Part shown: piece after piece, positions 1 through 17,345 of the stretch
How positions within the stretch are numbered: position 1 is the first letter of the stretch
How the letters are laid out: every line of letters starts with the position of its first letter
IMG/VR virus record: IMGVR_UViG_2690316028_000014
Coordinates: 1 to 17,345 of that record
Reading direction: 5' to 3' (one strand)
Source of the DNA: a virus
Taxonomy: Duplodnaviria > Heunggongvirae > Uroviricota > Caudoviricetes
DNA length: 17,345 nucleotides
Notes under the pieces: generated by a model
What the model was told of the DNA's origin: nothing
Databases searched by the model: none
Seen by the model: the letters and a program-made list of their open reading frames with translations, nothing else
Position numbers and translations under genes: made by a program

Positions 1-168
1 GACTCCGTTACGCTTGTTGATTAATCTGTGCGCCCACGCCACAGGCTCCGCTTCGAGAGATGCCAGCGCGATACGCGCCAGCGCCGAAGCCTCACCACAT
101 TGAACGTGGTCAGTTTCGATAATTTGCTGTAACTGCTCTTTGGTGAATTCTCTGGTAATAGTGCTCAT
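1..168 (-). CDS. Hypothetical protein, N-terminal fragment (gene continues past the left window edge)
   Basis: ATG at 166-168 (minus) preceded by GGGAGG at about 8 nt; 56 sense codons with no stop to the window edge (MSTITREFTKEQLQQIIETDHVQ...); follows the stop of the upstream gene by 3 nt. Not in the ORF track because it is truncated. Confidence 0.4.
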   Translation of the reverse strand, partial: MSTITREFTKEQLQQIIETDHVQCGEASALARIALASLEAEPVAWAHRLINKRNGV

Positions 169-171
169 AGG

Positions 172-390
172 TTAGTCCTCCCTGTACGGATTTAATTTGT
201 TGTGCAGTTTGTTAAACGGCCCCCATACGATGGAGCTATACCACTCAGCTATTTTTTCTGCCTGTTCTCCTGCTAACCAGATGAGGACTATCGGTGATAT
301 TGGAGCCATTAAAATAAGAAAGAGAAGGAAAAATAGAGCCTCTTTAACCCGACTTTGACGTGGATAATTCTTCCGGAATATTTTTGTCAC
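172..390 (-). CDS. Small membrane protein, hypothetical (72 aa)
   Basis: ORF-track ORF; start overlaps the upstream HNH stop (ATGA-type coupling); one strongly hydrophobic segment (ALFFLLFLILMAPISPIVLIWLA). Confidence 0.5.
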   Translation of the reverse strand: MTKIFRKNYPRQSRVKEALFFLLFLILMAPISPIVLIWLAGEQAEKIAEWYSSIVWGPFNKLHNKLNPYRED

Positions 391-764
391 AAGTTATCCC
401 CCTCTTGATACCGCTCGAACCGGAACACAACTGGTGCGTTAGTCTGTTTAACCAGGCCAAATGATTCCGCTGTGCGGTAACTTCTTGACGCACGGCGAGT
501 TACATCAACCTGAGTGGCTATGCGGCTGCGAAAGTCTTCTACTGTGCTGCACATTTTGAACAAGTTGCATGGAATGCATGCTGGAACCATGTTGCTGACC
601 GTGTCATTTTCTGGCCTGTCCATTGCGTAGCCGTTGCTGATATTTCTTCGTACCGCTTCTACATGGTCTGCATGCCACTTATCGCCAAGTTCACAGCCGC
701 AATAAGCACAGCGACCGCCAAACTTCATGCGCAGTTCTGCACGCTGTTTTTTCGTCAGTGCCAT
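387..764 (-). CDS. HNH endonuclease
   Basis: 125 aa with paired CxxC zinc ligands and His-rich core (GGRCAYCGCEL...WHADHVEAV...ACIPCN) typical of the HNH nuclease fold; part of the tightly packed minus-strand operon. Confidence 0.75.
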   Translation of the reverse strand: MALTKKQRAELRMKFGGRCAYCGCELGDKWHADHVEAVRRNISNGYAMDRPENDTVSNMVPACIPCNLFKMCSTVEDFRSRIATQVDVTRRASRSYRTAESFGLVKQTNAPVVFRFERYQEGDNL

Positions 765-765
765 C

Positions 766-1056
766 TCATTCCCCCTTCACGCCAATGCCAGCGGCGCGGA
801 GTGCTTCTATGAAAACATCAAGCCCCTGATTAAATCCGATAGCCTCATAAAACTGTTTTGTGTGCATGTCCGGTGAATTGCGATATTCGGGCAGCTTCAC
901 CGTCCGCGCCTCCAGTTCTGCTATGCGCTTCTCTGCGGCTTCCAGCTCATCCAGCAGCGCCAGTAAATCGCGAGTTGGTACCATGAAGTTCGGCATGAAG
1001 TTATCTTTTGCCTTTTCTGCTGTTAGGCGCAGCGCCTGTTTGTCGATGTTGCTCAT
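766..1056 (-). CDS. Hypothetical phage protein (96 aa, predicted coiled-coil segment)
   Basis: ORF-track ORF; ATGA start/stop overlap with the upstream gene; LLALLDELEAAEKRIAELEAR heptad-like stretch. Confidence 0.55.
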   Translation of the reverse strand: MSNIDKQALRLTAEKAKDNFMPNFMVPTRDLLALLDELEAAEKRIAELEARTVKLPEYRNSPDMHTKQFYEAIGFNQGLDVFIEALRAAGIGVKGE

Positions 1057-1559
1057 TGCGCGTCCCCCTTGCGAATCTGGGCGGCGATGTCTTCGAGTAC
1101 ACCATCAGCGAACGAGCGATCGAAATCGCCTTCCGGCGCATCATCCATAAACTCTGTGGAGGTCAGTATCATTCGTGCGATGTCCGCAGCGTTCTTCGCT
1201 GTGTCTTCGATAAACCCAGCCTCCCATGCAGCCAGCATTCGGTTGGCAACAAAGTGAGCGCCTTCCTTGTGGGCTTGCGCCCGCACTTCAGCCAGGAAAG
1301 CCTGGTACGCAGGAATCTGCAGCACAGCCAGAGCTCCGATAATCTTCTGTACTTCTGGATGGCATTGATCGTAATGAGCATCGGTGATGAACACCGCGTC
1401 ATTGTGAATTGCTTCAATTGCACTCAACTCCGCAGCCAGCGCCGCGCACTTGGCTTCAACCACGTTAAGGAGAGTCGTAACTTCTGCCGGTGACATATGC
1501 TCACCACAATCGGCATTCATCCTGGCGCTTTTAATCAGATCTTCGTATTTATTGCTCAT
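1053..1559 (-). CDS. Hypothetical phage protein (168 aa)
   Basis: Track ORF 1053..1616 trimmed to the internal ATG at 1557-1559, which overlaps the upstream stop (ATGA) and is preceded by GGGGGAGGG; no family recognised. Confidence 0.55.
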   Translation of the reverse strand: MSNKYEDLIKSARMNADCGEHMSPAEVTTLLNVVEAKCAALAAELSAIEAIHNDAVFITDAHYDQCHPEVQKIIGALAVLQIPAYQAFLAEVRAQAHKEGAHFVANRMLAAWEAGFIEDTAKNAADIARMILTSTEFMDDAPEGDFDRSFADGVLEDIAAQIRKGDAQ

Positions 1560-1900
1560 ACCCCTGCCCTCCCCCAAACCATCAATACTCGCTTCATCGC
1601 CGCGCTGTTGCGGCACTCCTGGCAGATCACGTTTGCCTCTGTACGCTGCACCAGCTTCGAATTTCCCTTCGGCATAGCCGGGATTGTTTCTGGTGCGTAT
1701 TTCATGCCGTAATCGGTCAGCCGATAAAGCCGCTGTCCGTGCTTGCCTTCGAACTCGATCAGGCCGTCTGCCAGCAGCGTGCTTAACGGGCCGGAAATCT
1801 TTTTGGTGGTCATGCCGATCATCCTGGCAATGAAAGCACTATTCAGGCCCGGGTTATTACGCAGGGCTGCAAGAATCTGCCCACGAATTGTTATGGTCAT
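1556..1900 (-). CDS. Putative winged-helix DNA-binding protein (114 aa)
   Basis: Track ORF 1556..1948 trimmed to the ATG at 1898-1900, which overlaps the DnaC-like stop (ATGA) and is preceded by AAGGGGG; N-terminal LNSAFIARMIGMTTKKISGPLSTLLADGLIE resembles wHTH regulators; C-terminal CQEC. Confidence 0.5.
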   Translation of the reverse strand: MTITIRGQILAALRNNPGLNSAFIARMIGMTTKKISGPLSTLLADGLIEFEGKHGQRLYRLTDYGMKYAPETIPAMPKGNSKLVQRTEANVICQECRNSAAMKRVLMVWGRAGV

Positions 1901-2769
1901 GCTGCCCCCTTGGAACGGTAAGAATCCCAGGTGAATGACAGCGTGCACCCGCCGCCGTCGCTCATGCGGTCAATAACACGCTCACTCACGAACGCTGCCA
2001 GTTCTTCTTTGGTCTGGTTGCTGATCAGGATGGTCGGCTTCATACGCTCATAACGGGTGTTGATGATTTCGAACATGATCAGCTTCTCGGCCTCGCTGCC
2101 GAACTGGACGCCAACTTCGTCGATGATCAAAAGGTCCGGAGTGGTGAAGTGCGCAATCACGTCGTTCTCGCAGCGCGTCGCTGTTTTCGACCACGTTGAT
2201 TTGAATTCGCGGGCAATCTTCAGCGCGGTGGTGAAAATTACCGGGCTCTGGTGGTTCTCGATGACATAACGGGCGATCGCCAGGGCGAGGTGGTTTTTAC
2301 CGGTTCCCGGCTTGCCGCACATCACCAGGCCACCACCCTGCTTCAGGCGCTCTGGCCACTTCGCGGCATACGCCTGGCAAACCCGCAGCGCGCGCTCTGA
2401 CTCCTTCCCCACCGGCTGATAGCTTTCCAGCGTGCACGTTACAAAGCGCTCAGGGATTTCGAGCTGGCGCAGCAGGCGATCGATGTTCTGCTGGCGCGTG
2501 CGGTCTTCCCACCGCTTTTTCTCGTCATACAGGAAGGTCAGCTCATCGCGAAGGCAGCCCGGACAACGAGTCGGCGGTGACGGCAGCTTGATCAGGCTGC
2601 TGGTAAGCACGCGTTTACGCTGTTCGTACTCGCCATGTTTCTCGCAAAGCACTGTTTCGAAGACGGTCTCGCAGTTAGGGAGCTGCTCTGGAGGTCTACC
2701 AAGGACTTCCAGCATTTTTTCGATAGCGTCGATTTTTTCGAGCAGTTCCATACTCAGTCCCTCGCCCAA
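1897..2769 (-). CDS. DnaC/IstB-like AAA+ helicase loader (replication protein, lambda P position)
   Basis: Walker A GKPGTGKNHLA and Walker B LLIIDEVG; N-terminal Cys pairs; lies immediately downstream of and overlapping the O-like initiator. Confidence 0.85.
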   Translation of the reverse strand: MGEGLSMELLEKIDAIEKMLEVLGRPPEQLPNCETVFETVLCEKHGEYEQRKRVLTSSLIKLPSPPTRCPGCLRDELTFLYDEKKRWEDRTRQQNIDRLLRQLEIPERFVTCTLESYQPVGKESERALRVCQAYAAKWPERLKQGGGLVMCGKPGTGKNHLALAIARYVIENHQSPVIFTTALKIAREFKSTWSKTATRCENDVIAHFTTPDLLIIDEVGVQFGSEAEKLIMFEIINTRYERMKPTILISNQTKEELAAFVSERVIDRMSDGGGCTLSFTWDSYRSKGAA

Positions 2770-3608
2770 GATGGAATTTCAGTCTGGCCATAGTCCTTGC
2801 CAGCGAAGTTCTCAGATACGCGAGACTGATTGCGGGCTGGCTGCTTGATGCCTTTCGGCTCAAACAATCCCTGCCAGCCGTTCGCAATGCTCTGGTTGAT
2901 GATTTCTTCAGGCTGATATCCGCTGCACTTGCAACGCTCGAGCAGGTTGATGGCCTGGGTAACCGTCTGCTGAGACTTGATCGGTTTCTTCAGGTCGCGA
3001 CGATAATCGACCCATGACTTCCAGACTGAAACTGACAGCCATTCAGGAAGCTCAACACCGGCCGGATCGAACGAAGCCGGTTTGGGGGATTTAGGGGGTT
3101 TATTAATATTGTCTTTATTGTCTTTTGTATGTTTGTCTTTTGTGTTTACCTGATTTGGGTAAGTGTCGTTACCTGATTCGGGTAAACATTTCTTACCTGA
3201 TACGGGTAAATTTACCTCTTTCAGGTAAACTTTGTTTTCGTTACCTGATTTGGGTAATTTCACCCATTCGCTGACCGATTTGTTAATGCCCACAGTTCGC
3301 CCGATTTGGGTAAACACCCCGCGCCTGACTAACGCACTTTTAGCCGCAGAGCATTTGTGTGGGAGGATTCCGGTCAGGGCAGATAACTGATCATTGCTTA
3401 CCCAGTCCGCCTTTTTGTTGAAACCGTATGTTTTGCGCATTACTGCCATGAAGACCAGCAGCTGATGCTGAGACAATCCAGCCAGCATGACAGCCTCCAG
3501 AAGTTCATTGGCGATGCGCGTATAGCCATCATCAAGATCTGCCACGCGCGGCTCCTTAGGTGCCACGTCAGGCACAGGGAAATTGATTACTTCGGCAGTG
3601 TTTGCCAT
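2754..3608 (-). CDS. O: Replication initiator, lambda O-like
   Basis: N-terminal region (ANELLEAV...LSQHQLLVFMAVMRKTYGFNKKADWVSNDQLSALTGI...KCSAAKSALVRRGV) matches the lambda O N-terminal domain family; iteron array and AT-rich tract lie inside the gene as in lambda; RBS GGAG before the ATG at 3606-3608. Confidence 0.85.
   Translation of the reverse strand: MANTAEVINFPVPDVAPKEPRVADLDDGYTRIANELLEAVMLAGLSQHQLLVFMAVMRKTYGFNKKADWVSNDQLSALTGILPHKCSAAKSALVRRGVFTQIGRTVGINKSVSEWVKLPKSGNENKVYLKEVNLPVSGKKCLPESGNDTYPNQVNTKDKHTKDNKDNINKPPKSPKPASFDPAGVELPEWLSVSVWKSWVDYRRDLKKPIKSQQTVTQAINLLERCKCSGYQPEEIINQSIANGWQGLFEPKGIKQPARNQSRVSENFAGKDYGQTEIPSWARD
3146..3313. repeat. Replication origin iterons (ori-lambda-like) inside the O-like gene, with adjacent AT-rich tract at about 3100-3145
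   Basis: Five to six copies of an internally palindromic 17-mer TTACCTGATNNGGGTAA at 3146-3162, 3169-3185, 3193-3209, 3212-3228 (degenerate), 3241-3257 and a partial copy at about 3299-3313; flanked by ttattaatattgtctttattgtcttttgtatgtttgtctttt. Confidence 0.7.
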
Positions 3609-3611
3609 AAT
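3583..3611 (+). promoter_or_regulatory. Candidate sigma70 promoter antisense to the O start (possible OOP-like antisense RNA promoter)
   Basis: TTGATT (3583-3588), 17-bp spacer, CATAAT (3606-3611) on the plus strand, reading into the cII-O intergenic hairpin at 3645-3677. Confidence 0.3.
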
Positions 3612-3690
3612 TGCTCCTGTGAATTGATCCAGTTAATTCCATCTGAAAGCCGTTGGTGTTACAGCACCGCGGCTTTCGCCCATTCTGCGT

Positions 3691-3912
3691 TCATGCTTCA
3701 AAATCTCCCTTCGCTCCATCCCGGTTAGAAATCAGGATGGCCAGCAGCAGCGACATGTTCGGTACCAGGCTCTCCTGCCAGCGGCTTACGGTTGATTTAT
3801 TTCTGCCAGCAACTTCAGCTATACGTGATATCCCCAGATCAGATATCTGGCTGCGTAACCAACTCTCTATCCTCCTAGCCTCCAATTTGTTGCGTGCGGT
3901 TGATGTCTCCAT
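3691..3912 (-). CDS. cII: CII-like transcriptional activator
   Basis: 73 aa; RIESWLRSQISDLGISRIAEVAGRNKSTVSRWQESLVPNMSLLLAIL parallels the lambda CII HTH core as recalled; RBS AGAGGAAG; located downstream of cro. Confidence 0.75.
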   Translation of the reverse strand: METSTARNKLEARRIESWLRSQISDLGISRIAEVAGRNKSTVSRWQESLVPNMSLLLAILISNRDGAKGDFEA

Positions 3913-3950
3913 TTGCGATACTTCCTCTGATTTAATTGGTTATGCCGCCA

Positions 3951-4184
3951 TTAGGCGGCGTTGTTGTCGATCGGTGATGGGAACAGCGTCGGTAAGTCAG
4001 GGCGAATCTGGTAGGCCTGAATTTCACCACCAGTTGCTTTCACGATGCTGTTCACATGCTCCGGAGAAACCTTTGCTTTGTTGTGTAGCCACTTGTAAAC
4101 CGCCTGCTGCGATACTGCGCATGCTTCACCAAGGGCTTTTTGAGACCCGACGATGGTAATGGCGGTTTTAATGGTTGGATTCAT
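3951..4184 (-). CDS. cro: Cro-like HTH repressor
   Basis: 77 aa HTH protein (QKALGEACAVSQQAVYKWL) transcribed divergently from cI across an operator-rich intergenic region; RBS GGAGG. Confidence 0.7.
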   Translation of the reverse strand: MNPTIKTAITIVGSQKALGEACAVSQQAVYKWLHNKAKVSPEHVNSIVKATGGEIQAYQIRPDLPTLFPSPIDNNAA

Positions 4185-4288
4185 AACAACCTCCGTAGTG
4201 AATATAAATGAAGAATAAAACTATGGTTGTATTTAGTCAACAACCATTTTCGTTTGATGAAATAAAACCACGGTTGTAGATTGCGTAT
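4185..4288. promoter_or_regulatory. Immunity switch (OR-like): back-to-back pR-like and pRM-like promoters with ACAACC/GGTTGT operator repeats
   Basis: 25-bp palindrome ATGGTTGT-N9-ACAACCAT at 4223-4247; further ACAACC/GGTTGT copies at 4187-4192 and 4273-4278; minus-strand promoter TTGACT (complement of 4235-4240), 17 bp, TATTCT (complement of 4212-4217); plus-strand TTGATG (4254-4259), 17 bp, TAGATT (4277-4282) ending 6 nt before the cI ATG with no SD. Confidence 0.6.
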
Positions 4289-5014
4289 ATGAAAACGACA
4301 CTCGCTGAAAGACTGAAGGAAGCCAGGACATTACGAGGCCTTACACAAAAGGCTCTCGGGGATCTGGTTGGGGTAAGCCAAGCTGCTATCCAGAAGATAG
4401 AAACGGGAAAAGCTAACCAGACAACAAAGTTGGTAGAGCTGGCAAATGCTTTGATGGTTAAACCTGAATGGCTAAGTTCAGGTGTTGGCCCCATGCGATC
4501 AGACGCTAAAGAATCAAATATTGGTCCTGAATCAGAGTGGGGAACTGTCGACGCATGGGACAAAAACACCCCGCTTCCTGCTGACGAGGTTGAAGTGCCT
4601 TTTCTTAAGGATATTGAATTTGCTTGTGGCGATGGACGCGTTCAATGCGAGGATCACAATGGCTTTAAGCTCAGGTTCTCAAAGGCAACCCTCCGACGCG
4701 TTGGAGCTAATACAGATGGGTCTGGCATCCTGTGCTTCCCTGCTACTGGCGACAGTATGGAACCCGTAATACCGGATGGTACGACTGTAGCCGTCGATAC
4801 GAACAACAAACGCATAGTTGATGGGAAACTGTATGCCATTGGTCAGACAGATGGCGGGAATGGTCAACTCAAGCGCATTAAACAGCTGTATCGTAAGCCA
4901 GGCGGAAAGCTAATTATCCGCAGCTACAACAATGAGGCCTACCCTGATGAAGAAGCTGACATTGATGATGTTGAGATAATCGGCCGCCTCTTCTGGTACT
5001 CGGTATTGCTGTAG
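4289..5014 (+). CDS. cI: CI-type prophage repressor (HTH_XRE N-domain plus S24 LexA-like peptidase C-domain)
   Basis: N-terminal HTH (LTQKALGDLVGVSQAAIQKIETGK); C-terminal GDSMEP with Ser156 and Lys195/198 at lambda-CI-like spacing; candidate Cys113-Gly114 autocleavage site. Confidence 0.9.
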   Translation: MKTTLAERLKEARTLRGLTQKALGDLVGVSQAAIQKIETGKANQTTKLVELANALMVKPEWLSSGVGPMRSDAKESNIGPESEWGTVDAWDKNTPLPADEVEVPFLKDIEFACGDGRVQCEDHNGFKLRFSKATLRRVGANTDGSGILCFPATGDSMEPVIPDGTTVAVDTNNKRIVDGKLYAIGQTDGGNGQLKRIKQLYRKPGGKLIIRSYNNEAYPDEEADIDDVEIIGRLFWYSVLL

Positions 5015-5118
5015 CGGTGGCCTGAAGAGACGTTTGGTTAAGGCCAGCAACGGATCACAACAAACACATGGGGCGGCGGATTAAGGGTGATGGAGAATCG
5101 AAATAAGTTGAGGTCAAC

Positions 5119-5274
5119 ATGAACACGTTCAGCATAATCGCGATACCTTTTTTTGCCCTTTCAGTGGTTCTGTTGACTCTTGGCGCTACCAGGAAGAACC
5201 AAGCCAGCTTCATCGTTGGCGGCGTGTTTATGGCGTCATGCGTGGTTAATGCCATTATCGGCATGTCTCTTTGA
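5119..5274 (+). CDS. Small hydrophobic membrane peptide (51 aa, two predicted TM segments)
   Basis: ATG at 5119 with GAGG 5 nt upstream; MNTFSIIAIPFFALSVVLLTLGATRKNQASFIVGGVFMASCVVNAIIGMSL; below the ORF-track size cut-off; about 100 bp downstream of cI. Confidence 0.4.
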   Translation: MNTFSIIAIPFFALSVVLLTLGATRKNQASFIVGGVFMASCVVNAIIGMSL

Positions 5275-5466
5275 GCGCTATGAGATCAGGCATCCTCGTT
5301 ACTTTGTCATGTGTGACAGCCTGGTATGCACTCTGCGAGCTTTGATGTGGTTTACCACTTTAATAGTCACCGTATCACTAAACTGATTAGCTTTACTCAT
5401 ACTCTTGTGGATTCGCTATTTCTGATGTCAATGCAAAAAAATACTAAGGAAACAAAAAGGATACTT

Positions 5467-5733
5467 ATGTCAGATAACACTATTAAAATCATACCTCAGC
5501 ACATGACCGCCACATCAGTTCTTATTACGCCTGATCGTGCTGAAACAATCATTACTTTTTACCGCCATGAATTTGAGCATCACATGCAGTCTGATGAGCA
5601 AGGAAAGAATAGCTTCCAAGTAAAAGTTGAGTTGACCCCTAACATGTCAGTCTCAATGAGCCCGGATCAAGCTGTTGCATTAGTAAAATCATTACAGGTA
5701 GCTCTCAGGGATAATGGGCTATGGAAAGACTGA
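5467..5733 (+). CDS. Hypothetical protein (88 aa) in the AT-rich cI-adjacent island
   Basis: Track ORF 5326..5733 trimmed to the ATG at 5467 preceded by AAAAAGGA; visibly AT-rich coding sequence; no recognised family. Confidence 0.5.
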   Translation: MSDNTIKIIPQHMTATSVLITPDRAETIITFYRHEFEHHMQSDEQGKNSFQVKVELTPNMSVSMSPDQAVALVKSLQVALRDNGLWKD

Positions 5734-6371
5734 AGCCAGTTTCTTCAGTTCAACCTACCTCAGGAACAACATCATCAGTTCTTCCAAGTATTATAGTTAG
5801 TGCAACCCTAGCAGCGACAACCGTTTCTCCTTATGGGGATCCATCTCAGTACCAAAGTATTGGTATTGATGCTAAGGTATCAAATAGAGTTTCATACGCC
5901 ATGGACGAAACGGGTTTGCGCCCAAGTAAGGAAGATGTAGCGATGAAGAGTGATACCCTGGAGGTAAGCGTGAGCGGAATGTCCAGAGAAGAACTTGACG
6001 CAAAGCTTTCACAAAACAAATCAGAGGTAGAGTCTATTGCTGCGGAAATGCGTCGCGAATCAGCTGACTTTAAAACCTATTATACTCAGCAATTTTCTTC
6101 TATTGAGAGAGGTATTGCTGAAATTAAAGGTGAAATCGGCGGTTTGAAAACGGGACTTACAACGACTCAGTGGGCGATGGCCGTTGGCTTGACTTTAGTT
6201 ACTGTGATTCTGTCTGGCGTGATGTTAGCCTCAAGTTGGATTATCTCCGGCAATGACAAGTCACCATCAGTAACCAGCCCGGCTCCAATTATAATACAGG
6301 TACCGACACAGCAACCATTAACGAGCGCTCCAACTAACCAATCGTCATCACAACAAGCTCCTAAGCAATAA
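5721..6371 (+). CDS. Membrane-anchored protein (216 aa): S/T-rich N-region, coiled-coil, C-terminal TM helix, S/T/Q/P-rich tail
   Basis: Long open frame in AT-rich DNA; start overlaps the upstream stop by 13 nt; alternative internal start at about 5944 with strong RBS TAAGGAAG; TM segment WAMAVGLTLVTVILSGVMLASSWII; followed directly by a terminator. Confidence 0.6.
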   Translation: MERLKPVSSVQPTSGTTSSVLPSIIVSATLAATTVSPYGDPSQYQSIGIDAKVSNRVSYAMDETGLRPSKEDVAMKSDTLEVSVSGMSREELDAKLSQNKSEVESIAAEMRRESADFKTYYTQQFSSIERGIAEIKGEIGGLKTGLTTTQWAMAVGLTLVTVILSGVMLASSWIISGNDKSPSVTSPAPIIIQVPTQQPLTSAPTNQSSSQQAPKQ

Positions 6372-6376
6372 ATAAA

Positions 6377-6403
6377 CCCGGCCACCGCGCCGGGTTTTTA
6401 TTT
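6377..6403. terminator. Bidirectional Rho-independent terminator
   Basis: CCCGGC-cacc gc-GCCGGG hairpin (6377-6394) followed by TTTTTATTT on the plus strand and preceded by AAATAAATAAA (U-tract for the minus strand); ends both the plus-strand island and the minus-strand 68-aa ORF. Confidence 0.75.
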
Positions 6404-6604
6404 GCCCTTCCGTACCATCTCAGCCGCATCCCGTAGCACCCCCTTGTGGATCACGTTCCCGACGGCTTTACGCTTCCCTTCCAGAAATCCCACAATGTTG
6501 TCTTTGTTGATCTCAATCCCGTTGTAAATCAGTTCGAACACCACACACCCAACCTCTCCAGCCATGAAGGCCATCCGGTCATCTGCAAGTTCATCACGTT
6601 CCAT
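6398..6604 (-). CDS. Hypothetical protein (68 aa), convergent with the cI island
   Basis: Track ORF 6398..6958 trimmed to the ATG at 6602-6604 with GGGGGTGG upstream; E. coli-like codon choice; the longer N-terminal extension runs through AT-rich promoter DNA and is rejected. Confidence 0.5.
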   Translation of the reverse strand: MERDELADDRMAFMAGEVGCVVFELIYNGIEINKDNIVGFLEGKRKAVGNVIHKGVLRDAAEMVRKGK

Positions 6605-6688
6605 AGCCACCCCCTGATGTTTTTTGCAGCATAGCACCAATCTTTTATAAAAATAAATTCCTTTTAAATACAACCAAATAAAACCAAA

Positions 6689-6742
6689 ACAACTATAAAT
6701 ACAACTATTGTTGTTGACGATAAAACAACTATGGTTTTTAAT
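6689..6742 (+). promoter_or_regulatory. OL/pL-like operator-promoter cluster driving the early-left (recombination-int) operon
   Basis: Three direct ACAACTAT copies at 6689, 6701 and 6725 (12- and 24-bp phasing) plus an inverted GTTGTTG; promoter TTGACG (6714-6719), 17 bp, TTTAAT (6737-6742); shares CTATGGTT with the OR region. Confidence 0.5.
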
Positions 6743-7287
6743 AAGTCCATCGAAACGAAACATCGACAGCTGAGCGAAGTTAGCCAGCGGCGGACAGCAA
6801 GTCGCCTGCTTCTTTAACAAATCAGACTGAGTGACAGGCAAGCCGTAGCTCTCCTGGCAAAAAGAAATGGCACCCGATGGGATCGAGGTAAGCACTGAGT
6901 CCGTATGCGTACGGTAGGTGTAGAGGACCACGCTGCGATGAGCTGATAAGTCACTCAATTTGAAGCGCTCCGATGATGGGGCGCTGATTCAACTTAGAGG
7001 AGTGATTCCAATGAAGAACTAAAGCGGACAGACCGCAGCCTAAAGGCAATGCAGCAGTAATGATGCCGCCCTGAGTCGCCGAATGGCGAGCCTGTGTAGT
7101 GATGGGTCAAGGTTCTTATATCAAAACAAGCTCCGGTAAAGCAGCGCGAACGCCAGACGCGCACCGGTTATGAGCGGCGATGAGCGACAAGGTCTCAAGG
7201 GCATGTGCGCGGCCACTGCGAGAGTGTGGCGAAGTTTACCAGCAGCTCTTTGCGAGGGGCTGACGGTAAACAAAAAGAGGAGTGTGT

Positions 7288-7629
7288 ATGGCAGATAAAA
7301 AAACGGCGCCACTACTGCTTAACGTAGACGCCAGCGAGGTACTTACTCAGACCGGGGAGCTTTTAAAGTTACTTGAACTTCCAGCCAGTTCCTTTCAGGG
7401 AATTCCTGAGCATGTCGTCGATCTGTTTTTTGACCGTGTCCGTGGCCTGATTGACAACATCGTCCTTAGTGATTTCTCGACCACAGTCAGCACAACTGAC
7501 GCCGGTGAAATTTGTCTCAAAGTCAAAATCATCGGGCTGGTTGAACATCTCACTTCCGCAGTCAGGGCACACGGTCCGCATGGTTTGCATGAATATATCC
7601 TTTCTACTGTTGGGGAGATTAAAGAGTAA
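7288..7629 (+). CDS. Hypothetical protein (113 aa), first ORF of the early-left operon; mutually exclusive with the antisense zinc-ribbon ORF
   Basis: Strong RBS GAGGAG 5 nt before the ATG at 7288; on the strand transcribed from the pL-like promoter; Leu codons mostly CTT/TTA, so it could be a shadow of the minus-strand ORF. Confidence 0.35.
   Translation: MADKKTAPLLLNVDASEVLTQTGELLKLLELPASSFQGIPEHVVDLFFDRVRGLIDNIVLSDFSTTVSTTDAGEICLKVKIIGLVEHLTSAVRAHGPHGLHEYILSTVGEIKE
7369..7590 (-). CDS. Candidate zinc-ribbon protein (73 aa), antisense to the 7288-7629 ORF
   Basis: CPDCG-(19 aa)-CADCG four-Cys motif; RBS AAAGGA 7 nt before the ATG at 7588-7590; host-preferred codons; the Arg-rich N-terminal extension in the track (to 7821) is rejected. 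Confidence 0.35.
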   Translation of the reverse strand: MQTMRTVCPDCGSEMFNQPDDFDFETNFTGVSCADCGREITKDDVVNQATDTVKKQIDDMLRNSLKGTGWKFK

Positions 7630-7848
7630 GCGATTTCTTGCTGTTGGGGAATAGCGGGAAAGCGCGCGCCGGGCGCGGATAAATACCCCGGCACTAACTG
7701 GAATGTTTTGGGCTGGCAGACGGTTATCAGCTAGTTGGTGAGGTAATGGCTCACCAAGGCGACGACGGCCTTCCCTGCTGCTTGAAAGCGGGGAGCCAGC
7801 ACCAAAACATTTCTCCCGCATCAGCGGGTAACGACAGAGGGTAAGGGT

Positions 7849-8094
7849 ATGTCAGATAAGCAGGTTCAACTGTCTGGTAAATGCGTCTTGAAGATAGACA
7901 CCATCAAAGGCAGCAGCACTATCGAAATACCAAAAGTGAATCTCAGCGGCAAAAACAATGCAGACGCTTTGCTTAATGAAGTGTTCCATTTTGGAGTAAT
8001 GCGTCACGGGAAAAACAAGCTTCGCGAAATGCTTGAAGAGAAGCTTGATGGCTACGGGGAAGAGTACGAAAACCATGGCCTCACTTACGACTGA
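7849..8094 (+). CDS. Hypothetical early protein (81 aa, acidic C-terminus)
   Basis: RBS AGAGGGTAAGGG before the ATG; immediately followed by an intrinsic terminator. Confidence 0.6.
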   Translation: MSDKQVQLSGKCVLKIDTIKGSSTIEIPKVNLSGKNNADALLNEVFHFGVMRHGKNKLREMLEEKLDGYGEEYENHGLTYD

Positions 8095-8115
8095 CCCGCT
8101 CCGGCGGGTTTTTTA
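8095..8115 (+). terminator. Rho-independent terminator (tL1-like)
   Basis: CCCGC-tccg-GCGGG hairpin followed by TTTTTT; a second hairpin GGCAGA-N8-TCTGCC follows at 8129-8148. Confidence 0.7.
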
Positions 8116-8255
8116 TCGGCCATACATAGGCAGATTTTCGAGTCTGCCCATTTATGACAACCGGCGGCCATCCACCGCCCATTGAAACACTGAATAAATG
8201 CGTTGAAGTCTTGTATTAACCGTTCCGTTCGCCGCGATAAGGCCAAGAGGAAATC

Positions 8256-8384
8256 ATGGTAAACCAGCAGCAGATCAGAGAGGCCCAACGGCTCGCGTCG
8301 TTCGCGGTGCTCCATCGCAATGCTCCGGCGTGGGAAGAAGCAATACGCCTTTACGCCGTCGCCATCGGGAGGACTCTTCACTGA
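8256..8384 (+). CDS. Small ORF (42 aa), translationally coupled to the downstream gene
   Basis: ATG at 8256 with GAGGAA just upstream; stop TGA overlaps the next ATG (TGATG at 8382-8386); MVNQQQIREAQRLASFAVLHRNAPAWEEAIRLYAVAIGRTLH. Confidence 0.3.
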   Translation: MVNQQQIREAQRLASFAVLHRNAPAWEEAIRLYAVAIGRTLH

Positions 8385-8581
8385 TGGAAACTTTATTCGC
8401 ACTCGTCCTGACCGTGGCAATGACCAACGGTGATTATCAGGATGTCATTCTCGGCGTTTACGACAGCCAGCAGGAATGCAGCCTGGCAGCTACAGAGCAG
8501 AAAGTGTCAGCTGAGTGCTGGCCGGTAGAAAGCATCATCCGCAACGGCGAGTTCCCGGCGAAATCCATCGCGCAGCAGTAA
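8384..8581 (+). CDS. Hypothetical small protein (65 aa; hydrophobic N-terminus, acidic)
   Basis: Track ORF 8330..8581 trimmed to the ATG at 8384; METLFALVLTVAMTNGDYQ...; occupies the position lambda uses for kil/cIII-type genes. Confidence 0.5.
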   Translation: METLFALVLTVAMTNGDYQDVILGVYDSQQECSLAATEQKVSAECWPVESIIRNGEFPAKSIAQQ

Positions 8582-8651
8582 CCACCCTATTCAACCGATC
8601 GGCCTGGCTCAATGCGGGCGGGATCTGCACATCCAAATTTCAGGAGAAACC

Positions 8652-9620
8652 ATGAGCGAAGTAACGGATTTAGTCGTCATTGAGAAACAGAACGCAATGG
8701 CGGTGTTTACCAGTAAGGAACAGCTCGATCCGATTATCGAGGCCATCGAGAAAGAAGCTCGTACCCTGGTACCCGATCTGACTACGAAGAAAGGTCGCGA
8801 CGCGATCGCATCCATGGCGCATAAGGTTGCCCGCTCCAAAACCTATATCGACAACGCCGGCAAGGATCTGGTTGCCGAGCTTAAAGCCCTGCCGAAGCAG
8901 ATCGACGAAAGCCGCCGCATTGTGCGTGAGCGGCTGGACGCGCTGAAGGATGAAGTACGGCGCCCGCTCACAGAATGGGAAGCCGAGCAGGAACGCATTA
9001 AGGCTGAAGAAGCCATGAACGCGATGCACGCCGAAGCGCTGGAGATGAACATCAGGTTCGATCAGGAGCTGGCTGCCAAGTTCGAAGCGGACCACGAAAT
9101 GGCCCTGCTGATGAACAAGGATTTCGACCGTGACCGCGAAGAGCAGCGCCGCCTGGCGGAACAGGCTCAACGCGAGCACGAAGAGCGCATTAAGCAGGAA
9201 GCAGCTGACAAAGCCAAGCGCGAAGCCGAAGAGAGGCATAAAGCGGAATTGGATGCTGCAGCACGTCGCGAAGCTGATGAGAAAGCTCGCGCTGATGCCG
9301 CCGAGCGTAAGCGCAAAGAAGATGCTGACCGTGCAGAACGTGAGAAGCAGGACGCAATCGCAGAAGAAAAACGCAAAGCGCAGGAAGAAGCAGATCGCAT
9401 CAAGCGCGAAGCTGAAGCTAAAGAGAAAGCCCGTCTGGCCGAAGAGCAGCGCAAAGTTGAAGAAGAAGCGCGCCGCGCCGCAGACAAAGAGCACCGCCGC
9501 ACCGTCAACCGTCGCGTCATCGCCGACCTTATAGCTCAGGGCATCCCCGAAGAATTCGCGCAGAAAGCACTGCTGGCGATCGCTGGCGGCAAAGTGCAGG
9601 ACGCGCACATCAAATATTGA
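8652..9620 (+). CDS. Phage protein with conserved-looking N-domain and a long ER/K-rich charged helix (322 aa)
   Basis: RBS AGGAG; about 170 aa of E/R/K/A-rich sequence (KAEEAMNAMHAEALE...EEKRKAQEEADRIKREAEAKEKARLAEEQRKVEEEARR); the antisense track ORF 8670..9644 is a shadow. Confidence 0.8.
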   Translation: MSEVTDLVVIEKQNAMAVFTSKEQLDPIIEAIEKEARTLVPDLTTKKGRDAIASMAHKVARSKTYIDNAGKDLVAELKALPKQIDESRRIVRERLDALKDEVRRPLTEWEAEQERIKAEEAMNAMHAEALEMNIRFDQELAAKFEADHEMALLMNKDFDRDREEQRRLAEQAQREHEERIKQEAADKAKREAEERHKAELDAAARREADEKARADAAERKRKEDADRAEREKQDAIAEEKRKAQEEADRIKREAEAKEKARLAEEQRKVEEEARRAADKEHRRTVNRRVIADLIAQGIPEEFAQKALLAIAGGKVQDAHIKY

Positions 9621-9627
9621 GGCAACC

Positions 9628-9912
9628 ATGAACGCATACCTCACTTATGACCGCATCGAAGATCGGCGCTGGGCTGAACAGCAGCTCACCGACGAGAAAG
9701 AGAAGTGGATCGACGACCGGGCGCAACAAATCATCGACATGATGCCAAAAGAGCCGTCCGGCCTCTTCCACTTCTCCGTACCGATTGACGCCAGTCCATA
9801 CGAAGGACTTCGCAGCGATAAAGCTGGCGAGGCCTACAACGATTTCATTTCGGCAGTTGCTTACGCCCAGGCGGAATACGACTGGGAACACCGTACCGGC
9901 TGCCCATTTTAA
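9628..9912 (+). CDS. gam: Gam-like RecBCD inhibitor
   Basis: 94 aa; MNAYLTYDRIEDRRWAEQQLTDEKEK...LFHFSVPID parallels the lambda GamS N-terminus as recalled ([30 protein letters not shown]...LFESLCID); sits immediately upstream of bet. Confidence 0.8.
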   Translation: MNAYLTYDRIEDRRWAEQQLTDEKEKWIDDRAQQIIDMMPKEPSGLFHFSVPIDASPYEGLRSDKAGEAYNDFISAVAYAQAEYDWEHRTGCPF

Positions 9913-9930
9913 TTTTTGAGGGGATTAACG

Positions 9931-10776
9931 ATGGCAAACGAATTAACAATCACAGCGACGTCGCTTCAGGAGATAGGCGTCGACGTCTCCACCTGGAGCG
10001 CGCTGAAGAACAGCATCTATCCTGGCGCCAAAGACGAATCGGTAATGATGGCGCTTGACTACTGCCGCGCCCGCCATCTGGATCCGTTGCTCAAACCTGT
10101 CCACCTCGTTCCGATGTACGTCAAAGACTCGAAAACAGGTAAAGGCGAATGGCGCGACGTCGTCATGCCGGGCATCGGACTTTACCGCATTCAGGCAGAC
10201 CGCTCCGGCGATTATGCCGGGGCTCGCGAGCCCGAGTTCGGGCCCGACGTAACTCAGACGCTTACTGGTGTCGAGGTGACCTTCCCTCAGTGGTGCAAAT
10301 ACACCGTTTTCAAGCGCATGCCCAGCGGCGAGATCGTCGAGTTCAGCGCTAAAGAATACTGGATTGAAAACTACGCCACCGGCGGACGTGACACCACGGC
10401 GCCGAACGCGATGTGGAAAAAACGCCCGTATGGACAGCTGGCGAAATGCGCAGAAGCCCAGGCGTTGCGCAAGGCATGGCCTGAGATTGGACAGCAGCCT
10501 ACTGCAGAAGAAATGGAAGGCAAATCGCTGGACGTTGATATTCGTGACGTCACCCCGCGCAGCACCACAGAAGCGCTTCCACCAGCAGCAAGCGAAGAAA
10601 CACTTCAGGCGATCACCGATCTCTTAACATCGCTGAATAAAGACTGGGAGCAAGACTTCCTCCCAGTGTGCAGCGACATCTTCAAACGGCCAATTCTTGA
10701 GGCGTCAGACCTCACTGAAGAAGAGGCACAGAAAGGGTTCAACTTCCTTCAGAAAAAAGCTAAGGCGGCAGCATGA
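9931..10776 (+). CDS. bet: Bet/RecT-family single-strand annealing protein
   Basis: C-terminus [40 protein letters not shown] parallels the lambda Beta C-terminus as recalled; start set at the ATG at 9931 (RBS GAGGGGA) rather than the track TTG at 9916; followed by exo with ATGA overlap. Confidence 0.85.
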
Positions 10777-11453
10777 CACCCGAAATTATCCTGGCCAGGA
10801 CCGGCATTGATGTGTCCACCGTAGAGCAAGGTGATGAAGCATGGGCCAAATTAAGGCTCGGAGTTATCACCGCCTCTGAAGTGCACAACGTAATATCCAA
10901 GCCGCGCTCCGGCACCAAATGGACGGGCATGAAGATGTCCTACTTCCACACCCTACTCGCCGAGGTATGCACCGGCGTCGCGCCAGAGGTTAACGCCAAG
11001 GCTCTGGCCTGGGGAAAGCAGTACGAGGAAGACGCCCGCACCCTCTTCGAGTTCACCACCGACGTGAAAGTCACGGAGTCTCCGATCCTGTTCCGTGACG
11101 AGAGCATGCGCACCGCGTGCTCCCCTGACGGCCTTTGCAGTAACAATTTCGGCCTCGAATTGAAATGTCCGTTCACCTCCCGCGACTTCATGAAATTCCG
11201 CCTCGGCGGTTTCGAAGCCATTAAGTCAGAGTACATGGCCCAGGTGCAGTACAGCATGTGGGTGACCGGGAAAGAAGCCTGGTTCTTTGCCAACTACGAC
11301 CCGCGCATGAAACGCGAAGGTATTCACCACGTCGTCGTTGAGCGGGATCCGCAGTACATGACCGATTTCAACGAAATGGTGCCGGAGTTCATTGAGAAGA
11401 TGGACGAGGCGCTGGCGGAAATCGGCTTCACGTTCGGGGAGCAGTGGAAATGA
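10773..11453 (+). CDS. exo: YqaJ/lambda-Exo-like recombination exonuclease
   Basis: 226 aa, called by its position as the partner immediately downstream of bet, with ATGA translational coupling at both ends; family assigned from this context and general sequence character, not from verified motifs. Confidence 0.8.
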
Positions 11454-11878
11454 AACGCGCACCCTTTTACCGCAGGCCAGGGCGAACCTGGCAATTCTCT
11501 GGCCTCCGTGAGCGCGTTATCTGGATGATTCAGACGCGAGGCCGCCCGGTAACCGGTAGCGAAATCGCTGAGAAGTTTGGCGTAACCCTGATCGAGTTTA
11601 ACCGGGTCGCCAACGGCATCACCCGCGGCTCCGGACAGATAGCTCAGATCGTTGAGTCGGAAAAATGGCTCAACGAGGACGGCATCTGCGACCGGACATT
11701 TGACCTGGTAACGAAGCCAAAGGTCATTACACCGCAGGGAAAATCACGGCTATTCACCCGGCGCGCCATTGAGCAGTCGCAGGAAGGCAGACGGCAGGAA
11801 TGCATTGAACGTGCAGCACGCCGTCGCCGCCTGATTGCTCAGGGCCTCTACATCGACGAAATGGAGTCCATCCTATGA
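11450..11878 (+). CDS. Hypothetical protein (142 aa)
   Basis: ATG at 11450 overlaps the exo stop; in-frame GTG at 11444 is the track start; possible HTH-like segment ([22 protein letters not shown]). Confidence 0.6.
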
Positions 11879-12027
11879 CTCACGCTCACGACGACATCAG
11901 GGTAGGCACATTGTGCCTTCCCTTCATTGGTCACGGCTGGCTAATGCCATGGGGTGAAGTGGTCAGCAATCCATTAAAGGCGCAGCGGCTCGCTGAGGAA
12001 TATCGGGAAAGGCAGGAGGCGGCATGA
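11875..12027 (+). CDS. Small ORF (50 aa) coupled at both ends (ATGA/ATGA)
   Basis: ATG at 11875 overlaps the upstream stop and its own stop overlaps the methyltransferase ATG at 12024; GGAG 8 nt upstream; [50 protein letters not shown]. Confidence 0.35.
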   Translation: MTHAHDDIRVGTLCLPFIGHGWLMPWGEVVSNPLKAQRLAEEYRERQEAA

Positions 12028-14216
12028 AATACGGAAGCGTGTGCAGCGGCATAGAAGCTGCCAGTAAAGCGTGGGAACCTCTCGGCTGGAAACCTGCCTG
12101 GTTCTCTGAAATCGAACCATTCCCCTCAGCCGTCCTCGCCCATCACTGGCCGGAAGTAACCAACCTCGGCGACATGACCAAAATCGCCGATGCGGTCCGC
12201 GCTGGTGATGTCGAAGCGCCTGATGTTCTGGTCGGTGGTACGCCCTGCCAGGCATTCAGCATCGCCGGCTTACGCGAAGGCCTGTCTGACGACCGCGGGC
12301 AATTAACTCTTTCTTACGTGGAATTAGCCAATGCAATCGACACAAAGCGCCGCGAACTCGGTGAACCAGAATCAATCATCGTCTGGGAAAACGTCCCCGG
12401 CGTGCTCAGCAGCAAAGACAATGCCTTCGGGTGCTTTCTGGCAGGGCTTGCCGGAGAAAGCAGTGAGTTGCAGCCAGCAGGGGGAAAATGGACGCACGCA
12501 GGTTGTGTGTCTGGACCAGAAAGGGTTATCGCCTGGCGCGTCCTTGATGCTCAATTTTTCGGAGTGGCCCAACGACGCCGACGTGTGTTCGTTGTCGCAA
12601 GTGCTCGAAAAGGATTCGATCCCGCAGCGGTACTTTTTGAGTTCGACAGCGTGCGCCGGGATTCTGCGCCGCGCCGAGAAACGCAAAAGGCTGTTGCCGC
12701 CCTTACTGCACGAGGCGTTGGAACGTGTGGCGCAGACGACAACCAGGCACAAGCTGGACATCTGATTGCTTTTGGCGGTGGCAATACTACCGGCCATATT
12801 GATGTGGCGACCGCCTGCACCGCGCATGGGATCAGATTGGATTTTGATACTGAGACTTTCGCAGTGCACGGCACGCAGGATCCAGATACCAATTGCGAAC
12901 TGGCGCATACACTTGGGCGAAACAACGGACAAGAAAACGCCTGCATCGCATTTAGCTACAAAGATAATGGCGCTGATGCGACGTCGGATTTATCGCCAAC
13001 GATTCGCGCAGGAAACCACGATAAAAGCCATGCCAATAGCGGCCAGCCGCCAGCTATAGCGTATGCATTCAAGGCCGGACAGGGTGCTAAAGCGGGTGGC
13101 ATTGGTTACGCGGAAGAGCAATCACCGACATTAACCAGCGCCAGCAGCGGAACCAATCTTGCACCAGCGGTAATGCATGGCGTGGCAGTTCGACGACTTA
13201 CGCCAATTGAGTGCGAGCGGCTTCAGGGCTTTCCTGATAGTCACACTCTGATCGGCTGGCGCGGGAAGGACGCTGATGAATGCCCGGACGGGCCACGTTA
13301 TAAAGCTATCGGCAATAGCATGGCAGTACCGGTTATGCGTTGGATTGGTGAGCGCATCGCCGCTGCGCTTCCAGTCGAAGAGCCTGCACCGCGCAACTGG
13401 CAGCGCCCGTTCCTTAAATGGGCTGGCGGCAAATATTCGCTGCTGCCGGAACTGGATCGCCTGATCCCCGCAGGGAAACGCCTTATTGAGCCTTTTGTGG
13501 GTGGCGGCTCGGTGTTCCTTAACTCAGACAAGCACGAACGCTTTCTTCTGGCTGACGTCAACGCTGACCTGATTAACCTGTATCAGATGCTGGCGGTGGT
13601 CCCAGACTCGGTGATCTATGAAGCAATGAAGGCGTTCAGGCATCTGAATGATGCCGAAAACTACACGGAAATTCGTGAAGCATTCAACGCGCAGCGGCTG
13701 GATGCGGTTGAGCGCGCAGCAGCATTCCTTTACCTCAACCGGCACTGCTTCAACGGCCTGATCCGTTACAACCTGGACGGTTTTTTTAACGTCGGCTTTG
13801 GGAAATATAAAGCGCCATATTTCCCGGAAGAAGAGATCAGGGCATTTAAGCGGAAGGCTCACTCATGCGTATTCATGAATGCAGGCTTCAGGCGCACGCT
13901 CGCACTGGCTGGTGATGGTGACGTCATTTACTGCGATCCGCCCTATGAACCGCTTCCCGGCACCGCTGGTTTCACTAACTACGCGGCTGGTGGGTTCTCA
14001 TGGGATAGCCAGGTAGAGCTTGCGGAAAGCTGTGTGGCAGCCCACCAGCGGGGGGCAAAAGTGGTAATCAGCAATTCTACCGCACCGCGCGTAATTGAAC
14101 TTTACAAACAGCACGGCTTCACTCTGCACCGCGTAAGTGCTCGCCGCGCTATATCCAGCAAAGGCAGCACCCGCGAAACAGCGAGTGATGTCGTAGCCAC
14201 TTTGGGAGTGCAGTGA
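12024..14216 (+). CDS. Fused DNA methyltransferase: N-terminal C5-cytosine MTase (Dcm-type) plus C-terminal Dam-like N6-adenine MTase
   Basis: C5-MTase motifs SGIEAAS (I), GGTPCQAFS (IV), VWENVPG (VI), QRRRVFVVA (VIII), RRLTPIECERLQGFPD (IX), GNSMAVPV (X) within about aa 1-450; then KWAGGKYSLLP, EPFVGGGSVF and DPPY in about aa 455-730; single uninterrupted 730-codon frame with RBS AGGAGG. Confidence 0.85.
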   Translation: MKYGSVCSGIEAASKAWEPLGWKPAWFSEIEPFPSAVLAHHWPEVTNLGDMTKIADAVRAGDVEAPDVLVGGTPCQAFSIAGLREGLSDDRGQLTLSYVELANAIDTKRRELGEPESIIVWENVPGVLSSKDNAFGCFLAGLAGESSELQPAGGKWTHAGCVSGPERVIAWRVLDAQFFGVAQRRRRVFVVASARKGFDPAAVLFEFDSVRRDSAPRRETQKAVAALTARGVGTCGADDNQAQAGHLIAFGGGNTTGHIDVATACTAHGIRLDFDTETFAVHGTQDPDTNCELAHTLGRNNGQENACIAFSYKDNGADATSDLSPTIRAGNHDKSHANSGQPPAIAYAFKAGQGAKAGGIGYAEEQSPTLTSASSGTNLAPAVMHGVAVRRLTPIECERLQGFPDSHTLIGWRGKDADECPDGPRYKAIGNSMAVPVMRWIGERIAAALPVEEPAPRNWQRPFLKWAGGKYSLLPELDRLIPAGKRLIEPFVGGGSVFLNSDKHERFLLADVNADLINLYQMLAVVPDSVIYEAMKAFRHLNDAENYTEIREAFNAQRLDAVERAAAFLYLNRHCFNGLIRYNLDGFFNVGFGKYKAPYFPEEEIRAFKRKAHSCVFMNAGFRRTLALAGDGDVIYCDPPYEPLPGTAGFTNYAAGGFSWDSQVELAESCVAAHQRGAKVVISNSTAPRVIELYKQHGFTLHRVSARRAISSKGSTRETASDVVATLGVQ

Positions 14217-14458
14217 TGATGAAGCTGATTAATCGCAGTAAGCAATCACCTATTGGTCGCCGCGCTTGCGATGTTGCGCTGGCGGCGCACCACGCAAAAT
14301 ATGGCGATTACGGCAGGCAGAAGCACCAGACAAATTACACCGTTGAGGTGGATGGCATGAAGGTCACCGTCGAAGTCGTCAACCGGGCCACCAGCTATGT
14401 CGCCACAGCAATGATCGGCGTTCGTAAACTTCGAAACCTGCCAGCACAGGCACACTGA
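14216..14458 (+). CDS. Hypothetical protein (80 aa)
   Basis: ATG at 14216 overlaps the methyltransferase stop (TGATG); GGGAG 8 nt upstream; track start at 14213 is an in-frame GTG. Confidence 0.55.
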   Translation: MMKLINRSKQSPIGRRACDVALAAHHAKYGDYGRQKHQTNYTVEVDGMKVTVEVVNRATSYVATAMIGVRKLRNLPAQAH

Positions 14459-14499
14459 ATAACAATGACGGCCCCGACTGGGGCCACTGGAGAACATCG

Positions 14500-14847
14500 A
14501 TGGACGAAGAAGTATTTACCAGAGATGAGGCCGCCGCCTTCCTTAAAGTGGATAAAGGCACGATTGCCCAGTGGATAAAGTCCGGTCGCCTGGCTGCTAC
14601 CCGAAAAAATCCACATAAGAAAAAAAGCCCATACCTGATCTGCAAAACAGACTGTATTGCGGCAGTGAAGAACCCGATCCACAATCAACCTGTGAATGCG
14701 GTTGATGTGCAGGAGGATAAAGCATGTCAATCAAACAACGTGCCGGTACGTGGCACTGCGACTTCGTTACGCCTGGTGGAAGTCGAATTAGACGGTCTCT
14801 TGGGACAACGGACAAAAGGCAAGCGCAGGAGCTCTATGATCAGCTGA
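14500..14847 (+). CDS. xis: Excisionase (Xis/AlpA-type HTH)
   Basis: N-terminal [26 protein letters not shown] matches the excisionase-family HTH; directly upstream of int, overlapping its start by 124 nt in another frame. Confidence 0.6.
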
Positions 14848-15887
14848 AAGCTGAAGCATGGCGAGTTGATAAGATGGGGGAGTTTAAGCCGCGAACGTTC
14901 GATGAAGCGTGCGTTCGCTGGCTTAACGAAAAGCAGCACAAGAAAAGCCTGGACGATGACAAAAGCCGGATCGGATTCTGGAGGATGCACTTCAAAGGAA
15001 TGGACCTGTCAGCAATCACGGAAGACAGGATCTTGTCGGCGGTGAGTTCGATGGTTAATCGCAAACATCGAATGAACTGGGAGGCTAAACGGGACAGCCT
15101 GCTGCGAAGAGGTAAGCCGGTTCCTGAATTTAAGGATAAACCAGCGTCGCTGGCGACGAAGGCGACGCACCTTGCTTTCATCCGGGCGCTGTTACGATGC
15201 GCGGCCAACGAATGGCGATGGATAGCCAAAGCGCCGAACATCAAATGCCCGGTGCCGAAAAATAAGCGTATTCGCTGGCTAACCAAAGAGGAAGCGGCGA
15301 ACCTGATCCGGGAGCTTCCCGAGCATATGAAGCCAGTTGTTATTTTTGCACTGGCGACAGGGCTGCGCAGATCGAACATCACCGATCTGGAGTGGTCACA
15401 AATTGATATGCAGAGGAAGGTCGCGTGGATTCACCCCGAGGACGCGAAAGCAGGAAGGGCGATTGGGGTCGCCCTGAACGAATCGTCCTGTAAGGTGCTG
15501 CGGGAGCAACTGGGGAAACATAACCGTTGGGTCTTTGTTCACACTGAATCATCCGTTCGCCCGGATGGAACGAGAACAAAGGCAGTGCGCAAAATGCGGT
15601 CTGATGCTAACACGGCATGGCGCGCGGCGTTAAGGCGGGCGGGAATAGAAAATTTCCGCTTCCATGACCTGCGGCACACCTGGGCAAGCTGGCTTGTACA
15701 GTCCGGCGTGCCACTCAGTGCGCTACAGGAAATGGGCGGGTGGGAAAGTATCGAGATGGTGCAGCGTTATGCGCATCTGGCACCGAATCACCTGACGCAG
15801 CATGCCATGCAAATCGACTCATTCCTGGCGGGGAATGGCACAAATATGGCACAAGGCGCTTTTGCTGAACTGGTGAATATCGCGTGA
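14724..15887 (+). CDS. int: Tyrosine integrase (P22-like)
   Basis: 387 aa; RBS AGGAGG; catalytic signature [15 protein letters not shown] ... VQRYAHL (R-H-R-Y family); ends 15 bp from the tRNA-Thr 3' end. Confidence 0.9.
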
Positions 15888-15901
15888 ACCCGCGTGGTTA
15901 G

Positions 15902-15977
15902 TGGTGCCGATAAGAGGAGTCGAACCTCCGACCTTCGCATTACGAATGCGCTGCTCTACCAACTGAGCTATATCGGC
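15902..15977 (-). tRNA. thrW: tRNA-Thr (anticodon CGU)
   Basis: Reverse complement reads GCCGATATAGCTCAGTTGGTAGAGCAGCGCATTCGTAATGCGAAGGTCGGAGGTTCGACTCCTCTTATCGGCACCA: 7-bp acceptor stem, D-loop AGCTCAGTTGGTAGAGC, anticodon loop TTCGTAA, T-arm GGTTCGA, encoded CCA. Confidence 0.9.
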
Positions 15978-16091
15978 CCTGAAAGGACATGTTCACGAAC
16001 GTGAATCACGGTGGACAAGGTTAAAACTAACCGGGCGATGCGTCAATGGCCTTGTGAATCAAATGGCTACTTTTGCATCACCCGGTTTTAT

Positions 16092-17345
16092 TTACGCACG
16101 AATGGTGTAATCACCAATGCCGATCCACTTGTAAGTGGTCAGTGCTTCCAGCCCCATTGGGCCACGCGCGTGGAGTTTTTGTGTGCTTACCGCCACTTCC
16201 GCACCCAGACCAAACTGGCCGCCGTCGGTAAAACGCGTAGAGGCGTTAACGTAAACAGCGGACGAATCCACTTCGTTAACAAAACGCTGGGCGTTGCGCA
16301 TATCGCGGGTCAGGATCGCATCGGAGTGTTGTGTGCCGTGTTCACGAATATGGGCGATGGCATCGTCAAGATCGCTGACGATTTTGACGTTCAAATCTAA
16401 TGACAGAAACTCATCGTCATACTCTTCGGCTTTAACAGCAACCACCTTCGCAGGGCCTGCCTGCAACTGCGCCAGTGCAGCTGCATCTGCGTGTAATGTC
16501 ACGCCGCTTTCCGCCATTTGTTTGCTTAATGCGGGCAGGAAGCTATCGGCGATGTTTTTATTCACCAGCAACGTTTCAACCGTATTACATGTGCTCGGTC
16601 GCTGAGTTTTCGCGTTGACGATCACTTTTAATGCTTCAGCGATCTCTACACTTTCATCAACGTAAATATGGCATACGCCTATACCACCTGTGATCACCGG
16701 GATTGTCGACTGTTCACGGCACAGTTTATGCAAACCAGCGCCACCACGCGGGATCAGCATGTCGATGTATTTATCCATACGCAGCATTTCACTGACCAGC
16801 GCACGGTCAGGATTATCAATCGCCTGCACGGCACCCGCCGGTAAGCCGCAGGATTTCAGGGCGTCCTGAATCACCGCCACCGTTGCAGCGTTAGTGCGAC
16901 ACGTTTCTTTGCCACCGCGCAGGATCACCGCATTACCGGTTTTCAGGCACAGCGAAGCGACATCAACCGTCACGTTCGGGCGCGCTTCATAAATCACGCC
17001 AATAACCCCCAGCGGTACGCGACGACGCTCAAGACGCAGGCCGCTGTCCAGTACGCCGCCATCGATTACCTGCCCCACCGGATCGGCGAGGTTGCACACC
17101 TGACGTACATCGTCGGCAATGCCTTTCAGCCGTGCGGGCGTCAGTGCCAGACGGTCAAGCATCGCTTCGCTAAGGCCATTGGCTCGCGCGTCAGCAACAT
17201 CCTGGGCGTTAGCGTTGAGGATGATTTCGCTTTGTGCTTCCAGTTCATCGGCGATTTTTTCCAGCACGCGATTTTTTTCGCGGCTGGAGAGTTGCGCTAA
17301 TTTATACGAGGCTTGCTTCGCAGCAATGCCCATTTGTTCCAGCAT
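16092..17345 (-). CDS. proA: Gamma-glutamyl phosphate reductase
   Basis: Complete 417-aa ORF ([30 protein letters not shown]...) recognised as enterobacterial ProA; start codon is the last three bases of the window; host gene flanking the prophage. Confidence 0.95.

Follow-up and report, generated by a model that had tools for sequence, protein, structure and literature searches.

The question raised by this locus is whether the short gap between cII and O of a lambdoid prophage encodes an antisense RNA of the OOP type, and what such an RNA would act on. The window, which is the entire 17,345-nt stretch of DNA that was analyzed, supplies the numbering for every coordinate given below. Gene order was confirmed as cI-cro-cII-O-DnaC-like, a lambdoid immunity and replication region running from right to left, and each of these genes was intact. 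The candidate cassette is placed in the 82-nt gap between cII and O and in the initial codons of O. The nearest relatives among all the loci retrieved were prophages of Enterobacter sichuanensis and E. asburiae and one IMG/VR contig, with 91-95% identity over 1.2-1.3 kb. We consider it very likely that positions 3583-3690 on the plus strand are the pO-oop cassette of this prophage and a homolog of lambda pO-oop, with the mechanism read by analogy with lambda. The oop of the window is a known kind of gene, ordinary in lambda-like phages, in a widespread but undescribed form that is wholly intergenic. The features of the region are collected in Table 1.

Table 1. Genes and sequence features around the cII-O gap, in window coordinates
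Feature	Position	Strand	Basis or remark
cI	4289-5014	+	HTH plus Peptidase_S24
cro	3951-4184	-	YdaS/Cro-like
cII (73 aa)	3691-3912, stop codon 3691-3693	-	Pfam Phage_CII, E = 2e-10
Degenerate U tract GCCCAUUCUGCGU	3678-3690	+	Weakest of 107 unique family tails
Terminator hairpin, with a bulged U between a 9-bp lower stem and an upper stem of 4-5 bp	3645-3677	+	Fold and covariation
5' stem-loop, GAAUUGAU/GUUAAUUC stem with G.U pair, 3-nt loop CCA	3619-3640	+	Fold; this leader type varies too little for covariation
Predicted OOP-like RNA, about 65-72 nt	3619-3690	+	5' end G3619 by homology to lambda +1
LexA-box-like 20-mer TCCTGTGAATTGATCCAGTT (CTG-N10-CAG), spanning the predicted start	3615-3634		PWM
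O Shine-Dalgarno sequence AGGAG	3614-3618	-	Read from sequence
Extended -10 TG-C-CATAAT (hexamer 3606-3611, TG 3603-3604)	3603-3611	+	Read from sequence
-35 hexamer TTGATT, inside O codons 7-9	3583-3588	+	Aligns with lambda TTGAGT
O, replication gene, with the promoter within its first codons	2754-3608	-	Pfam Phage_rep_O, E = 3e-33
DnaC/IstB-like loader	1897-2769	-	Gene calls/Pfam

The original prediction described a plus-strand promoter, TTGATT-17-CATAAT, over the O start codon and pointing antisense into the cII-O gap. Both hexamers and the 17-nt spacer were found at 3583-3611 as described, together with a TG extension of the -10 element, as in an extended -10 sigma-70 promoter. O and cII, identified by Pfam, lie on the minus strand, opposite to the promoter. 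The O start codon, read on the opposite strand, forms the CAT of the -10 hexamer (3606-3608), and the predicted 5' end of the antisense RNA lies 1 nt past the O Shine-Dalgarno sequence. The predicted RNA fills the interval from there to the cII stop codon, antisense to the stretch of the pR operon that joins cII and O.

Comparison with known phages supported both the promoter and the start site. From the TG extension through CCAGT, which takes in the first 15 transcribed bases, the window reads TTTGCCATAATTGCTCCTGTGAATTGATCCAGT and was identical at 27 of 33 positions to lambda (TTTGTCATAATGACTCCTGTTGATAGATCCAGT) and at 30 of 33 positions to both HK97 (TTTGTCATAATTACTCCTGTGGATTGATCCAGT) and P22 (TTTGGCATAATTACTCCTGTGGATTGATCCAGT), the P22 locus having been located by BLAST. 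Over 58 nt, the identity to lambda was 74.6%. A distant BLAST search with 3575-3700 recovered the same segment in 933W, many Stx phages, BP-4795, and HK97. Lambda oop starts eight bases past CATAAT, at a G (lambda coordinate 38675) for which the window equivalent is G3619. The oop of P22 is a 63-nt RNA-seq species that begins GAUUGAUCCAGU, with G3621 as its window equivalent (PMC13397905). Lambda OOP (pO-tO; 77 nt) and the window share a promoter whose CATAAT and TG extension are identical and which is built over the start of O, a homologous initial transcribed sequence (CTCCTGT..GATCCAGT), a start site 11 nt from the O AUG, a two-hairpin RNA antisense to the cII-O mRNA (predicted in the case of the window), and, at the same place, a candidate LexA-like box. 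They differ in the terminator, which in lambda (CGGUUGCCGCCGGGCG-U6) lies inside the cII reading frame, so that OOP overlaps cII by 52 nt (PMC5869508), whereas that of the window is intergenic and unrelated in sequence; the predicted RNA is also about 5-10 nt shorter than lambda OOP. The central claim of the original prediction, a lambda OOP-like antisense RNA gene, was thereby upheld: homology covers the promoter and some 20 initial transcribed bases, position and orientation are the same, and the hairpin of the relatives behaves as a plus-strand RNA terminator. A reader working from the sequence only had correctly recognized a classic phage regulatory RNA.

Terminator classes were obtained from an IMG/VR scan for the shared leader CTCCTGTGRATTGATCCAGT, after which the downstream sequence was read. 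Class (i), that of lambda and HK97, has a long leader and the terminator inside cII described above. Class (ii), that of P22 and BTP1, has the form AGGCCUCRAA..UUYGRGGCU-U5 and overlaps the last ~42 nt of c1. Class (iii), to which the window belongs, is of the GAAAGCCG..CGGCUUUC type. OOP cassettes thus combine one shared promoter and 5' end with at least three terminator modules. Class (iii) was also found behind a second leader, GCAAUUAC-N5-GUUUUUGCA, the form present in Gifsy-1 and Gifsy-2. Exact class (iii) stems occurred in at least 120 IMG/VR contigs and in 57 stretches of species-representative genomes, all from Enterobacteriaceae (Enterobacter, Klebsiella, Leclercia, Kluyvera, Citrobacter, Raoultella, and others) except two contigs of ~500 bp, which look like contamination. 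The hairpin was also present in Gifsy-1/2, SEN34, and SPN3UB, and these copies, like those of Klebsiella and Enterobacter prophages and that of the window, have identical stems, varying loops, and an intergenic position. SEN34 and the Klebsiella phage ST11-VIM1phi8.2 share the leader of the window. Gifsy-1/2 and many others differ from it in having the GCAAUUAC..GUUUUUGCA leader, no LexA-like box by PWM, and a proper T run, GCCTTTTTR.

Position relative to cII was also consistent across this class. The gap between the hairpin and the nearest minus-strand ORF (≥55 aa) was 6-33 nt in 178 of 190 distinct contexts. In the window, 13 nt separate the hairpin from the cII stop codon and the tail reaches 3690, in agreement with the earlier claim that hairpin and tail stop just before the cII stop at 3691, and the predicted RNA stays clear of the cII reading frame. 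The class (iii) cassette is therefore maintained without overlap of the cII reading frame, which agrees with the report that the lambda hybrid is cleaved outside cII and with the suggestion that pO helps to control replication.

Promoter-like matches as such occurred at chance frequency, with 2 found against 2.6 expected per 2.5 kb. The observation stands above chance because the cassette is conserved and covarying in relatives, and not because of the single sequence. The class (iii) promoter survey comprised 175 copies with 70 unique promoter sequences, and the genes downstream encoded O-like proteins, ClpX-zinc-finger-like small proteins, 13-aa mini-ORFs, and others. CATAAT or CATACT lay over the start codon in 158 of the 175 copies, and the distance from this hexamer to the hairpin was 31-33 nt in 159. 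The TG extension one base upstream of the hexamer was present in 124 copies; it dictates that the second codon be NCA, and the proteins do begin MS, MA, MT, or MP. Of the 70 unique promoters, 48 had a -35 hexamer with 4/6 or more matches at a spacing of 16-18 nt; shifted control positions within these coding regions gave a mean best match of 2.4. BLAST clustering sorted the flanks into unrelated groups, 12 next to the replication genes and 7 next to cII, which occurred in 31 combinations, and BLAST matches stopped at the cassette edges. These combinations and breaks mark the cassette as a conserved module at a mosaic junction. As judged from the aligned copies, the promoter is under selection, its elements being kept before 12 unrelated groups of downstream genes.

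The hairpin, which the original prediction had described as a very stable nested structure about 30 nt past the promoter, was likewise present. It reads GAAAGCCGUUGGUG-UUACAG-CACCGCGGCUUUC and begins ~26 nt downstream of the predicted start. Its folding energy was -20.2 kcal/mol on the plus strand (z = -5.8) and -16.4 kcal/mol on the minus strand (z = -4.3), and the full predicted RNA folded into two hairpins at -26.1 kcal/mol (z = -4.8, 0 of 200 shuffles). Covariation was assessed in copies found via the leader (alignment A1, 38 distinct hairpins); the stems were not pre-selected, since these copies were anchored on the leader and not on the hairpin. In this set, 99.6% of the cells were paired, and double changes occurred at 6 of the 13 pairs. 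None of 500 shuffles equaled any of the five covariation measures, and slid registers paired at 38-53%. Compensatory changes included GGUG/CACC to AGUG/CACU, GCUG/CAGC, and UCUG/CAGA in one stem segment and GAAAGCCG/CGGCUUUC to GAAGACUG/CAGUCUUC in another, while the loops varied freely (UUCGAG, ACCCCU, UUCGCG, UUACAG, and others). One-sided changes were nearly all to G.U on the plus strand, such that the same columns were 99.6% paired on the plus strand vs. 91.1% on the minus strand. Specifically, the constant U9.G25 is a wobble pair on the plus strand and an A.C mismatch on the minus strand. From this pattern of substitutions, the hairpin is evolving under a plus-strand RNA pairing constraint. 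The strand-specific wobbles, together with the T run on the plus strand, show that the main constraint is neither a palindrome at the DNA level nor an element of the sense strand. For the 5' hairpin of the GCAAUUAC leader type, covariation was not significant (79.7% paired, with 58-186 of 500 shuffles as good). A coding explanation for the cassette was rejected: the plus-strand ORFs at 3465-3728 and 3653-4159 had zero Pfam matches, and the stem covariation was not codon-like.

Downstream of the hairpin, the family typically carries a T run on the plus strand, GCC(A)TTTTTG. The native tail has the form GCCCATTCTG, compared to GCCCTTTCTG in relatives and GCCTTTTTG in the family consensus. The longest T run in the tail of the window was 2, its T-tract score fell in the lowest 1-2 percentile of 107 distinct tails, and it differed from the GCCCTTTCTGCG of the closest relatives by one T-to-A change. 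The "modest U-containing tract" of the original prediction is present at 3678-3690; it is U-poor, a degraded form of the family tail. A terminator scan of the window did not call the hairpin at 3645-3677 because its T run fails the rule of the scan, and the same scan gave no further plus-strand terminator-like site up to position 5000. Given the weak U tract, termination may be leaky. The composition of the tail probably lowers termination efficiency, and some transcripts may run on; on such read-through transcripts, cII and cro would be represented in antisense and cI in sense orientation.

The region around the predicted start was also scored with a LexA position weight matrix, which was trained on E. 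coli LexA sites. The 20-mer at 3615-3634 was the best match of the whole window at 13.7 bits, with the next at 6.2 bits. The best match in lambda between 38300 and 38800 was the homologous 20-mer at the same position (15.8 bits), and PMC5869508, in citing Lewis et al. 1994, refers to a LexA-binding sequence within lambda oop-pO. We rate the box as a lead, since shuffled windows reach 10.7 ± 3.3 bits and the match by itself is not significant against them. The promoter may be one that is held down by LexA in the lysogen.

Several explanations other than a promoter-driven antisense RNA were weighed against these results. [quoted passage not shown] The minus strand does fold, as noted, and the hairpin follows the cII stop by 13-16 nt, as a 3' stabilizer typically does. 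We nevertheless hold this to be very improbable, since the wobbles fit the plus strand only, the T run is on the plus strand, and the promoter is conserved across unrelated genes. After the hairpin, the minus strand reads AGAUGGAAUUAAC, with no T run comparable to that of the plus strand. A sense-strand terminator between cII and O was rejected on the same wobble asymmetry and because the T run is on the wrong side. Decay of the window copy into a functionless remnant, whose RNA is badly terminated or not made, would account for a tail that is the weakest of 107 and that carries an extra T-to-A relative to the closest relatives. This, too, seems improbable: the window has an intact promoter, LexA-like box, and leader, each of the 13 hairpin pairs is kept, and the neighboring cI, cro, cII, O, and DnaC-like genes are intact as well. 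The closest relatives have a similarly weak tail, which suggests that this sub-lineage tolerates it. The least credible proposal, and one we regard as extremely unlikely, is that the conserved ~110 bp are a recombination "linker", functionless in itself, which repeated exchange of modules among mosaic phages has kept. The exact mosaic junction, the 31 combinations of unrelated flanks, and the break of BLAST matches at the cassette edges are what such a linker would give, but compensatory stem changes with free loops, strand-specific wobbles, and kept promoter hexamers would be unexpected for it.

On the preferred reading, that of an OOP homolog, RNA polymerase would start at approximately G3619 and produce a two-hairpin RNA of roughly 65-72 nt. 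This RNA would pair with the cII-O intergenic stretch of the pR transcript, as its lambda counterpart does, and the duplex would be cut by RNase III, again as in lambda. The cut, which would adjoin the O ribosome-binding site, would expose the cII message to 3' decay. Firing of the convergent promoter would also dampen pR transcription into O and ori, and the net outcome would be less CII, a bias toward lytic growth, and a tuning of replication. Pairing of lambda OOP with the cII-O mRNA and the RNase III-dependent hydrolysis that follows are attributed to Krinke and Wulff (1987, 1990) where these are cited in PMC7067206, PMC5869508, and PMC2327240. In the lambda OOP:cII mRNA hybrid, RNase III and other cuts fall outside cII, and secondary decay is needed to inactivate the message (PMC5869508), which is compatible with a wholly intergenic RNA. 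As the predicted RNA does not overlap the cII reading frame, it could influence cII only indirectly. Its 5' end abuts the O Shine-Dalgarno sequence, which makes an effect on O translation plausible. In lambda, OOP contributed little, if anything, to the clearance of CII that follows SOS induction (PMC2327240), so the physiological weight of OOP may be small.

A related possibility, which overlaps with this explanation, is that the main role belongs to the convergent promoter: firing of pO would interfere with pR transcription into O and ori and so tune replication, with the RNA largely a by-product. In lambda, pO activity lowers pR-driven transcription, and loss of pO impairs replication (PMC3985674). 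In addition, class (iii) never overlaps cII, with the hairpin 6-33 nt from the stop in the contexts counted above, and the cassette travels with the start of whichever replication-side gene follows. A precise, covarying hairpin 26 nt from the start implies selection on a defined short RNA, or at least on early termination; this counts against the RNA as a by-product, though it does not separate the two roles. We regard the convergent promoter as the main role as possible, if somewhat unlikely. Less likely still, in our assessment, is that the GAAAGCCG-type cassette is a portable, self-contained antisense module that targets the initiation region of O or the downstream gene together with pR transcription, and that controls replication rather than CII. 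The crippled U tract would then give leftward read-through, possibly LexA-controlled, antisense to cII and cro and sense to cI.

The RNAs that have been seen experimentally in this family, namely lambda OOP (PMC5869508), P22 oop, and BTP1 OOP (PMC7067206), belong to classes (i) and (ii), and nothing specific was found in the literature on Gifsy and oop. BTP1 OOP was considered as a transcript of class (iii) and rejected, because the published BTP1 OOP is of the P22 class. The Gifsy-1 sRNA names STnc1160, STnc2080, and STnc1380 could not be tied to the oop locus. An Rfam search of 3583-3690 returned nothing at gathering score (the best weak match was symR, at 16 bits and E = 1.3). The oop genes of lambda and P22, used as controls, likewise matched nothing, and the null result is uninformative because no Rfam model detects either of them. 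The class (iii) element was annotated in none of the records examined.

The P22/BTP1 oop (63 nt; RNA-seq, dRNA-seq) resembles the window in being a short RNA with a two-tier terminator consisting of a 9-bp stem, a bulge, a 5-bp stem, and a tetraloop, and the upper stem-loops are similar (YUGUU-NNN-GCAR). Unlike the window, P22 has a terminator that overlaps c1, with a good U run and another lower-stem sequence, and its next gene is orf48 and not O. In the GenBank record of P22-pbi, the corresponding promoter and terminator are annotated "by homology with lambda". For the annotation of enterobacterial prophages, the class (iii) copies provide a signature: a start codon overlain by TG-N-CATAMT and then, after about 32 nt, GAAAGCCG..CGGCTTTC followed by a T run.

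Two features are common to the OOP terminators of the P22 class (L128, 323–356) and those of the class to which the window belongs (window 3655–3668). Both carry the upper stem-loop pattern YUGUU-NNN-GCAR, and both fold into the same two-tier shape. This resemblance suggests that the two classes descend from one ancestor or that the apical part serves the same function in both. On a single IMG/VR contig (L215), the pO/oop leader was found twice, at 4078–4097 and 4305–4324 (227 bp apart), with a P22-class terminator after each copy, as if the OOP cassette had been duplicated in tandem. Two very small contigs from assemblies of non-enterobacteria, L316 (Kocuria sabuli, 517 bp) and L338 (Massilia sp., 497 bp), also carry the enterobacterial OOP terminator hairpin and are most likely contamination.

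In Klebsiella phage ST846-OXA48phi9.2 (locus L001), the minus strand of 2264–2466 encoded a protein of ~62 amino acids (MSGTKTEVNAQATHKCSFCGAS..ICQKCV) with likeness to the ClpX N-terminal zinc finger, and the OOP promoter hexamer CATACT coincided exactly with the start of this protein. The sister record MK448237 carries a "ClpX superfamily protein" annotation at the corresponding place. The ORF annotated in MK416022 was probably assigned to the wrong strand. In L023 and similar IMG/VR loci, the ORF that begins at the start codon within the pO −10 hexamer, upstream of the hairpin, is only 13 amino acids long (MTNACTKHQAKGA*), and its stop overlaps the start of the next gene (TAGCATG). This leader ORF takes the slot held by gp53 in HK97 and orf48 in P22.

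Annotated and predicted features
Feature	Location	Strand	Details
Annotated ORF	L001 locus 2309–2464, within 2264–2466	+	Klebsiella phage ST846-OXA48phi9.2, MK416022
Perfect 6-bp hairpin, GCCGCC-AUUA-GGCGGC	window 3929–3952		between cro and cII
tRNA gene	window 15905–15977	−	Rfam tRNA, 71 bits

OOP element annotation was absent from all of the Gifsy, Klebsiella and SEN34 records examined, and oop, pO and tO are likewise missing from the features listed for 38300–38800 in the RefSeq lambda record examined (NC_001416). Elsewhere in the window, the perfect hairpin occupies the nutR boxB/tR1 position and is followed 3′ on the plus strand by GTTGTTGTCG. The tRNA gene possibly marks the prophage attachment site.

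Follow-up and report, generated by a model that had tools for sequence, protein, structure and literature searches.

The question raised by this locus is what a cluster of short palindromic repeats is doing inside the coding sequence of a phage replication initiator. The window, i.e., the whole stretch of DNA analyzed here (17,345 nt), carries on its minus strand an intact O-like replication initiator gene (2754-3608; 284 aa), within which the repeats lie. Its product matches Phage_rep_O (Pfam PF04492; residues 21-115, E=2.9e-33), TIGR01610 phage_O_Nterm (E=9e-25) and PHROG 678, "replication initiation O-like" (E=2.5e-87). Based on an alignment of N-domains, we assigned the putative iteron-recognition domain to residues 1-115 (3264-3608, minus strand), ending with a conserved SEW motif. 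A single-sequence AlphaFold2 model of O was unusable (mean pLDDT 40, pTM 0.24), and a PDB sequence search with O returned two weak, irrelevant matches and nothing else.

The gene is embedded in an early operon of lambdoid type. The ATG of the next gene, a DnaC-like helicase loader of 284 aa (1897-2751, minus strand) standing where lambda has P, lies 2 nt past the O stop codon. The loader product matches IstB_IS21 and Bac_DnaA in Pfam, PHROG 50, "DnaC-like helicase loader" (E=1.7e-81), and DnaC-related NCBIfam models, every one of the latter under its family cut-off. Upstream of O and in the same orientation, we found a cII-like gene (3691-3912, minus strand; Pfam Phage_CII), a Cro/YdaS-like gene (3951-4184, minus strand; Pfam YdaS_toxin/HTH_3/P22_Cro) and, from a promoter scan, a promoter-like site (4240-4212, minus strand), while a CI-like repressor gene identified by Pfam (4289-5014, plus strand) is transcribed divergently. 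The cII-like and Cro/YdaS-like genes belong to the early rightward operon, the transcription of which would traverse the repeats. The only match in an Rfam scan was a tRNA.

Searching both strands of the window with the pattern TTACCTGATNNGGGTAA, allowing up to three mismatches, gave eight matches, all of them within 3146-3313; the chance expectation from shuffling was 0.23 ± 0.49, and eight matches were reached in none of 200 shuffles. The same array was recovered independently by a repeat finder and by TRF, and repeat searches identified no other multi-copy array or candidate origin in the 17.3 kb. The array consists of five 17-bp imperfect palindromes at 3146-3257, which read TTACC-N7-GGTAA in the O sense and are self-complementary at 12-14 of 17 positions, in agreement with the palindromic 17-mer described in an earlier note on this DNA. 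They occupy codons 118-154, that is, the interdomain linker of O, directly after the PF04492 match and the SEW motif. All five are given here in the O sense (minus strand), numbered from the distal end of the array. Iteron 1 (3241-3257, TTACCCAAATCAGGTAA), which is additional to the four of lambda, occurs in lineages of Escherichia, Klebsiella and Enterobacter but not in the versions carried by Xenorhabdus, Pantoea and Providencia. Iteron 2 (3212-3228, TTACCTGAAAGAGGTAA), at the position of lambda iteron 1, has a divergent center that is kept as such among relatives, with intact TTACC/GGTAA arms. Iterons 3 (3193-3209, TTACCCGTATCAGGTAA), 4 (3169-3185, TTACCCGAATCAGGTAA) and 5 (3146-3162, again TTACCCAAATCAGGTAA) correspond in position to lambda iterons 2, 3 and 4, respectively, and together with iteron 1 are exact copies of the pattern. 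Iteron 4 represents the family consensus and is self-complementary at 14 positions; the only terminator-like match of the region is this iteron itself and was dismissed as a scan artifact.

The earlier note counted five to six phased copies. The pattern search bears out five; the sixth (3297-3313, minus strand; O-sense TTACCCAAATCGGGCGA) is a half-site with three mismatches and one intact arm. It falls in conserved N-domain coding sequence (GVFTQIGR) and, of 78 related loci, just 6 contain it, all from the window's own sub-lineage, most relatives having TTTATTCAGAGCGGGCGG at that place. From this sequence comparison, we consider that it probably lies outside the origin, although it could serve as a lineage-specific auxiliary O site. 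As for phasing, the center-to-center spacings of the five iterons (29, 19, 24 and 23 bp) are unequal and do not correspond to whole helical turns, which makes the term a loose one; nevertheless, the last three are nearly those of lambda (20, 24 and 23.5 bp).

Short repeats at roughly regular spacing bear a superficial resemblance to other classes of array, namely, CRISPR arrays, the direct iterons of plasmids to which monomers bind, or binding sites of a host protein. CRISPR direct repeats are about 23-50 bp long, alternate with spacers of similar length, are non-coding and usually lie near cas genes. Here, 17-bp units are separated by gaps of 2-12 bp inside an intact ORF, and a Pfam scan of the eight neighboring ORFs revealed no cas-like match; the caution against a CRISPR reading expressed in the earlier note was thus correct, if trivial. 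Plasmid-type iterons are direct repeats, in contrast to the dimer-binding inverted repeats of the lambda type (PMC5043065). An origin such as those of P1, R6K, RK2 or pSC101, in which monomeric Rep binds direct repeats in phase with the helix, was rejected based on the inverted repeats, their unphased spacing of 19-29 bp and the Phage_rep_O initiator. Against a host-protein array, the repeat sequence covaries with the N-domain of the phage initiator and not with the host, as described below. Taken together, we give this group of readings practically no chance.

Adjacent to iteron 5, we identified an AT-rich tract (3099-3145, minus strand; O-sense ACACAAAAGACAAACATACAAAAGACAATAAAGACAATATTAATAA) that, from its composition and duplex stability, we presume to be the DNA-unwinding element. 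As the earlier note had claimed, it includes a 45-bp stretch (3099-3143) of 80% A+T located 3′ of the iterons on the minus strand, hence downstream along O transcription. The window mean is 47.4% (sd 8.3%); this stretch is the second most AT-rich 45-mer of the window and is among the three least stable 41-mers. Its O-sense strand is purine-rich and contains short repeats of the AAAGACAA type, and TRF reported period-7 and period-9 repeats within it. The tract is 88-90% identical to those of the O genes of HK97, mEp213 and Stx phages and of P22 gene 18, the matching P22 tract being situated within the annotated rep_origin of that phage. It begins with ACAAAAGACA, a conserved anchor that is the same in lambda.

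The right edge of the tract is marked by a pair of C-runs (3084-3098, minus strand; O-sense CCCCCTAAATCCCCC; CCCCC-N5-CCCCC). Of 37 distinct sequences, 19 have the general form C4-6-N3-7-C4-6 at 30-59 nt (mostly 37-45 nt) past the anchor; these represent at least five O C-domain types and include genes of the P22, HK97 and mEpX1 types. Lambda-type genes have the GAGAATTCT palindrome at this position; no inverted repeat was detected in 3000-3150, and the right-hand palindrome of ori-lambda is absent. In our judgment, that palindrome is a feature of the lambda subtype and does not define the family. The C-run pair is possibly a boundary element of the origin, or else merely encodes a proline-rich hinge (PPKSP), and its membership of the origin is uncertain.

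The conserved anchor allowed the geometry of the array to be compared among phages. Measured from the iteron center to ACAAAAGACA, the offsets in the window are 10.5, 33.5, 57.5, 76.5 and 105.5 bp for iterons 5 to 1, respectively. The annotated iterons of lambda lie at 10, 33.5, 57.5 and 77.5 bp, so that the four proximal iterons of the window fall within 1 bp of them. HK97 and a Providencia phage show offsets of 10-10.5, 33.5, 57.5 and 77.5 bp, and in SEN34 the three proximal offsets are as in the window. For P22, offsets of 10.5, 33.5 and 57.5 bp were counted manually on its sequence, our script having matched only the copy at 78 bp. An ori-lambda architecture inside the initiator gene, as proposed in the earlier note, is thus found here in the Phage_rep_O linker, the AT-rich tract and the near-lambda offsets.

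A location in a protein linker raises the possibility that the DNA repeat is a by-product of a repeated linker peptide, LPxSG[NK], and has no function of its own. Indeed, the peptide recurs as LPKSGN, LPVSGK and LPESGN in three of the five copies, and the region joins two domains and lacks secondary structure in the single-sequence model, which is unreliable. However, iterons 1 to 5 lie in reading frames 0, 2, 0, 0 and 2, the two copies in the other frame encoding YLKEVN and YPNQVN with their DNA arms unchanged. We compared the 129-nt linker among relatives with N-domain identities of 83-98%, using 32 distinct sequences. Variable columns numbered 2 of 50 in the arms, compared with 45 of 70 in the centers and spacers, which are free to vary (Fisher p=3e-12), and among third codon positions 1 of 14 varied in the arms versus 14 of 26 elsewhere (p=0.005); in both tests, the sequences are not phylogenetically independent. 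The use of two frames and the near-invariance of the arms, including third codon positions, point to selection on DNA and not on the peptide. Furthermore, lambda, HK97, P22, mEpX1 and others carry unrelated iterons and peptides at equal bp offsets. We consequently regard the by-product explanation as highly improbable.

Each of the O N-domain classes examined, at least five, is associated with a distinct repeat sequence, the positions being common to all: TCCCT-N7-AGGGA in lambda and g341c; TTAGC-N7-GCTAA, with an HHTH motif, in HK97, SEN34 and phiES15; GTCTC-N7-GAGAC in mEpX1 and the Morganella phage IME1369_01; TTACC-N5-GGTAA in P22, the Providencia phage PSTNGR2lys and the Erwinia phage phiEt88; and TTACC-N7-GGTAA, with the PHKCSAAKS motif, in the window. 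The association holds in both directions. A search of genome contigs with the DNA repeat alone (iterons plus AT anchor) retrieved 11 species, and all 11 genomes encode an N-domain with L(P/S)HKCSAAKS; conversely, when loci were sought by protein alone, each of the 78 that could be evaluated contained at least four iterons. In every locus examined, the LPHKCSAAKS motif was found together with the TTACC-N7-GGTAA iteron type. Since iteron sequence covaries with N-domain class, the proposal of the earlier note that the repeats mark the DNA-binding specificity of the O-like protein is supported at the level of sequence comparison.

A second covariation links the O C-domain to the helicase loader, their types matching in 72 of the 77 loci with a C-domain match: 55 combine a lambda-type C-domain with P, and 17 combine the window-type C-domain with a DnaC-like protein. 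The DnaC-like loader accompanies the window-type C-domain in 17 of 20 loci. mEpX1 and the Morganella phage also have the window-type C-domain and DnaC, but another N-domain and other iterons.

Considering the anatomy of the locus, the DNA-level constraint, the two covariations and a geometry also seen in lambda and P22, the reading of this region as an origin is strongly supported by sequence evidence. We conclude that 3084/3099-3257 is very probably the vegetative replication origin, built like ori-lambda, of a lambdoid prophage inserted at tRNA-Thr beside proA.

By analogy with ori-lambda, the binding of O dimers, unwinding, helicase loading and initiation would all take place at this site. 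Upon derepression, transcription from the pR-like promoter would cross cro, cII, O and the DnaC-like gene. Dimers of O would then bind the five TTACC-N7-GGTAA repeats through the N-terminal domain (aa 1-115) to form an "O-some", which on supercoiled DNA would destabilize the adjacent 45-bp AT-rich tract. The C-terminal domain of O would recruit the phage DnaC-like loader, in the place of P, to deliver host DnaB onto the opened tract; with such a loader, the details of helicase loading may not be those of lambda. [quoted passage not shown] In these phages, unwinding of the tract and initiation of replication at the origin have been demonstrated as well (PMC7466680).

The window shares with ori-lambda the location of the origin inside the initiator gene at the boundary of the N- and C-domains, imperfect inverted repeats of 17-19 bp, a purine-rich (O-sense) AT tract starting with the same anchor, and the cro-cII-O-loader operon. 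It differs in the iteron (TTACC-N7-GGTAA instead of TCCCT-N7-AGGGA), the number of copies (five instead of four), an N-domain identity of only 46%, the absence of the right-hand palindrome, an unrelated O C-domain and a DnaC-like loader of the AAA+ type where lambda has P. A loader other than P is a known variation, according to the annotations of mEpX1 and Klebsiella phages. Six iterons are present in the Stx phages 933W and P27, which thus provide a precedent for distal extras beyond the four of lambda; nevertheless, their iteron sequence is that of lambda, and their O and P are of lambda type. Their extra iterons are associated with a longer O linker and are bound weakly, yet they are required for replication (PMC7466680).

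When the iteron consensus was compared with lambdoid ori types, as the earlier note had suggested, the outer half-site bases proved identical to those of the P22 class, which are spaced N5 and not N7. The origin in P22 gene 18 (annotated as rep_origin in OQ031658) is associated with the closest N-domain of different specificity (62% identity). P22, PSTNGR2lys and phiEt88 have the outer half-sites TTACC/GGTAA of the window, the same iteron offsets, an AT tract 88% identical and a C-run pair after it. In this group, however, the half-sites are 5 bp apart, forming a 15-bp palindrome, whereas those of the window are 7 bp apart within 17 bp; there are four iterons; the recognition motif reads (P/S)TKCSTAKN (P22, Providencia phage) or RSKANIAKN (phiEt88), as opposed to PHKCSAAKS in the window; and the C-domain is paired with a DnaB-like helicase (gene 12).

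Closer relatives reveal the modular composition of the gene. The E. coli prophages and coliphages 4A7, Lambda_4C10, Perceval, Turner, the PhiR series and O157:H7 prophages have the same five iterons, spacing and AT tract. In this group, the N-domain is 83-85% identical to that of the window, but it is followed by a lambda-type O C-domain, and the palindrome and P gene of lambda are also present; the mosaic junction with the lambda-type C-domain lies within or beside the AT tract. Both modules of the window are shared, as full-length homologues, by the Klebsiella phages ST11-VIM1phi8.2, GZ7 and 6 LV-2017, by E. coli AW1.7 and by Enterobacter prophages. DNA identity to the window is about 80% in the Klebsiella phages, over the O gene region, and 98% in AW1.7, while 113-114 of the 115 N-domain residues are identical in the Enterobacter prophages. 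The Klebsiella versions differ in a degenerate distal iteron (TTACCCATAAAAGGTAC), and the records of these Klebsiella phages, AW1.7 and the Enterobacter prophages hold no origin annotation. Conversely, mEpX1 and IME1369_01 resemble the window in the type of O C-domain, the paired C-runs that follow the AT tract and the DnaC-type loader downstream, and differ in their N-domain and GTCTC-N7-GAGAC iterons; the O protein of mEpX1 is 48% identical overall to that of the window, its C-half being clearly homologous. The Rac prophage oriJ/ydaU system was also considered and rejected, YdaU being a DUF1376 protein and not Phage_rep_O. Five repeats and an O C-terminus compatible with lambda are reported for phage 82; in the literature searched, we found no usable published description of the TTACC-N7-GGTAA iteron, for phage 82 in particular.

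The repeats could also be O-binding sites whose main role is regulation or incompatibility, through O titration, autoregulation or exclusion of homologous phages, or they could belong to a cryptic prophage whose origin does not fire. Ectopic copies of ori-lambda hinder phages with the same replication region, according to two reports (PMC3349717, PMC4488673), and the number of iterons ranges from 3 to 9 among relatives. Additionally, a stop codon within the array of one relative (L034) shows that such genes decay. In the window, however, O is an unbroken ORF, the loader gene and the cro-cII-O operon are likewise intact, the full origin geometry and AT tract are retained, and the arms are under strong constraint over many lineages; moreover, regulatory roles would be additive to origin function rather than substitutes for it. 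A mainly regulatory array or a silent origin therefore appears unlikely, and a functional origin remains our preferred reading.

Within the TTACC-N7-GGTAA class, loci with 3, 4, 5, 7 and 9 iterons were found. The N7 and N5 classes share their half-site bases, and a more speculative proposal, which we hold with little confidence, is that O specificity may have been switched by the geometry of the dimer and its half-sites and not by base contacts, that variation in copy number (3-9, in units of 24 or 48 bp) may tune replication as in Stx phages, and that 3297-3313 could be the auxiliary site mentioned above. If the geometry switch were true, the N7 and N5 classes would together offer a compact natural system in which to study the initiator-origin co-evolution of new incompatibility types.

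Of 5,426 complete E. coli genomes, about 2,400 (~45%) carry the TTACC-N7-GGTAA module, which was also found across the Enterobacterales. The origin of the window is thus an ordinary lambda-style origin, in a version common in enterobacterial prophages, well supported and unsurprising, and it leaves the understanding of lambdoid replication unchanged. Its value is one of annotation: an origin, five predicted O sites, a putative unwinding element and the module boundaries are provided for a module that is unannotated in database records. Such annotation aids the prediction of replication incompatibility or exclusion between co-resident lambdoid prophages, as well as the reading of their mosaic joints.

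The window holds the early region of a lambdoid prophage, whose minus-strand genes run in the order Cro/YdaS-like (3951-4184, at the Cro position, with a Pfam 'YdaS_toxin' match at E=1e-18), cII-like (3691-3912, a lambda-type CII), O-like (2754-3608, 284 aa) and DnaC-like AAA+ loader (1897-2751), the last starting 2 nt past the O stop; the gene for a CI-like S24 repressor (4289-5014) is divergent from them. Family searches place the O product in Pfam Phage_rep_O (aa 21-115, E=2.9e-33), TIGR01610 and PHROG 678. The right end of the window carries a plus-strand ORF of integrase size (14724-15887), a minus-strand tRNA-Thr(CGT) gene (15902-15977) and a long minus-strand ORF (16092-17345) at the position annotated as proA in matching E. 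coli records; the prophage has apparently inserted at the tRNA-Thr site beside proA, an integration site known as thrW. Relatives with the same O N-domain (loci L011 and L003) encode a YdaT-domain protein at the cII position, where the window has lambda-type CII; therefore, the immunity and replication modules have been reassorted. Antisense to the O start and the cII-O gap lies an oop-like element (3583-3640, plus strand) with a promoter-like site (TTGATT-17-CATAAT, plus an upstream TG), downstream of which the sequence shows conservation with the oop promoter and 5′ region of lambda and P22 (CATAAT..CTCCTGT..GATCCAGT); the part corresponding to the oop 3′ terminator showed no conservation, and the element had no Rfam match.

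Using the palindromic 17-mer pattern of the earlier note with up to 3 mismatches on both strands, we obtained eight matches, all in 3146-3313, compared with 0.23 in shuffled sequences (0/200 reached eight). Five TTACC-N7-GGTAA units were localized in the O sense at 3257-3241, 3228-3212, 3209-3193, 3185-3169 and 3162-3146, each self-complementary at 12-14 of 17 positions; repeat searches of the whole 17,345 nt found no further repeat arrays. Five to six phased copies had been claimed: the five stand, whereas the putative sixth (3297-3313) keeps a single arm, lies inside the sequence coding for GVFTQIGR and is present in only 6 of 78 related loci. Nor are the copies helically phased, their spacings of 29, 19, 24 and 23 bp being irregular, as in lambda.

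Directly downstream of the iterons in the O direction lies ACACAAAAGACAAACATACAAAAGACAATAAAGACAATATTAATAA; the 45-bp AT-rich tract reported there was recovered at 3099-3143, with 80% A+T (~3.9 sd over the window mean), and ranks second in A+T among all 45-mers of the window. It is 88-90% identical to the tracts of HK97 O, P22 gene 18, mEp213 and many Stx phages, and the P22 tract falls inside a 'bi-directional replication origin similar to phage lambda' annotated in the P22 record. No stretch of the window is richer in A+T than 6640-6745, which reaches 87% for the 45 bp at 6639-6683 and includes an imperfect direct repeat of 28 nt (6647-6674 and 6678-6705).

The four annotated iterons of lambda are centred 77.5, 57.5, 33.5 and 10 bp upstream of ACAAAAGACA, while those of the window are centred at 76.5, 57.5, 33.5 and 10.5 bp, with an extra centre at 105.5 bp. 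HK97 and the Providencia phage have the same offsets with repeats that differ markedly in sequence, and SEN34 shares the three proximal ones; in P22, a 78-bp copy was matched by script, and the offsets of 10.5, 33.5 and 57.5 were counted by hand. With five iterons, an AT-rich tract and lambda-like offsets inside the Phage_rep_O gene, the ori-lambda architecture proposed by the earlier note is recognizable in the sequence, which supports the array as a putative lambda-type replication origin, although the lambda loader is P and that of the window is DnaC-like. In lambda and Stx phages, O binds such iterons, unwinding depends crucially on the AT tract, which is dispensable for O-some formation, and extra distal iterons bind weakly yet are required (PMC7466680; review PMC5043065). 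O binding, unwinding and firing would likewise be expected at the window origin. The iteron at the 76.5-bp position (3212-3228) has the centre GAAAGAG or GAAAAAG, not GAATCAG, in almost all lineages (L001, L003 and L101-L111 of the compared O loci), which suggests a position-specific variant and not random decay, perhaps one of different affinity.

An inverted-repeat search beside the AT tract did not find a right-hand palindrome as in lambda; its place is taken by a C-run pair, CCCCCTAAATCCCCC, at 3084-3098. A similar pair follows the AT tract in 19 of 37 distinct sequences with several C-domain types, and lambda-type genes have GAGAATTCT instead. Described as C4-6, 3-7 nt and C4-6, located 30-59 nt past the AT-tract start, the pair accompanies at least five unrelated O C-terminal domains, and also occurs at loci L006-L008, L093-L095, L099, L100, L104, L106 and L108. 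The pair may mark a boundary of the origin, or it may only encode a proline-rich hinge (TPLTP, PPKSP).

The iterons are read in two frames, giving LPKSGN, LPVSGK and LPESGN in one and YLKEVN and YPNQVN in the other. A protein-based IMG/VR scan yielded 80 loci with N-domains 83-98% identical and 35 distinct linker sequences. Of the 50 columns in the ten arm segments of the 32 distinct 129-nt linkers, 2 vary, vs. 45 of 70 for centres and spacers (Fisher p=2.8e-12), and third-codon positions vary at 1/14 in arms vs. 14/26 elsewhere (p=0.005); these p-values overstate independence because the sequences are related to one another, but the contrast is still stark. These patterns favour a role of the repeats as DNA over a by-product of a repeated peptide. 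Linkers of 105, 177 and 225 nt hold 4, 7 and 9 units; therefore, the array grows and shrinks by whole 24- or 48-nt units. Close relatives include L074 with 4 units (105 nt), L020 with 7 (177 nt), the Pantoea locus L110 with 3, and L028 and L102 (Kluyvera) with 9 (225 nt) through tandem duplication of the 48-nt iteron 1+2 unit; in L034, a stop codon within the array truncates O.

Every class of O N-domain (aa 1-115) compared has its own iteron at shared positions: TCCCT-N7-AGGGA in lambda and g341c; TTAGC-N7-GCTAA in HK97, SEN34 and phiES15, all three of which carry an HHTH motif ahead of the conserved C..AK helix; GTCTC-N7-GAGAC in mEpX1 and Morganella IME1369_01; TCCC(C/T)GAAAAC(G/A)GGGA in SPN3UB; TTACC-N5-GGTAA in P22, Providencia PSTNGR2lys and phiEt88; and TTACC-N7-GGTAA in the window. 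The first 31 residues of SEN34 O are identical to those of the window, but its recognition region and iterons differ; therefore, specificity tracks approximately residues 40-110. When one genome per species was scanned by DNA alone, with two iterons plus the anchor that starts the AT tract as the query, matches came from 11 species in Pseudocitrobacter, Kluyvera, Enterobacter, Xenorhabdus, Pantoea, Providencia and Klebsiella. In all 11, the repeats lie in the O gene at the same offsets, with N-domains 62-99% identical to that of the window and L(P/S)HKCSAAKS. Iterons number three or four in the more distant genera, and the fifth, distal one belongs to the Escherichia, Klebsiella, Enterobacter and Pseudocitrobacter group. 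The proposal that the repeats mark O specificity thus agrees with the pairing of each N-domain class with its own iteron and with this motif in the species found from DNA.

Comparison with known lambdoid ori types placed the half-site bases with the P22 class (L007, L008 and L099, i.e., P22, the Providencia phage and phiEt88), whose inner spacer is 5 bp instead of 7 bp. Iteron centres are at identical offsets in both, and the N-domain differences concentrate at PHKCSAAKS in the window vs. (P/S)TKCSTAKN in P22 and the Providencia phage. This N7 vs. N5 spacing at the same centre positions is the one point of mild interest. Possibly, the TTACC-N7-GGTAA type corresponds to the classical origin of phage 82.

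This N-domain and iteron module occurs in combination with at least four types of C-domain, and the joint falls at or beside the AT tract. Among the 80 IMG/VR loci, the lambda-type C-domain accompanies P in 55 and the window type accompanies a DnaC-like gene in 17. The window-type C-domain and DnaC also occur with another N-domain and iteron module, in mEpX1 and the Morganella phage. The N-domain and iteron half is present, at ~80% identity, in ~2,400 of 5,426 complete E. coli genomes, and the full-length O gene in 37 genomes (best AW1.7, 98%). Among phage records, the full gene occurs in those of Klebsiella phages, which are annotated with 'replication protein O' and DnaC and with no origin. 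The window origin is an unannotated example of a textbook kind and is part of a very common enterobacterial prophage replication module.

Follow-up and report, generated by a model that had tools for sequence, protein, structure and literature searches.

Within the 17,345-nt stretch of viral DNA analyzed here (hereafter, the window), an initial annotation proposed that the spacer at 4185-4288 is a lambda-like bistable switch with ACAAC-type operators and an apparently leaderless cI transcript. The locus raises two questions: which sequences form the operator units, and where the repressor message begins. Site anatomy, promoter geometry, and homologies together with their conservation are open to direct observation, and they provide the answers that follow.

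The window carries a lambda-type immunity region

The gene content bore out the proposal of a lambda-type cI/cro switch: cro and cI diverge from a 104 bp spacer with back-to-back promoters, and genes for cII, O, and a DnaC-like loader lie behind cro. The genes and associated elements are:

3691..3912, minus strand: cII-family activator gene (Pfam Phage_CII, 2e-10)
3890..3922, plus strand: candidate PRE read from the sequence, TTGC-N6-TTGA (3890-3903) followed by the -10-like GATACT (3917-3922)
3951..4184, minus strand: cro-like gene, 77 aa, YdaS/P22_Cro-type HTH with recognition helix VSQQAVYKW
4289..5014, plus strand: cI repressor gene, 241 aa (Pfam HTH_3, 2e-11; Peptidase_S24, 3e-16)
6807..6816, plus strand: boxA-like TGCTTCTTTA in the PL leader

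The cro product matches Pfam YdaS_toxin (1e-18) and P22_Cro, belongs to PHROG 35 (transcriptional repressor), and aligns with the Cro proteins of relatives. Nucleotide matches and alignments show that the cI gene is chimeric, its two parts joining around 4453-4535. Its N-domain is 434-repressor-like, with alignments placing the helix at S30-Q31-A32-A33-I34-Q35-K36; a phmmer search of the PDB matched residues 5-67 without gaps to the 434 repressor (1per_L, 4.7e-7) and also found 434 Cro (8.9e-7). The C-domain is an S24 autopeptidase of the phi80/HK225 type, in which FACGDG, GDSMEP, and LKRIK align with phi80 and HK225 cI; Pfam and alignment identify Ser/Lys dyad motifs and a predicted cleavage site.

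The candidate PRE lies within the first cII codons and points toward cI. Its two elements, TTGC-N6-TTGA and GATACT, are also present in two relatives (three loci in all), and promoter function would follow by analogy to lambda, in which the cII site is TTGC-N6-TTGC. On the other side of cI, the boxA-like element aligns with the annotated putative nutL boxA of phi80. No phi80 N homologue was detected by tblastn and no N-like ORF was present between 6743 and 7287; Rfam returned a tRNA as the sole match in the whole window and no match at E up to 1 within region 6700-7320. The prophage also has int, the rec genes, and a tRNA attachment site. Taken together with the analyses below, we consider it quite probable that this region serves a phi80/HK225-like lambdoid prophage as its immunity switch, using 14-bp ACAAC-N4-GTTGT dyads and a putatively leaderless cI mRNA.

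Predicted operators at OR and OL are 14-bp dyads

Judged by their sequence, the true operator units, and the predicted binding sites, are 14-bp dyads of the form ACAAC-N4-GTTGT, spaced 23-24 bp apart as in lambda. The promoters and dyads, with scores from a position weight matrix (PWM), are:

4212..4240, minus strand: PR, -35 TTGACT (4240-4235), 17-nt spacer, -10 TATTCT (4217-4212), called by promoter scan at 9/12
4254..4282, plus strand: PRM-like promoter, -35 TTGATG (4254-4259), 17-nt spacer, -10 TAGATT (4277-4282), read from the sequence
6714..6742, plus strand: PL-like promoter, -35 TTGACG (6714-6719), 17-nt spacer, -10 TTTAAT (6737-6742), read from the sequence
4217..4230, no strand assigned: OR1, AAAACTATGGTTGT, 21.9 bits, within the PR spacer and sharing 1 nt with the PR -10
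4240..4253, no strand assigned: OR2, ACAACCATTTTCGT, 14.2 bits, the weakest, between the PR -35 and the PRM -35 and abutting both
4264..4277, no strand assigned: OR3, AAAACCACGGTTGT, 17.3 bits, within the PRM spacer, its final T being the first base of the PRM -10
6701..6714, no strand assigned: OL2, ACAACTATTGTTGT, a perfect dyad, 21.3 bits, its final T being the first base of the PL -35
6725..6738, no strand assigned: OL1, ACAACTATGGTTTT, 22.1 bits, within the PL spacer and overlapping the -10

The PWM was trained on 25 sites from five other phages, with the window left out, and ranked these five operators 1-5 of the window's 17,332 positions (22.1, 21.9, 21.3, 17.3, and 14.2 bits), compared to a mean maximum of 10.8 bits in shuffled sequences. 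A search for ACAACNNNNGTTGT with at most one mismatch yielded 5 matches, all in OR or OL (0.40 expected; 0/200 shuffles reach 5); these 5 include a 14-mer at 4186 in the cro ribosome site, and the weak OR2 requires 2 mismatches. Across 60 half-sites, positions 1, 3, 4, and 5 are nearly invariant and the centre is variable.

The OR centres lie at 4223.5, 4246.5, and 4270.5, which places them 23 and 24 bp apart (about 2.2 helical turns). Among the six phage lineages, phiEt88 has its dyads spaced 24/24/24 bp and the other five 23/24/24 bp, and the OR1-OR2 spacing stays at 22-24 bp across all 16 lineages compared, which include 10 prophages of other genera. OR1 was found in every one of these lineages, in 10 of them outside the search pattern; the ten genome loci were picked by a pattern containing OR2 and OR3, so the conservation of those two sites there is by construction. 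PR is likewise conserved in relatives. The operators are kept while flanks fall to 68-79% identity across genera.

The OL cluster holds two full dyads and orphan half-sites

At OL, about 2.46 kb from OR, two full dyads lie over the PL-like promoter, and the third element consists of orphan half-sites only:

6670..6695, plus strand: orphan half-sites, all in the same orientation, upstream of OL2, ACAACCA at 6670, AAAACCA at 6680, and ACAACTA at 6689

None of these half-sites is paired, and scored as dyads they give -7.1 (6670), -11.6 (6680), and -1.3 bits (6689). An ACAACC half-site occurs upstream of OL2 in all six phage lineages, at a variable distance. A full OL3 was sought and rejected, as no 14-mer upstream of OL2 scored above 4 bits. 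Because OL has only two full dyads, lambda-style 3+3 looping cannot be assumed. The distal OL operator annotated in phi80 also lies upstream of OL2, where it takes the form of a direct repeat; in the alignment, the window half-sites at 6670 and 6689 line up with ATCAAC copies of phi80, one of which is inside that distal operator. The PL-like promoter coincides in alignment with the annotated pL of phi80, and was not reported by the promoter scan, which demands an A at -10 position 2.

Alternative readings of the operators

The repeats at OR had originally been organized around a 25-bp palindrome, and several of the underlying observations hold. The sequence ATGGTTGT-N9-ACAACCAT is exact at 4223-4247, where shuffles expect 0.07 matches even at 3 mismatches; CTATGGTT is common to OR and OL, at 4221 and 6729; and ACAAC/GTTGT pentamers number 4 in 4185-4288 against 0.24 expected. 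The additional copies are all there (ACAACC at 4186 and 4240, GGTTGT at 4225 and 4272), but the 4240 copy meets the PR -35 by one base only. Similarly, ACAACTAT does appear three times in OL (6689, 6701, and 6725), but the copies are 12 and 24 bp apart, only loosely in helical phase, and the one at 6689 is an orphan half-site. What failed is the palindrome as an operator unit, as it comprises only the right half of OR1 and the left half of OR2. The 4186 copy belongs to a cro ribosome-binding module that lambda also has:

4185..4199, minus strand: cro translation-initiation region, Shine-Dalgarno GGAGG at 4190-4194, containing ACAACC at 4186 and a dyad-like 14-mer of 6.9 PWM bits

We weighed two alternatives to the dyad model of OR and OL. 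In one, the functional OR operator would be the 25-bp palindrome itself, with half-sites 15 bp apart facing outward, and OL would consist of three phased ACAACTAT direct repeats; its appeal is an exact match that is improbable by chance, retained in PhiR26_1, together with a threefold repeat confined to OL. Comparison with relatives makes this extremely unlikely. The 8-nt palindrome arms are reduced to GTTGT/ACAAC in a Klebsiella phage, and Salmonella phage UPF_BP1 keeps the dyads with a broken palindrome (GGTTGT...AACACT). Its spacer is 10 nt in Erwinia phiEt88 and in Rosenbergiella and Rouxiella loci and 8 nt in an Arsenophonus locus, yet dyad and promoter positions remain fixed in all of these. 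Whole dyads are what is repeated within the window, as 18-nt direct repeats, between OR1 and OR3 (47 bp apart) and likewise between OL2 and OL1; the OL copy at 6689 is unpaired and in the Klebsiella phage carries a mutation (ACAGCC); and a half-site separation of 15 bp does not fit a 434-type dimer (PMC1636474). The other alternative accepts the dyads and adds a fourth OR operator that would cover the cro ribosome-binding site at 4186-4199, giving a 4+2 rather than a 3+3 arrangement, as reported for Stx1 phage H-19B, to which a passage in PMC8065619, citing Shi and Friedman 2001, attributes four OR sites. The 14-mer ACAACCTCCGTAGT is indeed 1 mismatch from the dyad, and a dyad with at most one mismatch covers the cro Shine-Dalgarno in 14/16 lineages, with either half able to be the perfect one. 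Against this, lambda CI reads a different sequence, yet ACAACCTCCTTAGT also precedes lambda cro (CAT-ACAACCTCCTTAGT), which argues for a shared ribosome-site module; at 6.9 bits the site scores lower than shuffled sequences do at their mean maximum; lineages place it anywhere from 27 to 32 bp from OR1; no bona fide site has a G+C-rich centre like its CTCC; and PA28, a Stx1 phage of the sister class described below, lacks a counterpart over the cro Shine-Dalgarno. The lambda module, the low score, and the variable spacing led us to downgrade this candidate, and we regard a fourth operator as improbable.

PRM geometry points to a leaderless cI message

The PRM-like promoter matches consensus at 8/12 and was not called by the promoter scan, for which the threshold is 9/12; its layout is identical in 16 lineages. 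As originally described, TAGATT (4277-4282) stands 6 nt before the cI ATG, separated by GCGTAT from the start codon at 4289, and no purine-rich stretch that could serve as a Shine-Dalgarno precedes cI. An in-frame TAG at 4277 fixes the cI start at 4289 and rules out an upstream start. The search pattern that yielded the 10 prophages of other genera left the -10, gap, and start unconstrained. In all 16 the -10 has the form TANNTT and overlaps the final T of OR3, the gap to the ATG is 6 nt in 14 and 7 nt in the other two, and the gap sequences are unrelated, none having a Shine-Dalgarno. The cI start codon is ATG without exception (16/16), while cro tolerates GTG.

This -10/ATG geometry is that of lambda, in which the PRM transcript starts at the cI AUG. 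Its retention in 16 lineages whose gap sequences are not retained strengthens the earlier proposal of a leaderless cI transcript, and the message probably starts at or beside A4289, with neither leader nor Shine-Dalgarno, as in lambda. In CP-933P, a leaderless cI-type regulator beside a YdaS-type Cro was identified by 5'-RACE (PMC8630535). Literature text searches for ACAAC-class phages returned primers and unrelated systems, and no binding, footprint, or 5'-end data. In phage 434, cI is preceded by roughly 30 untranslated nt that include a GAGG Shine-Dalgarno, and thus by a leader, showing that a leaderless message is not universal among 434-type repressors; a Shine-Dalgarno is also present in Yersinia phage YP3.

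A proposed working of the switch

From the anatomy of the locus we infer an occupancy order, cooperativity, activation, a transcription start site, and bistability, as follows. CI (a 434-type HTH joined to a LexA-like S24 domain) and the YdaS-type Cro would both read the 14-bp dyads, in which the outer 5+5 bases are specified while any base may occupy the inner 4. The predicted intrinsic order of occupancy is OR1 > OR3 > OR2. In a lysogen, CI would occupy the strong OR1 and then, cooperatively, the weak OR2, turning PR off; from -42, CI at OR2 would activate the weak PRM (TTGATG-17-TAGATT), whose start at or next to A4289 would yield a cI mRNA lacking a leader and Shine-Dalgarno. At high CI levels OR3 would be filled and PRM turned off, and OL2 and OL1, 2.46 kb away, would likewise cover PL. 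Induction would proceed by RecA-stimulated self-cleavage of CI, probably at the phi80-type Cys-Gly, and after CI loss Cro would bind the same sites and repress PRM.

Two further alternatives bear on this scheme. If TAGATT were no -10, or if transcription started elsewhere, cI would be translated in the absence of a Shine-Dalgarno from longer messages, initiated for example at the candidate PRE (3890-3922) or produced by read-through. The weak PRM score, the PRE-like element upstream, and the leader of the 434 cI message are consistent with this, but we consider it unlikely: the gap is strictly kept at 6-7 nt in 16 lineages while its sequence is not, the geometry equals that of lambda with its established start at the AUG, OR2 at -42.5 occupies the position needed for activation, a lysogen without cII needs a maintenance promoter, and ATG is used as the start codon in every case. 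The remaining possibility is that the prophage is defective and the locus an inactive remnant, its sites kept by descent only and no longer forming a working switch. No recognisable N gene lies downstream of PL, and the exact variant was found in only one complete E. coli genome. This explanation nonetheless appears very unlikely, as every switch ORF is intact and catalytic motifs are present, the operators have been retained while flanks diverged across genera to the extent given above, the free-living phages PhiR26_1, Turner, and IdasGreatGrand have the same OR, and the prophage has its int and rec genes and tRNA attachment site.

Specificity and distribution of the ACAAC class

The initial annotation held that these repeats define the immunity specificity of the prophage, which is reasonable, with the refinement that the predicted specificity element is the ACAAC half-site as read by helix SQAAIQK. 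Among ACAAC phages, the cI helix is SQAAIQK (SQANIQK in phiEt88, TQASIQK in a Xenorhabdus prophage) and the Cro helix is SQQAV or SQAAV; phages with ATAAC-N4-GTTAT operators (PA28 and HK639) have SQPAIQK in cI and SQPAV in Cro. Helix and half-site co-vary between the two classes in these alignments. A more far-reaching and rather doubtful proposal would make ACAAC and ATAAC a natural specificity-swap pair, in which Ala/Gln versus Pro at helix position 2, in CI as well as Cro, would set C versus T at operator position 2. It would also depart from the lambda 3+3 arrangement, with two full OL sites, the orphan half-sites serving as a non-canonical distal site like that of phi80, and perhaps a further weak site at the cro ribosome-binding site like that ascribed to H-19B in the passage cited above.

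When half-sites were compared with known immunity groups, the region emerged as a relative of imm434 but not a member (SQAAIQK versus TQQSIEQ; fifth base C versus ACAAG/ACAAT...TTGT), and the window prophage and 434 are probably heteroimmune, as judged from these sequences. It also falls outside imm80, as the operators and cI N-domain differ and only the C-domain and OL flanks are phi80/HK225-like.

This OR type is present in 1425/5426 complete E. coli genomes (about 26%), mostly in prophages with a PhiR26_1-type OR, and the class also extends to ten or more further Enterobacterales genera, again in prophages. E. coli KCJ3K291 has an OR identical to that of the window. Literature searches returned no published operator description for the ACAAC class. 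The operator map is concrete and testable and permits prediction of homo- and heteroimmunity among these prophages, and many lineages with a putatively leaderless cI are added to the few known leaderless repressor genes; the general understanding of such switches is unchanged by this result.

Comparison with known systems

Similar to lambda, the window has divergent cI and cro, three operators 23-24 bp apart, and an OL cluster about 2.4 kb away. The lambda OR centres lie at -19, -42, and -66 from the cI ATG, and those of the window at -65.5, -42.5, and -18.5 for OR1, OR2, and OR3. TAGATT, the 6-nt gap, and ATG are identical in the two, neither with a Shine-Dalgarno, as is the cro ribosome-site module ACAACCTCC. 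The systems differ in that lambda operators are of a 17-bp TATCACCGC type while those of the window are 14-bp ACAAC-N4-GTTGT, that the window CI N-domain is HTH_3/434-like and its Cro of the YdaS/P22-Cro fold type, and that the window OL has two full sites and no N gene was recognised in the window.

The closest solved homologue of the cI N-domain is the 434 repressor/Cro (PDB 1per, 2or1, 3cro). Each 434 operator spans 14 bp, of which the outer 5+5 are contacted and the central 4 are not (PMC1636474), and the window shares this 5+4+5 layout, the outer ACAA...TTGT, a Gln as the first residue of the recognition helix, and a helix motif common to cI and Cro. It differs in the helix (QAAIQK versus QQSIEQ), in having C as the fifth base, and in spacing (23/24 bp versus 22/23 bp).

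By contrast to the N-domain, the cI C-domain is nearly identical to that of HK225 and close to that of phi80, including the FACGDG region; the OL flanks, PL position, and boxA are homologous to phi80/HK225, and downstream genes resemble HK225_042 to 044. The phi80 operators are 19-bp and of the AATC(A/C)ACA type, its cI has a GGAGG Shine-Dalgarno and a leader, its cI N-domain and cro are unrelated in specificity, and phi80 N is absent from the window.

Stx1 phages (PA28 and others) and HK639 form a sister class, with cI N-domains 56-61% identical to that of the window. They share the 5+4+5 dyads, the three-site OR, and the order of -10 (TAGATT or TATATT), 6 nt, and ATG, and differ in their ATAAC half-site and in the helices SQPAIQK of cI and SQPAV of Cro. 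H-19B, with the four OR sites stated in the PMC8065619 passage, may belong to this ATAAC sister class. Finally, PaaR2/YdaS of CP-933P (E. coli O157:H7) differs from the window pair in that PaaR2 has no S24 domain and heads a toxin-antitoxin operon, and in its four 18-bp GTTTAGTAA-type palindromes, yet it resembles the window in being lambdoid, in its divergent gene arrangement, and in pairing a YdaS-type Cro with a cI-like regulator, which 5'-RACE showed to be leaderless in CP-933P (PMC8630535).

Operators of the immunity region

The genes around OR, the operator cluster between cro and cI, constitute a lambdoid immunity region, and the segment around 4185-4288 reads CAT(cro)-AACAACCTCCGTAGTGAATATAAATGAAGAATAAAACTATGGTTGTATTTAGTCAACAACCATTTTCGTTTGATGAAATAAAACCACGGTTGTAGATTGCGTAT-ATG(cI). 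Its main features are as follows.

Features of the immunity region
Minus strand: genes for replication protein O and a DnaC/IstB-like loader
3691-3912, minus strand: cII
3951-4184, minus strand: cro, YdaS/P22-Cro type
Minus strand: PR, the cro promoter, TTGACT-17-TATTCT
4217-4230, 4240-4253 and 4264-4277: OR1, OR2 and OR3, centres 23 and 24 bp apart
4254-4259 and 4277-4282, plus strand: PRM, the cI promoter, TTGATG, 17-nt spacer, TAGATT, then 6 nt to the ATG at 4289
From 4289, plus strand: cI, HTH_3 and Peptidase_S24 domains

Rightward of cI lie gam, a gene for a RecT/Bet-type annealing protein, exo, and genes for a DNA methyltransferase and an integrase (14724-15887, plus strand), directly followed by a tRNA gene (15905-15977, minus strand) that is likely the attachment site; a host-like ORF begins beyond it at 16092. 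A G+C-rich hairpin right after the cro stop, between cro and cII (3944-3960, GCCGCC-ATTA-GGCGGC), is kept by two relatives and may represent an element like nutR/boxB or tR1.

With at most one mismatch, ACAAC-N4-GTTGT matched the window five times (4186, 4217, 4264, 6701 and 6725), always inside OR or OL, the second cluster about 2.46 kb away over the promoter PL; 0.40 matches were expected in shuffles, none of 200 reaching five, and a second mismatch added 4240. An independent repeat search returned OR1/OR3 and OL2/OL1 as 18-nt direct repeats of the whole unit, with OL1 and OL2 24 bp apart. The same five sites (OR1 to OR3, OL1 and OL2) occupy the same promoter positions in five phages with cI N-domains 58-87% identical: E. 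coli PhiR26_1, Klebsiella ST101-KPC2phi6.1, Providencia PSTCR7lys, Salmonella UPF_BP1 and Erwinia phiEt88. A weight matrix trained on the 25 sites of these phages, window excluded, placed the window's five sites at ranks 1-5 of 17,332 positions (OL1 22.1, OR1 21.9, OL2 21.3, OR3 17.3 and OR2 14.2 bits; shuffle mean maximum 10.8). Half-sites follow the profile A-(C/a)-A-A-C-Y-A, with positions 1, 3, 4 and 5 nearly invariant and the centre variable. This layout is that of the phage 434 operators, which are 14 bp long and contacted at the outer 5+5 bases and not at the inner four (PMC1636474). An operator-like 14-mer inside cI (4421-4434, ACAACAAAGTTGGT, in QTTKLV codons) scores 10.3 bits, the level of chance maxima, and a similar 14-mer stands at the same place in PhiR26_1.

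Ten more prophages (from Arsenophonus, Kosakonia, Serratia, Klebsiella grimontii, Xenorhabdus, Enterobacter, Morganella, Rouxiella and, twice, Rosenbergiella) were found by searching one genome per species with a pattern spanning OR2 to OR3 only. All 16 lineages (the window, the five phages and these prophages) have OR1, 22-24 bp away from OR2, although the search pattern left it free.

The initial annotation, whose general lambda-like interpretation was right, needed correction in its operator anatomy: it had described OR by a 25-bp palindrome, ATGGTTGT-N9-ACAACCAT at 4223-4247, with extra ACAACC/GGTTGT copies. The palindrome is exact, and shuffles expect only 0.07 matches even with three mismatches. 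It nevertheless breaks or changes in relatives, whereas the dyads and their promoter positions are retained in all of these variants: its arms are reduced to pentamers in the Klebsiella phage, its spacer is 10 nt in the phiEt88, Rosenbergiella and Rouxiella loci, and in UPF_BP1 it is broken because the strong half of OR2 sits on the other side. The palindrome is a by-product that arises where the right half of OR1 and the left half of OR2 flank the PR -35.

The ACAACC at 4186 belongs to a one-mismatch dyad that covers the cro Shine-Dalgarno sequence; 14 of the 16 lineages have a similar one. It brings to mind H-19B, for which four OR sites are reported (PMC8065619). We read it as chiefly a ribosome-binding module of cro, because lambda shares it (an identical ACAACCTCCTTAGT precedes lambda cro), its matrix score is low (6.9 bits), its spacing to OR1 varies among lineages (27-32 bp) and its centre, CTCC, is atypical. 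The whole cro ribosome-binding region (4184-4199, CAT-(A)ACAACCTCC(G/T)TAGT) is nearly base for base that of lambda (compared locus L025), despite different operators and Cro families.

A probably leaderless maintenance transcript of cI

As had been noted from the sequence, the last base of TAGATT (4277-4282) lies 6 nt upstream of the cI ATG, and no Shine-Dalgarno sequence is present. The in-frame TAG at 4277 excludes a cI start upstream of 4289, and setting TAGATT at -12 to -7 gives A4289 as the predicted +1. Relative to A4289 the OR centres lie at -18.5, -42.5 and -65.5; in the annotated lambda record they lie at -19, -42 and -66, with TAGATT-TAACGT-ATG. The lambda PRM transcript begins at the AUG.

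The -10 is TANNTT in all 16 lineages, one T being common to OR3; cI starts with ATG in all 16 (phiEt88 cro starts with GTG), and its N-terminus, MKTTLAERL, is kept. Fourteen lineages have 6 nt between -10 and start and two have 7 nt, and the sequences of this gap are unrelated (GCGTAT, TGATCT, GAAAAG, CGCGGA, TTGGGG and others). A transcript beginning at the AUG predicts this pattern, a kept gap length with free sequence and no room for a Shine-Dalgarno sequence, and we consider it quite probable that the maintenance cI transcript is leaderless. A leaderless cI-type regulator beside a YdaS-type Cro has been mapped by 5'-RACE in CP-933P (PMC8630535). In imm434 about 30 nt, including a GAGG Shine-Dalgarno sequence, precede cI, and phi80 and Yersinia phage YP3 have a Shine-Dalgarno sequence there too, which cautions against generalising leaderless cI.

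OL and the PL leader

The 8-mer CTATGGTT was recovered, as previously described, in both OR (4221) and OL (6729). Three copies of ACAACTAT had been proposed for OL, and all are present (6689, 6701 and 6725), but the one at 6689 is an orphan half-site, mutated in the Klebsiella phage. OL2 is a perfect dyad whose last T doubles as part of the -35 TTGACG, and OL1 occupies the PL spacer and overlaps the -10 TTTAAT; OL2/OL1 on PL thus mirror OR2/OR1 on PR. Upstream of OL2, operator-like sequence is limited to orphan half-sites, all in direct orientation (6670, 6680 and 6689), with negative dyad scores but, as half-sites, among the window's best; an ACAACC half-site lies upstream of OL2 in six of six phages, at varying distance. 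In phi80 and HK225, whose flanks are homologous to those of the window OL, pL and three annotated CI sites show the same arrangement relative to pL. Running divergently from PL, between a bidirectional terminator (6374-6397) and OL, is a conserved small phage gene (6398-6607, minus strand, 69 aa, phrog_3975, like HK225_042), whose promoter would be located within or beside the orphan half-site region.

The 545-nt PL leader (6743-7287) holds no N gene: tblastn found no phi80-N homologue, and there is no plausible small basic ORF. Only its first 81 nt, including a boxA-like TGCTTCTTTA (6807-6816), match phi80, HK225 and KCJ3K291. Between this site and the first ORF (7288) lies a conserved element, apparently non-coding and about 225 nt long (7004-7246, plus strand), with at least 119 copies in IMG/VR viral contigs. 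All copies listed are sense to the operon and lie either in PL leaders, about 1.5 kb past a cI-like gene and upstream of gam/bet/exo, or directly after a Q antiterminator gene. The 5' part has a conserved Shine-Dalgarno sequence, an ATG, a mini-ORF (mostly three codons) and a stop, and 1-nt indels among copies argue against a coding element. Helix 1 shows compensatory changes at four of six pairs, and across the whole structure both sides had changed in 25 cells, where shuffles gave 4.1 (0/500 reaching 25). An Rfam search of the element matched no family; in HK639 the same slot carries an annotated putL-like antiterminator RNA. The element could be an antitermination RNA cassette acting in cis, and it may merit separate study.

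Mosaicism and a proposed switch

Against the PhiR26_1 group, cro, OR and the cI N-domain show about 79% nucleotide identity (N-domain 87% amino-acid identity), while cI beyond about 4525-4535 shares 96% nucleotide identity with HK225, and its C-domain is phi80-like. cI is a domain chimera joined in the hinge, around 4453-4535, and the OL operators of the N-domain's specificity are set within a phi80/HK225-like backbone. One complete E. coli genome (KCJ3K291) has the exact window OR; an OR 88-89% identical to it is carried by 1425 of 5426 genomes, one instance being that of an O157:H7 prophage.

We propose that CI dimers would occupy OR1 and then, cooperatively, the weak OR2, repressing PR and activating PRM from -42; surplus CI would fill OR3, and OL1 and OL2 would shut PL. 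SOS-induced self-cleavage would remove CI, leaving the same dyads to Cro. During establishment, a candidate cII-dependent promoter, PRE (TTGC-N6-TTGA and GATACT, 3890-3922), would supply a leadered cI mRNA.

Matched helices and operators

As a lambdoid switch the region is ordinary; its immunity class is very common yet uncharacterised. The nearest solved relatives of the cI N-domain are 434 repressor (4.7e-7) and 434 Cro (8.9e-7), aligned without gaps over residues 5-67. Recognition helices were compared at cI residues 30-36 and Cro residues 24-30 in five loci (L009, L010, L012, L013 and L024). Most ACAAC-class repressors share VSQAAIQK (SQANIQK in phiEt88, TQASIQK in the Xenorhabdus prophage), with SQQAV or SQAAV in Cro; the window cI has S30-Q31-A32-A33-I34-Q35-K36. 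A sister class (Stx1 phage PA28, HK639) pairs cI SQPAIQK and Cro SQPAV with ATAAC-N4-GTTAT operators, and a third (BTP1, PhiR30_1) pairs AQPTIWR and (K/A)QPTVWR with ATACG-type dyads. Within phages the CI and Cro helices run SQAAIQK with SQQAV, SQPAIQK with SQPAV, AQPTIWR with QPTVWR, and TQQSIEQ with KQQSIQL. The helices of a phage's CI and Cro are therefore matched, and operator position 2 varies with helix position 2 (ACAAC versus ATAAC). In the 434 co-crystals A1 is read by Gln28, the counterpart of window Q31, and base pair 2 by residue 29; by analogy, these contacts would fit the pairing of helix position 2 with operator position 2.

Follow-up and report, generated by a model that had tools for sequence, protein, structure and literature searches.

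A phi80 CI/RdgA-type prophage repressor with a predicted Cys113-Gly114 self-cleavage bond

Reviews of the S24 family accept either Ala-Gly or Cys-Gly as the scissile bond, and the bonds assigned to individual members are Cys24-Gly25 in UmuD, Ala84-Gly85 in LexA and Ala111-Gly112 in lambda CI (PMC9926225). A cryo-EM structure of lambda CI bound to RecA is described in that paper. RecA-mediated self-cleavage of the P22, phi80 and lambda repressors in the SOS response is summarised in a 2023 PNAS commentary (PMC9945995), which cites Eguchi et al. 1988 for phi80 and which describes the cleavage of UmuD as intermolecular, taking place within a dimer. RdgA of Pectobacterium is presented by Liu et al. 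(1994, 1996) as part of a RecA-Rdg circuit that responds to DNA-damaging agents.

We followed up a first-pass annotation of a 17,345-nucleotide stretch of tailed-phage DNA (Caudoviricetes; IMG/VR record IMGVR_UViG_2690316028_000014, positions 1 to 17,345; hereafter the window), in which a CI-type repressor was proposed to cleave itself at a UmuD-like Cys-Gly bond rather than at Ala-Gly. Translation of positions 4289-5011 on the plus strand gives a protein of 241 amino acids, and the gene and its parts are as follows.

4289..5014, plus strand: cI-type prophage repressor gene, 241 aa plus stop codon (ORF list, Pfam, Foldseek)
4301..4483, plus strand: N-terminal helix-turn-helix DNA-binding domain, residues 5-65, 434-repressor-like and RdgA-like
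4484..4585, plus strand: inter-domain linker, residues 66-99, containing the mosaic joint near window position 4535 (~residue 83)
4586..4663, plus strand: cleavage-site region EVEVPFLKDIEFACGDGRVQCEDHNG, residues 100-125, with 92% identity to phi80 CI and HK225 CI
4625..4630, plus strand: codons TGT GGC of Cys113-Gly114, the predicted scissile bond P1-P1' (hhalign, family columns)
4754..4756, plus strand: codon AGT of Ser156, the predicted nucleophile in G-D-S-M (GDSM from residue 154)
4880..4882, plus strand: codon AAA of Lys198, the predicted general base of the Ser-Lys dyad (family conservation, hhalign)

The protein has the architecture of S24 self-cleaving repressors, with a helix-turn-helix domain, a flexible linker and a C-terminal Peptidase_S24 domain. 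Pfam placed HTH_3 at residues 9-62 (E 2.2e-11, above the cut-off) and Peptidase_S24 (PF00717) at residues 110-234 (E 3e-16; 59.6 bits versus a cut-off of 23.3). When the N-terminal domain was compared with PDB sequences by phmmer, it matched the 434 repressor (E 4.7e-07) and 434 Cro (E 8.9e-07), and also P22 C2. An NCBIfam search of the repressor returned no specific equivalog, all of its matches being below cut-off and nearly all of them generic helix-turn-helix families. An AlphaFold model with 58 sequences as input had a mean pLDDT of 79.7. Foldseek searches with this model found the intact lambda repressor (3bdn) and the lambda hyper-cleavable C-terminal fragment, which includes the cleavage-site region (2ho0), and the N-terminal domain matched 434 Cro (2cro) with a TM-score of 0.92 normalised to the target. 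The linker is a low-confidence part of the model, with pLDDT values of 51-57 across residues 71-90 and below 50 at residues 73-78, and values around the cleavage site were moderate (~68-69, residues 111-130).

The residues named in the first-pass annotation are borne out by the translation. The motif FACGDG starts at residue 111, with Cys113 encoded by TGT (4625-4627) and Gly114 by GGC (4628-4630); Ser156 lies in GDSMEP; and Lys195 (codon 4871-4873) and Lys198 are both present. The absence of an Ala-Gly dipeptide, claimed earlier for the linker, was confirmed by a regular-expression search of the linker and of the whole 241-aa protein, which found none.

The position of the scissile bond was examined in two sets of relatives. 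For the family set, an exhaustive HMMER search was carried out with the C-terminal 152 residues and representatives were taken at 50% clustering, 146 of which were aligned with the window protein. The close-relative set consisted of the 120 closest database relatives, with identities of 65-99%, and a 58-sequence alignment was drawn from them. In hhalign alignments of the 146-sequence profile with single sequences, Ala112-Cys113-Gly114 was paired with Ala83-Ala84-Gly85 of LexA, Cys113-Gly114 with Cys24-Gly25 of UmuD, and Cys113 with Ala111 of lambda CI, while Ser156 was paired with LexA Ser119, UmuD Ser60 and lambda Ser149. The hhalign probabilities were modest for LexA (57%) and UmuD (73%), and 97.6% for lambda. 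Across the 146 diverse relatives, the column pair 113-114 was Ala-Gly in 110, Gly-Gly in 15, Cys-Gly in 8 and Ser-Gly in 2, which together make up 135/146, and residue 113 taken singly was Ala in 113, Gly in 16, Cys in 8 and Ser in 2. Gly114 was conserved in 139 of these representatives, and Gly116 and Ser156 in 142 each. Residue 113 of the 120 close relatives was Cys in 94, Ala in 25 and Arg in 1, and P104, D108, I109, E110, A112, G114 and G116 were invariant in the 58-relative alignment. Such alternation of Cys and Ala between otherwise near-identical proteins is expected at the P1 position of a bond cut in S24 proteins. The profile alignment, the family columns and the identity to phi80 CI around the site (see below) are three independent lines by which the scissile bond is very likely Cys113-Gly114, at the position of lambda Ala111, in agreement with the earlier proposal.

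Comparison with the LexA, UmuD and CI families led to this bond by profile alignment, whereas plain MAFFT arrived two residues away. In a six-sequence MAFFT alignment that included LexA, UmuD and lambda CI, and in which Ser156 was invariant, Phe111-Ala112 fell in the Ala-Gly columns of LexA and lambda CI, under the known bonds, and Lys195 fell in an invariant Lys column. Taken at face value, this would move cleavage to another bond, for example Phe111-Ala112. However, position 111 is a large hydrophobic residue in the family (L in 93, F in 25 and M in 9 of 146), position 112 is Ala or Ser, the family Ala-Gly pair (110/146) sits in columns 113-114, and the profile alignments open a two-residue gap that pairs Cys113-Gly114 with the known bonds. 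The MAFFT placement, with which both the profile alignment and the family conservation disagree, was therefore rejected. It can be explained by two extra residues that the subfamily carries between Pro104 and the bond relative to LexA and lambda CI (one relative to UmuD), and the appearance of Lys195 in the invariant column by a local gap artefact. We give cleavage at a bond other than Cys113-Gly114 next to no chance.

The same family alignment separates the two lysines that had been put forward as catalytic candidates. Lys198 is Lys in 144 of the 146 representatives and is paired by hhalign with Lys156 of LexA, whereas only 9/146 have Lys at position 195, where Leu predominates. The predicted catalytic lysine is therefore Lys198, and Lys195 is to be dropped. 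The distance from Ser156 to Lys198 is 42 residues, compared with 43 between Ser149 and Lys192 of lambda CI, so the close similarity in spacing to lambda that had been noted holds for this pair. A serine in a G-x-S-M motif followed by a lysine at ~37-43 residues is the pattern of S24 self-cleaving repressors, and Ser156 and Lys198 conform to it.

The family survey shows that the predicted P1 position tolerates only small side chains, namely Ala, Gly, Cys and Ser, with Arg in at least one close relative (P0058). These four small residues would include both single-step intermediates between Ala and Cys codons. As judged from these alignments, Cys-Gly is the normal state of the enterobacterial clade of phi80 CI, HK225 CI and RdgA, which sits within a wider family; the remaining members of that family carry Ala-Gly there. 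Cys at the predicted P1 is shown by this distribution to be a derived state, largely confined to the enterobacterial clade. The Cys-Gly sequences among the 146 representatives are mostly the closest, enterobacterial relatives, together with P0147 (~50% identity). The Gly-Gly sequences (15/146) often belong to a sub-group with an EY/EF-x-x-x-P prefix.

The relative with Arg at the presumed P1, P0058, is a protein of 248 aa with 70% identity to the window repressor and 56 member sequences, in which FARGTG replaces FACGDG. It retains the serine motif, as GNSMEP, and the lysine, in LKRIK, and may be a repressor that is naturally non-inducible or is processed in another way. Such drift at the site in a close relative raises the question of whether the window repressor could itself be of a natural ind- type, with the S24 fold kept and cleavage inefficient, so that either induction would take another route, via an antirepressor for instance, or the prophage could not be induced. 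The window covers only part of the prophage, and an antirepressor could lie elsewhere. Nonetheless, the window repressor shows the same conservation as the RecA-cleavable phi80 CI at Ser156, Lys198 and Gly114 and across the entire cleavage-site region. In addition, a scan of the window for LexA boxes found no exact box, and one-mismatch matches were at chance level (9 found versus 5.6 expected), which gives no sign of a LexA-controlled antirepressor in the window. We thus regard an inefficiently cleaved repressor as unlikely, and retain efficient self-cleavage as the preferred reading.

Differing RecA or cofactor requirements have been reported historically for phi80. The Cys at P1 might tune or gate induction instead of being a neutral replacement for Ala, for example through altered needs for RecA or a cofactor, or if Cys113 were redox-sensitive, perhaps in combination with Cys120 close by or with Cys149, which is invariant. 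We consider this an improbable addition to the standard mechanism. If it were true, prophages of this clade would have a different stress spectrum or threshold from those with Ala-Gly repressors, and the Cys/Ala alternation (94 versus 25 of 120) would reflect selection on the induction threshold.

Around the repressor gene, the window has the layout of a standard lambdoid immunity region, with the following elements.

1897-2769, divergent from cI: DnaC-like loader gene
2754-3608, divergent from cI: O-like initiator gene
3691..3912, minus strand: cII-like activator gene, 73 aa (phrog_3638 CII-like transcriptional activator, E 1.8e-39)
3951..4184, minus strand: cro-like gene, 77 aa, divergent from cI (phrog_35 transcriptional repressor, E 1.7e-25)
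4217-4230, 4240-4253 and 4264-4277, no strand assigned: candidate OR operators, three 14-mers within the 104-bp cI-cro spacer
6701..6742, plus strand: candidate OL/PL, with a perfect 14-mer ACAACTATTGTTGT at 6701-6714 and a second 14-mer at 6725-6738

Annotations of E. coli matches to the cro-like gene include YdaS family helix-turn-helix protein. The candidate OR 14-mers, found by pattern and repeat searches, have the form A(A/C)AAC-N4-GTTGT and are spaced 23-24 bp apart, and one promoter-like site is present in the same spacer on the minus strand (4240-4212). The candidate PL consists of TTGACG at 6714-6719 and TTTAAT at 6737-6742, separated by 17 bp, and overlaps both 14-mers. From their clustering and lambda-like spacing we infer that the 14-mers may be OR and OL/PL. 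Since the operator pattern is not enriched across the window (10 found versus 6.7 expected), these operators are positional candidates only. The candidate OL/PL falls within a 186-aa ORF on the minus strand (6398-6958), of which only the C-terminal 68 residues match phrog_3975; the candidate sites are in the remainder, and the ORF is probably over-extended.

Two further small ORFs overlap on opposite strands downstream of cI. The first (5119-5274, plus strand) encodes 51 aa, is strongly hydrophobic and had no PHROG match, and the second (5055-5264, minus strand) encodes 69 aa. In the HK225 counterpart (L002, 2258-2458) the annotated gene is on the strand opposite cI.

Several E. coli genomes share 42-52% of the window at ~93-95% identity, as a prophage adjoining proA. 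The cI block in E. coli genomes carries annotations for bet, a large Dam-family methyltransferase and a site-specific integrase, with proA at its end, and the integrase and proA annotations of these counterparts indicate a prophage integrated beside proA. In the window, an ORF at 14724-15887 (plus strand) is probably the site-specific integrase and is followed by proA at 16092-17345 (minus strand). A 730-aa ORF (12024-14216, plus strand) matches phrog_116, large phage DNA methyltransferase (E 1.5e-202), and its counterparts in the matching E. coli prophages carry the annotation Dam-family adenine methyltransferase.

This neighbourhood bears on whether the gene could instead be a chromosomal regulator of host genes that responds to damage, like RdgA or PrtR, and not a phage immunity repressor. 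The best characterised full-length relative, at 75% identity, is indeed RdgA, a regulator of pectin lyase production, and Pseudomonas genes annotated as PrtR are among the tblastn matches. However, the gene is divergent from cro-like and cII-like genes and lies near O-like and DnaC-like replication genes, in the equivalent E. coli block a recombination gene, bet, is annotated together with an integrase that adjoins proA, and the flanking DNA is common to phages HK225 and HK97. We find a host-gene regulator highly improbable, and the cleavage mechanism would be unchanged if it were one. Our favoured reading is that the protein is a two-domain repressor of the LexA/CI type serving as the immunity repressor of a lambdoid prophage, which we hold to be probable, with a good deal of assurance, jointly with the whole cleavage mechanism set out below.

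Judged by its DNA identities, the repressor gene is a mosaic whose parts meet in the linker. From window position 4535 (~residue 83, in the linker) onward, the DNA has 97% identity to HK225 cI (Megablast; match from query 636), and a second joint follows the cI stop codon, where positions 5017-5300 match HK97 at 100% identity. A third type is seen in the N-terminal domain, cro and cII, whose DNA is ~78-79% identical to that of several E. coli phages, PhiR26_1 among them, and in one E. coli genome the cII-cro-cI block has 97.9% DNA identity to that of the window. The closest protein is a 99%-identical one of 241 aa in E. coli records (P0001; 41 member sequences), annotated only as a helix-turn-helix transcriptional regulator.

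The domain architecture, the conservation of the dyad, the equivalence of the Cys113-Gly114 site and the homology to phi80 CI and RdgA are directly supported by these comparisons. Building on them, we propose the standard scheme, RecA-stimulated self-cleavage at Cys113-Gly114 leading to prophage induction, as the probable mode of action. A repressor dimer would bind OR and OL through its 434/RdgA-like helix-turn-helix domain, its operators lying in the cI-cro spacer and at PL, and the C-terminal S24 domain would provide both dimerisation and the Ser156-Lys198 dyad. Upon DNA damage, activated RecA filaments would keep the flexible cleavage-site region (~residues 100-125) lodged in the active site, where Ser156, activated by Lys198, would attack the carbonyl of Cys113 and the Cys113-Gly114 bond would be cut. 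The DNA-binding domain would then be uncoupled from the dimerisation domain, operator occupancy would fall and the prophage would be induced. We infer the actual cleavage, its stimulation by RecA and the identity of the operators from the analysis as a whole. The predicted dependence on RecA and SOS is in keeping with the cleavage-site stretch being identical to that of the RecA-cleaved phi80 CI, and it fits the RdgA circuit.

Cleavage at Cys113-Gly114 with SOS induction is very likely; it is to be expected of the known phi80 CI/RdgA type, and is not a new phenomenon. Three points of the earlier reading are corrected by our analysis: the predicted catalytic lysine is Lys198 and not Lys195, the appropriate comparator is phi80 CI and not UmuD, and the alignment needs a two-residue gap. 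The importance of the result is mainly one of annotation, in that the gene can be labelled as a phi80/RdgA-type, probably SOS-inducible repressor. Such a label would help to anticipate whether fluoroquinolones or mitomycin C induce the prophage, and to design non-inducible mutants (S156A, K198A and G114 substitutions).

Among the known systems, UmuD resembles the window repressor in its Cys24-Gly25 scissile bond and its S24 Ser-Lys dyad, with the particular resemblance limited to the P1 residue. Identity is 19%, and UmuD has no DNA-binding domain and acts as a polymerase subunit with UmuC. The window protein, in contrast, has a full helix-turn-helix domain, and no umuC homologue was found among the scanned neighbour genes. 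Its architecture and neighbourhood are not those of a UmuD relative, and the earlier description as UmuD-like is thus true of the Cys-Gly dipeptide only. Lambda CI and LexA share with it the order of helix-turn-helix domain, linker and S24 domain, the Ser-Lys dyad, an aligned scissile bond and, by the model, the fold (3bdn/2ho0). They differ from it in overall sequence (~19-20% identity), in having Ala at P1 where the window repressor has Cys, and in having two residues fewer from the Pro to the bond.

The phi80 CI/RdgA subfamily motif VPFLKDIEFACGDG, with its two extra residues before the bond, is present in the window repressor, together with an identical stretch of 19-20 residues. RdgA of Pectobacterium (ECA2435; P0017) is similar over its full length (75% identity; 77% over residues 1-65 and 78% over residues 79-241) and also has FACGDG. 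It controls a host-encoded pectin lyase circuit, whereas the window gene belongs to a complete lambdoid immunity and replication module. The HK225 repressor (AFH20358) is 100% identical over residues 126-241 and 96% over residues 79-241, has FACGDG too and is likewise identical in the stretch at residues 99-118; it differs in its N-terminal domain, which is of the phi80 type and has 18.5% identity to the window repressor over residues 1-65.

By the comparisons made here, phi80 CI (NC_021190 cI, YP_007947968) is the nearest precedent, and it had been overlooked in the first-pass annotation. The two proteins have 81% identity over residues 79-241 and 63% over their full length; both contain the 20-residue stretch DEVEVPFLKDIEFACGDGRV (99-118), Cys-Gly included, without a single difference, and the GDSMEP motif is common to both. 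The gene order is also equal, with divergent cro-like, cII and O-like genes. They differ in their N-terminal domains, which are unrelated (20% identity over residues 1-65), so that operator and immunity specificity would differ, and in the S24 core, where the window repressor has five inserted residues, TDGGN (187-191). Our literature search for the phi80 CI bond as Cys-Gly found no paper, among those covered, that states this dipeptide; cleavage of phi80 CI was reportedly mapped to Cys-Gly by Eguchi, Ogawa and Ogawa (J Mol Biol 202:565, 1988). With phi80 CI as the closest precedent, a Cys-Gly bond is not unusual for a phage CI repressor, and the window repressor would join phi80 CI, HK225 CI and RdgA in carrying it.

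Follow-up and report, generated by a model that had tools for sequence, protein, structure and literature searches.

The interval between cI and PL in lambdoid prophages houses rexAB, bstA and other exclusion systems, yet in HK97, a model phage, the genes adjoining the repressor have no assigned function. The same genes recur in the window analysed here, by which we mean the whole 17,345-nucleotide stretch taken from a Caudoviricetes record of IMG/VR (IMGVR_UViG_2690316028_000014), and they raise the question of what such a repressor-linked cargo does. The original prediction, made from the letters of the window, had placed three open reading frames (ORFs) in a single AT-rich cargo island in the RexAB position and had suggested that they form a new superinfection-exclusion or defence system. 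We found the three ORFs exactly as predicted in position, length and number of hydrophobic segments (two, none and one, respectively), downstream of a repressor gene with HTH and S24 domains and in the same orientation (Table 1). The segment is, however, composed of two independent modules, orf51 and the gene pair gp49/gp48, which a lambdoid prophage carries in its presumed repressor operon. The reading that we prefer for the pair, at a probability of roughly 0.35, is that of a two-component, membrane-tethered module that is expressed in the lysogen and acts most likely as a phage-exclusion system.

Table 1. Features of the immunity region, with positions in the window
Feature	Position	Strand	Basis and remarks
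OR-type operator cluster	4217–4277		ACAACnnnnGTTGT-like sites 4217–4230, 4240–4253 and 4264–4277; pattern search
cI-type lysogeny repressor, 241 aa	4289–5014	+	Pfam: S24 (E = 3e-16), HTH_3 (E = 2e-11)
Residual 3′ end of HK97-type cI	5018–5041	+	Reads WPEETFG-stop; translation, alignment with HK97 and mEp234, repressor survey
orf51	5119–5274	+	51 aa, two hydrophobic segments
AT-rich spacer between orf51 and gp49	5275–5466	+	39.6% G+C
gp49 (HK97 gene 49)	5467–5733	+	88 aa; identity to HK97; PHROG 26809
gp48 (HK97 gene 48)	5721–6371	+	216 aa; PHROG 5820
Bidirectional intrinsic terminator	6374–6397		AAACCCGGCCACCGCGCCGGGTTT; 9-bp hairpin with 6 GC, T-runs on both strands
OL-type operators	6701–6738		6701–6714 (perfect palindrome) and 6725–6738; pattern search

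Position, boundaries and origin of the segment

The three-ORF block lies inside the immunity region, where it is bracketed by operator-like sites. The OR-type sites stand between cro (3951–4184, minus strand) and cI and mark the left edge of the region; at its right edge the OL-type operators are accompanied by a PL-like TTGACG...TTTAAT in the rightward reading, as seen by direct reading of the sequence. Across the window as a whole, ACAACnnnnGTTGT-like sites are no more numerous than chance would give, yet they cluster at OR and OL. Besides cro, cII was identified. The gp49/gp48 pair is promoter-distal to cI and co-oriented with it, and the position of the block is that of rexAB in lambda. 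The strong bidirectional terminator expected at the end of the block is present: the hairpin scores as a terminator on either strand and, judging from its sequence, would close both the cI-side transcript and that of a convergent leftward ORF, forming the right edge of the segment.

Right after the stop codon of the window's own cI begins the remnant of an HK97-type cI, which is the recombination scar that joins this repressor to HK97-derived DNA. The mosaic joints lie at 5017/5093 on the left and at about 6392–6398 on the right, just beyond the terminator; the flanks of HK97 type diverge straight after the hairpin, and identity to HK97 stops at 6406. The block is 99.6–100% identical to the cI-distal segment of HK97 (genes 49 and 48) and of HK225, and it is present in 53 of 5,426 complete E. 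coli genomes. Genes 48 and 49 are already deposited in the HK97 genome record (AF069529), so the sequence is not new, and the claim that the proteins belong to no recognisable family holds for their function, but not for their identity as HK97 gp49 and gp48 in PHROGs 26809 and 5820. The literature that we searched contains no statement on the function of HK97 gp48 or gp49, although a remark in a further paper is possible, and ascribes no exclusion phenotype to genes 48 and 49, despite the work done on HK97 since the publication of its genome.

The G+C content from 5093 to 6371 is 43.4%, the minimum among all 1,279-nt windows of the prophage, for which the mean is 52.5% (s.d. 4.0; 0.07% of windows are equally low). 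The predicted contrast with the flanks is therefore real, at 43% rather than the roughly 40% first estimated, and it is carried by gp49 (41.2%), gp48 (44.4%) and the spacer in front of gp49 (39.6%) but not by orf51 (48.1%). A composition unlike that of the neighbouring phage genes and mosaic boundaries at the ends of the segment are moron-type traits. The classic moron layout was not confirmed: the terminator is present, but no promoter-like site was seen on the plus strand between cI and gp49. This result came from a σ70-type scan of the plus strand from 3900 to 7400 that found no site at all, and it is weak evidence on the cI–gp49 interval because the scan missed PRM as well; nor does it indicate the promoter from which the pair is expressed. 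The spacer between orf51 and gp49 contains no promoter-like site, no Rfam match and no stable RNA fold (fold z = +1.36). Between cI and the pair there is a weak hairpin at 5249–5264. Most relatives have the pair immediately next to the repressor gene, where it looks like an operon extension, not a separate unit. The repressor gene is presumed to be the head of the operon, and the pair is probably co-transcribed with cI.

orf51 and the gp49/gp48 pair

The orf51 product has a pair of hydrophobic helices and a short loop of basic character (TRKN), and a GAGG ribosome-binding site lies 5 nt upstream of the gene. It is not annotated in HK97 or in RefSeq E. coli. The possibility of a spurious ORF was rejected, as the homologues form 35 clusters (67–98% identity) of constant length and their nucleotide substitutions are concentrated at codon position 3. 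We conclude that orf51 is a genuine stand-alone gene, whose 51-residue product is predicted to be a two-helix inner-membrane protein.

Could orf51 instead supply a second membrane subunit, so that the three ORFs make up one three-component system? In favour of this, the ORFs lie on the same strand and end at a common strong terminator, and in E. coli all 52 of the 52 orf51-bearing genomes have orf51 inside the island. However, the relatives of orf51 are found alone, mostly in ordinary chromosomal, non-prophage neighbourhoods, and no orf51 homologue was found beside the other gp48-like pairs at any such locus. Its codon composition also differs (GC3 0.60, versus 0.39 in gp49 and 0.36 in gp48). 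In one locus (L013) we counted 11 differences in 5076–5254 and none in 5255–6376, placing a recombination joint exactly at the 3′ end of orf51. We consider the three-component system very unlikely, and a place for orf51 in the gp49/gp48 cassette was rejected on the basis of the chromosomal relatives, the absence from other pairs and the L013 joint. The one three-gene island of the original prediction thus becomes two modules. In our repressor survey the identical HK97 block was found behind at least five different repressors; orf51 is absent from all other gp48-like loci.

The gp49 and gp48 genes are real and under purifying selection, with a pN of 0.24 versus a pS of 0.90 for gp49 (against the Klebsiella copy) and of 0.30–0.46 versus 0.70–0.79 for gp48. 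The gp49 stop overlaps the gp48 start by 13 nt, and this arrangement indicates that the two are translationally coupled; the pairing is obligate. gp49 has no hydrophobic segment and falls in partner class A1. In gp48 there is one hydrophobic stretch, near residues 150–177, and the protein is built from a variable, disordered region (1–85), a conserved coiled coil (89–142) with the motif SREELDAKLxxNKAEVE, the membrane helix, and a Pro/Gln/Ser/Thr-rich tail with the conserved motif PIIIQVP. A single such helix in each chain offers little foundation for a channel. AlphaFold2 models of nine gp48 homologues have a disordered 1–85, a long helix at 89–142, a second helix at 148–177 and a disordered tail, and gp49 was modelled as beta-beta-alpha with low confidence. 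Modelling thus supplied the domain layout of gp48, but mean pLDDT values of 52 (gp48, nine sequences) and 47 (gp49, three sequences) are so low that comparison of folds is meaningless.

Searches of Pfam, NCBIfam, PADLOC and PHROGs with the three proteins and their relatives matched only PHROGs that have no assigned function. When the PDB was searched by sequence and by profile with gp49, the class-B partners and profiles of the gp48 family, nothing but coiled-coil noise came up (best E = 0.02). In PADLOC-DB v2.0.0, none of 15 family members matched, and gp48, the 88-residue gp49, orf51 and 10 diverse relatives were all without a match. The sole PADLOC match, PDC-S52, was marginal (E = 0.0095) and fell on an untranslated-looking N-terminal extension in the 135-residue reading of gp49. 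No enzymatic or known pore-forming domain was found in gp49 or gp48. The gene overlap is what one might see in a type II toxin–antitoxin pair, but Pfam and NCBIfam gave no toxin or antitoxin domain.

Homology to known lysis, structural or housekeeping functions, which would have spoken against the original prediction, was likewise not found in Pfam, NCBIfam or the PDB. A coiled coil plus one membrane helix is the layout of XhlA, and gp48 shares this layout with some lysis accessory proteins. It is nevertheless extremely improbable that these are lysis-type proteins out of place (of holin, XhlA or spanin kind) or remnant ORFs with no function: there was no XhlA, holin or spanin match in Pfam (gp48 at E ≤ 1; 126 family members at E ≤ 0.001), location and orientation follow repressors and not lysis cassettes, and purifying selection and family size speak against junk.

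The family PF07798 (CCDC90-like, formerly DUF1640; MCUR1/CCDC90B and bacterial relatives) resembles gp48 in that a coiled coil is followed by a C-terminal membrane helix, and it gives sub-threshold matches in 31 of 126 gp48-family members (best E = 2e-8). Membership of gp48 was rejected, as its score of 12.6 bits compares with a gathering score of 33.5. The homologue L079 aligns to model positions 57–173 of 175 but also stays below the threshold (20.2 bits); it is the one match among 10 members scored individually, the other family matches being by E-value only. Matches to PF07798 compete with generic coiled-coil families such as Baculo_PEP_C. Since the function of bacterial DUF1640 proteins is unassigned, the match explains nothing.

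The gp48-like family and its repressor-linked partners

In phages of Enterobacterales the gp48 family comprises about 200 sequence clusters (203 representatives at E ≤ 1e-3), with a common plan of variable disordered N-terminus, conserved coiled coil, one C-terminal membrane helix and short Pro/Gln-rich tail. Just upstream of every gp48-like gene examined is a small partner gene. The two genes overlap by up to 14 nt or stand up to 75 nt apart, and overlaps of 4, 8, 13 or 14 nt are seen in about half of the distinct pairs. All but one of about 25 distinct pairs lie directly behind a co-oriented lysogeny repressor (gaps of 25–290 nt), which is an S24 CI, a 127–132-residue HTH CI or Mnt. The exception is a Xenorhabdus pair (L004) that adjoins an Arc/KilA-N antirepressor region. 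Every pair examined is thus placed beside a lysogeny regulator, and the repressors concerned are of several unrelated kinds. A narrow peptide-pattern scan of genome contigs returned three loci, in Sodalis, Yersinia aleksiciae and Buttiauxella.

The assignment to the RexAB slot is borne out in HK542 and HK244, where cI, PRM and PL are lambda-like and a homologous pair stands in place of rexAB behind the lambda-type cI. In P22-like prophages (L040, L037 and L078) the pair comes after Mnt (Arc and Repressor_Mnt domains) and faces an ejection-protein gene. The order in P22 is sieA-orf59a-mnt (PMC10461980), and these pairs thus occupy the sieA slot, between immI and the ejection-protein genes. The other cargo of the cI–PL slot consists of defence or toxin systems, namely rexAB, bstA and the HicAB of mEp234. 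BstA (of BTP1) and HicAB are similarly placed directly downstream of a prophage repressor, whose promoter they are presumed to share, but neither is related to gp49/gp48: BstA consists of one large protein, and HicAB is a classical toxin–antitoxin pair.

Partner classes A1–A4 are linked by hhalign (95.8%, 94.4% and 70.5%), while no relationship connects these four with class B or with A5, the zinc-ribbon class, and Sodalis contributes an additional class. The N-terminus of gp48 tracks the class of its partner, with an alignment score per residue of 1.70 within a class versus 0.44 between classes, and the C-terminal part stays similar (2.41 within, 1.42 between). The gp48-like proteins of L080 and L078 are 92% identical from residue 45 on, and their N-termini and partners are unrelated. 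We conclude that partner class and gp48 N-terminus are swapped jointly while the stalk is retained. The predicted division into soluble and membrane parts is supported by this joint swapping on a conserved membrane stalk, but as a two-gene and not a three-gene unit.

Proposed mode of action and alternatives

An exclusion or abortive-infection role for gp49/gp48 is plausible, with position and modularity as the grounds for calling it defence. We propose that gp48 is anchored in the inner membrane via its C-terminal helix, with a predicted N-terminus-in, C-terminus-out topology that would leave its bulk in the cytoplasm, and that it may oligomerise by the coiled coil, which runs straight into the membrane helix. 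The variable N-terminal 45–90 residues and soluble gp49, which would be in physical contact, could make up an exchangeable recognition head. Upon meeting a component of a superinfecting phage, the head would send a signal down the stalk, and the conserved stalk, helix and tail would respond by disturbing the membrane or by obstructing a step close to it, so that the infection aborts. A conserved periplasmic tail with a variable cytoplasmic head could equally mean that sensing takes place outside and output inside, the reverse of this model.

As with RexA/RexB, the pair sits in the slot from cI to OL/PL, on the cI strand, ends at a terminator and has the gene order soluble then membrane protein. 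There is no sequence relationship between the two systems, and gp49 and gp48 are much smaller than lambda RexA and RexB (279 and 144 residues). RexAB aborts infection by T4 rII and further phages, with loss of membrane potential. The RexA sensor is marked by DUF4747 and the RexB membrane protein by four membrane helices (PMC6426596). We found no DUF4747 and no other Pfam match in gp49 at E ≤ 1, in the 88- or the 135-residue reading, and no RexB match in gp48, which has one hydrophobic stretch instead of four helices; the pair was accordingly rejected as a RexAB relative. Two other lysogenic two-gene defences, Sbash gp30/gp31 and CarolAnn gp44/gp43, are proposed to sense specific phage proteins and collapse the membrane potential (PMC6426596). 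These systems, of a mycobacteriophage and a Gordonia phage, resemble gp49/gp48 in combining a cytoplasmic with a small membrane component, showing that Rex-type logic recurs, but they are RexAB-like by domain (DUF4747 and four helices), and gp49/gp48 shares neither feature.

Exclusion could instead operate at DNA entry. Inner-membrane gp48 would then use its periplasmic PIIIQVP tail and its helix to hinder the incoming DNA-injection conduit, in the manner of P22 SieA, HK97 gp15 and T4 Imm, with gp49 as an assembly or regulatory partner, and the infected cells would survive. Consistent with this, P22-like prophages carry the pair in the sieA slot, and the known entry blockers are, like gp48 as predicted, small prophage-expressed inner-membrane proteins (PMC10461980); divergent members retain the tail motif P-I/V-I-I-Q-V/M-P, and Gln150, at the membrane interface, is invariant in 10 diverse members. 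However, about 150 of the 216 gp48 residues and the entire partner are predicted to be cytoplasmic, and the rapidly exchanged parts are cytoplasmic too, which is unexpected if specificity were periplasmic. The gp48-like proteins of L080 and L078 end 1–4 residues after the helix and have no periplasmic tail. Known blockers also work as single proteins, and SieA alone suffices (PMC10461980), whereas gp48 has an obligatory partner gene. HK97 gp15, a moron in the tail region of the very phage that carries gp48/gp49, as well as T4 Imm, Tuc2009 Sie2009 and TP-J34 Ltp, are likewise small membrane-associated superinfection blockers made by prophages, but they are encoded elsewhere and lack a coiled-coil stalk and an exchangeable cytoplasmic head. 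SieA is, to our knowledge, without a Pfam model. On balance we regard an entry block as unlikely.

It is possible, if doubtful, that the pair has a lysogen function unrelated to other phages. It might tune prophage maintenance or induction, as Hex of phage 434 does, or alter host envelope physiology or fitness (lysogenic conversion), with the variable head tracking host or prophage partners. The tight linkage to repressors suits a regulatory role equally well, the architecture is like that of tail-anchored coiled-coil scaffolds, as the sub-threshold CCDC90-like matches also suggest, and matches in the defence database are absent. But one HK97 block serves at least five repressors, and family members function alongside Mnt as well as CI repressors with and without an S24 domain, which makes a role that depends on RecA-mediated cleavage of a single repressor type unlikely. 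Moreover, low G+C, a sporadic distribution and the swapping of cassettes are typical of accessory conflict genes and not of core regulation.

Within the preferred reading of gp49/gp48 as an exclusion module, one may go further and picture an unrecognised and fairly large anti-phage family wired to repressors. Its members would carry a probably trimeric, tail-anchored coiled-coil stalk with plug-in heads (the gp48 N-terminus and a small partner, for which there are at least four unrelated folds) that phages exchange as cassettes, and they would act at the membrane face where genomes arrive, by a mechanism distinct from both the four-helix channel of Rex type and the single-protein block of SieA type. 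In this full form the proposal is quite unlikely.

For HK97 itself, orf51 is an overlooked small-protein gene that is now added to the annotation, and two 'hypothetical proteins' have become a defined family with a conserved membrane stalk, swappable heads and a fixed regulatory address. Natural domain-swap pairs such as L080/L078 make specific and cheap experiments in E. coli K-12 possible. If the pair protects against phages, it would be analogous to RexAB without being homologous to it, its membrane part would be unusually simple, and it could help explain how Rex-type systems couple sensing to the membrane, a long-standing question.

Origin and composition of the block between cI and OL

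The window covers the left-hand portion of a lambdoid prophage that adjoins proA and is inserted at tRNA-Thr(CGT). Because the repressor and two clusters of operator-like palindromes flank it, segment 5015–6400 belongs to the immunity region, in the interval from cI to OL. In lambda, rexA-rexB occupy exactly this position. The cI–N interval is described in the existing literature as a hotspot of lysogen-expressed accessory and defence genes.

Features of the prophage segment, in window coordinates
Feature	Position	Strand or direction	Remark
DnaC-like loader	1897–2769	leftward	early gene
O	2754–3608	leftward	early gene
cII	3691–3912	leftward	early gene
cro	3951–4184	leftward	early gene
OR, operator-like palindromes ACAACnnnnGTTGT	4217–4277		clustered
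HTH+S24 repressor (cI)	4289–5014	plus	
HK97-type cI remnant	5018–5041		24 nt
orf51	5119–5274	plus	51-aa two-helix membrane protein
gp49	5467–5733	plus	88-aa soluble partner
gp48	5721–6371	plus	216-aa membrane protein
Terminator hairpin	6374–6397	both	9 pairs, 6 G-C
72-aa ORF	6398–6616	minus	
OL, operator-like palindromes ACAACnnnnGTTGT	6701–6738		clustered
322-aa ORF	8652–9620	plus	
730-aa ORF	12024–14216	plus	early-left operon
Integrase	14724–15887		
tRNA-Thr(CGT)	15902–15977	minus	prophage integration site

The block (5017–6406) is 99.6% identical to phage HK97, whose annotation names the two larger ORFs Gp49 and Gp48, and 100% identical to HK225. It is present in 53 of 5,426 complete E. coli genomes, every copy being chromosomal and single per genome, and proteins of identical sequence are found in Citrobacter and Salmonella records, labelled 'hypothetical protein' throughout. 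Directly 3′ of the window's own cI stop we found 'RWPEETFG-stop', the end of an HK97-type cI; recombination at the cI 3′ end has therefore fused the window repressor to HK97-derived DNA. The remnant, encoding the last seven residues and stop of that gene, is a visible recombination scar. Identity to mEp234 and HK106 ends at 5092/5093. Both phages share the HK97-type cI end, but their cI–PL slot holds a different cargo, HicA, HicB and one more ORF (L090 2589–3719 in mEp234), in place of orf51-gp49-gp48. Among 21 viral contigs with identical gp48, at least five distinct repressors precede the block, and its right-hand neighbour is one of two.

All three ORFs predicted downstream of cI are present, with two hydrophobic segments in the 51-aa product, one in the 216-aa product (about residues 150–177) and none in the soluble 88-aa product, and the strong bidirectional terminator expected at the block's end is called on both strands. 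The predicted contrast in base composition was also borne out: G+C over 5093–6371 is 43.4%, the prophage minimum for windows of that size (mean 52.5%, sd 4.0). gp49, gp48 and the 192-nt spacer between orf51 and gp49 account for the low value; orf51 (48% G+C) does not share it, and its GC3 is 0.60 as against 0.39 for gp49 and 0.36 for gp48. Rfam gave no match for the spacer, whose predicted folding is no more stable than that of shuffled sequence. Between cI and gp49, no plus-strand promoter-like site was found in a scan that also missed PRM, and the sole hairpin (5249–5264) is weak. Databases start gp49 at three places, giving 88, 102 (5425–5733) or 135 aa (5326–5733); in homologues from Klebsiella and other contigs the start coincides with that of the 88-aa form or lies close to it, and conservation does not extend upstream.

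Although orf51 is annotated neither in HK97 nor in RefSeq E. coli, its homologues form 35 clusters at 67–98% identity, nearly all of exactly 51 residues, in Raoultella, Atlantibacter, Enterobacter, Kosakonia, Lelliottia and Klebsiella. In comparisons with three of them, third codon positions account for 26 of 38, 35 of 54 and 35 of 54 differences, and synonymous codon changes outnumber non-synonymous ones; orf51 is therefore a genuine coding gene under purifying selection. Its relatives lie in ordinary chromosomal neighbourhoods or near tail genes, none of them beside repressors, and no homologue was found beside any other gp48-like pair. One contig (L013) differs from the window at 11 positions in 5076–5254 and at none from 5255 to 6376, which places a recombination joint exactly at the end of orf51. 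The single three-gene island of the original prediction thus resolves into two modules, orf51 and gp49/gp48, that happen to be carried together in E. coli.

Several neighbouring ORFs are also of note. The 72-aa ORF (PHROG 3975, of unknown function; HK225_042; DUF2767 in its Klebsiella counterpart) converges on gp48 and shares its bidirectional terminator. Since a minus-strand promoter-like site (6720..6692) overlaps the OL operators, this ORF may be under repressor control and transcribed away from PL. The 730-aa ORF fuses a C5-cytosine DNA methylase (PF00145) to a D12-class N6-adenine methylase (PF02086), and its predicted product is a double orphan methyltransferase. The 322-aa protein is very Glu/Lys/Arg/Ala-rich and has no Pfam match; depositors labelled its Klebsiella phage counterpart 'TolA protein'.

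gp49 and gp48 form an obligate pair beside lysogeny regulators

The strongest result of our analysis is the genomic context, for which we mapped genes around about 25 distinct family members in viral contigs, phage records and genomes. gp49 and gp48 are a real, selected and obligate gene pair with a fixed address beside lysogeny regulators. A partner ORF lies immediately upstream of every gp48-like gene examined. The junction between the two ranges from an overlap of 14 nt to a gap of 75 nt, and overlaps of 4, 8, 13 or 14 nt occur in about half of the distinct pairs. Between HK97 and the Klebsiella, Yersinia, Kosakonia and Xenorhabdus copies, pS is 0.70–0.90 (saturated) and pN 0.24–0.46. All pairs but one lie directly behind a co-oriented lysogeny repressor (checked by Pfam), which may be an S24-type CI of several unrelated sequences, a 127–132-aa HTH-only CI or, in P22-like prophages, Mnt. 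The P22-like order is tailspike, Ant, Arc, then Mnt, partner and gp48-like gene, followed by a convergent large ejection-protein-like gene; the same place in P22 has been described as sieA-orf59a-mnt (PMC10461980). The exception comes from a myovirus-type prophage of Xenorhabdus: this pair has no repressor directly upstream, and its neighbours are an Arc-like gene and a KilA-N antirepressor. HK542 and HK244, whose cI, PRM and PL are lambda-like, carry a homologous pair in place of rexAB, in agreement with the RexAB position proposed for the block. Because gaps are short and most relatives have no intervening terminator, the pair is probably co-transcribed with the repressor in the lysogen.

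Two variants of the layout were seen. An HK542-like pair has an extra DUF3024 gene between repressor and partner (L065 1601–1942). In two P22-like prophages, a 75-aa ORF with two hydrophobic segments, without a Pfam match and unrelated to orf51, follows the gp48-like gene on the same strand (L040 4431–4658, L037 4398–4625).

Architecture of gp48 and exchange of its partners

A word-indexed search for gp49/gp48 recovered a small number of relatives, from Citrobacter, Yersinia, Xenorhabdus, Kosakonia and Klebsiella; a full gp48 profile search of 1.84 billion representatives extended the family to 203 proteins at E ≤ 1e-3, of which 107 reach E ≤ 1e-10, and almost all have 130–270 residues. gp48 is a tail-anchored coiled-coil protein. 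Its AlphaFold2 model, built from an alignment of nine homologues, has residues 1–85 disordered, a long helix at 89–142 (pLDDT 85–90), a helix at 148–177 and a disordered tail. Inspection of the sequence shows an unbroken 3-4 hydrophobic spacing from Leu92 to Leu146, and by general coiled-coil rules the Ile-rich core positions and conserved Asn99 suggest a trimer. Across the family the N-terminus is hypervariable and the start of the coiled coil strongly conserved ([ST]REE[LI][DE]A[KR]LxxNKAE[VM]). The coiled coil varies in length, with IDGKxD-type repeats in longer members, and runs into the membrane helix; the tail motif P-I-I-I-Q-V-P is conserved in most members. The single helix is preceded by 150 hydrophilic residues and no signal peptide, from which we expect the N-terminus to face the cytoplasm and the tail the periplasm.

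The partner proteins can be sorted into classes A1 (gp49 type, PHROG 26809), A2/A4 (PHROG 4231), A3, A5 (zinc-ribbon type, PHROG 4293) and B (143–162 aa, apparently all-beta, PHROG 5893). A further type, of 146 aa, overlaps its gp48-like gene by 4 nt in Sodalis sp. dw_96 (L091 2459–3372), where the pair lies behind a 130-aa HTH repressor. Profile-profile comparison joins A1–A4 through A4 (95.8%, 94.4% and 70.5% probability) and does not link B or A5 to them. The gp48 N-terminus tracks partner class, with 'RLKVxGGSDFEAEF' in all class-B pairs, 'VSATLxA' in A1 and 'MPAYHEKV' in A3. Alignment scores per residue are 1.70 within and 0.44 between classes for the N-terminus, and 2.41 and 1.42 for the C-terminal part, which is thus still related between classes; relatedness inflates the within-class scores and leaves the between-class contrast unaffected. 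In L080 (behind CI) and L078 (behind Mnt), the gp48-like proteins share 92% identity from residue 45 onwards, with no similarity in the first 44 residues or in the partner proteins. The class tracking and this contrast indicate that partner and N-terminal peptide are exchanged as one cassette on a conserved stalk, as expected if they form one functional head. Such a head would be exchangeable, and would arise most simply if the two bind directly.

These features also bear on an entry block of the SieA/gp15 type. We consider this main rival improbable: the P22 slot and the conserved periplasmic motif would suit it, but the variable parts are predicted to be cytoplasmic and L080 and L078 are wholly without the periplasmic tail.

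Possible functions of the pair

Pfam, NCBIfam and PADLOC gave no match of meaningful score for gp48, the 88-aa gp49 or orf51, and PADLOC gave none for ten diverse relatives. To that extent the proteins belong to no family of recognisable function, as originally stated, but the two larger genes are those of HK97 Gp49 and Gp48, which lie in PHROGs 26809 and 5820. No solved structure related by sequence was found, and the gp49 structure model is unreliable. Matches to the CCDC90-like/DUF1640 family (31 of 126 members, best E = 2e-8) fall below its 33.5-bit gathering score, at 12.6 bits for gp48 and 20.2 for the single individually scored member, and generic coiled-coil families compete; we take them as likeness of architecture only. 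The absence of a defence signature would accord with a non-defence function in the lysogen, the other main rival, which we regard as only slightly less likely than exclusion. Against it stand the promiscuous pairing with unrelated repressor types and the combination of cassette-swapping and low G+C with a sporadic distribution.

The reading we prefer, with a probability of roughly 0.35, is that gp49/gp48 would exclude phages as a two-component system that follows Rex-like logic but is built of other parts, RexA having DUF4747 and RexB four helices, neither of which is found in gp49/gp48. The head (gp49 and the gp48 N-terminus) would detect, on the cytoplasmic side of the membrane, some component of the superinfecting phage, and the conserved stalk, helix and tail would respond by perturbing the membrane or by interfering with a step close to it.

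The two genes have been in GenBank, and their position visible, since the HK97 genome deposit. We found no functional statement on them in the literature accessible to the search. What appears to be new here is the family definition, the repressor/Mnt rule, the head-swap evidence, and the separation of orf51 from the pair together with its validation. If the pair is a defence system, for which it is a candidate only, it would belong to a known kind of system, as a non-homologous variant.

Follow-up and report, generated by a model that had tools for sequence, protein, structure and literature searches.

A conserved gene for a predicted AriR/YmgB-like protein next to the left operator of lambdoid prophages

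Results and Discussion

The DNA analysed here, a stretch of 17,345 nucleotides that we call the window, is the early region of a lambdoid prophage, inverted with respect to the lambda map. On the minus strand we found an O-like replication gene (2754-3608), cII (3691-3912) and a YdaS/Cro-like gene (3951-4184), followed by OR (4185-4288) and, on the plus strand, by cI (4289-5014), which encodes a 241-aa HTH plus S24 repressor, and by two cargo genes to which no function was assigned (5467-5733 and 5721-6371). Beyond them, on the minus strand, lies the 68-aa ORF that is the subject of this study (ATG 6604-6602, TAA 6400-6398), and then the AT-rich OL/pL region and the leftward early operon, which runs up to an integrase and a tRNA-Thr gene. 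The GC content is 51 % in the ORF, 41-44 % in the adjoining cargo, 49 % in cI and 53 % over the whole window. Between the ORF and the cI-operon cargo sits a hairpin (6374-6397) with a terminator-like score on both strands, in agreement with a preliminary description of this DNA, which had the ORF and the cI operon share one terminator. In E. coli KCJ3K291 the same hairpin is found 3' of the ORF, there beside unrelated cargo, and its T-run is good in the cI-operon direction only. On the OL side, Rfam gave no match in 6560-7320 at E <= 1, and the pL leader folds no better than shuffled sequences (z = -0.9).

Since the window holds 139 ORFs of at least 40 aa, a length of 68 aa is by itself uninformative. 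The ORF has a Shine-Dalgarno sequence, AGGGGGTGG (6615-6607, minus strand), 2 nt 5' of the ATG, so that the good ribosome binding site reported before is indeed there; the HK225 counterpart reads AGGAGGTGG, and the GAGG core is kept across 39 non-redundant upstream contexts. The protein matches the PHROG 3975 profile over its full length (residues 1-68 against profile positions 1-68 of 68, E 5e-35). Homologues form 169 clusters, all named 'hypothetical', from Enterobacter, Klebsiella aerogenes, Citrobacter, Salmonella, E. coli, Kluyvera and others; the representatives at 50 % identity number 94, and an index of public assemblies lists the exact 68-aa protein in 624 blocks. Analysis according to Nei-Gojobori gave dN/dS values of 0.04-0.20 in 20 of the 22 computable pairs, some of them saturated at synonymous sites. 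For the most divergent homologues, where synonymous divergence is saturated, the values were 0.30 (window against phi80) and 0.50 (window against HK639). Judged by these comparisons, the ORF at 6398-6604 is under strong purifying selection, and the full-length profile match, the mostly low dN/dS values and the many clusters uphold the earlier reading of this frame as a real gene. Loss of the frame in relatives, which had been named as a point to check, does occur in three genome contigs (L012, L014 and L016), where the gene is frameshifted or truncated, as expected for decaying prophages; nearly all computed pairs show the frame under purifying selection.

Orthologues are present in HK225 (HK225_042, 100 % identity), phi80 (frame 33351-33542, 45 %) and HK639 (HK639_46, 43 %). 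HK225_042 and HK639_46 are annotated as hypothetical, and the phi80 copy carries no annotation. In all three phages the orthologue, a PHROG 3975 member as in the window, has pL/OL on one side and the end of the cI operon on the other, is directed toward cI and follows the same upstream element, while the repressor/operator specificity and the cI-operon cargo differ from those of the window. A convergent cI was found downstream of the ORF in the window, HK225, phi80, HK639, E. coli KCJ3K291 and seven further genome loci, the latter being those with a recognisable cI homologue. One Citrobacter locus has the end of cI only 80 bp past the ORF. The orientation stated in the preliminary description, toward cI and divergent from pL, is borne out by these gene arrangements, and the gene sits at the same place beside OL in every lambdoid relative that we looked at.

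The surroundings of the gene are variable. Six places that carry the exact protein were inspected among the 624 blocks, and the gene order was identical in all six; the repressor beside the identical protein is nevertheless of two types (241 and 258 aa), and the cargo comes in at least five sets. E. coli prophages that possess the two cargo genes of the window at 99.8 % match it only up to about position 6406, showing that the ORF is absent from them. In the comparison with HK225 the ORF is identical at every nucleotide, the identity starts exactly at the conserved -10 element described below, and divergence is confined to the operator segment that reaches from the -10 of pL to this conserved -10. 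These limits, together with the hairpin that is kept beside other cargo in KCJ3K291, define an exchange unit of roughly 6636-6374. A similar OL/pL region and terminator without the ORF were detected in the E. coli prophage L019 and in about 1,500 E. coli genomes, showing that the gene is dispensable. Distant homologues were found at prophage ends, in Ewingella after a serine recombinase gene and before the host gene azlC, and in Serratia after a tailspike gene. No repressor operators are evident from the genes neighbouring these two homologues, and such prophage-end sites are typical, indeed classical, positions of host-directed cargo.

In order to describe the upstream region, we compared the DNA in front of the gene across 99 loci, which gave 78 unique upstream sequences. 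The operators lying ahead are very different, and yet one pattern recurs, consisting of TGn-TATGCT, 1-2 nt, an A-run, CAYCA, a GAGG-type Shine-Dalgarno sequence and the ATG. In the window this gives an extended -10 element TGcTATGCT on the minus strand (6628-6636, with the TG at 6636-6635 and the hexamer at 6633-6628), followed by GC-AAAAAA-CATCA as start region and short 5' UTR (6615-6627, minus strand), of which the A-run and CAYCA are nearly invariant. A TAYNNT hexamer with the A-run is present in 60 of the 78 unique sequences, and 49 of these 60 also have the TGn. The hexamer occurs as TATGCT (38), TATGGT (10), TATGAT (8) and TATGTT (3), so that positions 4-5 vary while T1, A2 and T6 are kept, which is how sigma-70 -10 elements vary. 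Across 39 contexts whose preceding 50 nt are different, the two TG columns, which lie outside the alignment seed, reach 92 % and 77 %. The motif TGNTATGCT itself is found once in the 17-kb window against a chance expectation of 0.52, which is not significant alone; its weight therefore comes from the conservation. On this ground we infer promoter activity for the extended -10 element, and from the spacing to the -10 a transcription start at about 6621 and a leader of about 17 nt would be predicted. A T-rich block, AATTTATTTTT (6649-6659, minus strand), covers the -35 position with TTATTT at 17-bp spacing and is kept across immunity types. It is also present in L019, where the OL region is similar and the ORF is missing, so the block belongs to the OL module and is borrowed by the cassette.

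The preliminary description had placed the promoter about 15 bp further upstream, as TTGTAT-18-TATAAA around 6625-6660. Both hexamers do exist (6673-6668 and 6649-6644, minus strand, slightly outside that interval), but HK225, phi80, HK639 and other relatives have not kept them, and beyond the immunity type of the window nothing corresponds to them. We therefore discarded this promoter in favour of TGnTATGCT. A further candidate from a promoter scan, TCGTCA-17-TATAGT (6720-6692, minus strand), is a match to the consensus that lies inside OL2 and has no counterpart in HK225 or phi80; the scan gave 3 promoter-like hits in the region against 4.8 expected from shuffled sequences, and hence no enrichment. 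We also considered LexA control, as CTG-N10-CAG at 6629-6614 covers the start in the window and in HK225. Most relatives have CTC instead and a variable 3' arm, so we rejected this possibility.

The question of CI control depends on the operators. pL is formed by TTGACG (6714-6719), 17 nt and TTTAAT (6737-6742) on the plus strand and aligns with the annotated pL of phi80 and HK225. From OR and OL we derived the operator core A[AC]AAC-N4-GTT[GT]T, which in the 17-kb window has only four 10/10 matches, all at OR or OL. These are OR1 (4217-4230), OR3 (4264-4277), OL2 (ACAACTATTGTTGT, 6701-6714), which abuts the -35 of pL, and OL1 (ACAACTATGGTTTT, 6725-6738), which lies in the pL spacer and -10; OR2 (4240-4253) is weaker. 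The operator repeats had been reported to lie between and over the two promoters. Three copies of ACAACTAT are present (starts at 6689, 6701 and 6725), but full operators occur only within pL: OL1 and OL2 are at least 67 bp away from the conserved -10 of the ORF, beyond OL2 toward the ORF only half-sites are found, and none of these falls within the conserved promoter core 6659-6621. Two direct half-sites, AAATACAACC and AAATAAAACC (6666-6685), have flanks in common with OR1 and OR3, and this element shares 8-mers with OR. It is a possible positional analogue of OL3 of phi80, by comparison with that phage's annotation. The arrangement resembles lambda pR/pRM in that divergent promoters flank CI operator repeats. 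It differs, however, in that the predicted starts of pL and the ORF promoter are about 128 bp apart and the second promoter has no full operator over it; it is thus not a back-to-back pair like pR/pRM, contrary to the back-to-back placement proposed in the preliminary description.

A promoter repressed by CI at the OL repeats would make the ORF an early lytic gene, off in the lysogen and induced along with pL. In favour of this, pL is no further than about 130 bp from the promoter, ACAAC half-sites reach 6670-6674, and the half-site pair at 6666-6685 has OR1/OR3-like flanks. In phi80, 22 nt separate the end of the annotated OL3 from the conserved -10, and this operator shares 1 bp with the -35 position. 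A CI loop joining OL and OR could in addition occlude the region. In the window, by contrast, the OL3-like element ends 32 nt from the -10 and the conserved core promoter is free of full operators. More generally, the distance from the -10 to the nearest operator-like element ranges from about 20 to about 70 nt depending on the immunity type, so there is no conserved geometry for either repression or activation. Since the hexamers first proposed are not conserved and homologues occur at prophage ends, far from any operator, we regard CI repression as unlikely. The CI-controlled divergent pair of the preliminary description does not find support here either, and on sequence grounds CI control of the ORF promoter appears less likely than autonomy; some CI influence may be exerted through the OL3-type site at 6666-6685. 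To our knowledge, lambda has no counterpart of the ORF or of a second divergent promoter at OL. If CI does act on the ORF promoter, the locus would contain a second CI-regulated divergent promoter at OL.

We next turn to the product. An AlphaFold2 model built from 43 homologues reached a pLDDT of 94 and contains three helices (5-27, 34-47 and 51-65). Foldseek ranked 2OXL, the crystal structure of YmgB/AriR, first (probability 1.00, TM 0.77/0.84), and the predicted three-helix protein can be superposed on it; no other match had an E below 1. When the family profile with the distant members was aligned with the AriR-family profile by hhalign, we obtained a probability of 86.8 % with E 4.2e-6 over 49 columns in the structural register, while a shallower family profile gave only 37 %. 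The window protein has no match to PF10798 at E <= 1, below the gathering threshold, and PF10798 is the Pfam family most often touched by the distant members (5 of 42, sub-threshold, best E 0.0072). The scale for this is set by the E. coli paralogues, whose divergence is no smaller: YcgZ passes barely (24.9 against 22.3 bits), and YmgA has no match. AriR, YcgZ and YmgA, which are likewise small, can all be aligned with the phage family at one helix1-turn-helix2 motif, LG..V..L..G..vN..nI...L. On these sequence and model data the 68-aa protein is most likely a remote homologue of AriR/YmgB. The searches that had been suggested have thus connected it with PHROG 3975 and with this fold, which makes the original idea of an extra regulator or lysogenic-conversion factor a fair guess.

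There are clear differences to AriR (E. coli b1166). The phage protein shares about 20 % identity with it, lacks its roughly 25-residue N-terminal extension and has a different helix 3, where the signature GN-x-x-HKG-x-LRDAA-x-VRKG is the most conserved stretch of the phage family and probably a binding surface. AriR is encoded in a BluR-controlled chromosomal operon, whereas the phage gene stands alone in the immunity region of a prophage. Because the identity is only about 20 % and the mechanism of AriR is itself poorly defined, its function cannot be transferred safely. Other assignments did not hold up: a family-profile match to amyloid-beta C99 among solved structures was at chance level (E 0.6), and the Pfam hits to DUF6240, FakA_C and DUF2767 were sub-threshold noise. 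NCBIfam and PADLOC returned nothing for the protein, and the BFVD viral fold library contained no significant named match.

The fixed place beside OL would be accounted for if the protein were a phage-internal regulator, for example of CI, Cro, antitermination or pL activity, and not a factor directed at the host. In no fewer than 18 lambdoid loci the gene is invariably placed between OL and the cI operon, and we found no recognisable N gene in the phage of the window, although the leader is boxA-like. This idea is nevertheless rather improbable, as the protein is 100 % identical in phages whose repressors and operators differ, homologues also lie outside immunity regions, and the predicted fold is no helix-turn-helix DNA binder and has AriR as its single strong structural match.

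Even less probable, in our view, is that CI activates the promoter. CI bound at the OL3-like site would then stimulate a promoter with a weak -35 (TTATTT), as OR2-bound CI does at pRM, and expression would be specific to the lysogen. The geometry is suggestive: OL3 is centred at about -44.5 in phi80 and the window element at about -54.5, exactly one helical turn further, and at the leaderless pRM of the window itself (TTGATG-17-TAGATT, 4254-4282) the centre of OR2 is at -42.5. There is, however, a 2-bp spacing difference from the pRM geometry of phi80, other immunity types do not preserve the spacing, and the start site is a predicted one. Promoters with an extended -10 are, moreover, usually independent of activators.

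Finally, that the frame is incidental, the convergent antisense transcription against the cI operon being what matters or the ORF being a decaying remnant, would agree with its orientation, with the terminator of KCJ3K291 that is weak in the ORF direction and with the pseudogenes, but dN/dS values of 0.04-0.2 over a wide divergence, the conserved Shine-Dalgarno sequence and the confident fold prediction make a non-coding or antisense role very unlikely.

We thus come to the explanation that we prefer, in which 6374-6636 would be a self-contained moron-type cassette located in the gap that separates OL from the end of the cI operon. A sigma-70 extended -10 promoter (6636-6628), assisted by the weak -35 TTATTT that the T-rich block of the OL module would supply, may start transcription at about 6621; the leader of about 17 nt with its strong Shine-Dalgarno sequence would allow translation of the 68-aa protein, and the transcript would end at the hairpin 6397-6374. 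The function would be one of lysogenic conversion, with expression in the lysogen, largely independent of CI and outside the CI/OL switch. The reading as a moron-type accessory gene follows from the promoter-like element and terminator that the cassette appears to own, from the presence/absence polymorphism and from the homologues at prophage ends. Against the cassette view one can hold that the invariable placement at OL in lambdoid phages could mean a functional tie to the switch and not just a site that tolerates insertions. Overall, we give a probability of about one half to the picture of a real gene that has a promoter of its own, is largely independent of CI and encodes an AriR-like product with a role directed at the host.

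The cassette can be compared with lambda rexAB and HK97-type morons, which likewise occupy the interval from cI to OL, are dispensable and are exchanged as a unit; as with these, our cassette is flanked by its own promoter-like element and terminator. In contrast to them, the ORF runs opposite to cI and is not co-transcribed from pRM. It is also far more conserved than the adjoining cargo, and the upstream half of its promoter would come from the OL module.

What could such a product do? YmgB is a homodimer that affects biofilm and acid resistance and activates the Rcs phosphorelay, by which colanic acid production goes up and curli go down; the ycgZ-ymgABC locus adjoins prophage e14, and a phage origin has been proposed for it (PMC3509220). 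By analogy, the predicted three-helix protein could act as an AriR-like 'two-component-system connector' through protein-protein contact with a host signalling pathway, for which the Rcs envelope-stress phosphorelay is the obvious candidate. That the small helical product binds a host signalling protein, with Rcs as the first candidate, is on the sequence data a tentative proposal with the odds against it. One may speculate further, although this is a long shot, that the connector is made from a second OL-linked promoter tuned by CI at the OL3-type site and reports the prophage state to Rcs, and that the resulting capsule and surface remodelling would protect lysogens against other phages. According to a report cited in PMC10810281, overproduction of RcsA induces lambdoid prophages without RecA, so the 68-aa protein could even join a RecA-independent induction circuit; the family would also mark the phage source of the ycgZ-ymgAB connectors of E. 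coli.

Conclusion

In summary, the gene itself is not new, since the ORF is already in the databases as a hypothetical protein. What appears to be new is the assignment of the AriR/YmgB fold, the promoter signature and the fixed companionship with OL across immunity types, including the unannotated copy in phi80; the literature that we searched contains no paper dealing with HK225_042, HK639_46 or any AriR-like protein of phages. The lambdoid immunity region is among the best-studied regulatory regions, and yet this ORF has stayed unnamed in HK225 and HK639 and unannotated in phi80. TGnTATGCT with the A-run and CAYCA is a compact signal that could help to annotate the cassette, and the gene is present in very many enterobacterial prophages. 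The likeness to AriR/YmgB leads to the concrete hypothesis that these prophages may modulate host two-component signalling, with Rcs as the first pathway to consider. Moreover, the existence of a phage family of AriR-like proteins, as predicted here, would support a phage origin of the connector proteins of E. coli.

Phage phi80 carries an intact homologue of the 68-aa ORF (6398-6604, minus strand) between OL3 and gene 40A (L002, 2998-3207), which is absent from the annotation of the current GenBank record as well as from that of the 1988 records. Upstream of it we found TGaTATGCT, the counterpart of the conserved extended -10 element TGcTATGCT at 6636-6628. A CTG-N10-CAG palindrome, which corresponds to the core of a LexA box, lies over the predicted transcript start of the 68-aa ORF in the window (6614-6629, minus strand) and is also present in HK225; most relatives show no conservation of it. 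Two distant homologues of the protein were located outside any immunity region, each at a prophage end: the Ewingella copy (L011, 2983-3186) lies 3' of a large serine recombinase gene, and the Serratia copy (L017, 2998-3222) lies 3' of a tailspike gene and adjoins host genes.

On the other side of OL, the pL leader (6750-7287, about 540 nt) holds no convincing plus-strand ORF and no recognisable N gene. It does contain a boxA of the rrn/phi80-like type, TGCTTCTTTAACAA, at 6807-6820, directly preceded by a hairpin at 6789-6806. Rfam gave no match in the leader, and its folding was not better than that of shuffled sequences. Further into the pL operon, a gene for an ECs_2282-family CxxC zinc-binding protein (7369-7599, minus strand; NF047912, E 5e-23) runs antisense to the operon; its product matches PADLOC PDC-M14A weakly. 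It overlaps a 113-aa ORF (7288-7629, plus strand) with only a weak PHROG match, and both frames are called by gene callers in other genomes. The transcript of cI probably lacks a leader, with a pRM-like promoter, TTGATG-17-TAGATT (region 4254-4291), ending 6 nt 5' of the ATG at 4289. The -10 is identical to that of lambda pRM, and the centre of OR2 falls at about -42.5 relative to this promoter.

In E. coli 2011C-3911 (L019, 2990-3110) an OL/pL region 83 % similar to window 6650-6758 lacks the 68-aa ORF, as do similar regions in about 1,500 further E. coli genomes; about 28 % of the complete genomes of this species carry such an ORF-less region. The T-rich block is retained, as is a terminator hairpin resembling that of the window, and about 85 bp of unrelated sequence replaces the ORF. 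Many ORF-less E. coli prophages match window 5400-6406 at 99.8 % identity, and a sharp mosaic joint lies at about 6406, just beyond the terminator (hairpin 6374-6397). Finally, the identical 68-aa ORF was found beside at least five different sets of cI-operon cargo, a YafO toxin pair among them, and is accompanied by two repressor types (loci L018 and L103-L108).

Follow-up and report, generated by a model that had tools for sequence, protein, structure and literature searches.

What does a phage leader do when it encodes almost no protein and belongs to an operon without an N gene? The window (the whole stretch of DNA analysed, 17,345 nt) raises this question in the early-left operon of a prophage, where an untranslated leader of about 540 nt (6750-7287) lies 3′ of the pL promoter. 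An earlier note on this DNA, made from the letters alone, had proposed for this interval an RNA-based antitermination or regulatory element (put-like RNA, riboregulator or sRNA), or else a decayed N gene, and a sequence check found every feature it quoted in the place where it had put it. We asked what the relatives of this leader say about these proposals.

Promoter, mosaic ends and coding content of the leader

The leader and its surroundings contain the following features.

-35 TTGACG 6714-6719, 17-nt spacer, -10 TTTAAT 6737-6742, + strand: pL-type promoter, from sequence and alignment
6749-6806, + strand: module A, promoter-proximal leader common to phi80, HK225, HK639 and KO-TP1
6807-6820, + strand: boxA-like element TGCTTCTTTAACAA, homologous to the phi80 'nutL boxA'
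6821-6985, + strand: module B, a structured RNA of about 165 nt directly after boxA
6997-7002, + strand: Shine-Dalgarno sequence GAGGAG, 8 nt 5′ of the mini-ORF ATG
7011-7022, + strand: mini-ORF ATG AAG AAC TAA (M-K-N-stop), atgaagaactaa, kept across the family
7023-7232, + strand: module C, a pseudoknotted structured RNA of about 210 nt
7233-7287, + strand: module D, carrying a hairpin (TTTACC...GGTAAA) and, ahead of the ATG at 7288, a ribosome-binding site (GAGGAG)
7288-7629, + strand: first plus-strand ORF, 113 aa, HK639_45 homolog, marking the 3′ end of the leader
7369-7590, - strand: 73-aa CxxC...CxxC zinc-ribbon ORF overlapping the plus-strand ORF (NCBIfam NF047912, 80.8 bits)
7700-7840, + strand: module E, a non-coding block holding a 47-nt copy of 16S rRNA helix 11 (7723-7769)
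8093-8118, + strand: intrinsic terminator, hairpin GACCCGCTCCGGCGGGTT then TTTTAT, after an 81-aa ORF (7849-8094)

The -10 element of the window aligns with the annotated pL -10 of phi80 and with the 'putative pL' of HK639, in agreement with the pL-like promoter described earlier. From this alignment, transcription would start near 6749, with boxA about 58 nt downstream. The promoter was placed by homology and not by a promoter scanner; the consensus scanner does not detect it in the window owing to the T at position 2 of the -10.

The description of the interval as ORF-poor was borne out, since the ORF list holds no ORF longer than 63 aa wholly inside it. A 186-aa TTG ORF on the minus strand (6398-6958) is an overlong version of the gene at 6401-6604, which encodes 68 aa (phrog_3975). 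Among the small ATG-stop ORFs of the interval, only the one at 7011 is conserved, and, this three-codon mini-ORF excepted, at least 470 nt after the boxA variant are free of conserved ORFs. Downstream, the 113-aa ORF and its homolog in a Klebsiella phage agree at 61 of 98 residues, and the conservation extends beyond the antisense overlap. The zinc-ribbon ORF is annotated on the minus strand in RefSeq, and mismatches by codon position in its frame follow the order 3rd > 1st > 2nd (33/18/4). Protein family searches (Pfam, PHROGs and NCBIfam) returned no function for the plus-strand ORF at 7288 or the 81-aa ORF. The helix 11 copy in module E matches positions 237-283 of the Rfam SSU model (32.2 bits, E = 2.7e-7), and in relatives module E lies directly 3′ of put, module B or module C. 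Past the terminator at 8093 are genes for a gam-like protein, RecT, an exonuclease, a methylase and an integrase.

Both ends of the leader are shared with known phages. By blastn, the promoter-proximal 68 nt (6753-6820) are 98.5% identical to phi80 and 97.1% identical to HK225, and HK639 matches the first ~50 nt of module A, whose 3′ end is a hairpin, GGCGGACAGCAAGTCGCC (6789-6806), directly 5′ of boxA. The phi80 position homologous to the motif that the earlier note had likened to boxA is annotated 'nutL boxA' (TGCTTTTTAACAA), which fits that comparison. Identity to phi80 ends at boxA and module B follows; the boxA-like element is the recombination joint between modules A and B. Phi80 goes on to a 'nutL core' (phi80 sequence 2608-2619) and N, whereas the window has neither, and the boxB/core part of a nut site is absent. 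Module D is also found in HK639, there within a feature annotated 'putL-like antiterminator RNA' (HK639 sequence 3089-3214), and homology of HK639 to HK022 putL stops ~60 nt before the annotated end of that feature. The leader start and the downstream gene are common to HK639 and the window; what lies between them is the putL-like RNA in HK639 and modules B and C in the window. Judged from these alignments, the leader is a mosaic of conserved RNA modules assembled by recombination, not decayed DNA.

Conserved RNA structure in modules B and C

Inside the boxA-like element TGCTTCTTTAACAA, the 9-mer CTTTAACAA (6812-6820) is present as one copy in the window (expected 0.13), and 23 of 200 shuffles contain at least one copy; by itself the 9-mer is not significant. 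Its weight derives from homology, in the form of the phi80 annotation and a fixed spacing in relatives, and not from frequency: of 85 relatives, 65 carry the canonical CGCTCTTTAACAA, always 64 nt away from the module B anchor. The window boxA has one inserted nucleotide when compared with rrn boxA and TGCTCTTTAACAA. This insertion explains why a gapless boxA search with two mismatches gave no match in the window, and it makes NusB/NusE binding by the variant uncertain.

Module B folds in prediction into a closed multibranch structure with a terminal hairpin, AGCGCTCC-GATGAT-GGGGCGCT (6964-6985), with a z-score of -2.2 and identical minimum free energy and centroid structures. We found it in 83 IMG/VR viral contigs, 104 of 5426 E. 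coli genomes and 4 phage records, with compensatory pairs (CG54/AU10/UA2; UA53/CG9/AU2; GC55/AU10). It usually follows a canonical boxA that comes right after the CI-controlled promoter of left operons without N. A CI repressor gene lies upstream in 65 of 85 module B loci, in the order CI repressor, promoter, boxA-B; the region upstream of the boxA-B family is AT-rich and unconserved, and an N-like gene is absent among the gene clusters downstream. The annotated prophage of E. coli IAI1 shows the order CI, boxA-B, replication genes, with Q for late genes only. No Rfam 15 family matches module B.

Module C comprises ten helices, one of them a pseudoknot.

P1: 7024-27/7033-36, + strand
P2: 7038-40/7045-47, + strand
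P3: 7051-55/7065-69, + strand
P4: 7076-80/7085-89, + strand
P5: 7091-95/7102-06, + strand
P6: 7098-7100 with 7130-7132, + strand, pseudoknot
P7: 7133-36/7164-67 and 7144-48/7158-62, + strand
P8: 7174-76/7208-10, + strand
P9: 7194-97/7204-07, + strand
P10: 7212-16/7226-30, + strand

The two perfect hairpins picked out in the earlier note are real and belong to these conserved families: CCGTA-tgcg-TACGG (6901-6914) is a helix of module B, and CGCC-gaat-GGCG (7077-7088) is P4 of module C. Module C was found in at least 119 IMG/VR contigs and in 128 of 5426 E. coli genomes, where it is unannotated; model R2 gives the window copy 258 bits. Across the alignment, 90.6-93.3% of cells are paired, compared with 24-47% in slid controls, and 20 of the 45 pairs have changed on both sides. 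The third pair of P4, for example, occurs as G-C, U-A, A-U and C-G, and P9 shows a UA to CG compensation; the G-U pairs are compatible with the plus strand only. P7 and P8, the most conserved helices, are invariant, partly because the retrieval anchor lies inside them. Folded as a single sequence, module C is no more stable than shuffled sequence (z = +1.06), and an RNAalifold consensus on the raw MAFFT alignment contained only 25 of its later-defined pairs. All-against-all column covariation mainly reflects how long variants differ from short ones and was for this reason not used alone as evidence. The motif CCCYGAG (7070-7075) can pair with CUCAAGGG (7194-7201), which excludes P9; as the main pairing this long-range helix was rejected because of that competition, and it is kept as a possible alternative only. 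In a variant, C′, the core is a different one, and only the mini-ORF, P1 and P10 are retained.

The foot of module C is a minigene. Of 82 distinct copies, 78 have a start codon (ATG in 70) that is followed, after 0-2 sense codons, by a stop codon, and the Shine-Dalgarno sequence with mini-ORF in these 78 copies compares with 6.8% expected from shuffles. In the window the stop codon ends 1 nt before P1, and in 61 of the 78 copies with a mini-ORF the distance is 0-1 nt. The encoded peptides vary (MKH, MKQ, M, MVH, MKN and others).

Rfam 15 did not match module C in the window (E ≤ 10) or at ten other loci (E ≤ 1), and its conserved strings appear in no searchable paper. The 16-mer CTCAAGGGCATGRGCG, compared with genome contigs, gave only chance matches in unrelated phyla, and the host range given here refers to the phage, IMG/VR and E. 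coli collections. E. coli 55989, IAI1, ABWA45 and O145:H28 RM13514 are lysogens carrying these modules. We also considered module C as a MITE and rejected this, the ends being, by eye, not inverted repeats.

The neighbours of module C differ from locus to locus. It accompanies N in 17 loci (N ~154 nt downstream; boxA upstream in 12), put in 1 and Q in 13, and it lies mid-operon 3′ of lysis genes in 27; in Stx2c-type phages, mEp213 and ~17 IMG/VR loci it sits between nutL and N. Since it coexists with N, put and Q, and stands mid-operon after lysis genes as well, these contexts indicate that module C itself is not an antiterminator replacement.

Proposed antitermination without N or put

The left operon holds no N-type gene by Pfam, PHROGs or NCBIfam, confirming that an N-type antiterminator or arginine-rich protein is not found there by these searches. 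The decayed N gene entertained earlier was not supported: tblastn with phi80 N, two mEp213 N types, an IMG/VR N-like protein and Nun gave only noise (all E > 0.3). The notion that the interval is a remnant of N, or recombination debris without function, can point to the missing N and to the mosaic joints, of which one falls within boxA. It is nevertheless very improbable in light of the tblastn result and of modules B and C each recurring in ~100 or more independent contigs with compensatory changes and length-variable hairpins, and the whole leader is kept at ≥99% identity in 12-14 E. coli genomes. Lysogens with the identical leader include E. coli ABWA45 and CX05. The comparison with relatives that had been suggested for telling conserved structure from coding decay yields two structured families with compensatory changes.

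The put RNAs of HK022 and HK639 are cis-acting, protein-independent antiterminators that bind the β′ zinc-binding domain. Like them, the window leader begins directly 3′ of pL in a lambdoid phage without N. We built a put covariance model (R1) from 26 sequences with 14 pairs, comprising a GAACGGCGCG...UAAACCAUGCGUCGG stem I and a covarying stem II. Its training members score 83-93 bits, and HK022 putR, which was not in the training set, scores 23.8 bits (E = 2.5e-5). With filters off, R1 found nothing in 6750-7290 at E ≤ 10; the Rfam covariance check gave no leader match at the gathering score over the whole window or at E ≤ 10 over 6600-7900. Of the earlier RNA proposal, the put-like form falls with this result, whereas a non-coding element acting at the RNA level is supported by the compensatory changes and by the putL-like RNA of HK639 at this place. 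A put-family antiterminator, as in HK022 and HK639, could be read from the corresponding HK639 annotation, which shares its final ~55 nt with the window, but the homology to HK022 putL does not extend into this shared part, and together with the silence of R1 this leaves the idea with next to no credence.

Put and boxA-B nevertheless occupy equivalent positions: each comes first in the leader in the loci examined, and modules C and E can follow either. The orders seen leading up to module E were put-E (12 loci), C-E (4), boxA-B-E (3) and boxA-B-C-E (2); boxA-B-C was seen in 6 loci and put-C in 1, and put with B never occurred among these loci, which were retrieved by exact sequence anchors with limited flanks. 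In 100 put loci, model R2 found no copy of module C. With its two stems, put measures about 70 nt (PMC9378689), whereas module B is about 165 nt, multibranched, tied to boxA and unmatched by the put model.

A second comparison is with the boxA systems of rrn and CRISPR leaders. BoxB precedes boxA in rrn leaders, and the hairpin before the window boxA resembles this order. As in the rrn and CRISPR systems, the boxA variant lies near the 5′ end of a long, untranslated, structured transcript. Those leaders, however, have no counterpart of the conserved 165-nt RNA attached to boxA, and the window differs from them in its 1-nt boxA insertion and in being a phage operon with a downstream intrinsic terminator. 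In CRISPR arrays, boxA and Nus factors shield long untranslated transcripts from Rho (PMC7665894).

We favor, with a probability of about 0.5, a reading in which this is the pL leader of an N-less lambdoid prophage, made of RNA modules, with antitermination by boxA-B and with module C as an add-on. Position, boxA and the mutual exclusivity of put and boxA-B suggest that boxA-B is an N-independent antitermination or anti-Rho module dependent on host Nus factors, which would fill the place of put in HK639 and of nutL-N in phi80. It would act as boxA does in rRNA operons and CRISPR arrays, and less likely in the manner of put RNA. Polymerase would in this way escape Rho along 0.5-1.1 kb of structured RNA that is not translated, and then reach the terminator at 8093, which it may read through. 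The position of this terminator before the recombination, methylase and integrase genes is what suggests a need for antitermination. Complexes of the boxA type overcome Rho but fail at strong intrinsic terminators, which counts against this reading. Module C would be an autonomous add-on, as it is found 3′ of nutL, put, boxA-B or Q/tR′ in other phages. The weakest step is a guess about its mini-ORF, which might load a ribosome at the foot of the fold and thereby shield or remodel the untranslated RNA.

Possible roles of module C and meaning of the leader

Two lambda elements invite comparison with module C. The lambda N-leader is a structured RNA, processed by RNase III, between nutL and the N start. 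Module C is likewise a structured untranslated RNA reaching from an antitermination site to the first gene, but it also occurs after Q/tR′ and lysis genes and has a mini-ORF and a pseudoknot; sequence similarity between the two was not found. The bar minigenes of lambda are two-codon ORFs of the pL operon that cause peptidyl-tRNA drop-off. The mini-ORF at 7011 shares with them a strong Shine-Dalgarno sequence, a length of 1-3 codons and a place in a lambdoid early operon, but differs in being joined to a conserved 210-nt fold and in its unconserved amino acids. Shorter minigenes give more drop-off and ribosome recycling, and a mini-ORF of 2-3 codons with a strong Shine-Dalgarno sequence corresponds to the design of toxic minigenes (PMC2490762).

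This design is one reason to consider that module C, and perhaps B and E, could be a moron-like accessory RNA that acts in trans once excised, either as a decoy or sponge for defence or RNA-binding factors or as a bar-like minigene RNA engaging ribosomes or tRNAs, with the leader as the earliest-transcribed site. Module C is self-contained and inhabits three lambdoid hot spots (the pL leader, after Q/tR′ and after the lysis cassette) with unrelated neighbours, and module E is a copy of 16S helix 11. A tRNA lies 18-163 nt 3′ of module C on the same strand in 8-9 loci, and in late regions of the 733R5 type an ORF 38 nt 5′ of module C encodes an Acb2/Tad1 hairpin domain (PF24729, 1.1e-17), which belongs to an anti-CBASS/anti-Thoeris sponge family. 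A free-standing RNA of this kind sits poorly with a module whose orientation is always that of the operon and which has no conserved promoter or terminator of its own (its upstream region is unconserved and no U run follows P10), no known processing sites and, as far as we found, no conserved partner protein; we regard this role as unlikely. To a similar degree we doubt that module C is a cis-acting switch or processing module for the downstream message, whether like a riboswitch or attenuator whose mini-ORF senses ribosomes, or like an RNase III-type leader that parts polymerase-bound RNA from mRNA. The geometry is suggestive, as a ribosome terminating 0-1 nt before P1 must open that helix, the CCCYGAG/CUCAAGGG pairing and P9 exclude each other, and the early-operon copies lie between nutL, put or boxA-B and the first gene. 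Against such a switch, the sequence 3′ of P10 is unconserved and its followers are mixed (N, unrelated ORFs, tRNAs and module E), there is no common terminator or platform for sequestering a Shine-Dalgarno sequence, no ligand class is suggested, and the C′ variant keeps only the mini-ORF, P1 and P10.

Returning to boxA-B antitermination with module C as an add-on, a bolder form can be put forward tentatively: boxA-B may be a new class of N-independent RNA signal for processive antitermination, replacing put or nut-N in a good number of enterobacterial prophages, module C a new class of ribosome-engaging RNA in which a minigene is fused to a pseudoknotted fold, with a function of its own (shielding, ribosome or tRNA trapping, or a defence decoy), and the leader with its helix 11 copy a string of RNAs made first upon induction or infection.

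To our knowledge, put is the single RNA family known for protein-independent antitermination in phages, and its position is taken here by a different conserved RNA that is tied to boxA. About 2% of complete E. coli genomes carry boxA-B, as do dozens of viral contigs whose left operons lack N. Such leader regions are at present unannotated, or masked by spurious 'hypothetical protein' calls, and module C is itself a widespread, covariation-supported RNA of ~210 nt with a conserved mini-ORF of 1-3 codons at its foot; the leader modules may hold new forms of RNA-based transcription control. Should the proposal for boxA-B hold, processive antitermination would have a second RNA-based route, and phages would be using the host rrn-type Nus machinery without N.

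Setting and coding capacity of the leader

The window covers a lambdoid prophage's immunity and early-left region, laid out as follows.

Features of the window (position, strand where assigned, identity)
2754-3608, -, O
3691-3912, -, cII
3951-4184, -, cro
4289-5014, +, cI
5326-6371, +, two genes without assigned function
6374-6397, terminator
6401-6604, -, 68-aa gene
6749-7287, +, leader
7288-7629, +, ORF of 113 aa
7849-8094, +, ORF of 81 aa
8093-8110, +, intrinsic terminator
9628-9912, +, gam-like gene
9916-10776, +, RecT
10773-11453, +, YqaJ-type exonuclease
12024-14216, +, Dcm-Dam methylase
14724-15887, +, integrase
15905-15977, -, tRNA

The pL promoter (TTGACG, 17 nt, TTTAAT; 6714-6742) falls, on alignment, where phi80 has its annotated pL -10 and HK639 its putative pL, which places the transcript start near 6749 and gives a leader of ~540 nt. 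The intrinsic terminator at 8093 precedes the bulk of the left operon. At ≥99% identity, the whole leader is present in 12-14 complete E. coli genomes. The motifs quoted in the earlier note were all confirmed at their positions, and its description of the interval as ORF-poor holds, with no ORF longer than 63 aa inside. In keeping with the note, Pfam, PHROGs and NCBIfam reveal no N-type protein in the operon; tblastn queries (phi80 N, the two mEp213 N proteins, an N-like protein from IMG/VR and HK022 Nun) returned noise only.

The 113-aa ORF overlaps an opposite-strand ORF (7369-7590, -), and both are conserved. HK639 annotation covers the former; RefSeq annotates the latter, over-extended to 7821. 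The minus-strand product is a CxxC...CxxC zinc ribbon (NF047912, 80.8 bits), and mismatches in the overlap track its codon positions (33/18/4). The plus-strand protein is kept beyond the overlap too, with 61/98 identities to a Klebsiella phage homolog, vs. 53/73 for the zinc ribbon. E. coli MB20 (NZ_CP073976.1, 2598295-2599506) has an annotated HNH endonuclease gene within its match to window 6747-7700, which spans the leader and the downstream ORF. Further along, the methylase is one 730-aa ORF with a C-5 cytosine methylase domain (residues 1-194) and a D12-class N6-adenine methylase domain (residues 466-710). The tRNA (71 bits; anticodon loop UUCGUAA, read as anticodon CGU, Thr) directly adjoins the integrase gene and is probably the prophage attachment site.

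Mosaic make-up, boxA and module B

The leader is non-coding, conserved and modular, and blastn against phage genomes assigns its blocks to different relatives. Block A (6753-6820) matches the pL leader of phi80 at 98.5% identity through the annotated "nutL boxA", with no identity beyond it; downstream, neither the nut core nor the N gene of phi80 is present. HK639 shares with the window ~50 nt at the start of the leader and ~55 nt at its end, plus the downstream ORF. Between these ends lies an annotated "putL-like antiterminator RNA" in HK639; the window has block B (about 6811-6985) and block C (about 7008-7232) there.

A put-like RNA had been among the earlier suggestions. HK022 putL was located, its relatives were gathered from viral contigs, and a put covariance model was built from them, scoring 83-93 bits for training members and 23.8 bits for HK022 putR, outside the training set. 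This test rules out put-family membership, since even with filters off and a cutoff of E ≤ 10 the model has no match in 6750-7290, and the 55 nt that the window shares with HK639's annotated feature are located 3′ of its HK022 putL-homologous part.

The boxA-like core CTTTAACAA occurs once in the window, yet 23 of 200 shuffles also contain one, so the element proposed earlier is accepted for its homology and not for its uniqueness. Module B of the window aligns to Escherichia phage vB_EcoM-606R2, where it opens with a perfect boxA, GCTCTTTAACAA. The window's boxA, TGCTTCTTTAACAA, looks like a junction of phi80 TGCTT and module B's CTTTAACAA, and because it reads as such a joint, the crossover seems to have taken place at boxA. 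In one locus (L195, 1200-1286, +) a canonical boxA is joined to the 5′ half of a put RNA (…ACCATGCGTCGGAACCGCTCTTTAACAA…), a further sign of leader modules recombining at or beside boxA; put followed by boxA also occurs in 2 loci.

A 20-mer anchor from module B retrieved 83 viral contigs, and of 5426 E. coli genomes 104 carry the module, unannotated. Of 85 copies, 65 have CGCTCTTTAACAA at a distance of exactly 64 nt before the anchor. Conservation extends from boxA to just past the hairpin equivalent to 6964-6985; the DNA upstream of boxA is AT-rich and unconserved. In the window, boxA heads a long untranslated RNA. The upstream gene is a CI-type repressor in 65 of the 85 loci, and the ORF clusters downstream of module B in these loci include no N-like protein. 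In E. coli IAI1, CI is followed by boxA-B, a convergent gene, DUF2800, DUF2815 and a DNA polymerase, in that order, and late genes are served by a Q protein. By consensus, module B folds into a closed multibranch structure with a terminal hairpin, and several helices carry compensatory changes (CG54/AU10/UA2, UA53/CG9/AU2, GC55/AU10). The window's copy is more stable than shuffles (z = -2.2), its MFE structure being the centroid structure.

Module C and its mini-ORF

A raw MAFFT alignment of 69 module C representatives shows length-variable hairpins and two middle-domain variants. In a structure of 11 nested helices and a pseudoknot, 90.6% of cells are paired vs. 24-41% with slid partners. After covariance-model alignment, which is biased towards the model's own structure, the values are 93.3% vs. 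28-47%, with both sides changing in 20 of 45 pairs and a covariation score of 0.167 vs. 0.013-0.043. Compensation is carried by helices P3, P4, P5, P9 and P10, and all four Watson-Crick combinations are seen at the third pair of P4. P7 and P8 are invariant and uninformative either way, partly because the retrieval anchor sits in P7. The frequent G-U pairs are compatible with the + strand only. As the window's copy alone has no unusual stability (z = +1.06), the case for the structure rests on covariation.

The mini-ORF remarked on earlier (ATG AAG AAC TAA in the window) turned out to be family-wide: a start codon (70 ATG), 0-2 sense codons (four in one copy) and a stop are present in 78 of 82 distinct copies, and the stop ends 0-1 nt ahead of P1 in 61 of these 78. 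Most have a Shine-Dalgarno site before it, and an ATG mini-ORF arises in 6.8% of shuffles. Because the residues vary (MKH, MKQ, M, MVH, MKN and others), the act of translation, not the product, would be what counts. [quoted passage not shown]

A module C 20-mer retrieved at least 119 viral contigs, and 128 of 5426 E. coli genomes carry the module, chromosomal and unannotated in every case. In annotated phages it lies on the strand of the surrounding operon each time: within the leader of pL in Hafnia phage yong1; between nutL and an N gene in mEp213 and Stx2c phages; just past Q and a strong terminator, before tRNAs, in Klebsiella phage RothC; and past the lysis genes in vB_EcoS-733R5. Clustering of flanking ORFs across 125 loci gave the following neighbours.

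Neighbours of module C (side, protein, loci)
Upstream, lysis-cassette lipoprotein, 27
Upstream, CI repressor, 15
Upstream, Q (PF06323), 13
Upstream, Acb2/Tad1-hairpin protein (PF24729), 8
Downstream, N-like arginine-rich protein, 17

At late-region copies of module C, the Acb2/Tad1-domain ORF (vB_EcoS-733R5, L010 2662-2955, E = 1.1e-17, and about 8 IMG/VR loci) ends 38 nt before the module; PF24729 is an anti-CBASS/anti-Thoeris sponge family, placing module C there within an anti-defence or accessory island. The mEp213 left operon has two different annotated N genes (L005 1845-2177 and 3330-3602), with module C just upstream of the second. About 1 kb from the module C copy of another viral contig (L037 2241-2312, -) are two CRISPR-DR4-like repeats (29.7 and 31.3 bits, below gathering score), which could be a mini-array or solitary repeats.

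Order of modules and proposed function

The modules follow a single order across all loci compared.

Module orders (loci)
boxA, B: 52
put, E: 12
boxA, C: 10
boxA, B, C: 6
C, E: 4
boxA, B, E: 3
boxA, B, C, E: 2
put, C: 1

No locus among those compared, which were anchor-selected, combines put and B, and R2, the covariance model of module C, found no copy in 100 put loci. In these loci, then, put and boxA-B are alternative first modules, with C and E as optional later ones. R2 also found additional module C copies in module B loci, three of them divergent (C′; L373 5851-6078, L414 7732-7960 and L438 2958-3185, all -; 36-39 bits). C′ retains the Shine-Dalgarno site, mini-ORF, P1 and terminal hairpin P10 around a differing ~170-nt core; it comes after the same boxA-B as in the window, with module E directly next. 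Module E (7700-7840 in the window) is non-coding and holds a 47-nt near-copy of 16S rRNA helix 11 at 7723-7769 (+; Rfam SSU model positions 237-283, 32.2 bits, E = 2.7e-7). Elsewhere it comes directly 3′ of put in 12 loci, of module C in 4 and of boxA-B in 3. Module E could be a ribosomal-protein binding-site mimic or decoy.

The nearest known systems are put, rrn-/CRISPR-type boxA antitermination, nutL-N, bar minigenes and the lambda N-leader, and the leader belongs to none of them. It contains neither put nor N, and as a nut-N system it fails for want of both boxB and N. Rfam 15 has no family that matches it, and its conserved strings are absent from the searchable literature; parts may be described in King 2011 or elsewhere.

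Module C is not the antiterminator, because it is found together with N, with put and with Q. It may work in cis, through RNA processing or through ribosomes loaded at the foot of the fold, a reading favoured by its having no promoter and terminator of its own; or it may be a moron-like RNA acting in trans, to which the Acb2-like neighbour and the hot-spot distribution point.

For antitermination we favour boxA-B, which would recruit host Nus factors in the manner of rRNA operons and CRISPR arrays. The proposal is weak in that the window's boxA is imperfect, that boxA complexes are not known to overcome strong intrinsic terminators, and that the loci behind the mutual exclusion of put and B were chosen by anchor. 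In rRNA operons and CRISPR arrays, boxA shields long untranslated RNA from Rho (PMC7665894). The leader would act at most like put or this rrn-/CRISPR-type antitermination, and boxA-B, via Nus recruitment, would fill the role of put or nut-N.

Follow-up and report, generated by a model that had tools for sequence, protein, structure and literature searches.

Does the locus described here carry one gene or two? In the stretch of viral DNA that we analysed (IMGVR_UViG_2690316028_000014:1-17345, all 17,345 nucleotides of which are called the window), a plus-strand ORF encloses a minus-strand ORF with the cysteine pairs of a zinc ribbon (the zinc-ribbon gene, ZR), and annotators have read the same locus in opposite ways. 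In RefSeq E. coli genomes the NCBI pipeline (PGAP) annotates only the minus ORF, as an 'ECs_2282 family putative zinc-binding protein' with a length of 150 aa here, whereas the curators of the HK639 phage genome annotated the plus ORF, as HK639_45. No description of the locus, of the antisense pair or of the ECs_2282 family was found in the literature searched. An earlier note on this DNA had judged that only one of the two ORFs is likely real, and had seen signs of a shadow ORF in the plus frame. The evidence presented below suggests that both annotations are right, so that annotating a single strand loses one protein family in many prophages.

Arrangement of the ORF pair and its setting in the prophage

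The coordinates of the pair and of the surrounding features are collected in Table 1. Both ORFs were confirmed, and the description of them as a codon-aligned sense/antisense pair was correct: the overlap comprises 222 bases, throughout which the two frames share codon boundaries, the codon at 7588-7590 being CAT on the plus strand and ATG on the minus strand. As the triplets of the two ORFs coincide, third positions in either frame are first positions in the other. The plus ORF spans the ZR ORF, the ZR Shine-Dalgarno region and the ZR 3ʹ hairpin, and runs with the operon. Each ORF has the ribosome-binding site that had been noticed for it, GAGGAG-N5-ATG on the plus strand and AAGGA 7 nt before the ATG on the minus strand.

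The window covers the immunity and early-left region of a lambdoid prophage. Half sites resembling cI operators, akin to those of the oR region, are clustered at 6670-6738 around the pL-like promoter, and the leader that follows it (6745-6790) matches the leader after the annotated pL of HK639. The placement of the plus ORF on the pL strand was thereby borne out, as was that of the minus gene, which lies antisense in the pL (early-left) operon. The pL-like promoter would thus drive the plus strand through the module formed by the two ORFs. Between pL and 7288 there is no plus-strand ORF longer than 42 aa, which would make the plus ORF the first one on the pL transcript. Directly 5ʹ of it lies a put-like RNA of two stem-loops, with a folding energy of -33.2 kcal/mol (z -1.95); in the alignment, its 3ʹ stem-loop (7235-7270) does not differ from the 3ʹ half of the annotated 'putL-like antiterminator RNA' of HK639. 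When the module and the pL leader were scanned, Rfam returned no family for this RNA, for the direct repeats or for the pseudoknot described below. The curated HK639 genome is nearly identical to the window over 7235-7720, and its arrangement (a putative pL, the putL-like antiterminator RNA and then directly the plus ORF) is matched in the window.

Table 1. Positions of the ORF pair, its signals and neighbouring features in the window
Feature	Position	Strand	Remarks
cI-like repressor	4289-5014	+	HTH + S24 peptidase
cro, cII, replication genes		-	minus strand of window
gam, bet, exo		+	plus strand of window
pL-like promoter	6713..6741	+	TTGACG (6713-6718), 17 nt, TTTAAT (6736-6741); read from the sequence, putative function
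put-like two-stem-loop RNA	7186..7275	+	directly 5ʹ of plus ORF
Plus-ORF Shine-Dalgarno, GAGGAG	7277..7282	+	5 nt before ATG
Plus ORF	7288..7629	+	ATG 7288 to TAA 7627-7629; 113 aa; HK639_45; PHROG 29546 family
Probable intrinsic terminator of ZR	7297..7334	-	hairpin 7334-7304 (GGCGUCUAC...GUAGUGGCGCC), U7 run 7303-7297
Zinc-ribbon gene (ZR)	7369..7590	-	ATG 7590 to stop 7371-7369; 73 aa; ECs_2282 family
ZR Shine-Dalgarno, AAGGA	7598..7602	-	7602-7598; 7 nt before ATG
Two direct repeats, CTGTTGGGGA	7607..7650	.	7607-7616 and 7641-7650; flank a minus-strand -10-like hexamer
Pseudoknot-type RNA or alternative hairpin pair	7663..7692	+ (tentative)	3ʹ of plus-ORF stop

The zinc-ribbon ORF is under strong purifying selection

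The window ZR scored 80.8 bits against the NCBIfam model NF047912 of the ECs_2282 family (cut-off 37, E 4.9e-23, profile positions 4-59 of 60). With two CxxC pairs and 73 aa, against 73-76 aa in members, it resembles the family closely; the family record differs in giving a name only, with no mention of a partner on the opposite strand. Homologues of 73-76 aa occur in Escherichia, Klebsiella, Hafnia, Citrobacter, Pantoea, Yersinia, Kluyvera and Leclercia. They do not support the 150-aa form called by PGAP (to 7821), which we regard as an over-extension. The two CxxC pairs reported for the minus ORF are present, with a spacing of N21 instead of the N19 given for them: the cysteines at 8, 11, 33 and 36 form CxxC-N21-CxxC, followed by a C-terminal helix. 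Among 20 homologues, C33 and C36 were invariant and C8 and C11 nearly so, and all four were invariant in 8 sequences, down to 42% identity. The host-preferred codons ascribed to this ORF were found for GAC (7/10), ATC (2/2) and TTC (3/5), but not for AAC (1/4) or CTG (1/2).

Substitutions were counted by the Fitch method on a tree of 79 distinct homologous DNAs. Over the 72 overlap codons, ZR positions 1, 2 and 3 had undergone 102, 54 and 271 changes, the pattern that is normal for a coding sequence in the ZR frame and inverted in the plus frame (271/54/102), and the plus-frame third positions at the four ZR cysteine codons showed zero changes. Branch events were also counted in the manner of OLGenie, with the effect on ZR given first and that on the plus protein second (S, synonymous; N, non-synonymous), and fell into 21 SS, 216 SN, 58 NS and 68 NN events. 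From these counts the omega of ZR was 0.16 (dNN/dSN) to 0.17 (dNS/dSS), indicating strong purifying selection. The ZR Shine-Dalgarno sequence, TCCTT or a variant of it on the plus strand, was conserved together with the ZR ATG in all lineages examined, and ZR was intact in every lineage sequence apart from L275 and L276, in which it has a nonsense codon next to an intact plus ORF.

By this comparison ZR is a real gene, with zinc binding as the predicted property of its product. The earlier note had considered that support might come to lie with the plus frame only and that the cysteines might not be conserved in relatives; what we found was conserved cysteines, third positions that are the most variable ones of ZR, and an omega of about 0.16. 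It is therefore hardly credible that the plus ORF alone is real, as the HK639 annotation has it, and that the zinc ribbon is an accident of the antisense strand. The L275/L276 nonsense codon, the plus-type ORFs called by HK639 curators and by gene callers in several phage records, and the higher AlphaFold2 confidence of the plus protein (the ZR model was poor, pLDDT 57.6) do point that way. Such a reading already conflicts with the substitution pattern, since the changes in the overlap run in the reverse of a coding pattern for the plus frame and its third positions at the cysteine codons never change, and the Shine-Dalgarno sequence and the curated family model likewise favour ZR.

A PDB sequence search with ZR returned generic zinc-finger or zinc-ribbon matches only. 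A PADLOC match to the candidate PDC-M14A (E 6e-6, 24.6 bits) was too weak to assign a defence role to ZR and is a lead only; a lysogen-phase accessory or exclusion role, which this weak match backs, is a guess.

The plus frame stays open across divergent lineages

For the lineage test, about 300 loci were collected by ZR-based queries only, giving 179 distinct sequences in 20 lineages. A scan of genome contigs contributed 5 loci, and scans of viral and metagenome sequences gave most of the comparative power. As all 20 lineages were found through ZR, their sampling carries no ascertainment bias towards an open plus frame. This frame can be closed only by the ZR codons TTA, CTA and TCA, for which the long ORFs of the same loci provided the background (TTA and CTA together 19% of Leu codons, TCA 18% of Ser codons). 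The plus frame was open across ZR in 18 of the 20 divergent lineages, against 5.7 expected (P 1.7e-9), and P was still 3.6e-4 when the background codon frequencies were halved. The exceptions were the Leclercia-type lineage (L007, L226-228) and the remote homologue L245, in which the frame is closed. With the ZR nonsense codon of L275 and L276, these show that neither ORF strictly requires the other. Over 134 Leu and Ser codons of ZR, only 2 antisense-stop codons were observed where 25.3 were expected. The plus ORF of five lineages takes its own stop from a TCA at ZR codon 2 or 4.

Simulations of ZR-only evolution on the same tree gave the same picture. The 300 runs generated a mean of 9.1 plus-frame stops (minimum 2), and a mean of 48 of the 79 leaves carried one (minimum 3); the observed value was 0 in both cases, so the openness of the plus frame was reproduced by none of the 300 runs.

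The start of the plus ORF is fixed as well. A GAGG/GGAG-like Shine-Dalgarno sequence stands 5-10 nt before the ATG in all divergent homologues, and together with the ATG it lies about 81 nt past the ZR stop in every lineage, the upstream DNA beyond being unrelated between loci. Where the ORF ends differs from lineage to lineage, its last base lying between -9 and +63 nt with respect to the ZR start.

These results bear on the explanation that ZR alone is real, the plus ORF being a shadow that is open through the avoidance of TTA, CTA and TCA by ZR, with its N-terminal conservation belonging to the ZR terminator. Openness in 18 lineages, exceeding that of every ZR-only simulation, argues against it, and a terminator does not explain the fixed Shine-Dalgarno sequence and ATG. 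The codon usage that had been offered as the signature of a shadow ORF, leucines that are mostly CTT and mirror the AAG lysines of ZR, held in part: three CTT codons do mirror AAG, but only 7 of the 17 plus-ORF leucines are CTT and 4 of these 7 lie outside the overlap, which makes the signature a weak one.

Coding signals at the plus N-terminus and the ZR hairpin

The 26 plus codons at the N-terminus that do not overlap ZR had accumulated 88, 63 and 138 changes at positions 1, 2 and 3, with an omega of 0.56. Hydrophobic codons showed no second-position changes in this segment, and a single in-frame 6-nt deletion was the only indel. Its most invariant bases (GCGCC, GACGCC and an A7 run) make up the stem arms and T-run of a hairpin formed on the ZR strand; in the window, the terminator bases read on the plus strand as the codons D-K-K...A-P...D-A-S. 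Part of the N-terminal conservation is thus explained by the ZR hairpin and T-run and not by the protein, and we discarded the idea that the N-terminal motif reflects protein conservation purely, as the most invariant bases form this 3ʹ hairpin and T-run. For the same reason, periodicity and omega were recomputed without the hairpin and T-run codons. Omega was then 0.52, and the changes outside the stems, summed from the change table, were still 3-periodic (60/43/99).

MAFFT alignments of the hairpin and the pseudoknot were out of structural register, and their pairings were therefore tabulated per sequence by a script. A hairpin about 35 nt after the ZR stop was found in 19 of 19 lineages with stems that differ, the variants being compensatory (GGCGUC/GGCGCC, GGUAUC/GAUACC, GGUGUC/GACACC), and in 17 of the 19 it was more stable on the ZR strand. 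A T-run follows in most lineages, of varying quality, some having no good one, and the single-sequence energy of the hairpin is unexceptional (z -0.57). Together, the hairpin and T-run are the probable intrinsic terminator of ZR. With its own Shine-Dalgarno sequence and this element after its stop, ZR has the autonomy expected from the moron-like arrangement that had been proposed for it.

The earlier note had also proposed estimating dN/dS for each frame. The strong constraint on ZR given above is joined by a plus omega of 0.52-0.56 outside the overlap and of 0.66-0.69 inside it. The latter compares with null medians of 0.86-1.02 and is marginal, the fractions of null simulations at or below the observed values being 0.057 and 0.037. 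ZR thus dominates selection in the overlap (0.16 versus about 0.67). This dominance fits a plus ORF that is a shadow, as do two-fold ZR sites that evolve about equally fast whether the plus protein changes or not, the coincidence of the invariant N-terminal bases with the ZR hairpin and T-run, and the annotation of ZR alone by PGAP. On the other side stand 27 codons that are free of frame-breaking indels while diverging by about 50% in amino acids, the periodicity and omega that persist outside the stems, and an invariant Asp that is encoded by both GAC and GAT. We consider this explanation improbable; on the sequence comparisons assembled here, the plus ORF is not a chance shadow.

The plus ORF probably encodes a conserved small protein family

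Outside the overlap, the plus protein carries the motif [LIV]x[LIV]D[AT][ST]E, which is kept in four phages with 41-45% ZR identity (Klebsiella 2b LV-2017, KP12 and ST899-OXA48phi17.1; Edwardsiella Edno5). Its codons differ between these phages (GAC/GAT, GCC/ACC, AGC/AGT/TCA), including a switch of Ser from AGC to TCA. The records of 2b LV-2017, KP12 and Edno5 annotate the antisense, plus-type ORF. In a profile search, the PHROG 29546 family comprised 34 clusters at 50% identity, mostly of about 91-132 aa, and the motif with its invariant Asp was present in 21 of the 21 family sequences read from these clusters. Two 'long' plus-type ORFs of 155 aa (L176, L006) turned out to be read-through fusions to separate upstream PHROGs and not longer members of the family.

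AlphaFold2 gave a confident model of the plus protein (pLDDT 84.3, pTM 0.69) with the order beta-alpha-alpha-beta-beta-alpha, by which it is predicted to be a small alpha/beta protein. In the model, the N-terminal strand, which terminates at the conserved Asp, is paired with a hairpin that the overlap encodes, and the D-x-S/T-E of the motif reads as a predicted helix N-cap started by this Asp. The confidence of the model could partly reflect amphipathic patterns mirrored from the ZR gene. The protein had no match in Pfam and NCBIfam or in a PDB sequence search, and no known relative in fold or sequence.

A further explanation is that the plus ORF is translated and its protein unimportant. The open frame would then give the pL or late transcript ribosome cover across the ZR unit, against Rho-dependent polarity or premature decay, or would control pairing with the ZR mRNA, and the locus would in essence be a regulatory antisense-RNA arrangement around ZR as the one real protein. 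Strong stop avoidance combined with weak amino-acid constraint in the overlap is what such a function predicts, and it would suit a C-terminal end that varies from lineage to lineage and an ORF that covers ZR together with its Shine-Dalgarno region and 3ʹ hairpin. It accounts poorly for an N-terminal omega of about 0.5, an invariant Asp and conserved hydrophobic second positions, and for a confident, compact model whose N-terminal strand is paired with the hairpin from the overlap. Polymerases modified by Put, N or Q should, moreover, resist Rho anyway. We regard this possibility as unlikely.

The claim that only one of the ORFs is real therefore found no support, being countered by the openness of the plus frame, its start signals, its N-terminal periodicity, the motif and the AlphaFold2 model. 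We think it likely that both ORFs are genes and form a nested, codon-aligned antisense pair. ZR is probably the older and more constrained partner, the plus gene having arisen by overprinting; such an origin fits because ZR is the broader and more constrained family.

The pair moves between phage operons with a fixed orientation

In six annotated contexts (the window, HK639, Klebsiella 2b LV-2017, KP12, ST974-OXA48phi18.2 and Edwardsiella Edno5), the plus-type ORF has the same direction as its neighbours and ZR the opposite one, without exception (6/6). The contexts are of two kinds. In the early-left region, the pair is the first gene after pL (the window, HK639) or lies elsewhere in that region (Edno5); in Klebsiella 2b LV-2017 and many related contigs, it follows closely on the tape-measure gene, within the tail-gene cluster. 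The pair was present in 33 of 5426 complete E. coli genomes. These placements indicate that it is one module that travels between the early-left and tail operons of temperate Enterobacteriaceae phages.

The direct repeats beyond the ZR start evolve in a concerted way, both copies changing together between lineages (GACTGTGGAA twice in one form, CTATTGGGG twice in another). On inspection, -10-like hexamers (TTTAAT, TAGAAT and similar) lie between them, and a scan for consensus sigma-70 promoters at 7607-7650 found none for ZR. We propose the repeat region as a candidate promoter/operator of ZR.

A model of alternative expression

The comparative case covers selection on both frames (marginal for the plus frame in the overlap), the signals for translation, a module that is mobile and the rule of its orientation. 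That rule, together with the autonomous signals of ZR, leads us to infer alternative expression of the two genes, its timing and their mutual exclusion; any role of either protein is conjectural as well. According to this model, ZR would be its own minus-strand unit, with the repeat-bearing promoter region, AAGGA-N7-ATG, and the hairpin with its U-run, and the plus protein would be read from GAGGAG-N5-ATG as the first ORF of the pL transcript. With pL repressed by cI (or, in other phages, with a silent tail operon), transcription would be confined to the ZR unit, and ZR would be made. When pL fires, the put-like RNA would make transcription processive and carry it head-on through the ZR unit; this read-through would occlude the ZR promoter, supply a full-length antisense RNA and allow the plus protein to be made. 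Given that both are genes, we see the chances of expression in opposite states as evenly poised, and the explanation as a whole, in which the two-gene core is weighted above the mechanism, as somewhat favoured. If expression in opposite states is true, the locus would be a compact strand switch that links the state of lysogeny or lysis to the choice of two proteins.

One could go further and suppose that the two proteins are functionally coupled, their nesting being an interlock that ensures co-inheritance and strictly alternative expression, with ZR as a lysogen effector (perhaps in exclusion or defence) and a lytic partner that neutralises or replaces it. The plus protein might then bind ZR, as codon-aligned complementary strands encode hydropathically complementary peptides, and the direct repeats and the pseudoknot might take part in the switch. 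We offer this as speculation and doubt that it will hold.

Relation to known systems

Long antisense overlaps of protein-coding genes are a known but disputed class, and embedded examples have been described in E. coli O157:H7 and Pseudomonas aeruginosa (PMC9927249, PMC8850804; review PMC7457138), the two ORFs of one study being termed 'evolutionarily novel' (PMC8850804). The present pair resembles these examples in that an ORF lies wholly inside a longer antisense ORF, with its own start and stop signals and with signs of selection in both frames. It differs from them in that the embedded gene, ZR, is the older and strongly constrained one and the enclosing ORF is weakly constrained, and in that the pair is conserved to about 40% protein identity as a module moving between phage operons. 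The E. coli and P. aeruginosa cases rest on RNA-seq and Ribo-seq, whereas the present pair is known from sequence comparison. To our knowledge, the published cases are mostly young and taxon-restricted, with weak comparative support.

Morons are autonomous promoter-gene-terminator units expressed from the prophage, and the classical ones lie between genes. ZR is similar to those of lambdoid phages in having its own Shine-Dalgarno sequence, a 3ʹ hairpin with T-run, a candidate promoter region and a patchy presence; the difference is that its unit lies inside, and antisense to, another conserved ORF. As a functional analogy, oop/cII of lambda and sar/ant of P22 likewise set a small unit against a major operon, with mutual interference, but the antisense partner there is a non-coding RNA, whereas here both strands appear to be coding. 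The position of the plus ORF, first after pL and behind a put-like RNA of two stem-loops, recalls that of nun in HK022-type phages (N in lambda); unlike those regulators, it has no regulator family match and no visible arginine-rich motif.

Selection that preserves both frames of an antisense pair is rare in bacteria and phages and usually disputed, and the function of long antisense overlaps in prokaryotes is contested. For this pair the comparative support is unusually strong, with about 20 divergent lineages, the conservation at low identity noted above and two unrelated genomic contexts. As the pair sits in cultivable phages such as HK639, the question of antisense coding can be put directly to experiment.

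A conserved RNA element downstream of the plus ORF

The element 3ʹ of the plus-ORF stop may be a pseudoknot or a pair of alternative hairpins. We considered a -1 frameshift site, GGGAAAG, in front of it and rejected it, as the heptamer lacks conservation and is not read through by any ORF. The element consists of two helices, S1 (CGCGC/GCGCG) and S2 (GCCGG/CCGGC), with an A-rich linker. In 18 sequence variants, among them loci with 43-57% ZR identity, compensatory changes preserve both helices.

Stable RNA fragments next to the module

The slot 3ʹ of the module, the mobile unit formed by the 113-aa plus ORF and the antisense zinc-ribbon ORF (ZR), is filled by fragments of differing stable RNAs. 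In the window, a 47-nt hairpin at 7723–7769 (+) lies directly 3ʹ of the module on the strand transcribed from the early-left promoter pL, and Rfam models of small-subunit rRNA (SSU clan) matched it with E 1e-7. The sequence AGCUAGUUGGUGAGGUAAUGGCUCACCAAGGCGACGA is identical to a 16S helix in many gammaproteobacteria. At the equivalent position, the phage HK639 carries a tRNA-like sequence of 70 nt at 4481–4550 (+) of its locus, L002, called as tRNA-Ile by ARAGORN and with the end GGTTCGAATCC...CCACCA. A near-identical copy of the 16S-like stretch, recognised by its translation, was instead found upstream of the plus-type ORF at another homologous locus, L003.

Sequence elements in and around the module

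The coordinates of the elements found in and around the module are collected in the table. The hairpin and Shine-Dalgarno cassette is portable: it was also present in HK639 and in the N region of phi80 (96% over 50 nt), and at L003 it stands directly 5ʹ of the plus-type ORF. At loci where the module lies in the tail-gene cluster (L255 and L176), the terminator core sequence was located immediately upstream of the plus-type ORF, and this core looks like a recurrent mosaic joint.

Elements in and around the module in the window
Element	Position	Strand	Location	Sequence or structure
Direct repeats	7607–7616 and 7641–7650		ZR 5ʹ region	CTGTTGGGGA, spacing 34 nt
Pseudoknot-type element	7663–7692	+	3ʹ of plus ORF stop	pseudoknot-type or two alternative hairpins, A-rich linker
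Hairpin and Shine-Dalgarno cassette	7817–7848	+	5ʹ of 81-aa ORF at 7849	TTTCTCCCGCATCAGCGGGTAACGACAGAGGG
Terminator core	8093–8110	+	3ʹ of 81-aa ORF	CCCGCTCCGGCGGGTTTTTTAT

The two direct repeats vary in concert among lineages, as two copies of GACTGTGGAA or two copies of CTATTGGGG, and the repeat type showed no correspondence to the ZR protein type. In the tail-module clade, palindromes (TGTGTG...CACACA) replace them at the same position. For the pseudoknot-type element, compensatory changes preserve both helices in 18 variants, including loci with 43–57% ZR identity; it is missing in the tail-module and KP12-type clades, and Rfam gave no match for it.

Loci with only one intact ORF

At L275 and L276, ZR was truncated by a premature stop (E24 to stop) and the plus ORF was intact. 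In the Leclercia-type lineage (L226–L228 and L007) and the remote homologue L245, ZR was intact and the plus frame was closed. These loci are natural 'single knock-outs' of one ORF in the pair.

The pL region and its annotation

The pL leader of the window (6748–7287, +) has about 540 nt and contains no ORF of more than 42 aa. Its length exceeds that of the HK639 leader by about 350 nt, and the two share only the first ~45 nt and the last ~55 nt. Back to back with pL, within the operator cluster, is a minus-strand promoter-like site (TCGTCA-17-TATAGT, 6692–6720), and a 68-aa minus-strand ORF (6401–6604) without a family match terminates at a bidirectional terminator (6374–6397). Together they possibly represent a divergent small gene.

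Two calls in the RefSeq copies are likely annotation errors. The ZR call at 7369–7821 (-) has 77 extra N-terminal residues, which span the putative ZR promoter region as well as the pseudoknot-type element and the 16S-like hairpin, and a 95-aa 'hypothetical protein' at 6671–6958 (-) runs over pL and its leader.

Other observations in the window

A weak fluoride-riboswitch-like match at 8519–8581 (-), in the region of the DUF1482 gene, reached 19.4 bits, where the gathering score is 34, and is probably due to chance. A tRNA-Thr (CGT) at 15902–15977 (-) adjoins a 387-aa ORF (14724–15887); the ORF is possibly the integrase, and the tRNA region may be the attachment site and end of the prophage.

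Follow-up and report, generated by a model that had tools for sequence, protein, structure and literature searches.

Lambda Kil, a protein of 47 amino acids, prevents FtsZ rings from assembling in a manner that depends on ZipA (PMC3961180, PMC11762379), and is represented in family collections by PF06301 (Lambda_Kil) and by phrog_3924, phrog_2055 and phrog_2461. In its published model, a helix spanning residues 4–18 leads through a turn at G19–D20 into a second helix at residues 21–38; deletion of either helix or of the turn abolishes activity, and an RSK or RSSK motif follows helix 2 in nearly all homologues (PMC11762379). Kil peptides have been studied both as natural FtsZ inhibitors and as antibacterial leads, and the recognised family is a narrow one.

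Two further groups of proteins are close to our subject. The first – known from prophages of Escherichia coli and Enterobacter (e.g. WP_096191184.1 in E. coli BY63) – comprises Kil proteins of 92–98 residues, in which an N-terminal domain (phrog_6396) precedes a C-terminal PF06301 domain. The second is the KilR type, described by the NCBIfam model NF008465 ('FtsZ inhibitor protein') and including the proteins of about 68 residues called 'Kil' in phi80, HK225 and HK639, which are positional analogues of the gene discussed here.

The window, by which we mean the whole stretch of 17,345 nucleotides that was analysed (IMG/VR record IMGVR_UViG_2690316028_000014), holds at positions 8256–8581 what we read, with a probability of about 60%, as a two-gene cassette of Kil-type function, in which a divergent hairpin peptide of the lambda Kil family is coupled to a gene of the DUF1482 family. 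Produced after induction or infection, the peptide would bind FtsZ, disrupt the Z ring and transiently block host division, while the last six codons of its 42-codon gene would double as the ribosome-binding region of DUF1482. Judging from the anatomy of the junction, ribosomes that finish the peptide would re-initiate on DUF1482, so that both products are made together; re-initiation is proposed because the Shine–Dalgarno sequence lies within the 42-aa gene and the DUF1482 ATG shares a base with its stop codon. The Kil family itself is already known, and judged by its sequence the window gene would be a divergent, largely unannotated member of it; the literature searched held no description of the 42-aa subfamily or of its tight pairing with DUF1482.

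A lambdoid left arm and an interchangeable slot

The window covers the left arm of a lambdoid prophage whose integration site is a tRNA-Thr gene beside proA. The first-pass annotation had assigned the small frames to an early-left operon, and they do share a strand with the genes for the cI-like repressor (4289–5014; HTH_3 plus Peptidase_S24), GamL (9628–9912), Bet (9916–10776), Exo (10773–11453), an Xis-like protein and Int; a Cro-like gene (3951–4184) lies on the minus strand. As a simple scan found no promoter upstream of the 42-aa gene, the operon label rests on synteny.

On the plus strand, 3' of an ORF of 81 codons, a terminator-like hairpin with a T-run occupies positions 8093–8118 (the hairpin itself 8093–8110) and aligns with the position of the annotated tL1A terminator of phage phi80; together with the leader that follows it, it aligns with the post-N region of that phage. 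The idea that the 81-aa ORF is the counterpart of phi80 N found no support, as it shows no protein similarity (E 0.064) and no arginine-rich motif, the phi80 match around it being limited to flanking DNA. No N-type antiterminator was identified upstream of the 42-aa gene, and the region matches no Rfam family apart from the tRNA at the attachment site.

The leader (8152–8255, plus strand) carries a good Shine–Dalgarno sequence, AAGAGGA (8245–8251), and ends at the 42-aa gene (8256–8384, plus strand), which encodes MVNQQQIREAQRLASFAVLHRNAPAWEEAIRLYAVAIGRTLH. Then follow, also on the plus strand, the 65-aa DUF1482 gene (8384–8581; PF07358, phrog_1092), a 322-aa gene (8652–9620) whose product is 68% identical to phi80 'agt, anti-toxin for Gam', and the three recombination genes given above. 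Beyond exo lie a 142-aa gene (11450–11878; phrog_1680, named 'regulator' by PGAP), a 50-aa DUF1317 gene (11875–12027; PF07026, phrog_1998) and a gene for a 730-aa fused C5-cytosine and N6-adenine (Dam-type) DNA methyltransferase (12024–14216; PF00145 plus PF02086), all three on the plus strand, and after these come genes for a DUF4060 protein, an excisionase-like HTH protein and the integrase, beyond which tRNA-Thr(CGU) and proA are both found on the minus strand. The order Kil-like, DUF1482, Agt-like, GamL, Bet, Exo thus resembles the lambda order cIII–kil–gam–bet–exo.

The slot occupied by the 42-aa gene is shared with division inhibitors of the KilR type. In HK225 and in E. coli prophages (e.g. 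that of YPE10), an identical leader precedes the KilR-type FtsZ-inhibitor gene, and the identity runs through the Shine–Dalgarno sequence, the ATG and the next 11 bases – that is, the first 14 bases of the ORF – before it ends; bases 8200–8251 are likewise identical to phi80-derived DNA in laboratory strains such as DH10B, DH5a and TOP10. The proteins of HK225, phi80 and YPE10 match NF008465 at 1e-16 to 3e-34, whereas the 42-aa peptide gives no match to this model, and the KilR-type proteins differ from it in length (68 aa), in having no DUF1482 coupling and in showing no similarity to it beyond the first four residues. From the identical leader and start it follows that the slot is filled, prophage by prophage, by either of two unrelated families of established or putative division inhibitors.

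A predicted Kil-like helical hairpin

By direct comparison the relationship with lambda Kil is hard to see. Searches of Pfam, NCBIfam and PHROG with the 42-aa peptide returned no family match (only a sub-threshold one to MIT), with no match at E<=0.1 to Pfam Lambda_Kil, whose gathering score is 27.6 bits; BLASTP produced no alignment with lambda Kil; and hhalign against lambda-type sequences alone was not significant (E 0.09–0.15).

The connection is provided by the longer Kil proteins. In E. coli BY63 this position is taken by a 98-aa 'host cell division inhibitory peptide Kil' whose gene likewise overlaps DUF1482 by 1 nt, whose residues 64–86 match PF06301 and whose C-terminus aligns with the 42-aa peptide in BLASTP, at 29% identity over 38 residues, with no gaps and at E 5e-4. 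The 92–98-aa proteins also end in GR(S/E/T)LH, and they differ from the window peptide, which is the hairpin alone, in their extra N-terminal stretch of about 55 residues and in passing the Pfam Kil threshold.

For profile comparison by hhalign, 18 members of the 42-aa family were set against 11 Kil-domain sequences: lambda Kil, an HK629-type peptide, a 42-aa lambda-like peptide from another sampled locus (L249) and the C-termini of 92–98-aa proteins. Over the full length this gave a probability of 97.4% (E 1e-11) and an end-to-end alignment free of gaps. After removal of the last six residues on both sides the values were 92.9% and 3.6e-7, and none of 300 column shuffles reached the score. 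The Kil-domain proteins that serve as intermediates pass Pfam (46 and 30 bits against the cutoff of 27.6) and link to lambda Kil at a probability of 94.5%; the link from the 42-aa peptide to lambda Kil is therefore transitive, since it passes through these fusion proteins. A family member 62% identical to the window peptide (P0120) matches phrog_2055, 'Kil protein for bacterial septation inhibition', at 5.8e-5, a family that lambda Kil matches too, at 2e-6.

Structure prediction points the same way. With the family alignment, AF2 returned a hairpin at pLDDT 91.6, composed of a helix at residues 4–19, a turn at 20–22 and a helix at 23–36; the predicted model thus contains a helix–turn–helix core of about 35 residues, and in the profile alignment its turn is in register with that of lambda Kil. 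Foldseek against BFVD retrieved small hairpins, among which the second-ranked and first with a functional name was 'Kil protein [Serratia phage Eta]' (TM 0.84, rmsd 0.8), at E-values that are not significant (0.25) for so short a query.

The peptide thus resembles lambda Kil in size (42 versus 47 aa), in its predicted hairpin with a turn at the same place and in an ending of the form [KR]-[ST]-[IL]-H. It differs in the turn itself, which reads H-R-N as opposed to G-D in lambda; it has neither the WILILKL segment nor the RSSK motif of lambda Kil; and its gene is coupled to a DUF1482 gene, which lambda does not have. After helix 2 it carries GRTLH, which includes an Arg and resembles the terminal K-S-I-H of lambda, not RSK. 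This C-terminal GRxLH likeness, encoded by the ribosome-binding module of DUF1482, may be shared by recombination rather than descent. Furthermore, short alanine-rich helical hairpins easily resemble one another, and the profile of the 42-aa family also picked up TPR-like repeat proteins, with weak MIT and TPR_2 matches.

Taken with the position of the gene, the profile and fold comparisons indicate that the 42-aa peptide is probably a homologue of the Kil family; by analogy with lambda Kil, we lean slightly towards its inhibiting FtsZ. The first-pass annotation had pointed out that small early-left proteins are often host-takeover or anti-defence factors of the Kil, cIII or Ral type, a description that suits the 42-aa ORF; the 65-aa and 50-aa ORFs are DUF1482 and DUF1317 genes. 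If the Kil assignment is right, current family models and RefSeq annotation have missed a widespread subfamily of 42 residues, and very different sequences on the same predicted hairpin would help to find the residues that contact FtsZ or ZipA.

DUF1482 and its upstream partners

Over its full length the product of the 65-aa ORF matches DUF1482 (PF07358, 85.3 bits against a cutoff of 25, E 2.5e-24; phrog_1092, 1.2e-28), and its gene is annotated by PGAP in E. coli relatives. Two cysteines of the protein are invariant, and its predicted secondary structure is a small alpha/beta pattern; a single-sequence model (pLDDT 59.9) was too poor for a fold search, the PDB holds no relative detectable by sequence, and no paper mentioning DUF1482 was found in the literature searched.

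The overlap with the upstream gene is tight. The 42-codon ORF runs from the ATG at 8256 to the TGA at 8382–8384, and in the resulting TGATG the final base of this stop doubles as the A of the ATG at 8384. The Shine–Dalgarno sequence of the DUF1482 gene, a good GGGAGGA (8367–8373, plus strand), lies 10 nt before that ATG, inside codons Gly38–Arg39 of the 42-aa gene. Among seven diverged copies of the locus the GGGAGG is invariant at the nucleotide level in all seven, and the last six codons as a whole, GGG AGG ACT CTT CAC TGA, are almost so, whereas synonymous sites elsewhere in the gene are saturated. The ribosome-binding module of DUF1482 makes up the C-terminus of whichever gene precedes it.

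Coupling extends across the family. DUF1482 genes were located at 304 loci in viral and genome contigs, a sample that is biased by the choice of four query sequences and comes down to 188 distinct loci. In 185 of these the start of DUF1482 is shared with the end of an upstream ORF of 30 aa or more, the overlap being 1 nt long in 174 cases and 4 nt long in the other 11; it follows that DUF1482 is almost never translated independently. The upstream partner belongs to the 42-aa Kil-like family – counting in the Pectobacterium versions, whose C-termini differ – in 82 of 187 loci, to the 92–98-aa Kil-domain fusions in 12, to the 42-aa lambda-like Kil peptides in two, to a 66-aa family ending in PAGTH (phrog_3722, function unassigned) in 80 and to others in 11. 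Kil-type partners thus account for 96 of the 187, and a Kil-type gene coupled in about half of the sampled loci would be a first functional lead for DUF1482. As 43% of the loci couple it to the unrelated 66-aa protein, DUF1482 is not specific to Kil. We also asked whether the 66-aa family, KilR and the N-terminal domain carried by the Kil fusions share an origin; hhalign probabilities of 3–7% lend this no support.

This variety of partners, with at least five unrelated small proteins found upstream, gives some room to the best-surviving alternative, namely that the peptide and DUF1482 form a module with a target other than FtsZ (for instance in anti-defence or takeover) and that the likeness to Kil is that of a generic hairpin. 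Such an account would fit both the TPR-like matches of the family profile and the failure of the window sequence in every curated Kil model. We consider it unlikely in view of the profile–profile probability of 97%, a score that none of the 300 shuffles reached even without the shared C-terminus, and of the PHROG Kil match of the 62%-identical family member; moreover, PF06301-positive proteins are coupled to DUF1482 in exactly the same way, and the slot is interchangeable with that of KilR-type FtsZ inhibitors.

On either account, near-obligate coupling to an upstream small gene suggests that DUF1482 acts with or on the upstream product. A stronger version, which we regard as doubtful, would make DUF1482 a dedicated partner of small phage host-takeover peptides, produced in a fixed ratio with them and modulating, neutralising or completing what they do – for instance, by keeping the toxicity of Kil in check. 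Were that so, the 66-aa family would add another class, so far unrecognised, of division inhibitors or takeover factors.

RNA structure at the junction was also considered. RNAalifold pairs GGGAGGAC with codons 8–10 of DUF1482, a hairpin that would hide the Shine–Dalgarno sequence and the ATG and so make coupling obligatory. The fold of the window junction has a z-score of -0.5, and 120 distinct junctions average -0.54, with such pairing in only 54 of them; the pairing can be explained by coding constraints.

Conservation, chance overlaps and the DUF1317 gene

The coordinates and junctions of all three small ORFs are exactly as the first-pass annotation had given them. Its argument that coupling of this kind is unlikely to arise by chance did not hold. 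We counted as coupled any ORF of 40 aa or longer that ends in a 1- or 4-nt overlap with an ATG or GTG opening 50 codons or more; the window has 17 such pairs, against 7.8 +/- 3.1 (maximum 18) in 200 first-order-Markov windows of the same size. One probable chance coupling is that of a GTG ORF at 8515–8655, which straddles the end of the DUF1482 gene in another frame and is ATGA-joined to the 322-aa gene. Because such overlaps are common by chance, stop/start coupling alone is weak evidence for a gene. As a general lesson, a stop/start overlap is a poor guide to small genes and conservation of the frame is decisive; it is this conservation, read from the sequences of relatives, and not coupling, that establishes the small genes here as real. 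Across relatives all three frames turned out to be conserved prophage genes. Two of them are not the unknown mini-genes they had been taken for, since curated families already cover the 65-aa ORF (DUF1482) and the 50-aa ORF (DUF1317), and the remark that such genes are shorter than 60 aa and fall below the ORF-track cut-off does not apply to the 65-aa ORF, which is routinely annotated.

The 42-aa ORF is almost certainly a real gene. A search of 5.8 billion proteins found 42-aa relatives at 73–95% identity, and more distant members, the furthest at 57% identity, came from searching 1.8 billion representatives with a profile; among 10 sequences that reach down to this level, 12 residues never vary. 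Selection was assessed on 32 gap-free codons of the seven diverged DNA copies (the window and loci L004, L005, L006, L012, L014 and L015). The proportion of synonymous differences, pS, was 0.35–1.0, being at least 0.67 in 20 of the 21 pairs and mostly beyond Jukes–Cantor correction, while pN was 0.14–0.43; between the window and L004, for instance, there were 21.5 differences at 23.3 synonymous sites and 13.5 at 72.7 non-synonymous ones. Such values indicate strong purifying selection on the encoded peptide, with synonymous sites essentially saturated.

This pattern bears on the possibility that the 42 codons serve only as a leader or upstream ORF, delivering ribosomes to DUF1482 and encoding a functionless peptide. 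The 1-nt overlap, the invariant Shine–Dalgarno sequence inside the ORF and the coupling of 98% of DUF1482 genes to something upstream are what one would expect of such a leader, yet pure ribosome delivery would need neither strongly conserved amino acids nor residues that stay invariant down to 57% identity, and L015 keeps an intact peptide gene even though its DUF1482 has decayed to a remnant; we therefore regard a leader-only role as improbable. That the frame is a chance ORF, the real gene being an antisense ORF at 8085–8420 on the minus strand, is hardly credible: PGAP did call a 99-aa 'hypothetical protein' there in one genome (E. coli 1218KP), and coupling overlaps are common by chance, but the antisense frame contains stop codons in four of the seven diverged copies, the sense frame is the sole frame open in all seven, and the substitution pattern fits the sense frame.

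The gene preferred here, a Kil-like peptide gene read in the sense direction, is widespread and has largely escaped annotation. Of the 80 closest IMG/VR viral contigs, 79 retain it intact, along with its 1-nt overlap. At least 1000 contigs, most of them from the Enterobacter cloacae complex and E. coli, carry the commonest form of the peptide, under no other name than 'hypothetical'. This form differs from the window copy solely at residue 30, which is Ile in the window, Lys in this form and in nearly all others, and Val at the aligned position of lambda Kil; the exact window sequence is absent from a collection of 15 billion proteins. The RefSeq feature tables of two E. coli relatives were inspected, and neither lists the ORF; for ten further full-length matches only the DUF1482 gene is listed beneath them. 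Among GenBank phage genomes, tblastn with the peptide found one marginal match (BUCT618, E 0.03), with no DUF1482 gene adjoining. The family is thus known essentially from prophages and metagenomic viral contigs.

The 50-aa ORF at 11875–12027 is a simpler case. One ATGA joins it to the end of the 142-aa ORF and a second to the start of the methyltransferase gene, with a good Shine–Dalgarno sequence, GGAG, upstream of 11875. Its product matches PF07026 at 57 bits (cutoff 22.3; 1.7e-15) and phrog_1998 at 1.7e-27, and is 50% identical to lambda orf60a (E 6e-17). By these matches it is an ordinary orf60a homologue, coupled into the string of genes from exo to the methyltransferase. In lambda, deletion of orf60a mildly changes the lysis–lysogeny decision and prophage induction (PMC6213356). 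Like orf60a, the ORF lies downstream of exo and overlaps its upstream neighbour – exo itself in lambda – by 4 nt, whereas here the protein is ten residues shorter, the 142-aa gene intervenes between exo and the ORF, and the next gene is the methyltransferase instead of orf63/orf61. A DUF1317 gene is found 3' of the recombination genes in L004, L006 and L014 as well.

Variants of the Kil-like peptide and partners of the DUF1482 gene

In the window, codon 30 of the 42-aa Kil-like gene (8343–8345) is ATA and encodes Ile30, a position held by Lys in nearly all relatives, and the exact 42-aa sequence was not found in a collection of 15 billion proteins. The corresponding residue of lambda Kil is Val, so there are no grounds for regarding the Ile30 copy as defective.

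In the related locus L015 (4139–4200), a 46-aa Kil-like gene is intact and only a DUF1482 remnant lies behind it – its ATG lost and its frame truncated after about 15 codons. The peptide gene can therefore persist without its partner. Two 58-aa variants of the peptide (P0004 and P0008), each present on a single Logan contig, result from frameshifts at sites close to or ahead of GGGAGG, which is part of the Shine–Dalgarno sequence of the DUF1482 gene, and are read in another frame into the DUF1482 region; either assembly errors or decay into pseudogenes may account for them.

Besides the Kil-like peptide, the gene commonly found in front of DUF1482 encodes a conserved 66-aa protein ending in ...LVPAGTH and belonging to phrog_3722, a family of unknown function; it occupies the identical place in the operon with the identical 1-nt overlap (2307–2507 in L008; also in L020, L021 and about 80 viral loci). 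No relation of this protein was detectable either to KilR, an FtsZ inhibitor, or to the N-domain of the 92–98-aa Kil fusions (hhalign 3–7%).

Overlapping frames around the gene pair

An antisense ORF of 111 codons (8085–8420, minus strand) overlaps the Kil-like gene, and its counterpart in E. coli 1218KP has been annotated by PGAP as a 99-aa hypothetical protein (WP_488913586.1). Stop codons interrupt this frame in four of the seven diverged relatives, which makes it a probable shadow ORF and the PGAP call a probable mis-annotation. A 46-codon GTG ORF (8515–8655) spans the end of the DUF1482 gene out of frame and is joined by ATGA to the 322-aa gene; this junction is probably a coupling signal arisen by chance, and exemplifies why overlap by itself is weak evidence.

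Other features of the prophage arm

An 81-aa ORF (7849–8094) takes the place that gene N has in phi80; phi80-like DNA flanks it and a tL1A-like terminator follows it. The ORF nevertheless does not resemble phi80 N, lacks an arginine-rich motif and matches no family. A hairpin with a perfect 9-bp GC-rich stem (6374–6397), which has a T-run on either strand and so resembles a bidirectional terminator, divides the plus-strand post-repressor genes from a minus-strand 186-aa ORF. Further along, a single 730-aa protein (12024–14216) fuses a C5-cytosine methyltransferase domain (residues 1–194 and onward) to a Dam-type N6-adenine methyltransferase domain (residues 466–710). Directly after the integrase gene comes a tRNA-Thr gene (anticodon CGU; 15902–15977, minus strand) and next proA (16092–17345, minus strand), an arrangement indicating that the prophage integrated at the tRNA-Thr gene adjoining proA.

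Follow-up and report, generated by a model that had tools for sequence, protein, structure and literature searches.

A stretch of 17,345 nucleotides from a virus of the Caudoviricetes (IMG/VR record IMGVR_UViG_2690316028_000014), hereafter termed the window, contains, directly upstream of a gam–bet–exo recombination module, an open reading frame whose product is dominated by a long, highly charged and presumably helical region. The question raised by this locus is what kind of protein is encoded here and what it does beside the recombination genes. It reaches far beyond the window: thousands of temperate Proteobacteria phages carry a gene of the same family next to recombination genes, and one homolog, gp53 of phage D3, has a clear genetic phenotype—in its presence, phage DNA becomes visible to the Gabija defense system. 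The gene is also relevant to recombineering toolkits, which usually clone gam–bet–exo alone.

The open reading frame at 8652–9620 (plus strand) is a genuine prophage early gene of 322 codons, since it combines a ribosome-binding site, operon-like spacing and conservation on the plus strand only. An earlier sequence-only reading had placed it as an early gene in front of gam–bet–exo, and this is what is found: a strong ribosome-binding site precedes it, and gamL, bet and exo follow downstream, as identified by Pfam, NCBIfam and phrog matches, with a gap of merely 7 nt between its stop codon and the start of gamL at 9628. The source of the gene is best explained as a lambdoid prophage and its product as a soluble, all-helical early protein. 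All features are compiled in Table 1.

Table 1. Coordinates of the features discussed in the text; positions refer to the window and aa numbers to the 322-aa protein.
Feature	Position	Strand	Basis
Shine-Dalgarno AGGAG	8642-8646	+	letters of the sequence; ATG 5 nt further on
322-aa CDS	8652-9620	+	stop codon included; ORF call, phrog_1376 match, BLASTP to D3 orf53
Conserved N-terminal helical domain, aa 1-115	8652-8996	+	102-sequence alignment; AF2
Amphipathic helical stalk, aa 116-160	8997-9131	+	composition; periodicity; pLDDT
ER/K-rich tract, single-alpha-helix type, aa 161-285	9132-9506	+	composition; charge pattern
Conserved small C-terminal domain, aa 286-322	9507-9617	+	two helices plus tail; alignment
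324-aa antisense ORF, non-gene	8670-9644	-	codon-shuffle control; poorly kept among homologs
gamL, phi80-type host nuclease inhibitor	9628-9912	+	NF033500 3.5e-46; phrog_1050
bet / RecT-family single-strand annealing protein	9916-10776	+	PF03837 1.8e-27; TIGR01913
YqaJ / lambda-Exo-type recombination exonuclease	10773-11453	+	PF09588 9.9e-31

The long open frame on the opposite strand is a composition artefact, a by-product of purine-rich codon usage, as had been supposed from the sequence. Only one TTA, CTA or TCA codon occurs in the sense frame opposite to it. Versions of the gene with shuffled codons reproduce such long runs, with a median open antisense run of 246 aa and with 14% of the versions reaching at least 300 aa, and an antisense run covering at least 90% of the gene length is kept in just 15 of 86 homolog clusters. 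Codon shuffling and non-conservation among homologs together rule it out as a gene; the sequence that it would encode abounds in F, L, A and V.

By sequence, the protein belongs to the unnamed D3 gp53/Sf6 gp33 family, phrog_1376. Its residues 1–322 match positions 1–362 of the 362-position profile (4e-107), and it aligns end to end with D3 orf53 by BLASTP (5e-42, 35% identity). The family is large, comprising 5219 matching clusters at 50% identity with E ≤ 1e-3 and at least 3868 with E ≤ 1e-10, and nearly all full-length representatives share a tripartite layout of an N-domain, a variable ER/K linker and a C-domain of ~40 aa that ends in h-x-Y. The Gabija-licensing D3 gp53 is thus placed in a huge family with a domain–charged helix–domain design. 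The N-domain did not match a well-characterised, functionally unrelated family; Pfam and NCBIfam models returned nothing relevant for the window protein and 102 homologs, only scattered low-complexity matches. Phage records name the products "TolA", "cell envelope biogenesis protein" or "hypothetical". The literature found on the family consists of a Gabija preprint (PMC12407980) and a survey of Firmicutes annealing proteins (PMC8093625), and recent surveys of lambdoid recombination modules omit its gene.

The charged tract had been proposed to lie between a conserved N-domain and a short C-terminal domain, and the family alignment bears out both. The N-domain has the core motif VPDxSTxKGRxxIAS...SKTYLDxxGKxLVAExKxxPKxIDxxRKxxRDxLDxL..EVRxPLTxWExEQ. 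In an alignment of 102 diverse sequences, two columns, K78 and E110, show no variation and a further 22 reach at least 90% conservation, and the window protein carries every one of these invariant and near-invariant N-domain positions. AF2 predicts N-terminal helices at 12–20, 22–38 and 46–76 and a further helix from 81 onward, with pLDDT mostly 65–95 in the N-domain. No relatives of the N-domain were found in Pfam, NCBIfam or the PDB (best E no lower than 0.18 for its profile against the PDB). The median net charge of the domain across the family is +1; hence, it is not basic, and simple DNA binding gains no support. The C-domain has the consensus HRKxINxxAxxxLxxxGxxxxxAKxxxxAIAxGxIxxVxIxY, wherein conservation reaches at least 90% at I320 and Y322; the window protein ends in ...VQDAHIKY, and an h-x-[YF] ending is found in 76 of 86 clusters. 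Searched by sequence against the PDB, the C-domain gave weak, non-significant matches to UBA domains only (E 0.36 and 1.4), which serve as a lead at most. Both domains occur together in 250 of 251 cases.

The two domains are connected by the stalk and the ER/K tract. The stalk is poorly conserved in sequence, contains ~29% hydrophobic residues and is predicted as helical with a pLDDT of 95–98; aa 81–160 show a hydrophobic periodicity of 3.5 residues (p 0.004). The tract that follows differs in kind: 90% of its 125 residues are E, R, K, A, D or Q (E+R+K 54%), and only 6% are hydrophobic. The sequence-only reading had assigned about 170 residues to an ER/K helix. A highly charged tract was confirmed, but the full span 116–285 contains 82% of these six residue types and 13% hydrophobic residues, and the clean tract measures ~125 aa, because 116–160 is more hydrophobic and 81–160 carries the 3.5-residue periodicity.

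The salt-bridge pattern that had been read from the tract holds up quantitatively. Within aa 161–285, 48 pairs of opposite charges are spaced i/i+4 versus 23.6 expected (z 6.5), opposite charges at i/i+3 reach z 1.9, like charges are rarer than expected at i/i+4 (z -4.9), and the main charge period amounts to 7.8 residues. A 3.5-residue periodicity is absent for hydrophobic residues, for Ala and for both combined, with a power below the shuffle mean; with the low hydrophobic content, a heptad coiled coil was rejected for this tract. The underlying DNA contains no tandem repeat (Tandem Repeats Finder), and the AT skew over 9001–9500 is 0.52. The character of the tract is conserved among homologs while its length varies, contrary to a repeat peculiar to one sequence: an ER/K tract is present in all 86 non-redundant clusters, with a median length of 135 residues, and across 99 homolog linkers the median i/i+4 z is 4.0, with 75% exceeding 3 (Sf6 gp33 7.4). 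ER/K single alpha-helix domains occur, for example, in myosin VI and X and in caldesmon. They share with the window tract the very high content of E, K and R, the opposite charges at i/i+4, a charge period of ~7–8, the lack of a hydrophobic seam and a spacer-like location that separates globular domains. The window tract differs by containing more Ala (22%), Asp and Gln than the classical motifs do and by belonging to a phage protein, and its helicity as a monomer is a prediction from sequence. The assignment of aa 161–285 as a single alpha-helix spacer is thus supported by sequence hallmarks; a helix of 125 residues would, if straight, span about 19 nm.

The gene neighborhood connects the family to recombination. 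An annealing protein or a recombination exonuclease is encoded within four genes in 238 of 252 phage loci and in 73 of 86 non-redundant clusters. The neighbors include annealing proteins of the RecT, ERF, Rad52 and AAA_24/Sak4 types, YqaJ and DUF3799 exonucleases, SSB, GamL and Arf, and the same surroundings are seen in the annotated phages D3, PAJU2, phiLM21, Sf6, Vibrio phiV039C and a Klebsiella phage. Members of the family almost always adjoin phage recombination genes, whatever annealing-protein family is used. The link to gam–bet–exo suggested earlier holds at the window locus, but the family as a whole tracks the recombination modules of four annealing-protein families and not gam, since GamL adjoins the family gene in 14 of 86 clusters. 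A single type of C-domain, with a near-identical N-domain, accompanies modules of the RecT, the Rad52 and the Sak4 type; which type of C-domain is present does not follow the type of annealing protein.

Functional information comes from D3 gp53. In a 2025 preprint, which is unreviewed, three "licensing factors" of Gabija with redundant action were described, gp53 among them (bioRxiv 10.1101/2025.08.30.673261; PMC12407980). Therein, gp53 alone suffices in trans for licensing, cross-complements a JBD30 escaper and sensitizes a transduced plasmid to Gabija; it acts without Exo–Erf, on a heterologous phage and a plasmid, making injected linear DNA a Gabija target; and deletions that remove it are well tolerated, so it is dispensable for growth (PMC12407980). 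Exo–Erf and Mu Gam are other licensing factors, and the authors credit the shared property to keeping RecBCD off DNA ends (PMC12407980). The recombination role that had been suggested from the location of the gene fits these experiments as well as the conserved neighborhood. D3 gp53 is a full-length homolog that shares the N-domain motifs with the window protein, has an ER/K tract of 137 aa (i/i+4 z 4.3) and a C-domain of the same type, ending in ITINY, and its gene lies directly upstream of annealing protein and exonuclease genes, as in the window. The systems differ in that D3 pairs gp53 with Erf and has no GamL, whereas the window prophage has GamL and a RecT/Bet-type protein; moreover, the host of D3 is Pseudomonas, the window branch is that of Enterobacterales, and the Gabija phenotype is known for D3 gp53 only. 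The functional evidence hence concerns a Pseudomonas protein with 35% identity and comes from an unreviewed preprint (PMC12407980), which counts against the explanation favored below.

The explanation that we favor, with slightly more confidence than doubt, is that of an accessory factor that belongs to the recombination module but works autonomously. Herein, the target of the window protein would be linear DNA ends or the host end-processing machinery (RecBCD) and not its cognate annealing protein, and the charged helix would be a stiff spacer, with a clean tract of ~19 nm, that holds two interaction domains apart. Lambda Gam, phi80 GamL, Mu Gam and P22 Abc2 belong to the same kind of module but have no sequence or fold similarity to the family; Mu Gam resembles D3 gp53 in its genetic effect on Gabija, according to the preprint (PMC12407980). 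GamL often co-occurs with the family, including at the window locus. Because the window prophage already encodes GamL, an anti-RecBCD role would be redundant there. In addition, the Gabija effect of D3 gp53 could be an indirect one.

A broader reading, which may be entertained tentatively, sees in the family a widespread, unrecognized class of phage proteins steering linear DNA ends, either by excluding or redirecting RecBCD-type enzymes or by bridging ends; in both cases, a single-alpha-helix "ruler" would keep two small domains at a fixed distance. Together with Gam, SSB, exonuclease and annealing protein, the family would make up a fifth, general component of proteobacterial modules, and it might be a remote counterpart of DUF1351 (PF07083) of Firmicutes phages, whose genes adjoin those of RecT/Redβ, Erf or Sak4 (PMC8093625). 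Besides this genomic niche next to an annealing-protein gene, the two have in common a similar AF2 N terminus—in which a short strand or coil leads into a 17-aa helix and, after a loop, into one of ~30 aa, which a break containing Pro separates from a long helix—and a resemblance of co-linear motifs, KKLLAxxxKxxKxLDxxR...PYxEFE in DUF1351 and GKxLVAExKxxPKxIDxxR...PLxxWE in the window family. They differ in that DUF1351 contains a second helical domain in place of the ER/K tract and lacks the h-x-Y C-domain. Homology between them was not established: the Pfam model matches none of 102 family members at E ≤ 0.1, compared with 3.2e-18 for the control DUF1351 protein IME_034; hhalign aligns the motifs co-linearly at E 0.012–0.019 but with a probability of only 2.5–3.6%; Foldseek with the DUF1351 AF2 model against BFVD finds one window-family member at E 1.4; and the alignments based on sequence and on structure disagree. 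Attempts to broaden the DUF1351 profile yielded no sequences with a Staphylococcus seed, and the genome collection contributed just four loci.

Alternatively, the protein could be a dedicated partner of the phage's own recombinases, namely a mediator or scaffold, devoid of independent activity, that recruits or tethers these two enzymes, annealing protein and exonuclease, to DNA or to one another. The gene tightly adjoins those of annealing protein and exonuclease, usually directly upstream in one operon, and small accessory proteins are known from such modules, with P22 Arf and Abc1 as precedents (PMC12315714). However, four unrelated annealing folds would then all have to be recognized, although one C-domain type with a near-identical N-domain occurs beside RecT, Rad52 and Sak4 modules, and D3 gp53 works in the absence of Exo–Erf, as described above; this alternative is unlikely. 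Through the common design of a huge family, its company with four unrelated annealing-protein types and a C-domain that does not co-vary with them, the unexplained Gabija hit, D3 gp53, becomes part of a testable protein family.

A function unrelated to DNA ends—host takeover, regulation or other anti-defense—with incidental recombination neighbors and an incidental or indirect Gabija phenotype is likewise improbable. Early-left operons are patchworks of accessory genes, no recombination gene is recognizable nearby in 13 of 86 clusters, and Gabija is licensed as well by GemA and gp66, neither of which is known to bind ends (PMC12407980). Chance, however, poorly explains a linkage that spans phages of Enterobacterales, Pseudomonas, Vibrio and Sinorhizobium and four annealing families.

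A further alternative concerns the architecture and not the pathway: the charged region could fold back as an antiparallel hairpin or form a dimeric coiled coil, bringing the N- and C-domains together as in proteins of the Rad50/SMC type. The AF2 model divides the long helix into 81–208 and 216–295 with a low-confidence break at 209–215, through which a folded-back hairpin retains some plausibility. The N- and C-domains almost always co-occur, and the first 11 residues of the protein are non-helical, as is its C-terminal tail, with which they could pair. Against this stand the scarcity of hydrophobic residues and the missing 3.5-residue periodicity in 161–285, the unequal length of the predicted arms (128 versus 80 residues), the lack of an ATPase motif and a zinc hook, and BFVD homolog models that superpose at an rmsd of 26–79 Å, consistent with differing overall shapes. 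Such a hairpin is quite improbable, and the hallmarks of a Rad50/SbcC/SMC-like protein in particular are missing, given that 161–285 has no heptad signal and no ATPase domain was found. Foldseek with the AF2 model retrieved nothing significant from the PDB, where generic helical bundles came closest (best E 0.25), and in BFVD the only matches were four family members; searched by sequence, the full-protein profile matched only ER/K-rich eukaryotic proteins in the PDB.

The annotation as a cell-envelope protein of the TolA type, given in many database records, is barely credible: domain II of TolA is indeed a long K/A/E-rich helix, and the long, charged, Ala-rich helix of the family is the source of the frequent mis-annotation, but the resemblance is compositional only, since the maximum 19-aa Kyte–Doolittle hydropathy of the window protein is 0.88 (threshold ~1.6), leaving no membrane anchor, and neither the C-terminal domain III nor any other TolA domain, nor another Pfam or NCBIfam domain, was matched in the window protein and 102 members. 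The gene lies in a cytoplasmic early phage operon, and the common "TolA" annotation of the family is corrected herewith.

The 322-aa product of the gene under study is no new kind of protein: its family is catalogued but uncharacterized, and its structural element is of a known type. By sequence, it belongs to the family of gp53 of Pseudomonas phage D3 and gp33 of phage Sf6. In PHROGs it falls into phrog_1376 (function unknown; 4e-107, full length), and neither Pfam nor NCBIfam has a model for it, the N-domain (aa 1-115) included. In tblastn searches the gene was found in 185 sequenced phages of Pseudomonas, Vibrio, Escherichia, Shigella, Klebsiella, Yersinia, Erwinia, Shewanella, Acinetobacter, Sinorhizobium, and other hosts, where it is commonly labeled "TolA" or "cell envelope biogenesis protein." The TolA annotation is rejected here, as the protein contains no membrane segment (maximum hydropathy 0.88) and matches no model of these two databases.

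An exhaustive HMMER search with aa 1-160 over 1.84 billion cluster representatives yielded 5219 clusters at E ≤ 1e-3, of which 3868 pass E ≤ 1e-10. Nearly all full-length representatives share one layout—a conserved N-domain, an ER/K-rich linker of variable length, and a C-domain of ~40 aa. Both terminal domains are conserved, the N-domain as the sequence-only reading had supposed: in it, residues K78 and E110 never vary and another 22 positions reach at least 90% conservation, and the C-domain follows the consensus HRKxINxxAxxxLxxxGxxxxxAKxxxxAIAxGxIxxVxIxY. Among 86 non-redundant clusters from viral contigs, 76 end in hydrophobic-x-Tyr/Phe, and the ER/K tract is present in every one, with 30-205 residues (interquartile range 117-146). 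Of 251 C-domain occurrences, 250 also have the N-domain. Relatives with an N-domain at least 92% identical are 312-370 aa long and carry several divergent C-domain types. Many entries for close homologs (P0002, P0005, P0008, and others) stop within the ER/K tract and bear a partial flag; evidently, short-read assembly is interrupted here, and linker lengths from such entries are therefore underestimates. In CUS-3, Huey, Louie, and phiv205-1 the annotation divides the gene into two CDS inside the linker, and PHROGs has separate families (phrog_17211 and phrog_21365) for the N-domain alone and for the linker plus C-domain; these could stem from frameshifts within the low-complexity sequence or from genes that are truly split.

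The window covers the early region of a lambdoid prophage, and gam-bet-exo indeed lies directly downstream of the gene, as had been read from the sequence (see table). The ATG follows the Shine-Dalgarno sequence by 5 nt, and 7 nt separate the stop codon from the next start. The nearest relatives are from Enterobacter and Klebsiella (95-97% identity over the N-terminal 160 aa), and E. coli carries similar prophage segments (~94% identity).

Features of the window, helices of the encoded protein, and gene order in related phages
Feature	Position	Strand	Remark
Replication O, DnaC-like, and cro-like genes		-	
S24-type cI repressor	4289-5014		
Early-left operon	after cI repressor, up to integrase	+	
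ORF, 135 aa	5326-5733	+	right after cI-like repressor
ORF, 216 aa	5721-6371	+	overlaps 135-aa ORF
ORF	7282-7629	+	overlaps 150-aa ORF
ORF, 150 aa	7369-7821	-	zinc-ribbon motifs CPDCG...CADCG
ORF	7849-8094		
Intrinsic-terminator-like element	8093-8110	+	GC-rich hairpin, then T-run
Shine-Dalgarno	8642-8646		AGGAG
Gene under study	8652-9620	+	322 codons
Antisense ORF	8670-9644	-	324 aa
phi80-type gamL	first gene after gene under study		NF033500, 3.5e-46
RecT/Bet annealing protein	second gene after		
YqaJ/lambda-Exo-type exonuclease	third gene after		
ORF, 144 aa	11444-11878	+	phrog_1680, weak HTH_11 match, overlaps exo end
ORF, 730 aa	12024-14216	+	C5-cytosine (PF00145) fused to Dam-like D12 N6-adenine methyltransferase (PF02086)
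Integrase	14724-15887		
AlphaFold2 helices	aa 12-20, 22-38, 46-76 (short); 81-208; 216-295; 300-311 (last)		
D3 and PAJU2			family gene, Erf, Exo
phiLM21			family gene, then Erf, YqaJ, NinB
Sf6			gene 33, then cIII, kil, Erf, SSB
Vibrio phiV039C			Erf, SSB, then family gene
Klebsiella ST101-KPC2phi6.1			family gene, then GamL, Bet, Exo

Neighboring genes were analyzed at 254 loci from four viral-contig scans seeded with enterobacterial, Pseudomonas, Vibrio, and Sinorhizobium branches; herein, co-directional genes were called and clustered, and cluster representatives annotated. A recognizable annealing protein or recombination exonuclease lies at most four genes away in 238 of 252 loci (73 of 86 clusters), most frequently first or second downstream. 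Four unrelated families supply the annealing proteins, RecT/Redβ (25 clusters), ERF (22), Rad52 (12), and AAA_24/Sak4 (6), and these are joined by exonucleases of the YqaJ (51 clusters) or DUF3799 type, SSB, GamL (14 clusters), and Arf and Kil homologs. Gene orders in annotated phage genomes agree with this (see table). The association with recombination modules is near-constant, whatever the annealing-protein type. In a 2025 survey covering lambdoid recombination modules, the family is absent from the possible additional module genes (PMC12315714).

One homolog has a published phenotype. D3 orf53 (354 aa) and the window protein align over their full lengths (35% identity, E 5e-42) and have the same domains; the ER/K tract of orf53 comprises 137 aa (i/i+4 z 4.3). 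D3 escapes the defense system Gabija only via well-tolerated deletions removing orf52-66; orf53 alone restores targeting in trans, sensitizes a transduced plasmid, and cross-complements an escaper of JBD30, an unrelated phage (Hong et al. 2025, bioRxiv preprint, PMC12407980). Because Gabija escape needs host RecBCD, the authors propose that such licensing factors exclude RecBCD from linear DNA ends (PMC12407980). From this literature, the D3 homolog is dispensable and autonomously alters the treatment of linear DNA in the cell. The family was already catalogued; new is the link of gp53 to recombination modules with annealing proteins of all four types, and the value of the finding lies in this link of a Gabija-licensing protein, in the family size, and in the conserved architecture.

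The window protein is a real, conserved, soluble, and tripartite protein. It may well be an accessory factor that acts on DNA ends or on the machinery with which the host processes them (RecBCD); the N- and C-domains would serve as interaction modules and the ER/K helix as a stiff spacer. The predicted span is ~19 nm for the clean tract and up to ~30 nm if the helix is continuous over aa 81-295. This reading is tempered by an N-domain that is not basic and by the GamL already encoded in this prophage; furthermore, the Gabija effect of D3 gp53 could be indirect. That the protein is a mediator dedicated to the cognate recombinase is unlikely. D3 gp53 acts alone and heterologously (PMC12407980), and a single C-domain type, that of the window included, occurs with RecT-YqaJ, Rad52, Sak4-SSB, and GamL-RecT modules. 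Since one C-domain type is shared across module types, a role of the C-domain as a specific adaptor to the cognate annealing protein is also unlikely. An unrelated host-takeover function appears similarly doubtful. The sequence-only reading had suggested a role in host takeover or recombination; its observation is confirmed and its interpretation is supported in part only.

The proposed spacer was originally described as an ER/K single α-helix of ~170 residues. The ER/K character stands, and the clean tract is shorter, with ~125 residues: aa 161-285 consist to 90% of E/R/K/A/D/Q (6% hydrophobic), compared with 82% (13% hydrophobic) over aa 116-285. A 3.5-residue hydrophobic periodicity is significant over aa 81-160 (p 0.004), which therefore form an amphipathic and not an ER/K helix. 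Within aa 161-285, there are 48 opposite-charge i/i+4 pairs where composition alone predicts 23.6 (z 6.5), and like charges are underrepresented at this spacing (z -4.9). The charge pattern repeats mainly every 7.8 residues; a 3.5-residue period is absent for both hydrophobic residues and Ala. Homolog linkers keep the i/i+4 pattern (median z 4.0; z >3 in 75% of n=99). No DNA tandem repeat was found under the tract. The linker thus carries all sequence hallmarks of an ER/K single α-helix, which argue against a coiled coil; a monomeric helix is predicted. The AlphaFold2 model (102-sequence alignment) is all-helical with a mean pLDDT of 85. A hairpin or coiled coil, which the low-confidence break at aa 209-215 between the two long helices favors, is unlikely, given the heptad absent from aa 161-285.

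DUF1351 proteins of Firmicutes phages share the genomic niche of the family (PMC8093625), and an AlphaFold2 model of one DUF1351 protein has a similar N-terminal helix layout. Homology is not established: none of 102 family members matches Pfam DUF1351, hhalign probabilities are 2.5-3.6% despite co-linear motif matches, and the Foldseek cross-match has an E of 1.4. Gp14 of Bacteroides phage B40-8 (L266, 2333-3169) is a distant tblastn match to an Enterococcus phage DUF1351 protein (E 6e-4), which suggests that DUF1351-like proteins extend beyond Firmicutes phages. Searches revealed no similarity of the window protein to Gam, GamL, Mu Gam, or Abc2. Sequence matches of the C-domain in the PDB are UBA domains only, with non-significant E-values—a weak lead toward a possible protein-binding module.

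The antisense ORF had been dismissed as a composition artefact, and rightly so. It shares the codon register of the sense gene, such that its stops come only from sense TTA, CTA, and TCA codons, of which the gene has one. Random permutation of the gene's own codons gave a median antisense open run of 246 aa (at least 300 aa in 14%), and a run of at least 90% of gene length is retained in just 15 of 86 non-redundant homologs.

Further features accompany the gene. The 135- and 216-aa ORFs, with no Pfam match, occupy the position of rexA/rexB in lambda and a related Klebsiella phage and may be exclusion or defense cargo. In the RefSeq annotation of the E. coli matches to window 7000-12000, one product is named "ECs_2282 family putative zinc-binding protein"; it may correspond to the 150-aa ORF on the minus strand. 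The terminator-like hairpin lies directly after ORF 7849-8094, ~540 nt upstream of the gene; in Sf6, terminator tL2A is annotated just upstream of gene 33. In place of the 730-aa methyltransferase fusion, a related Klebsiella phage has two separate genes. In the E. coli entry P0103 (266 aa), the N-terminal part of the family protein (99% identity over 61% of the 161-aa query) is joined to a Dam methyltransferase domain (PF02086), probably through a deletion fusing the family gene to the downstream methyltransferase, whereby gam-bet-exo would be lost. The phrog_1680 ORF, labeled "regulator" in relatives, recurs 3' of the exonuclease at 33 loci in 11 family clusters.
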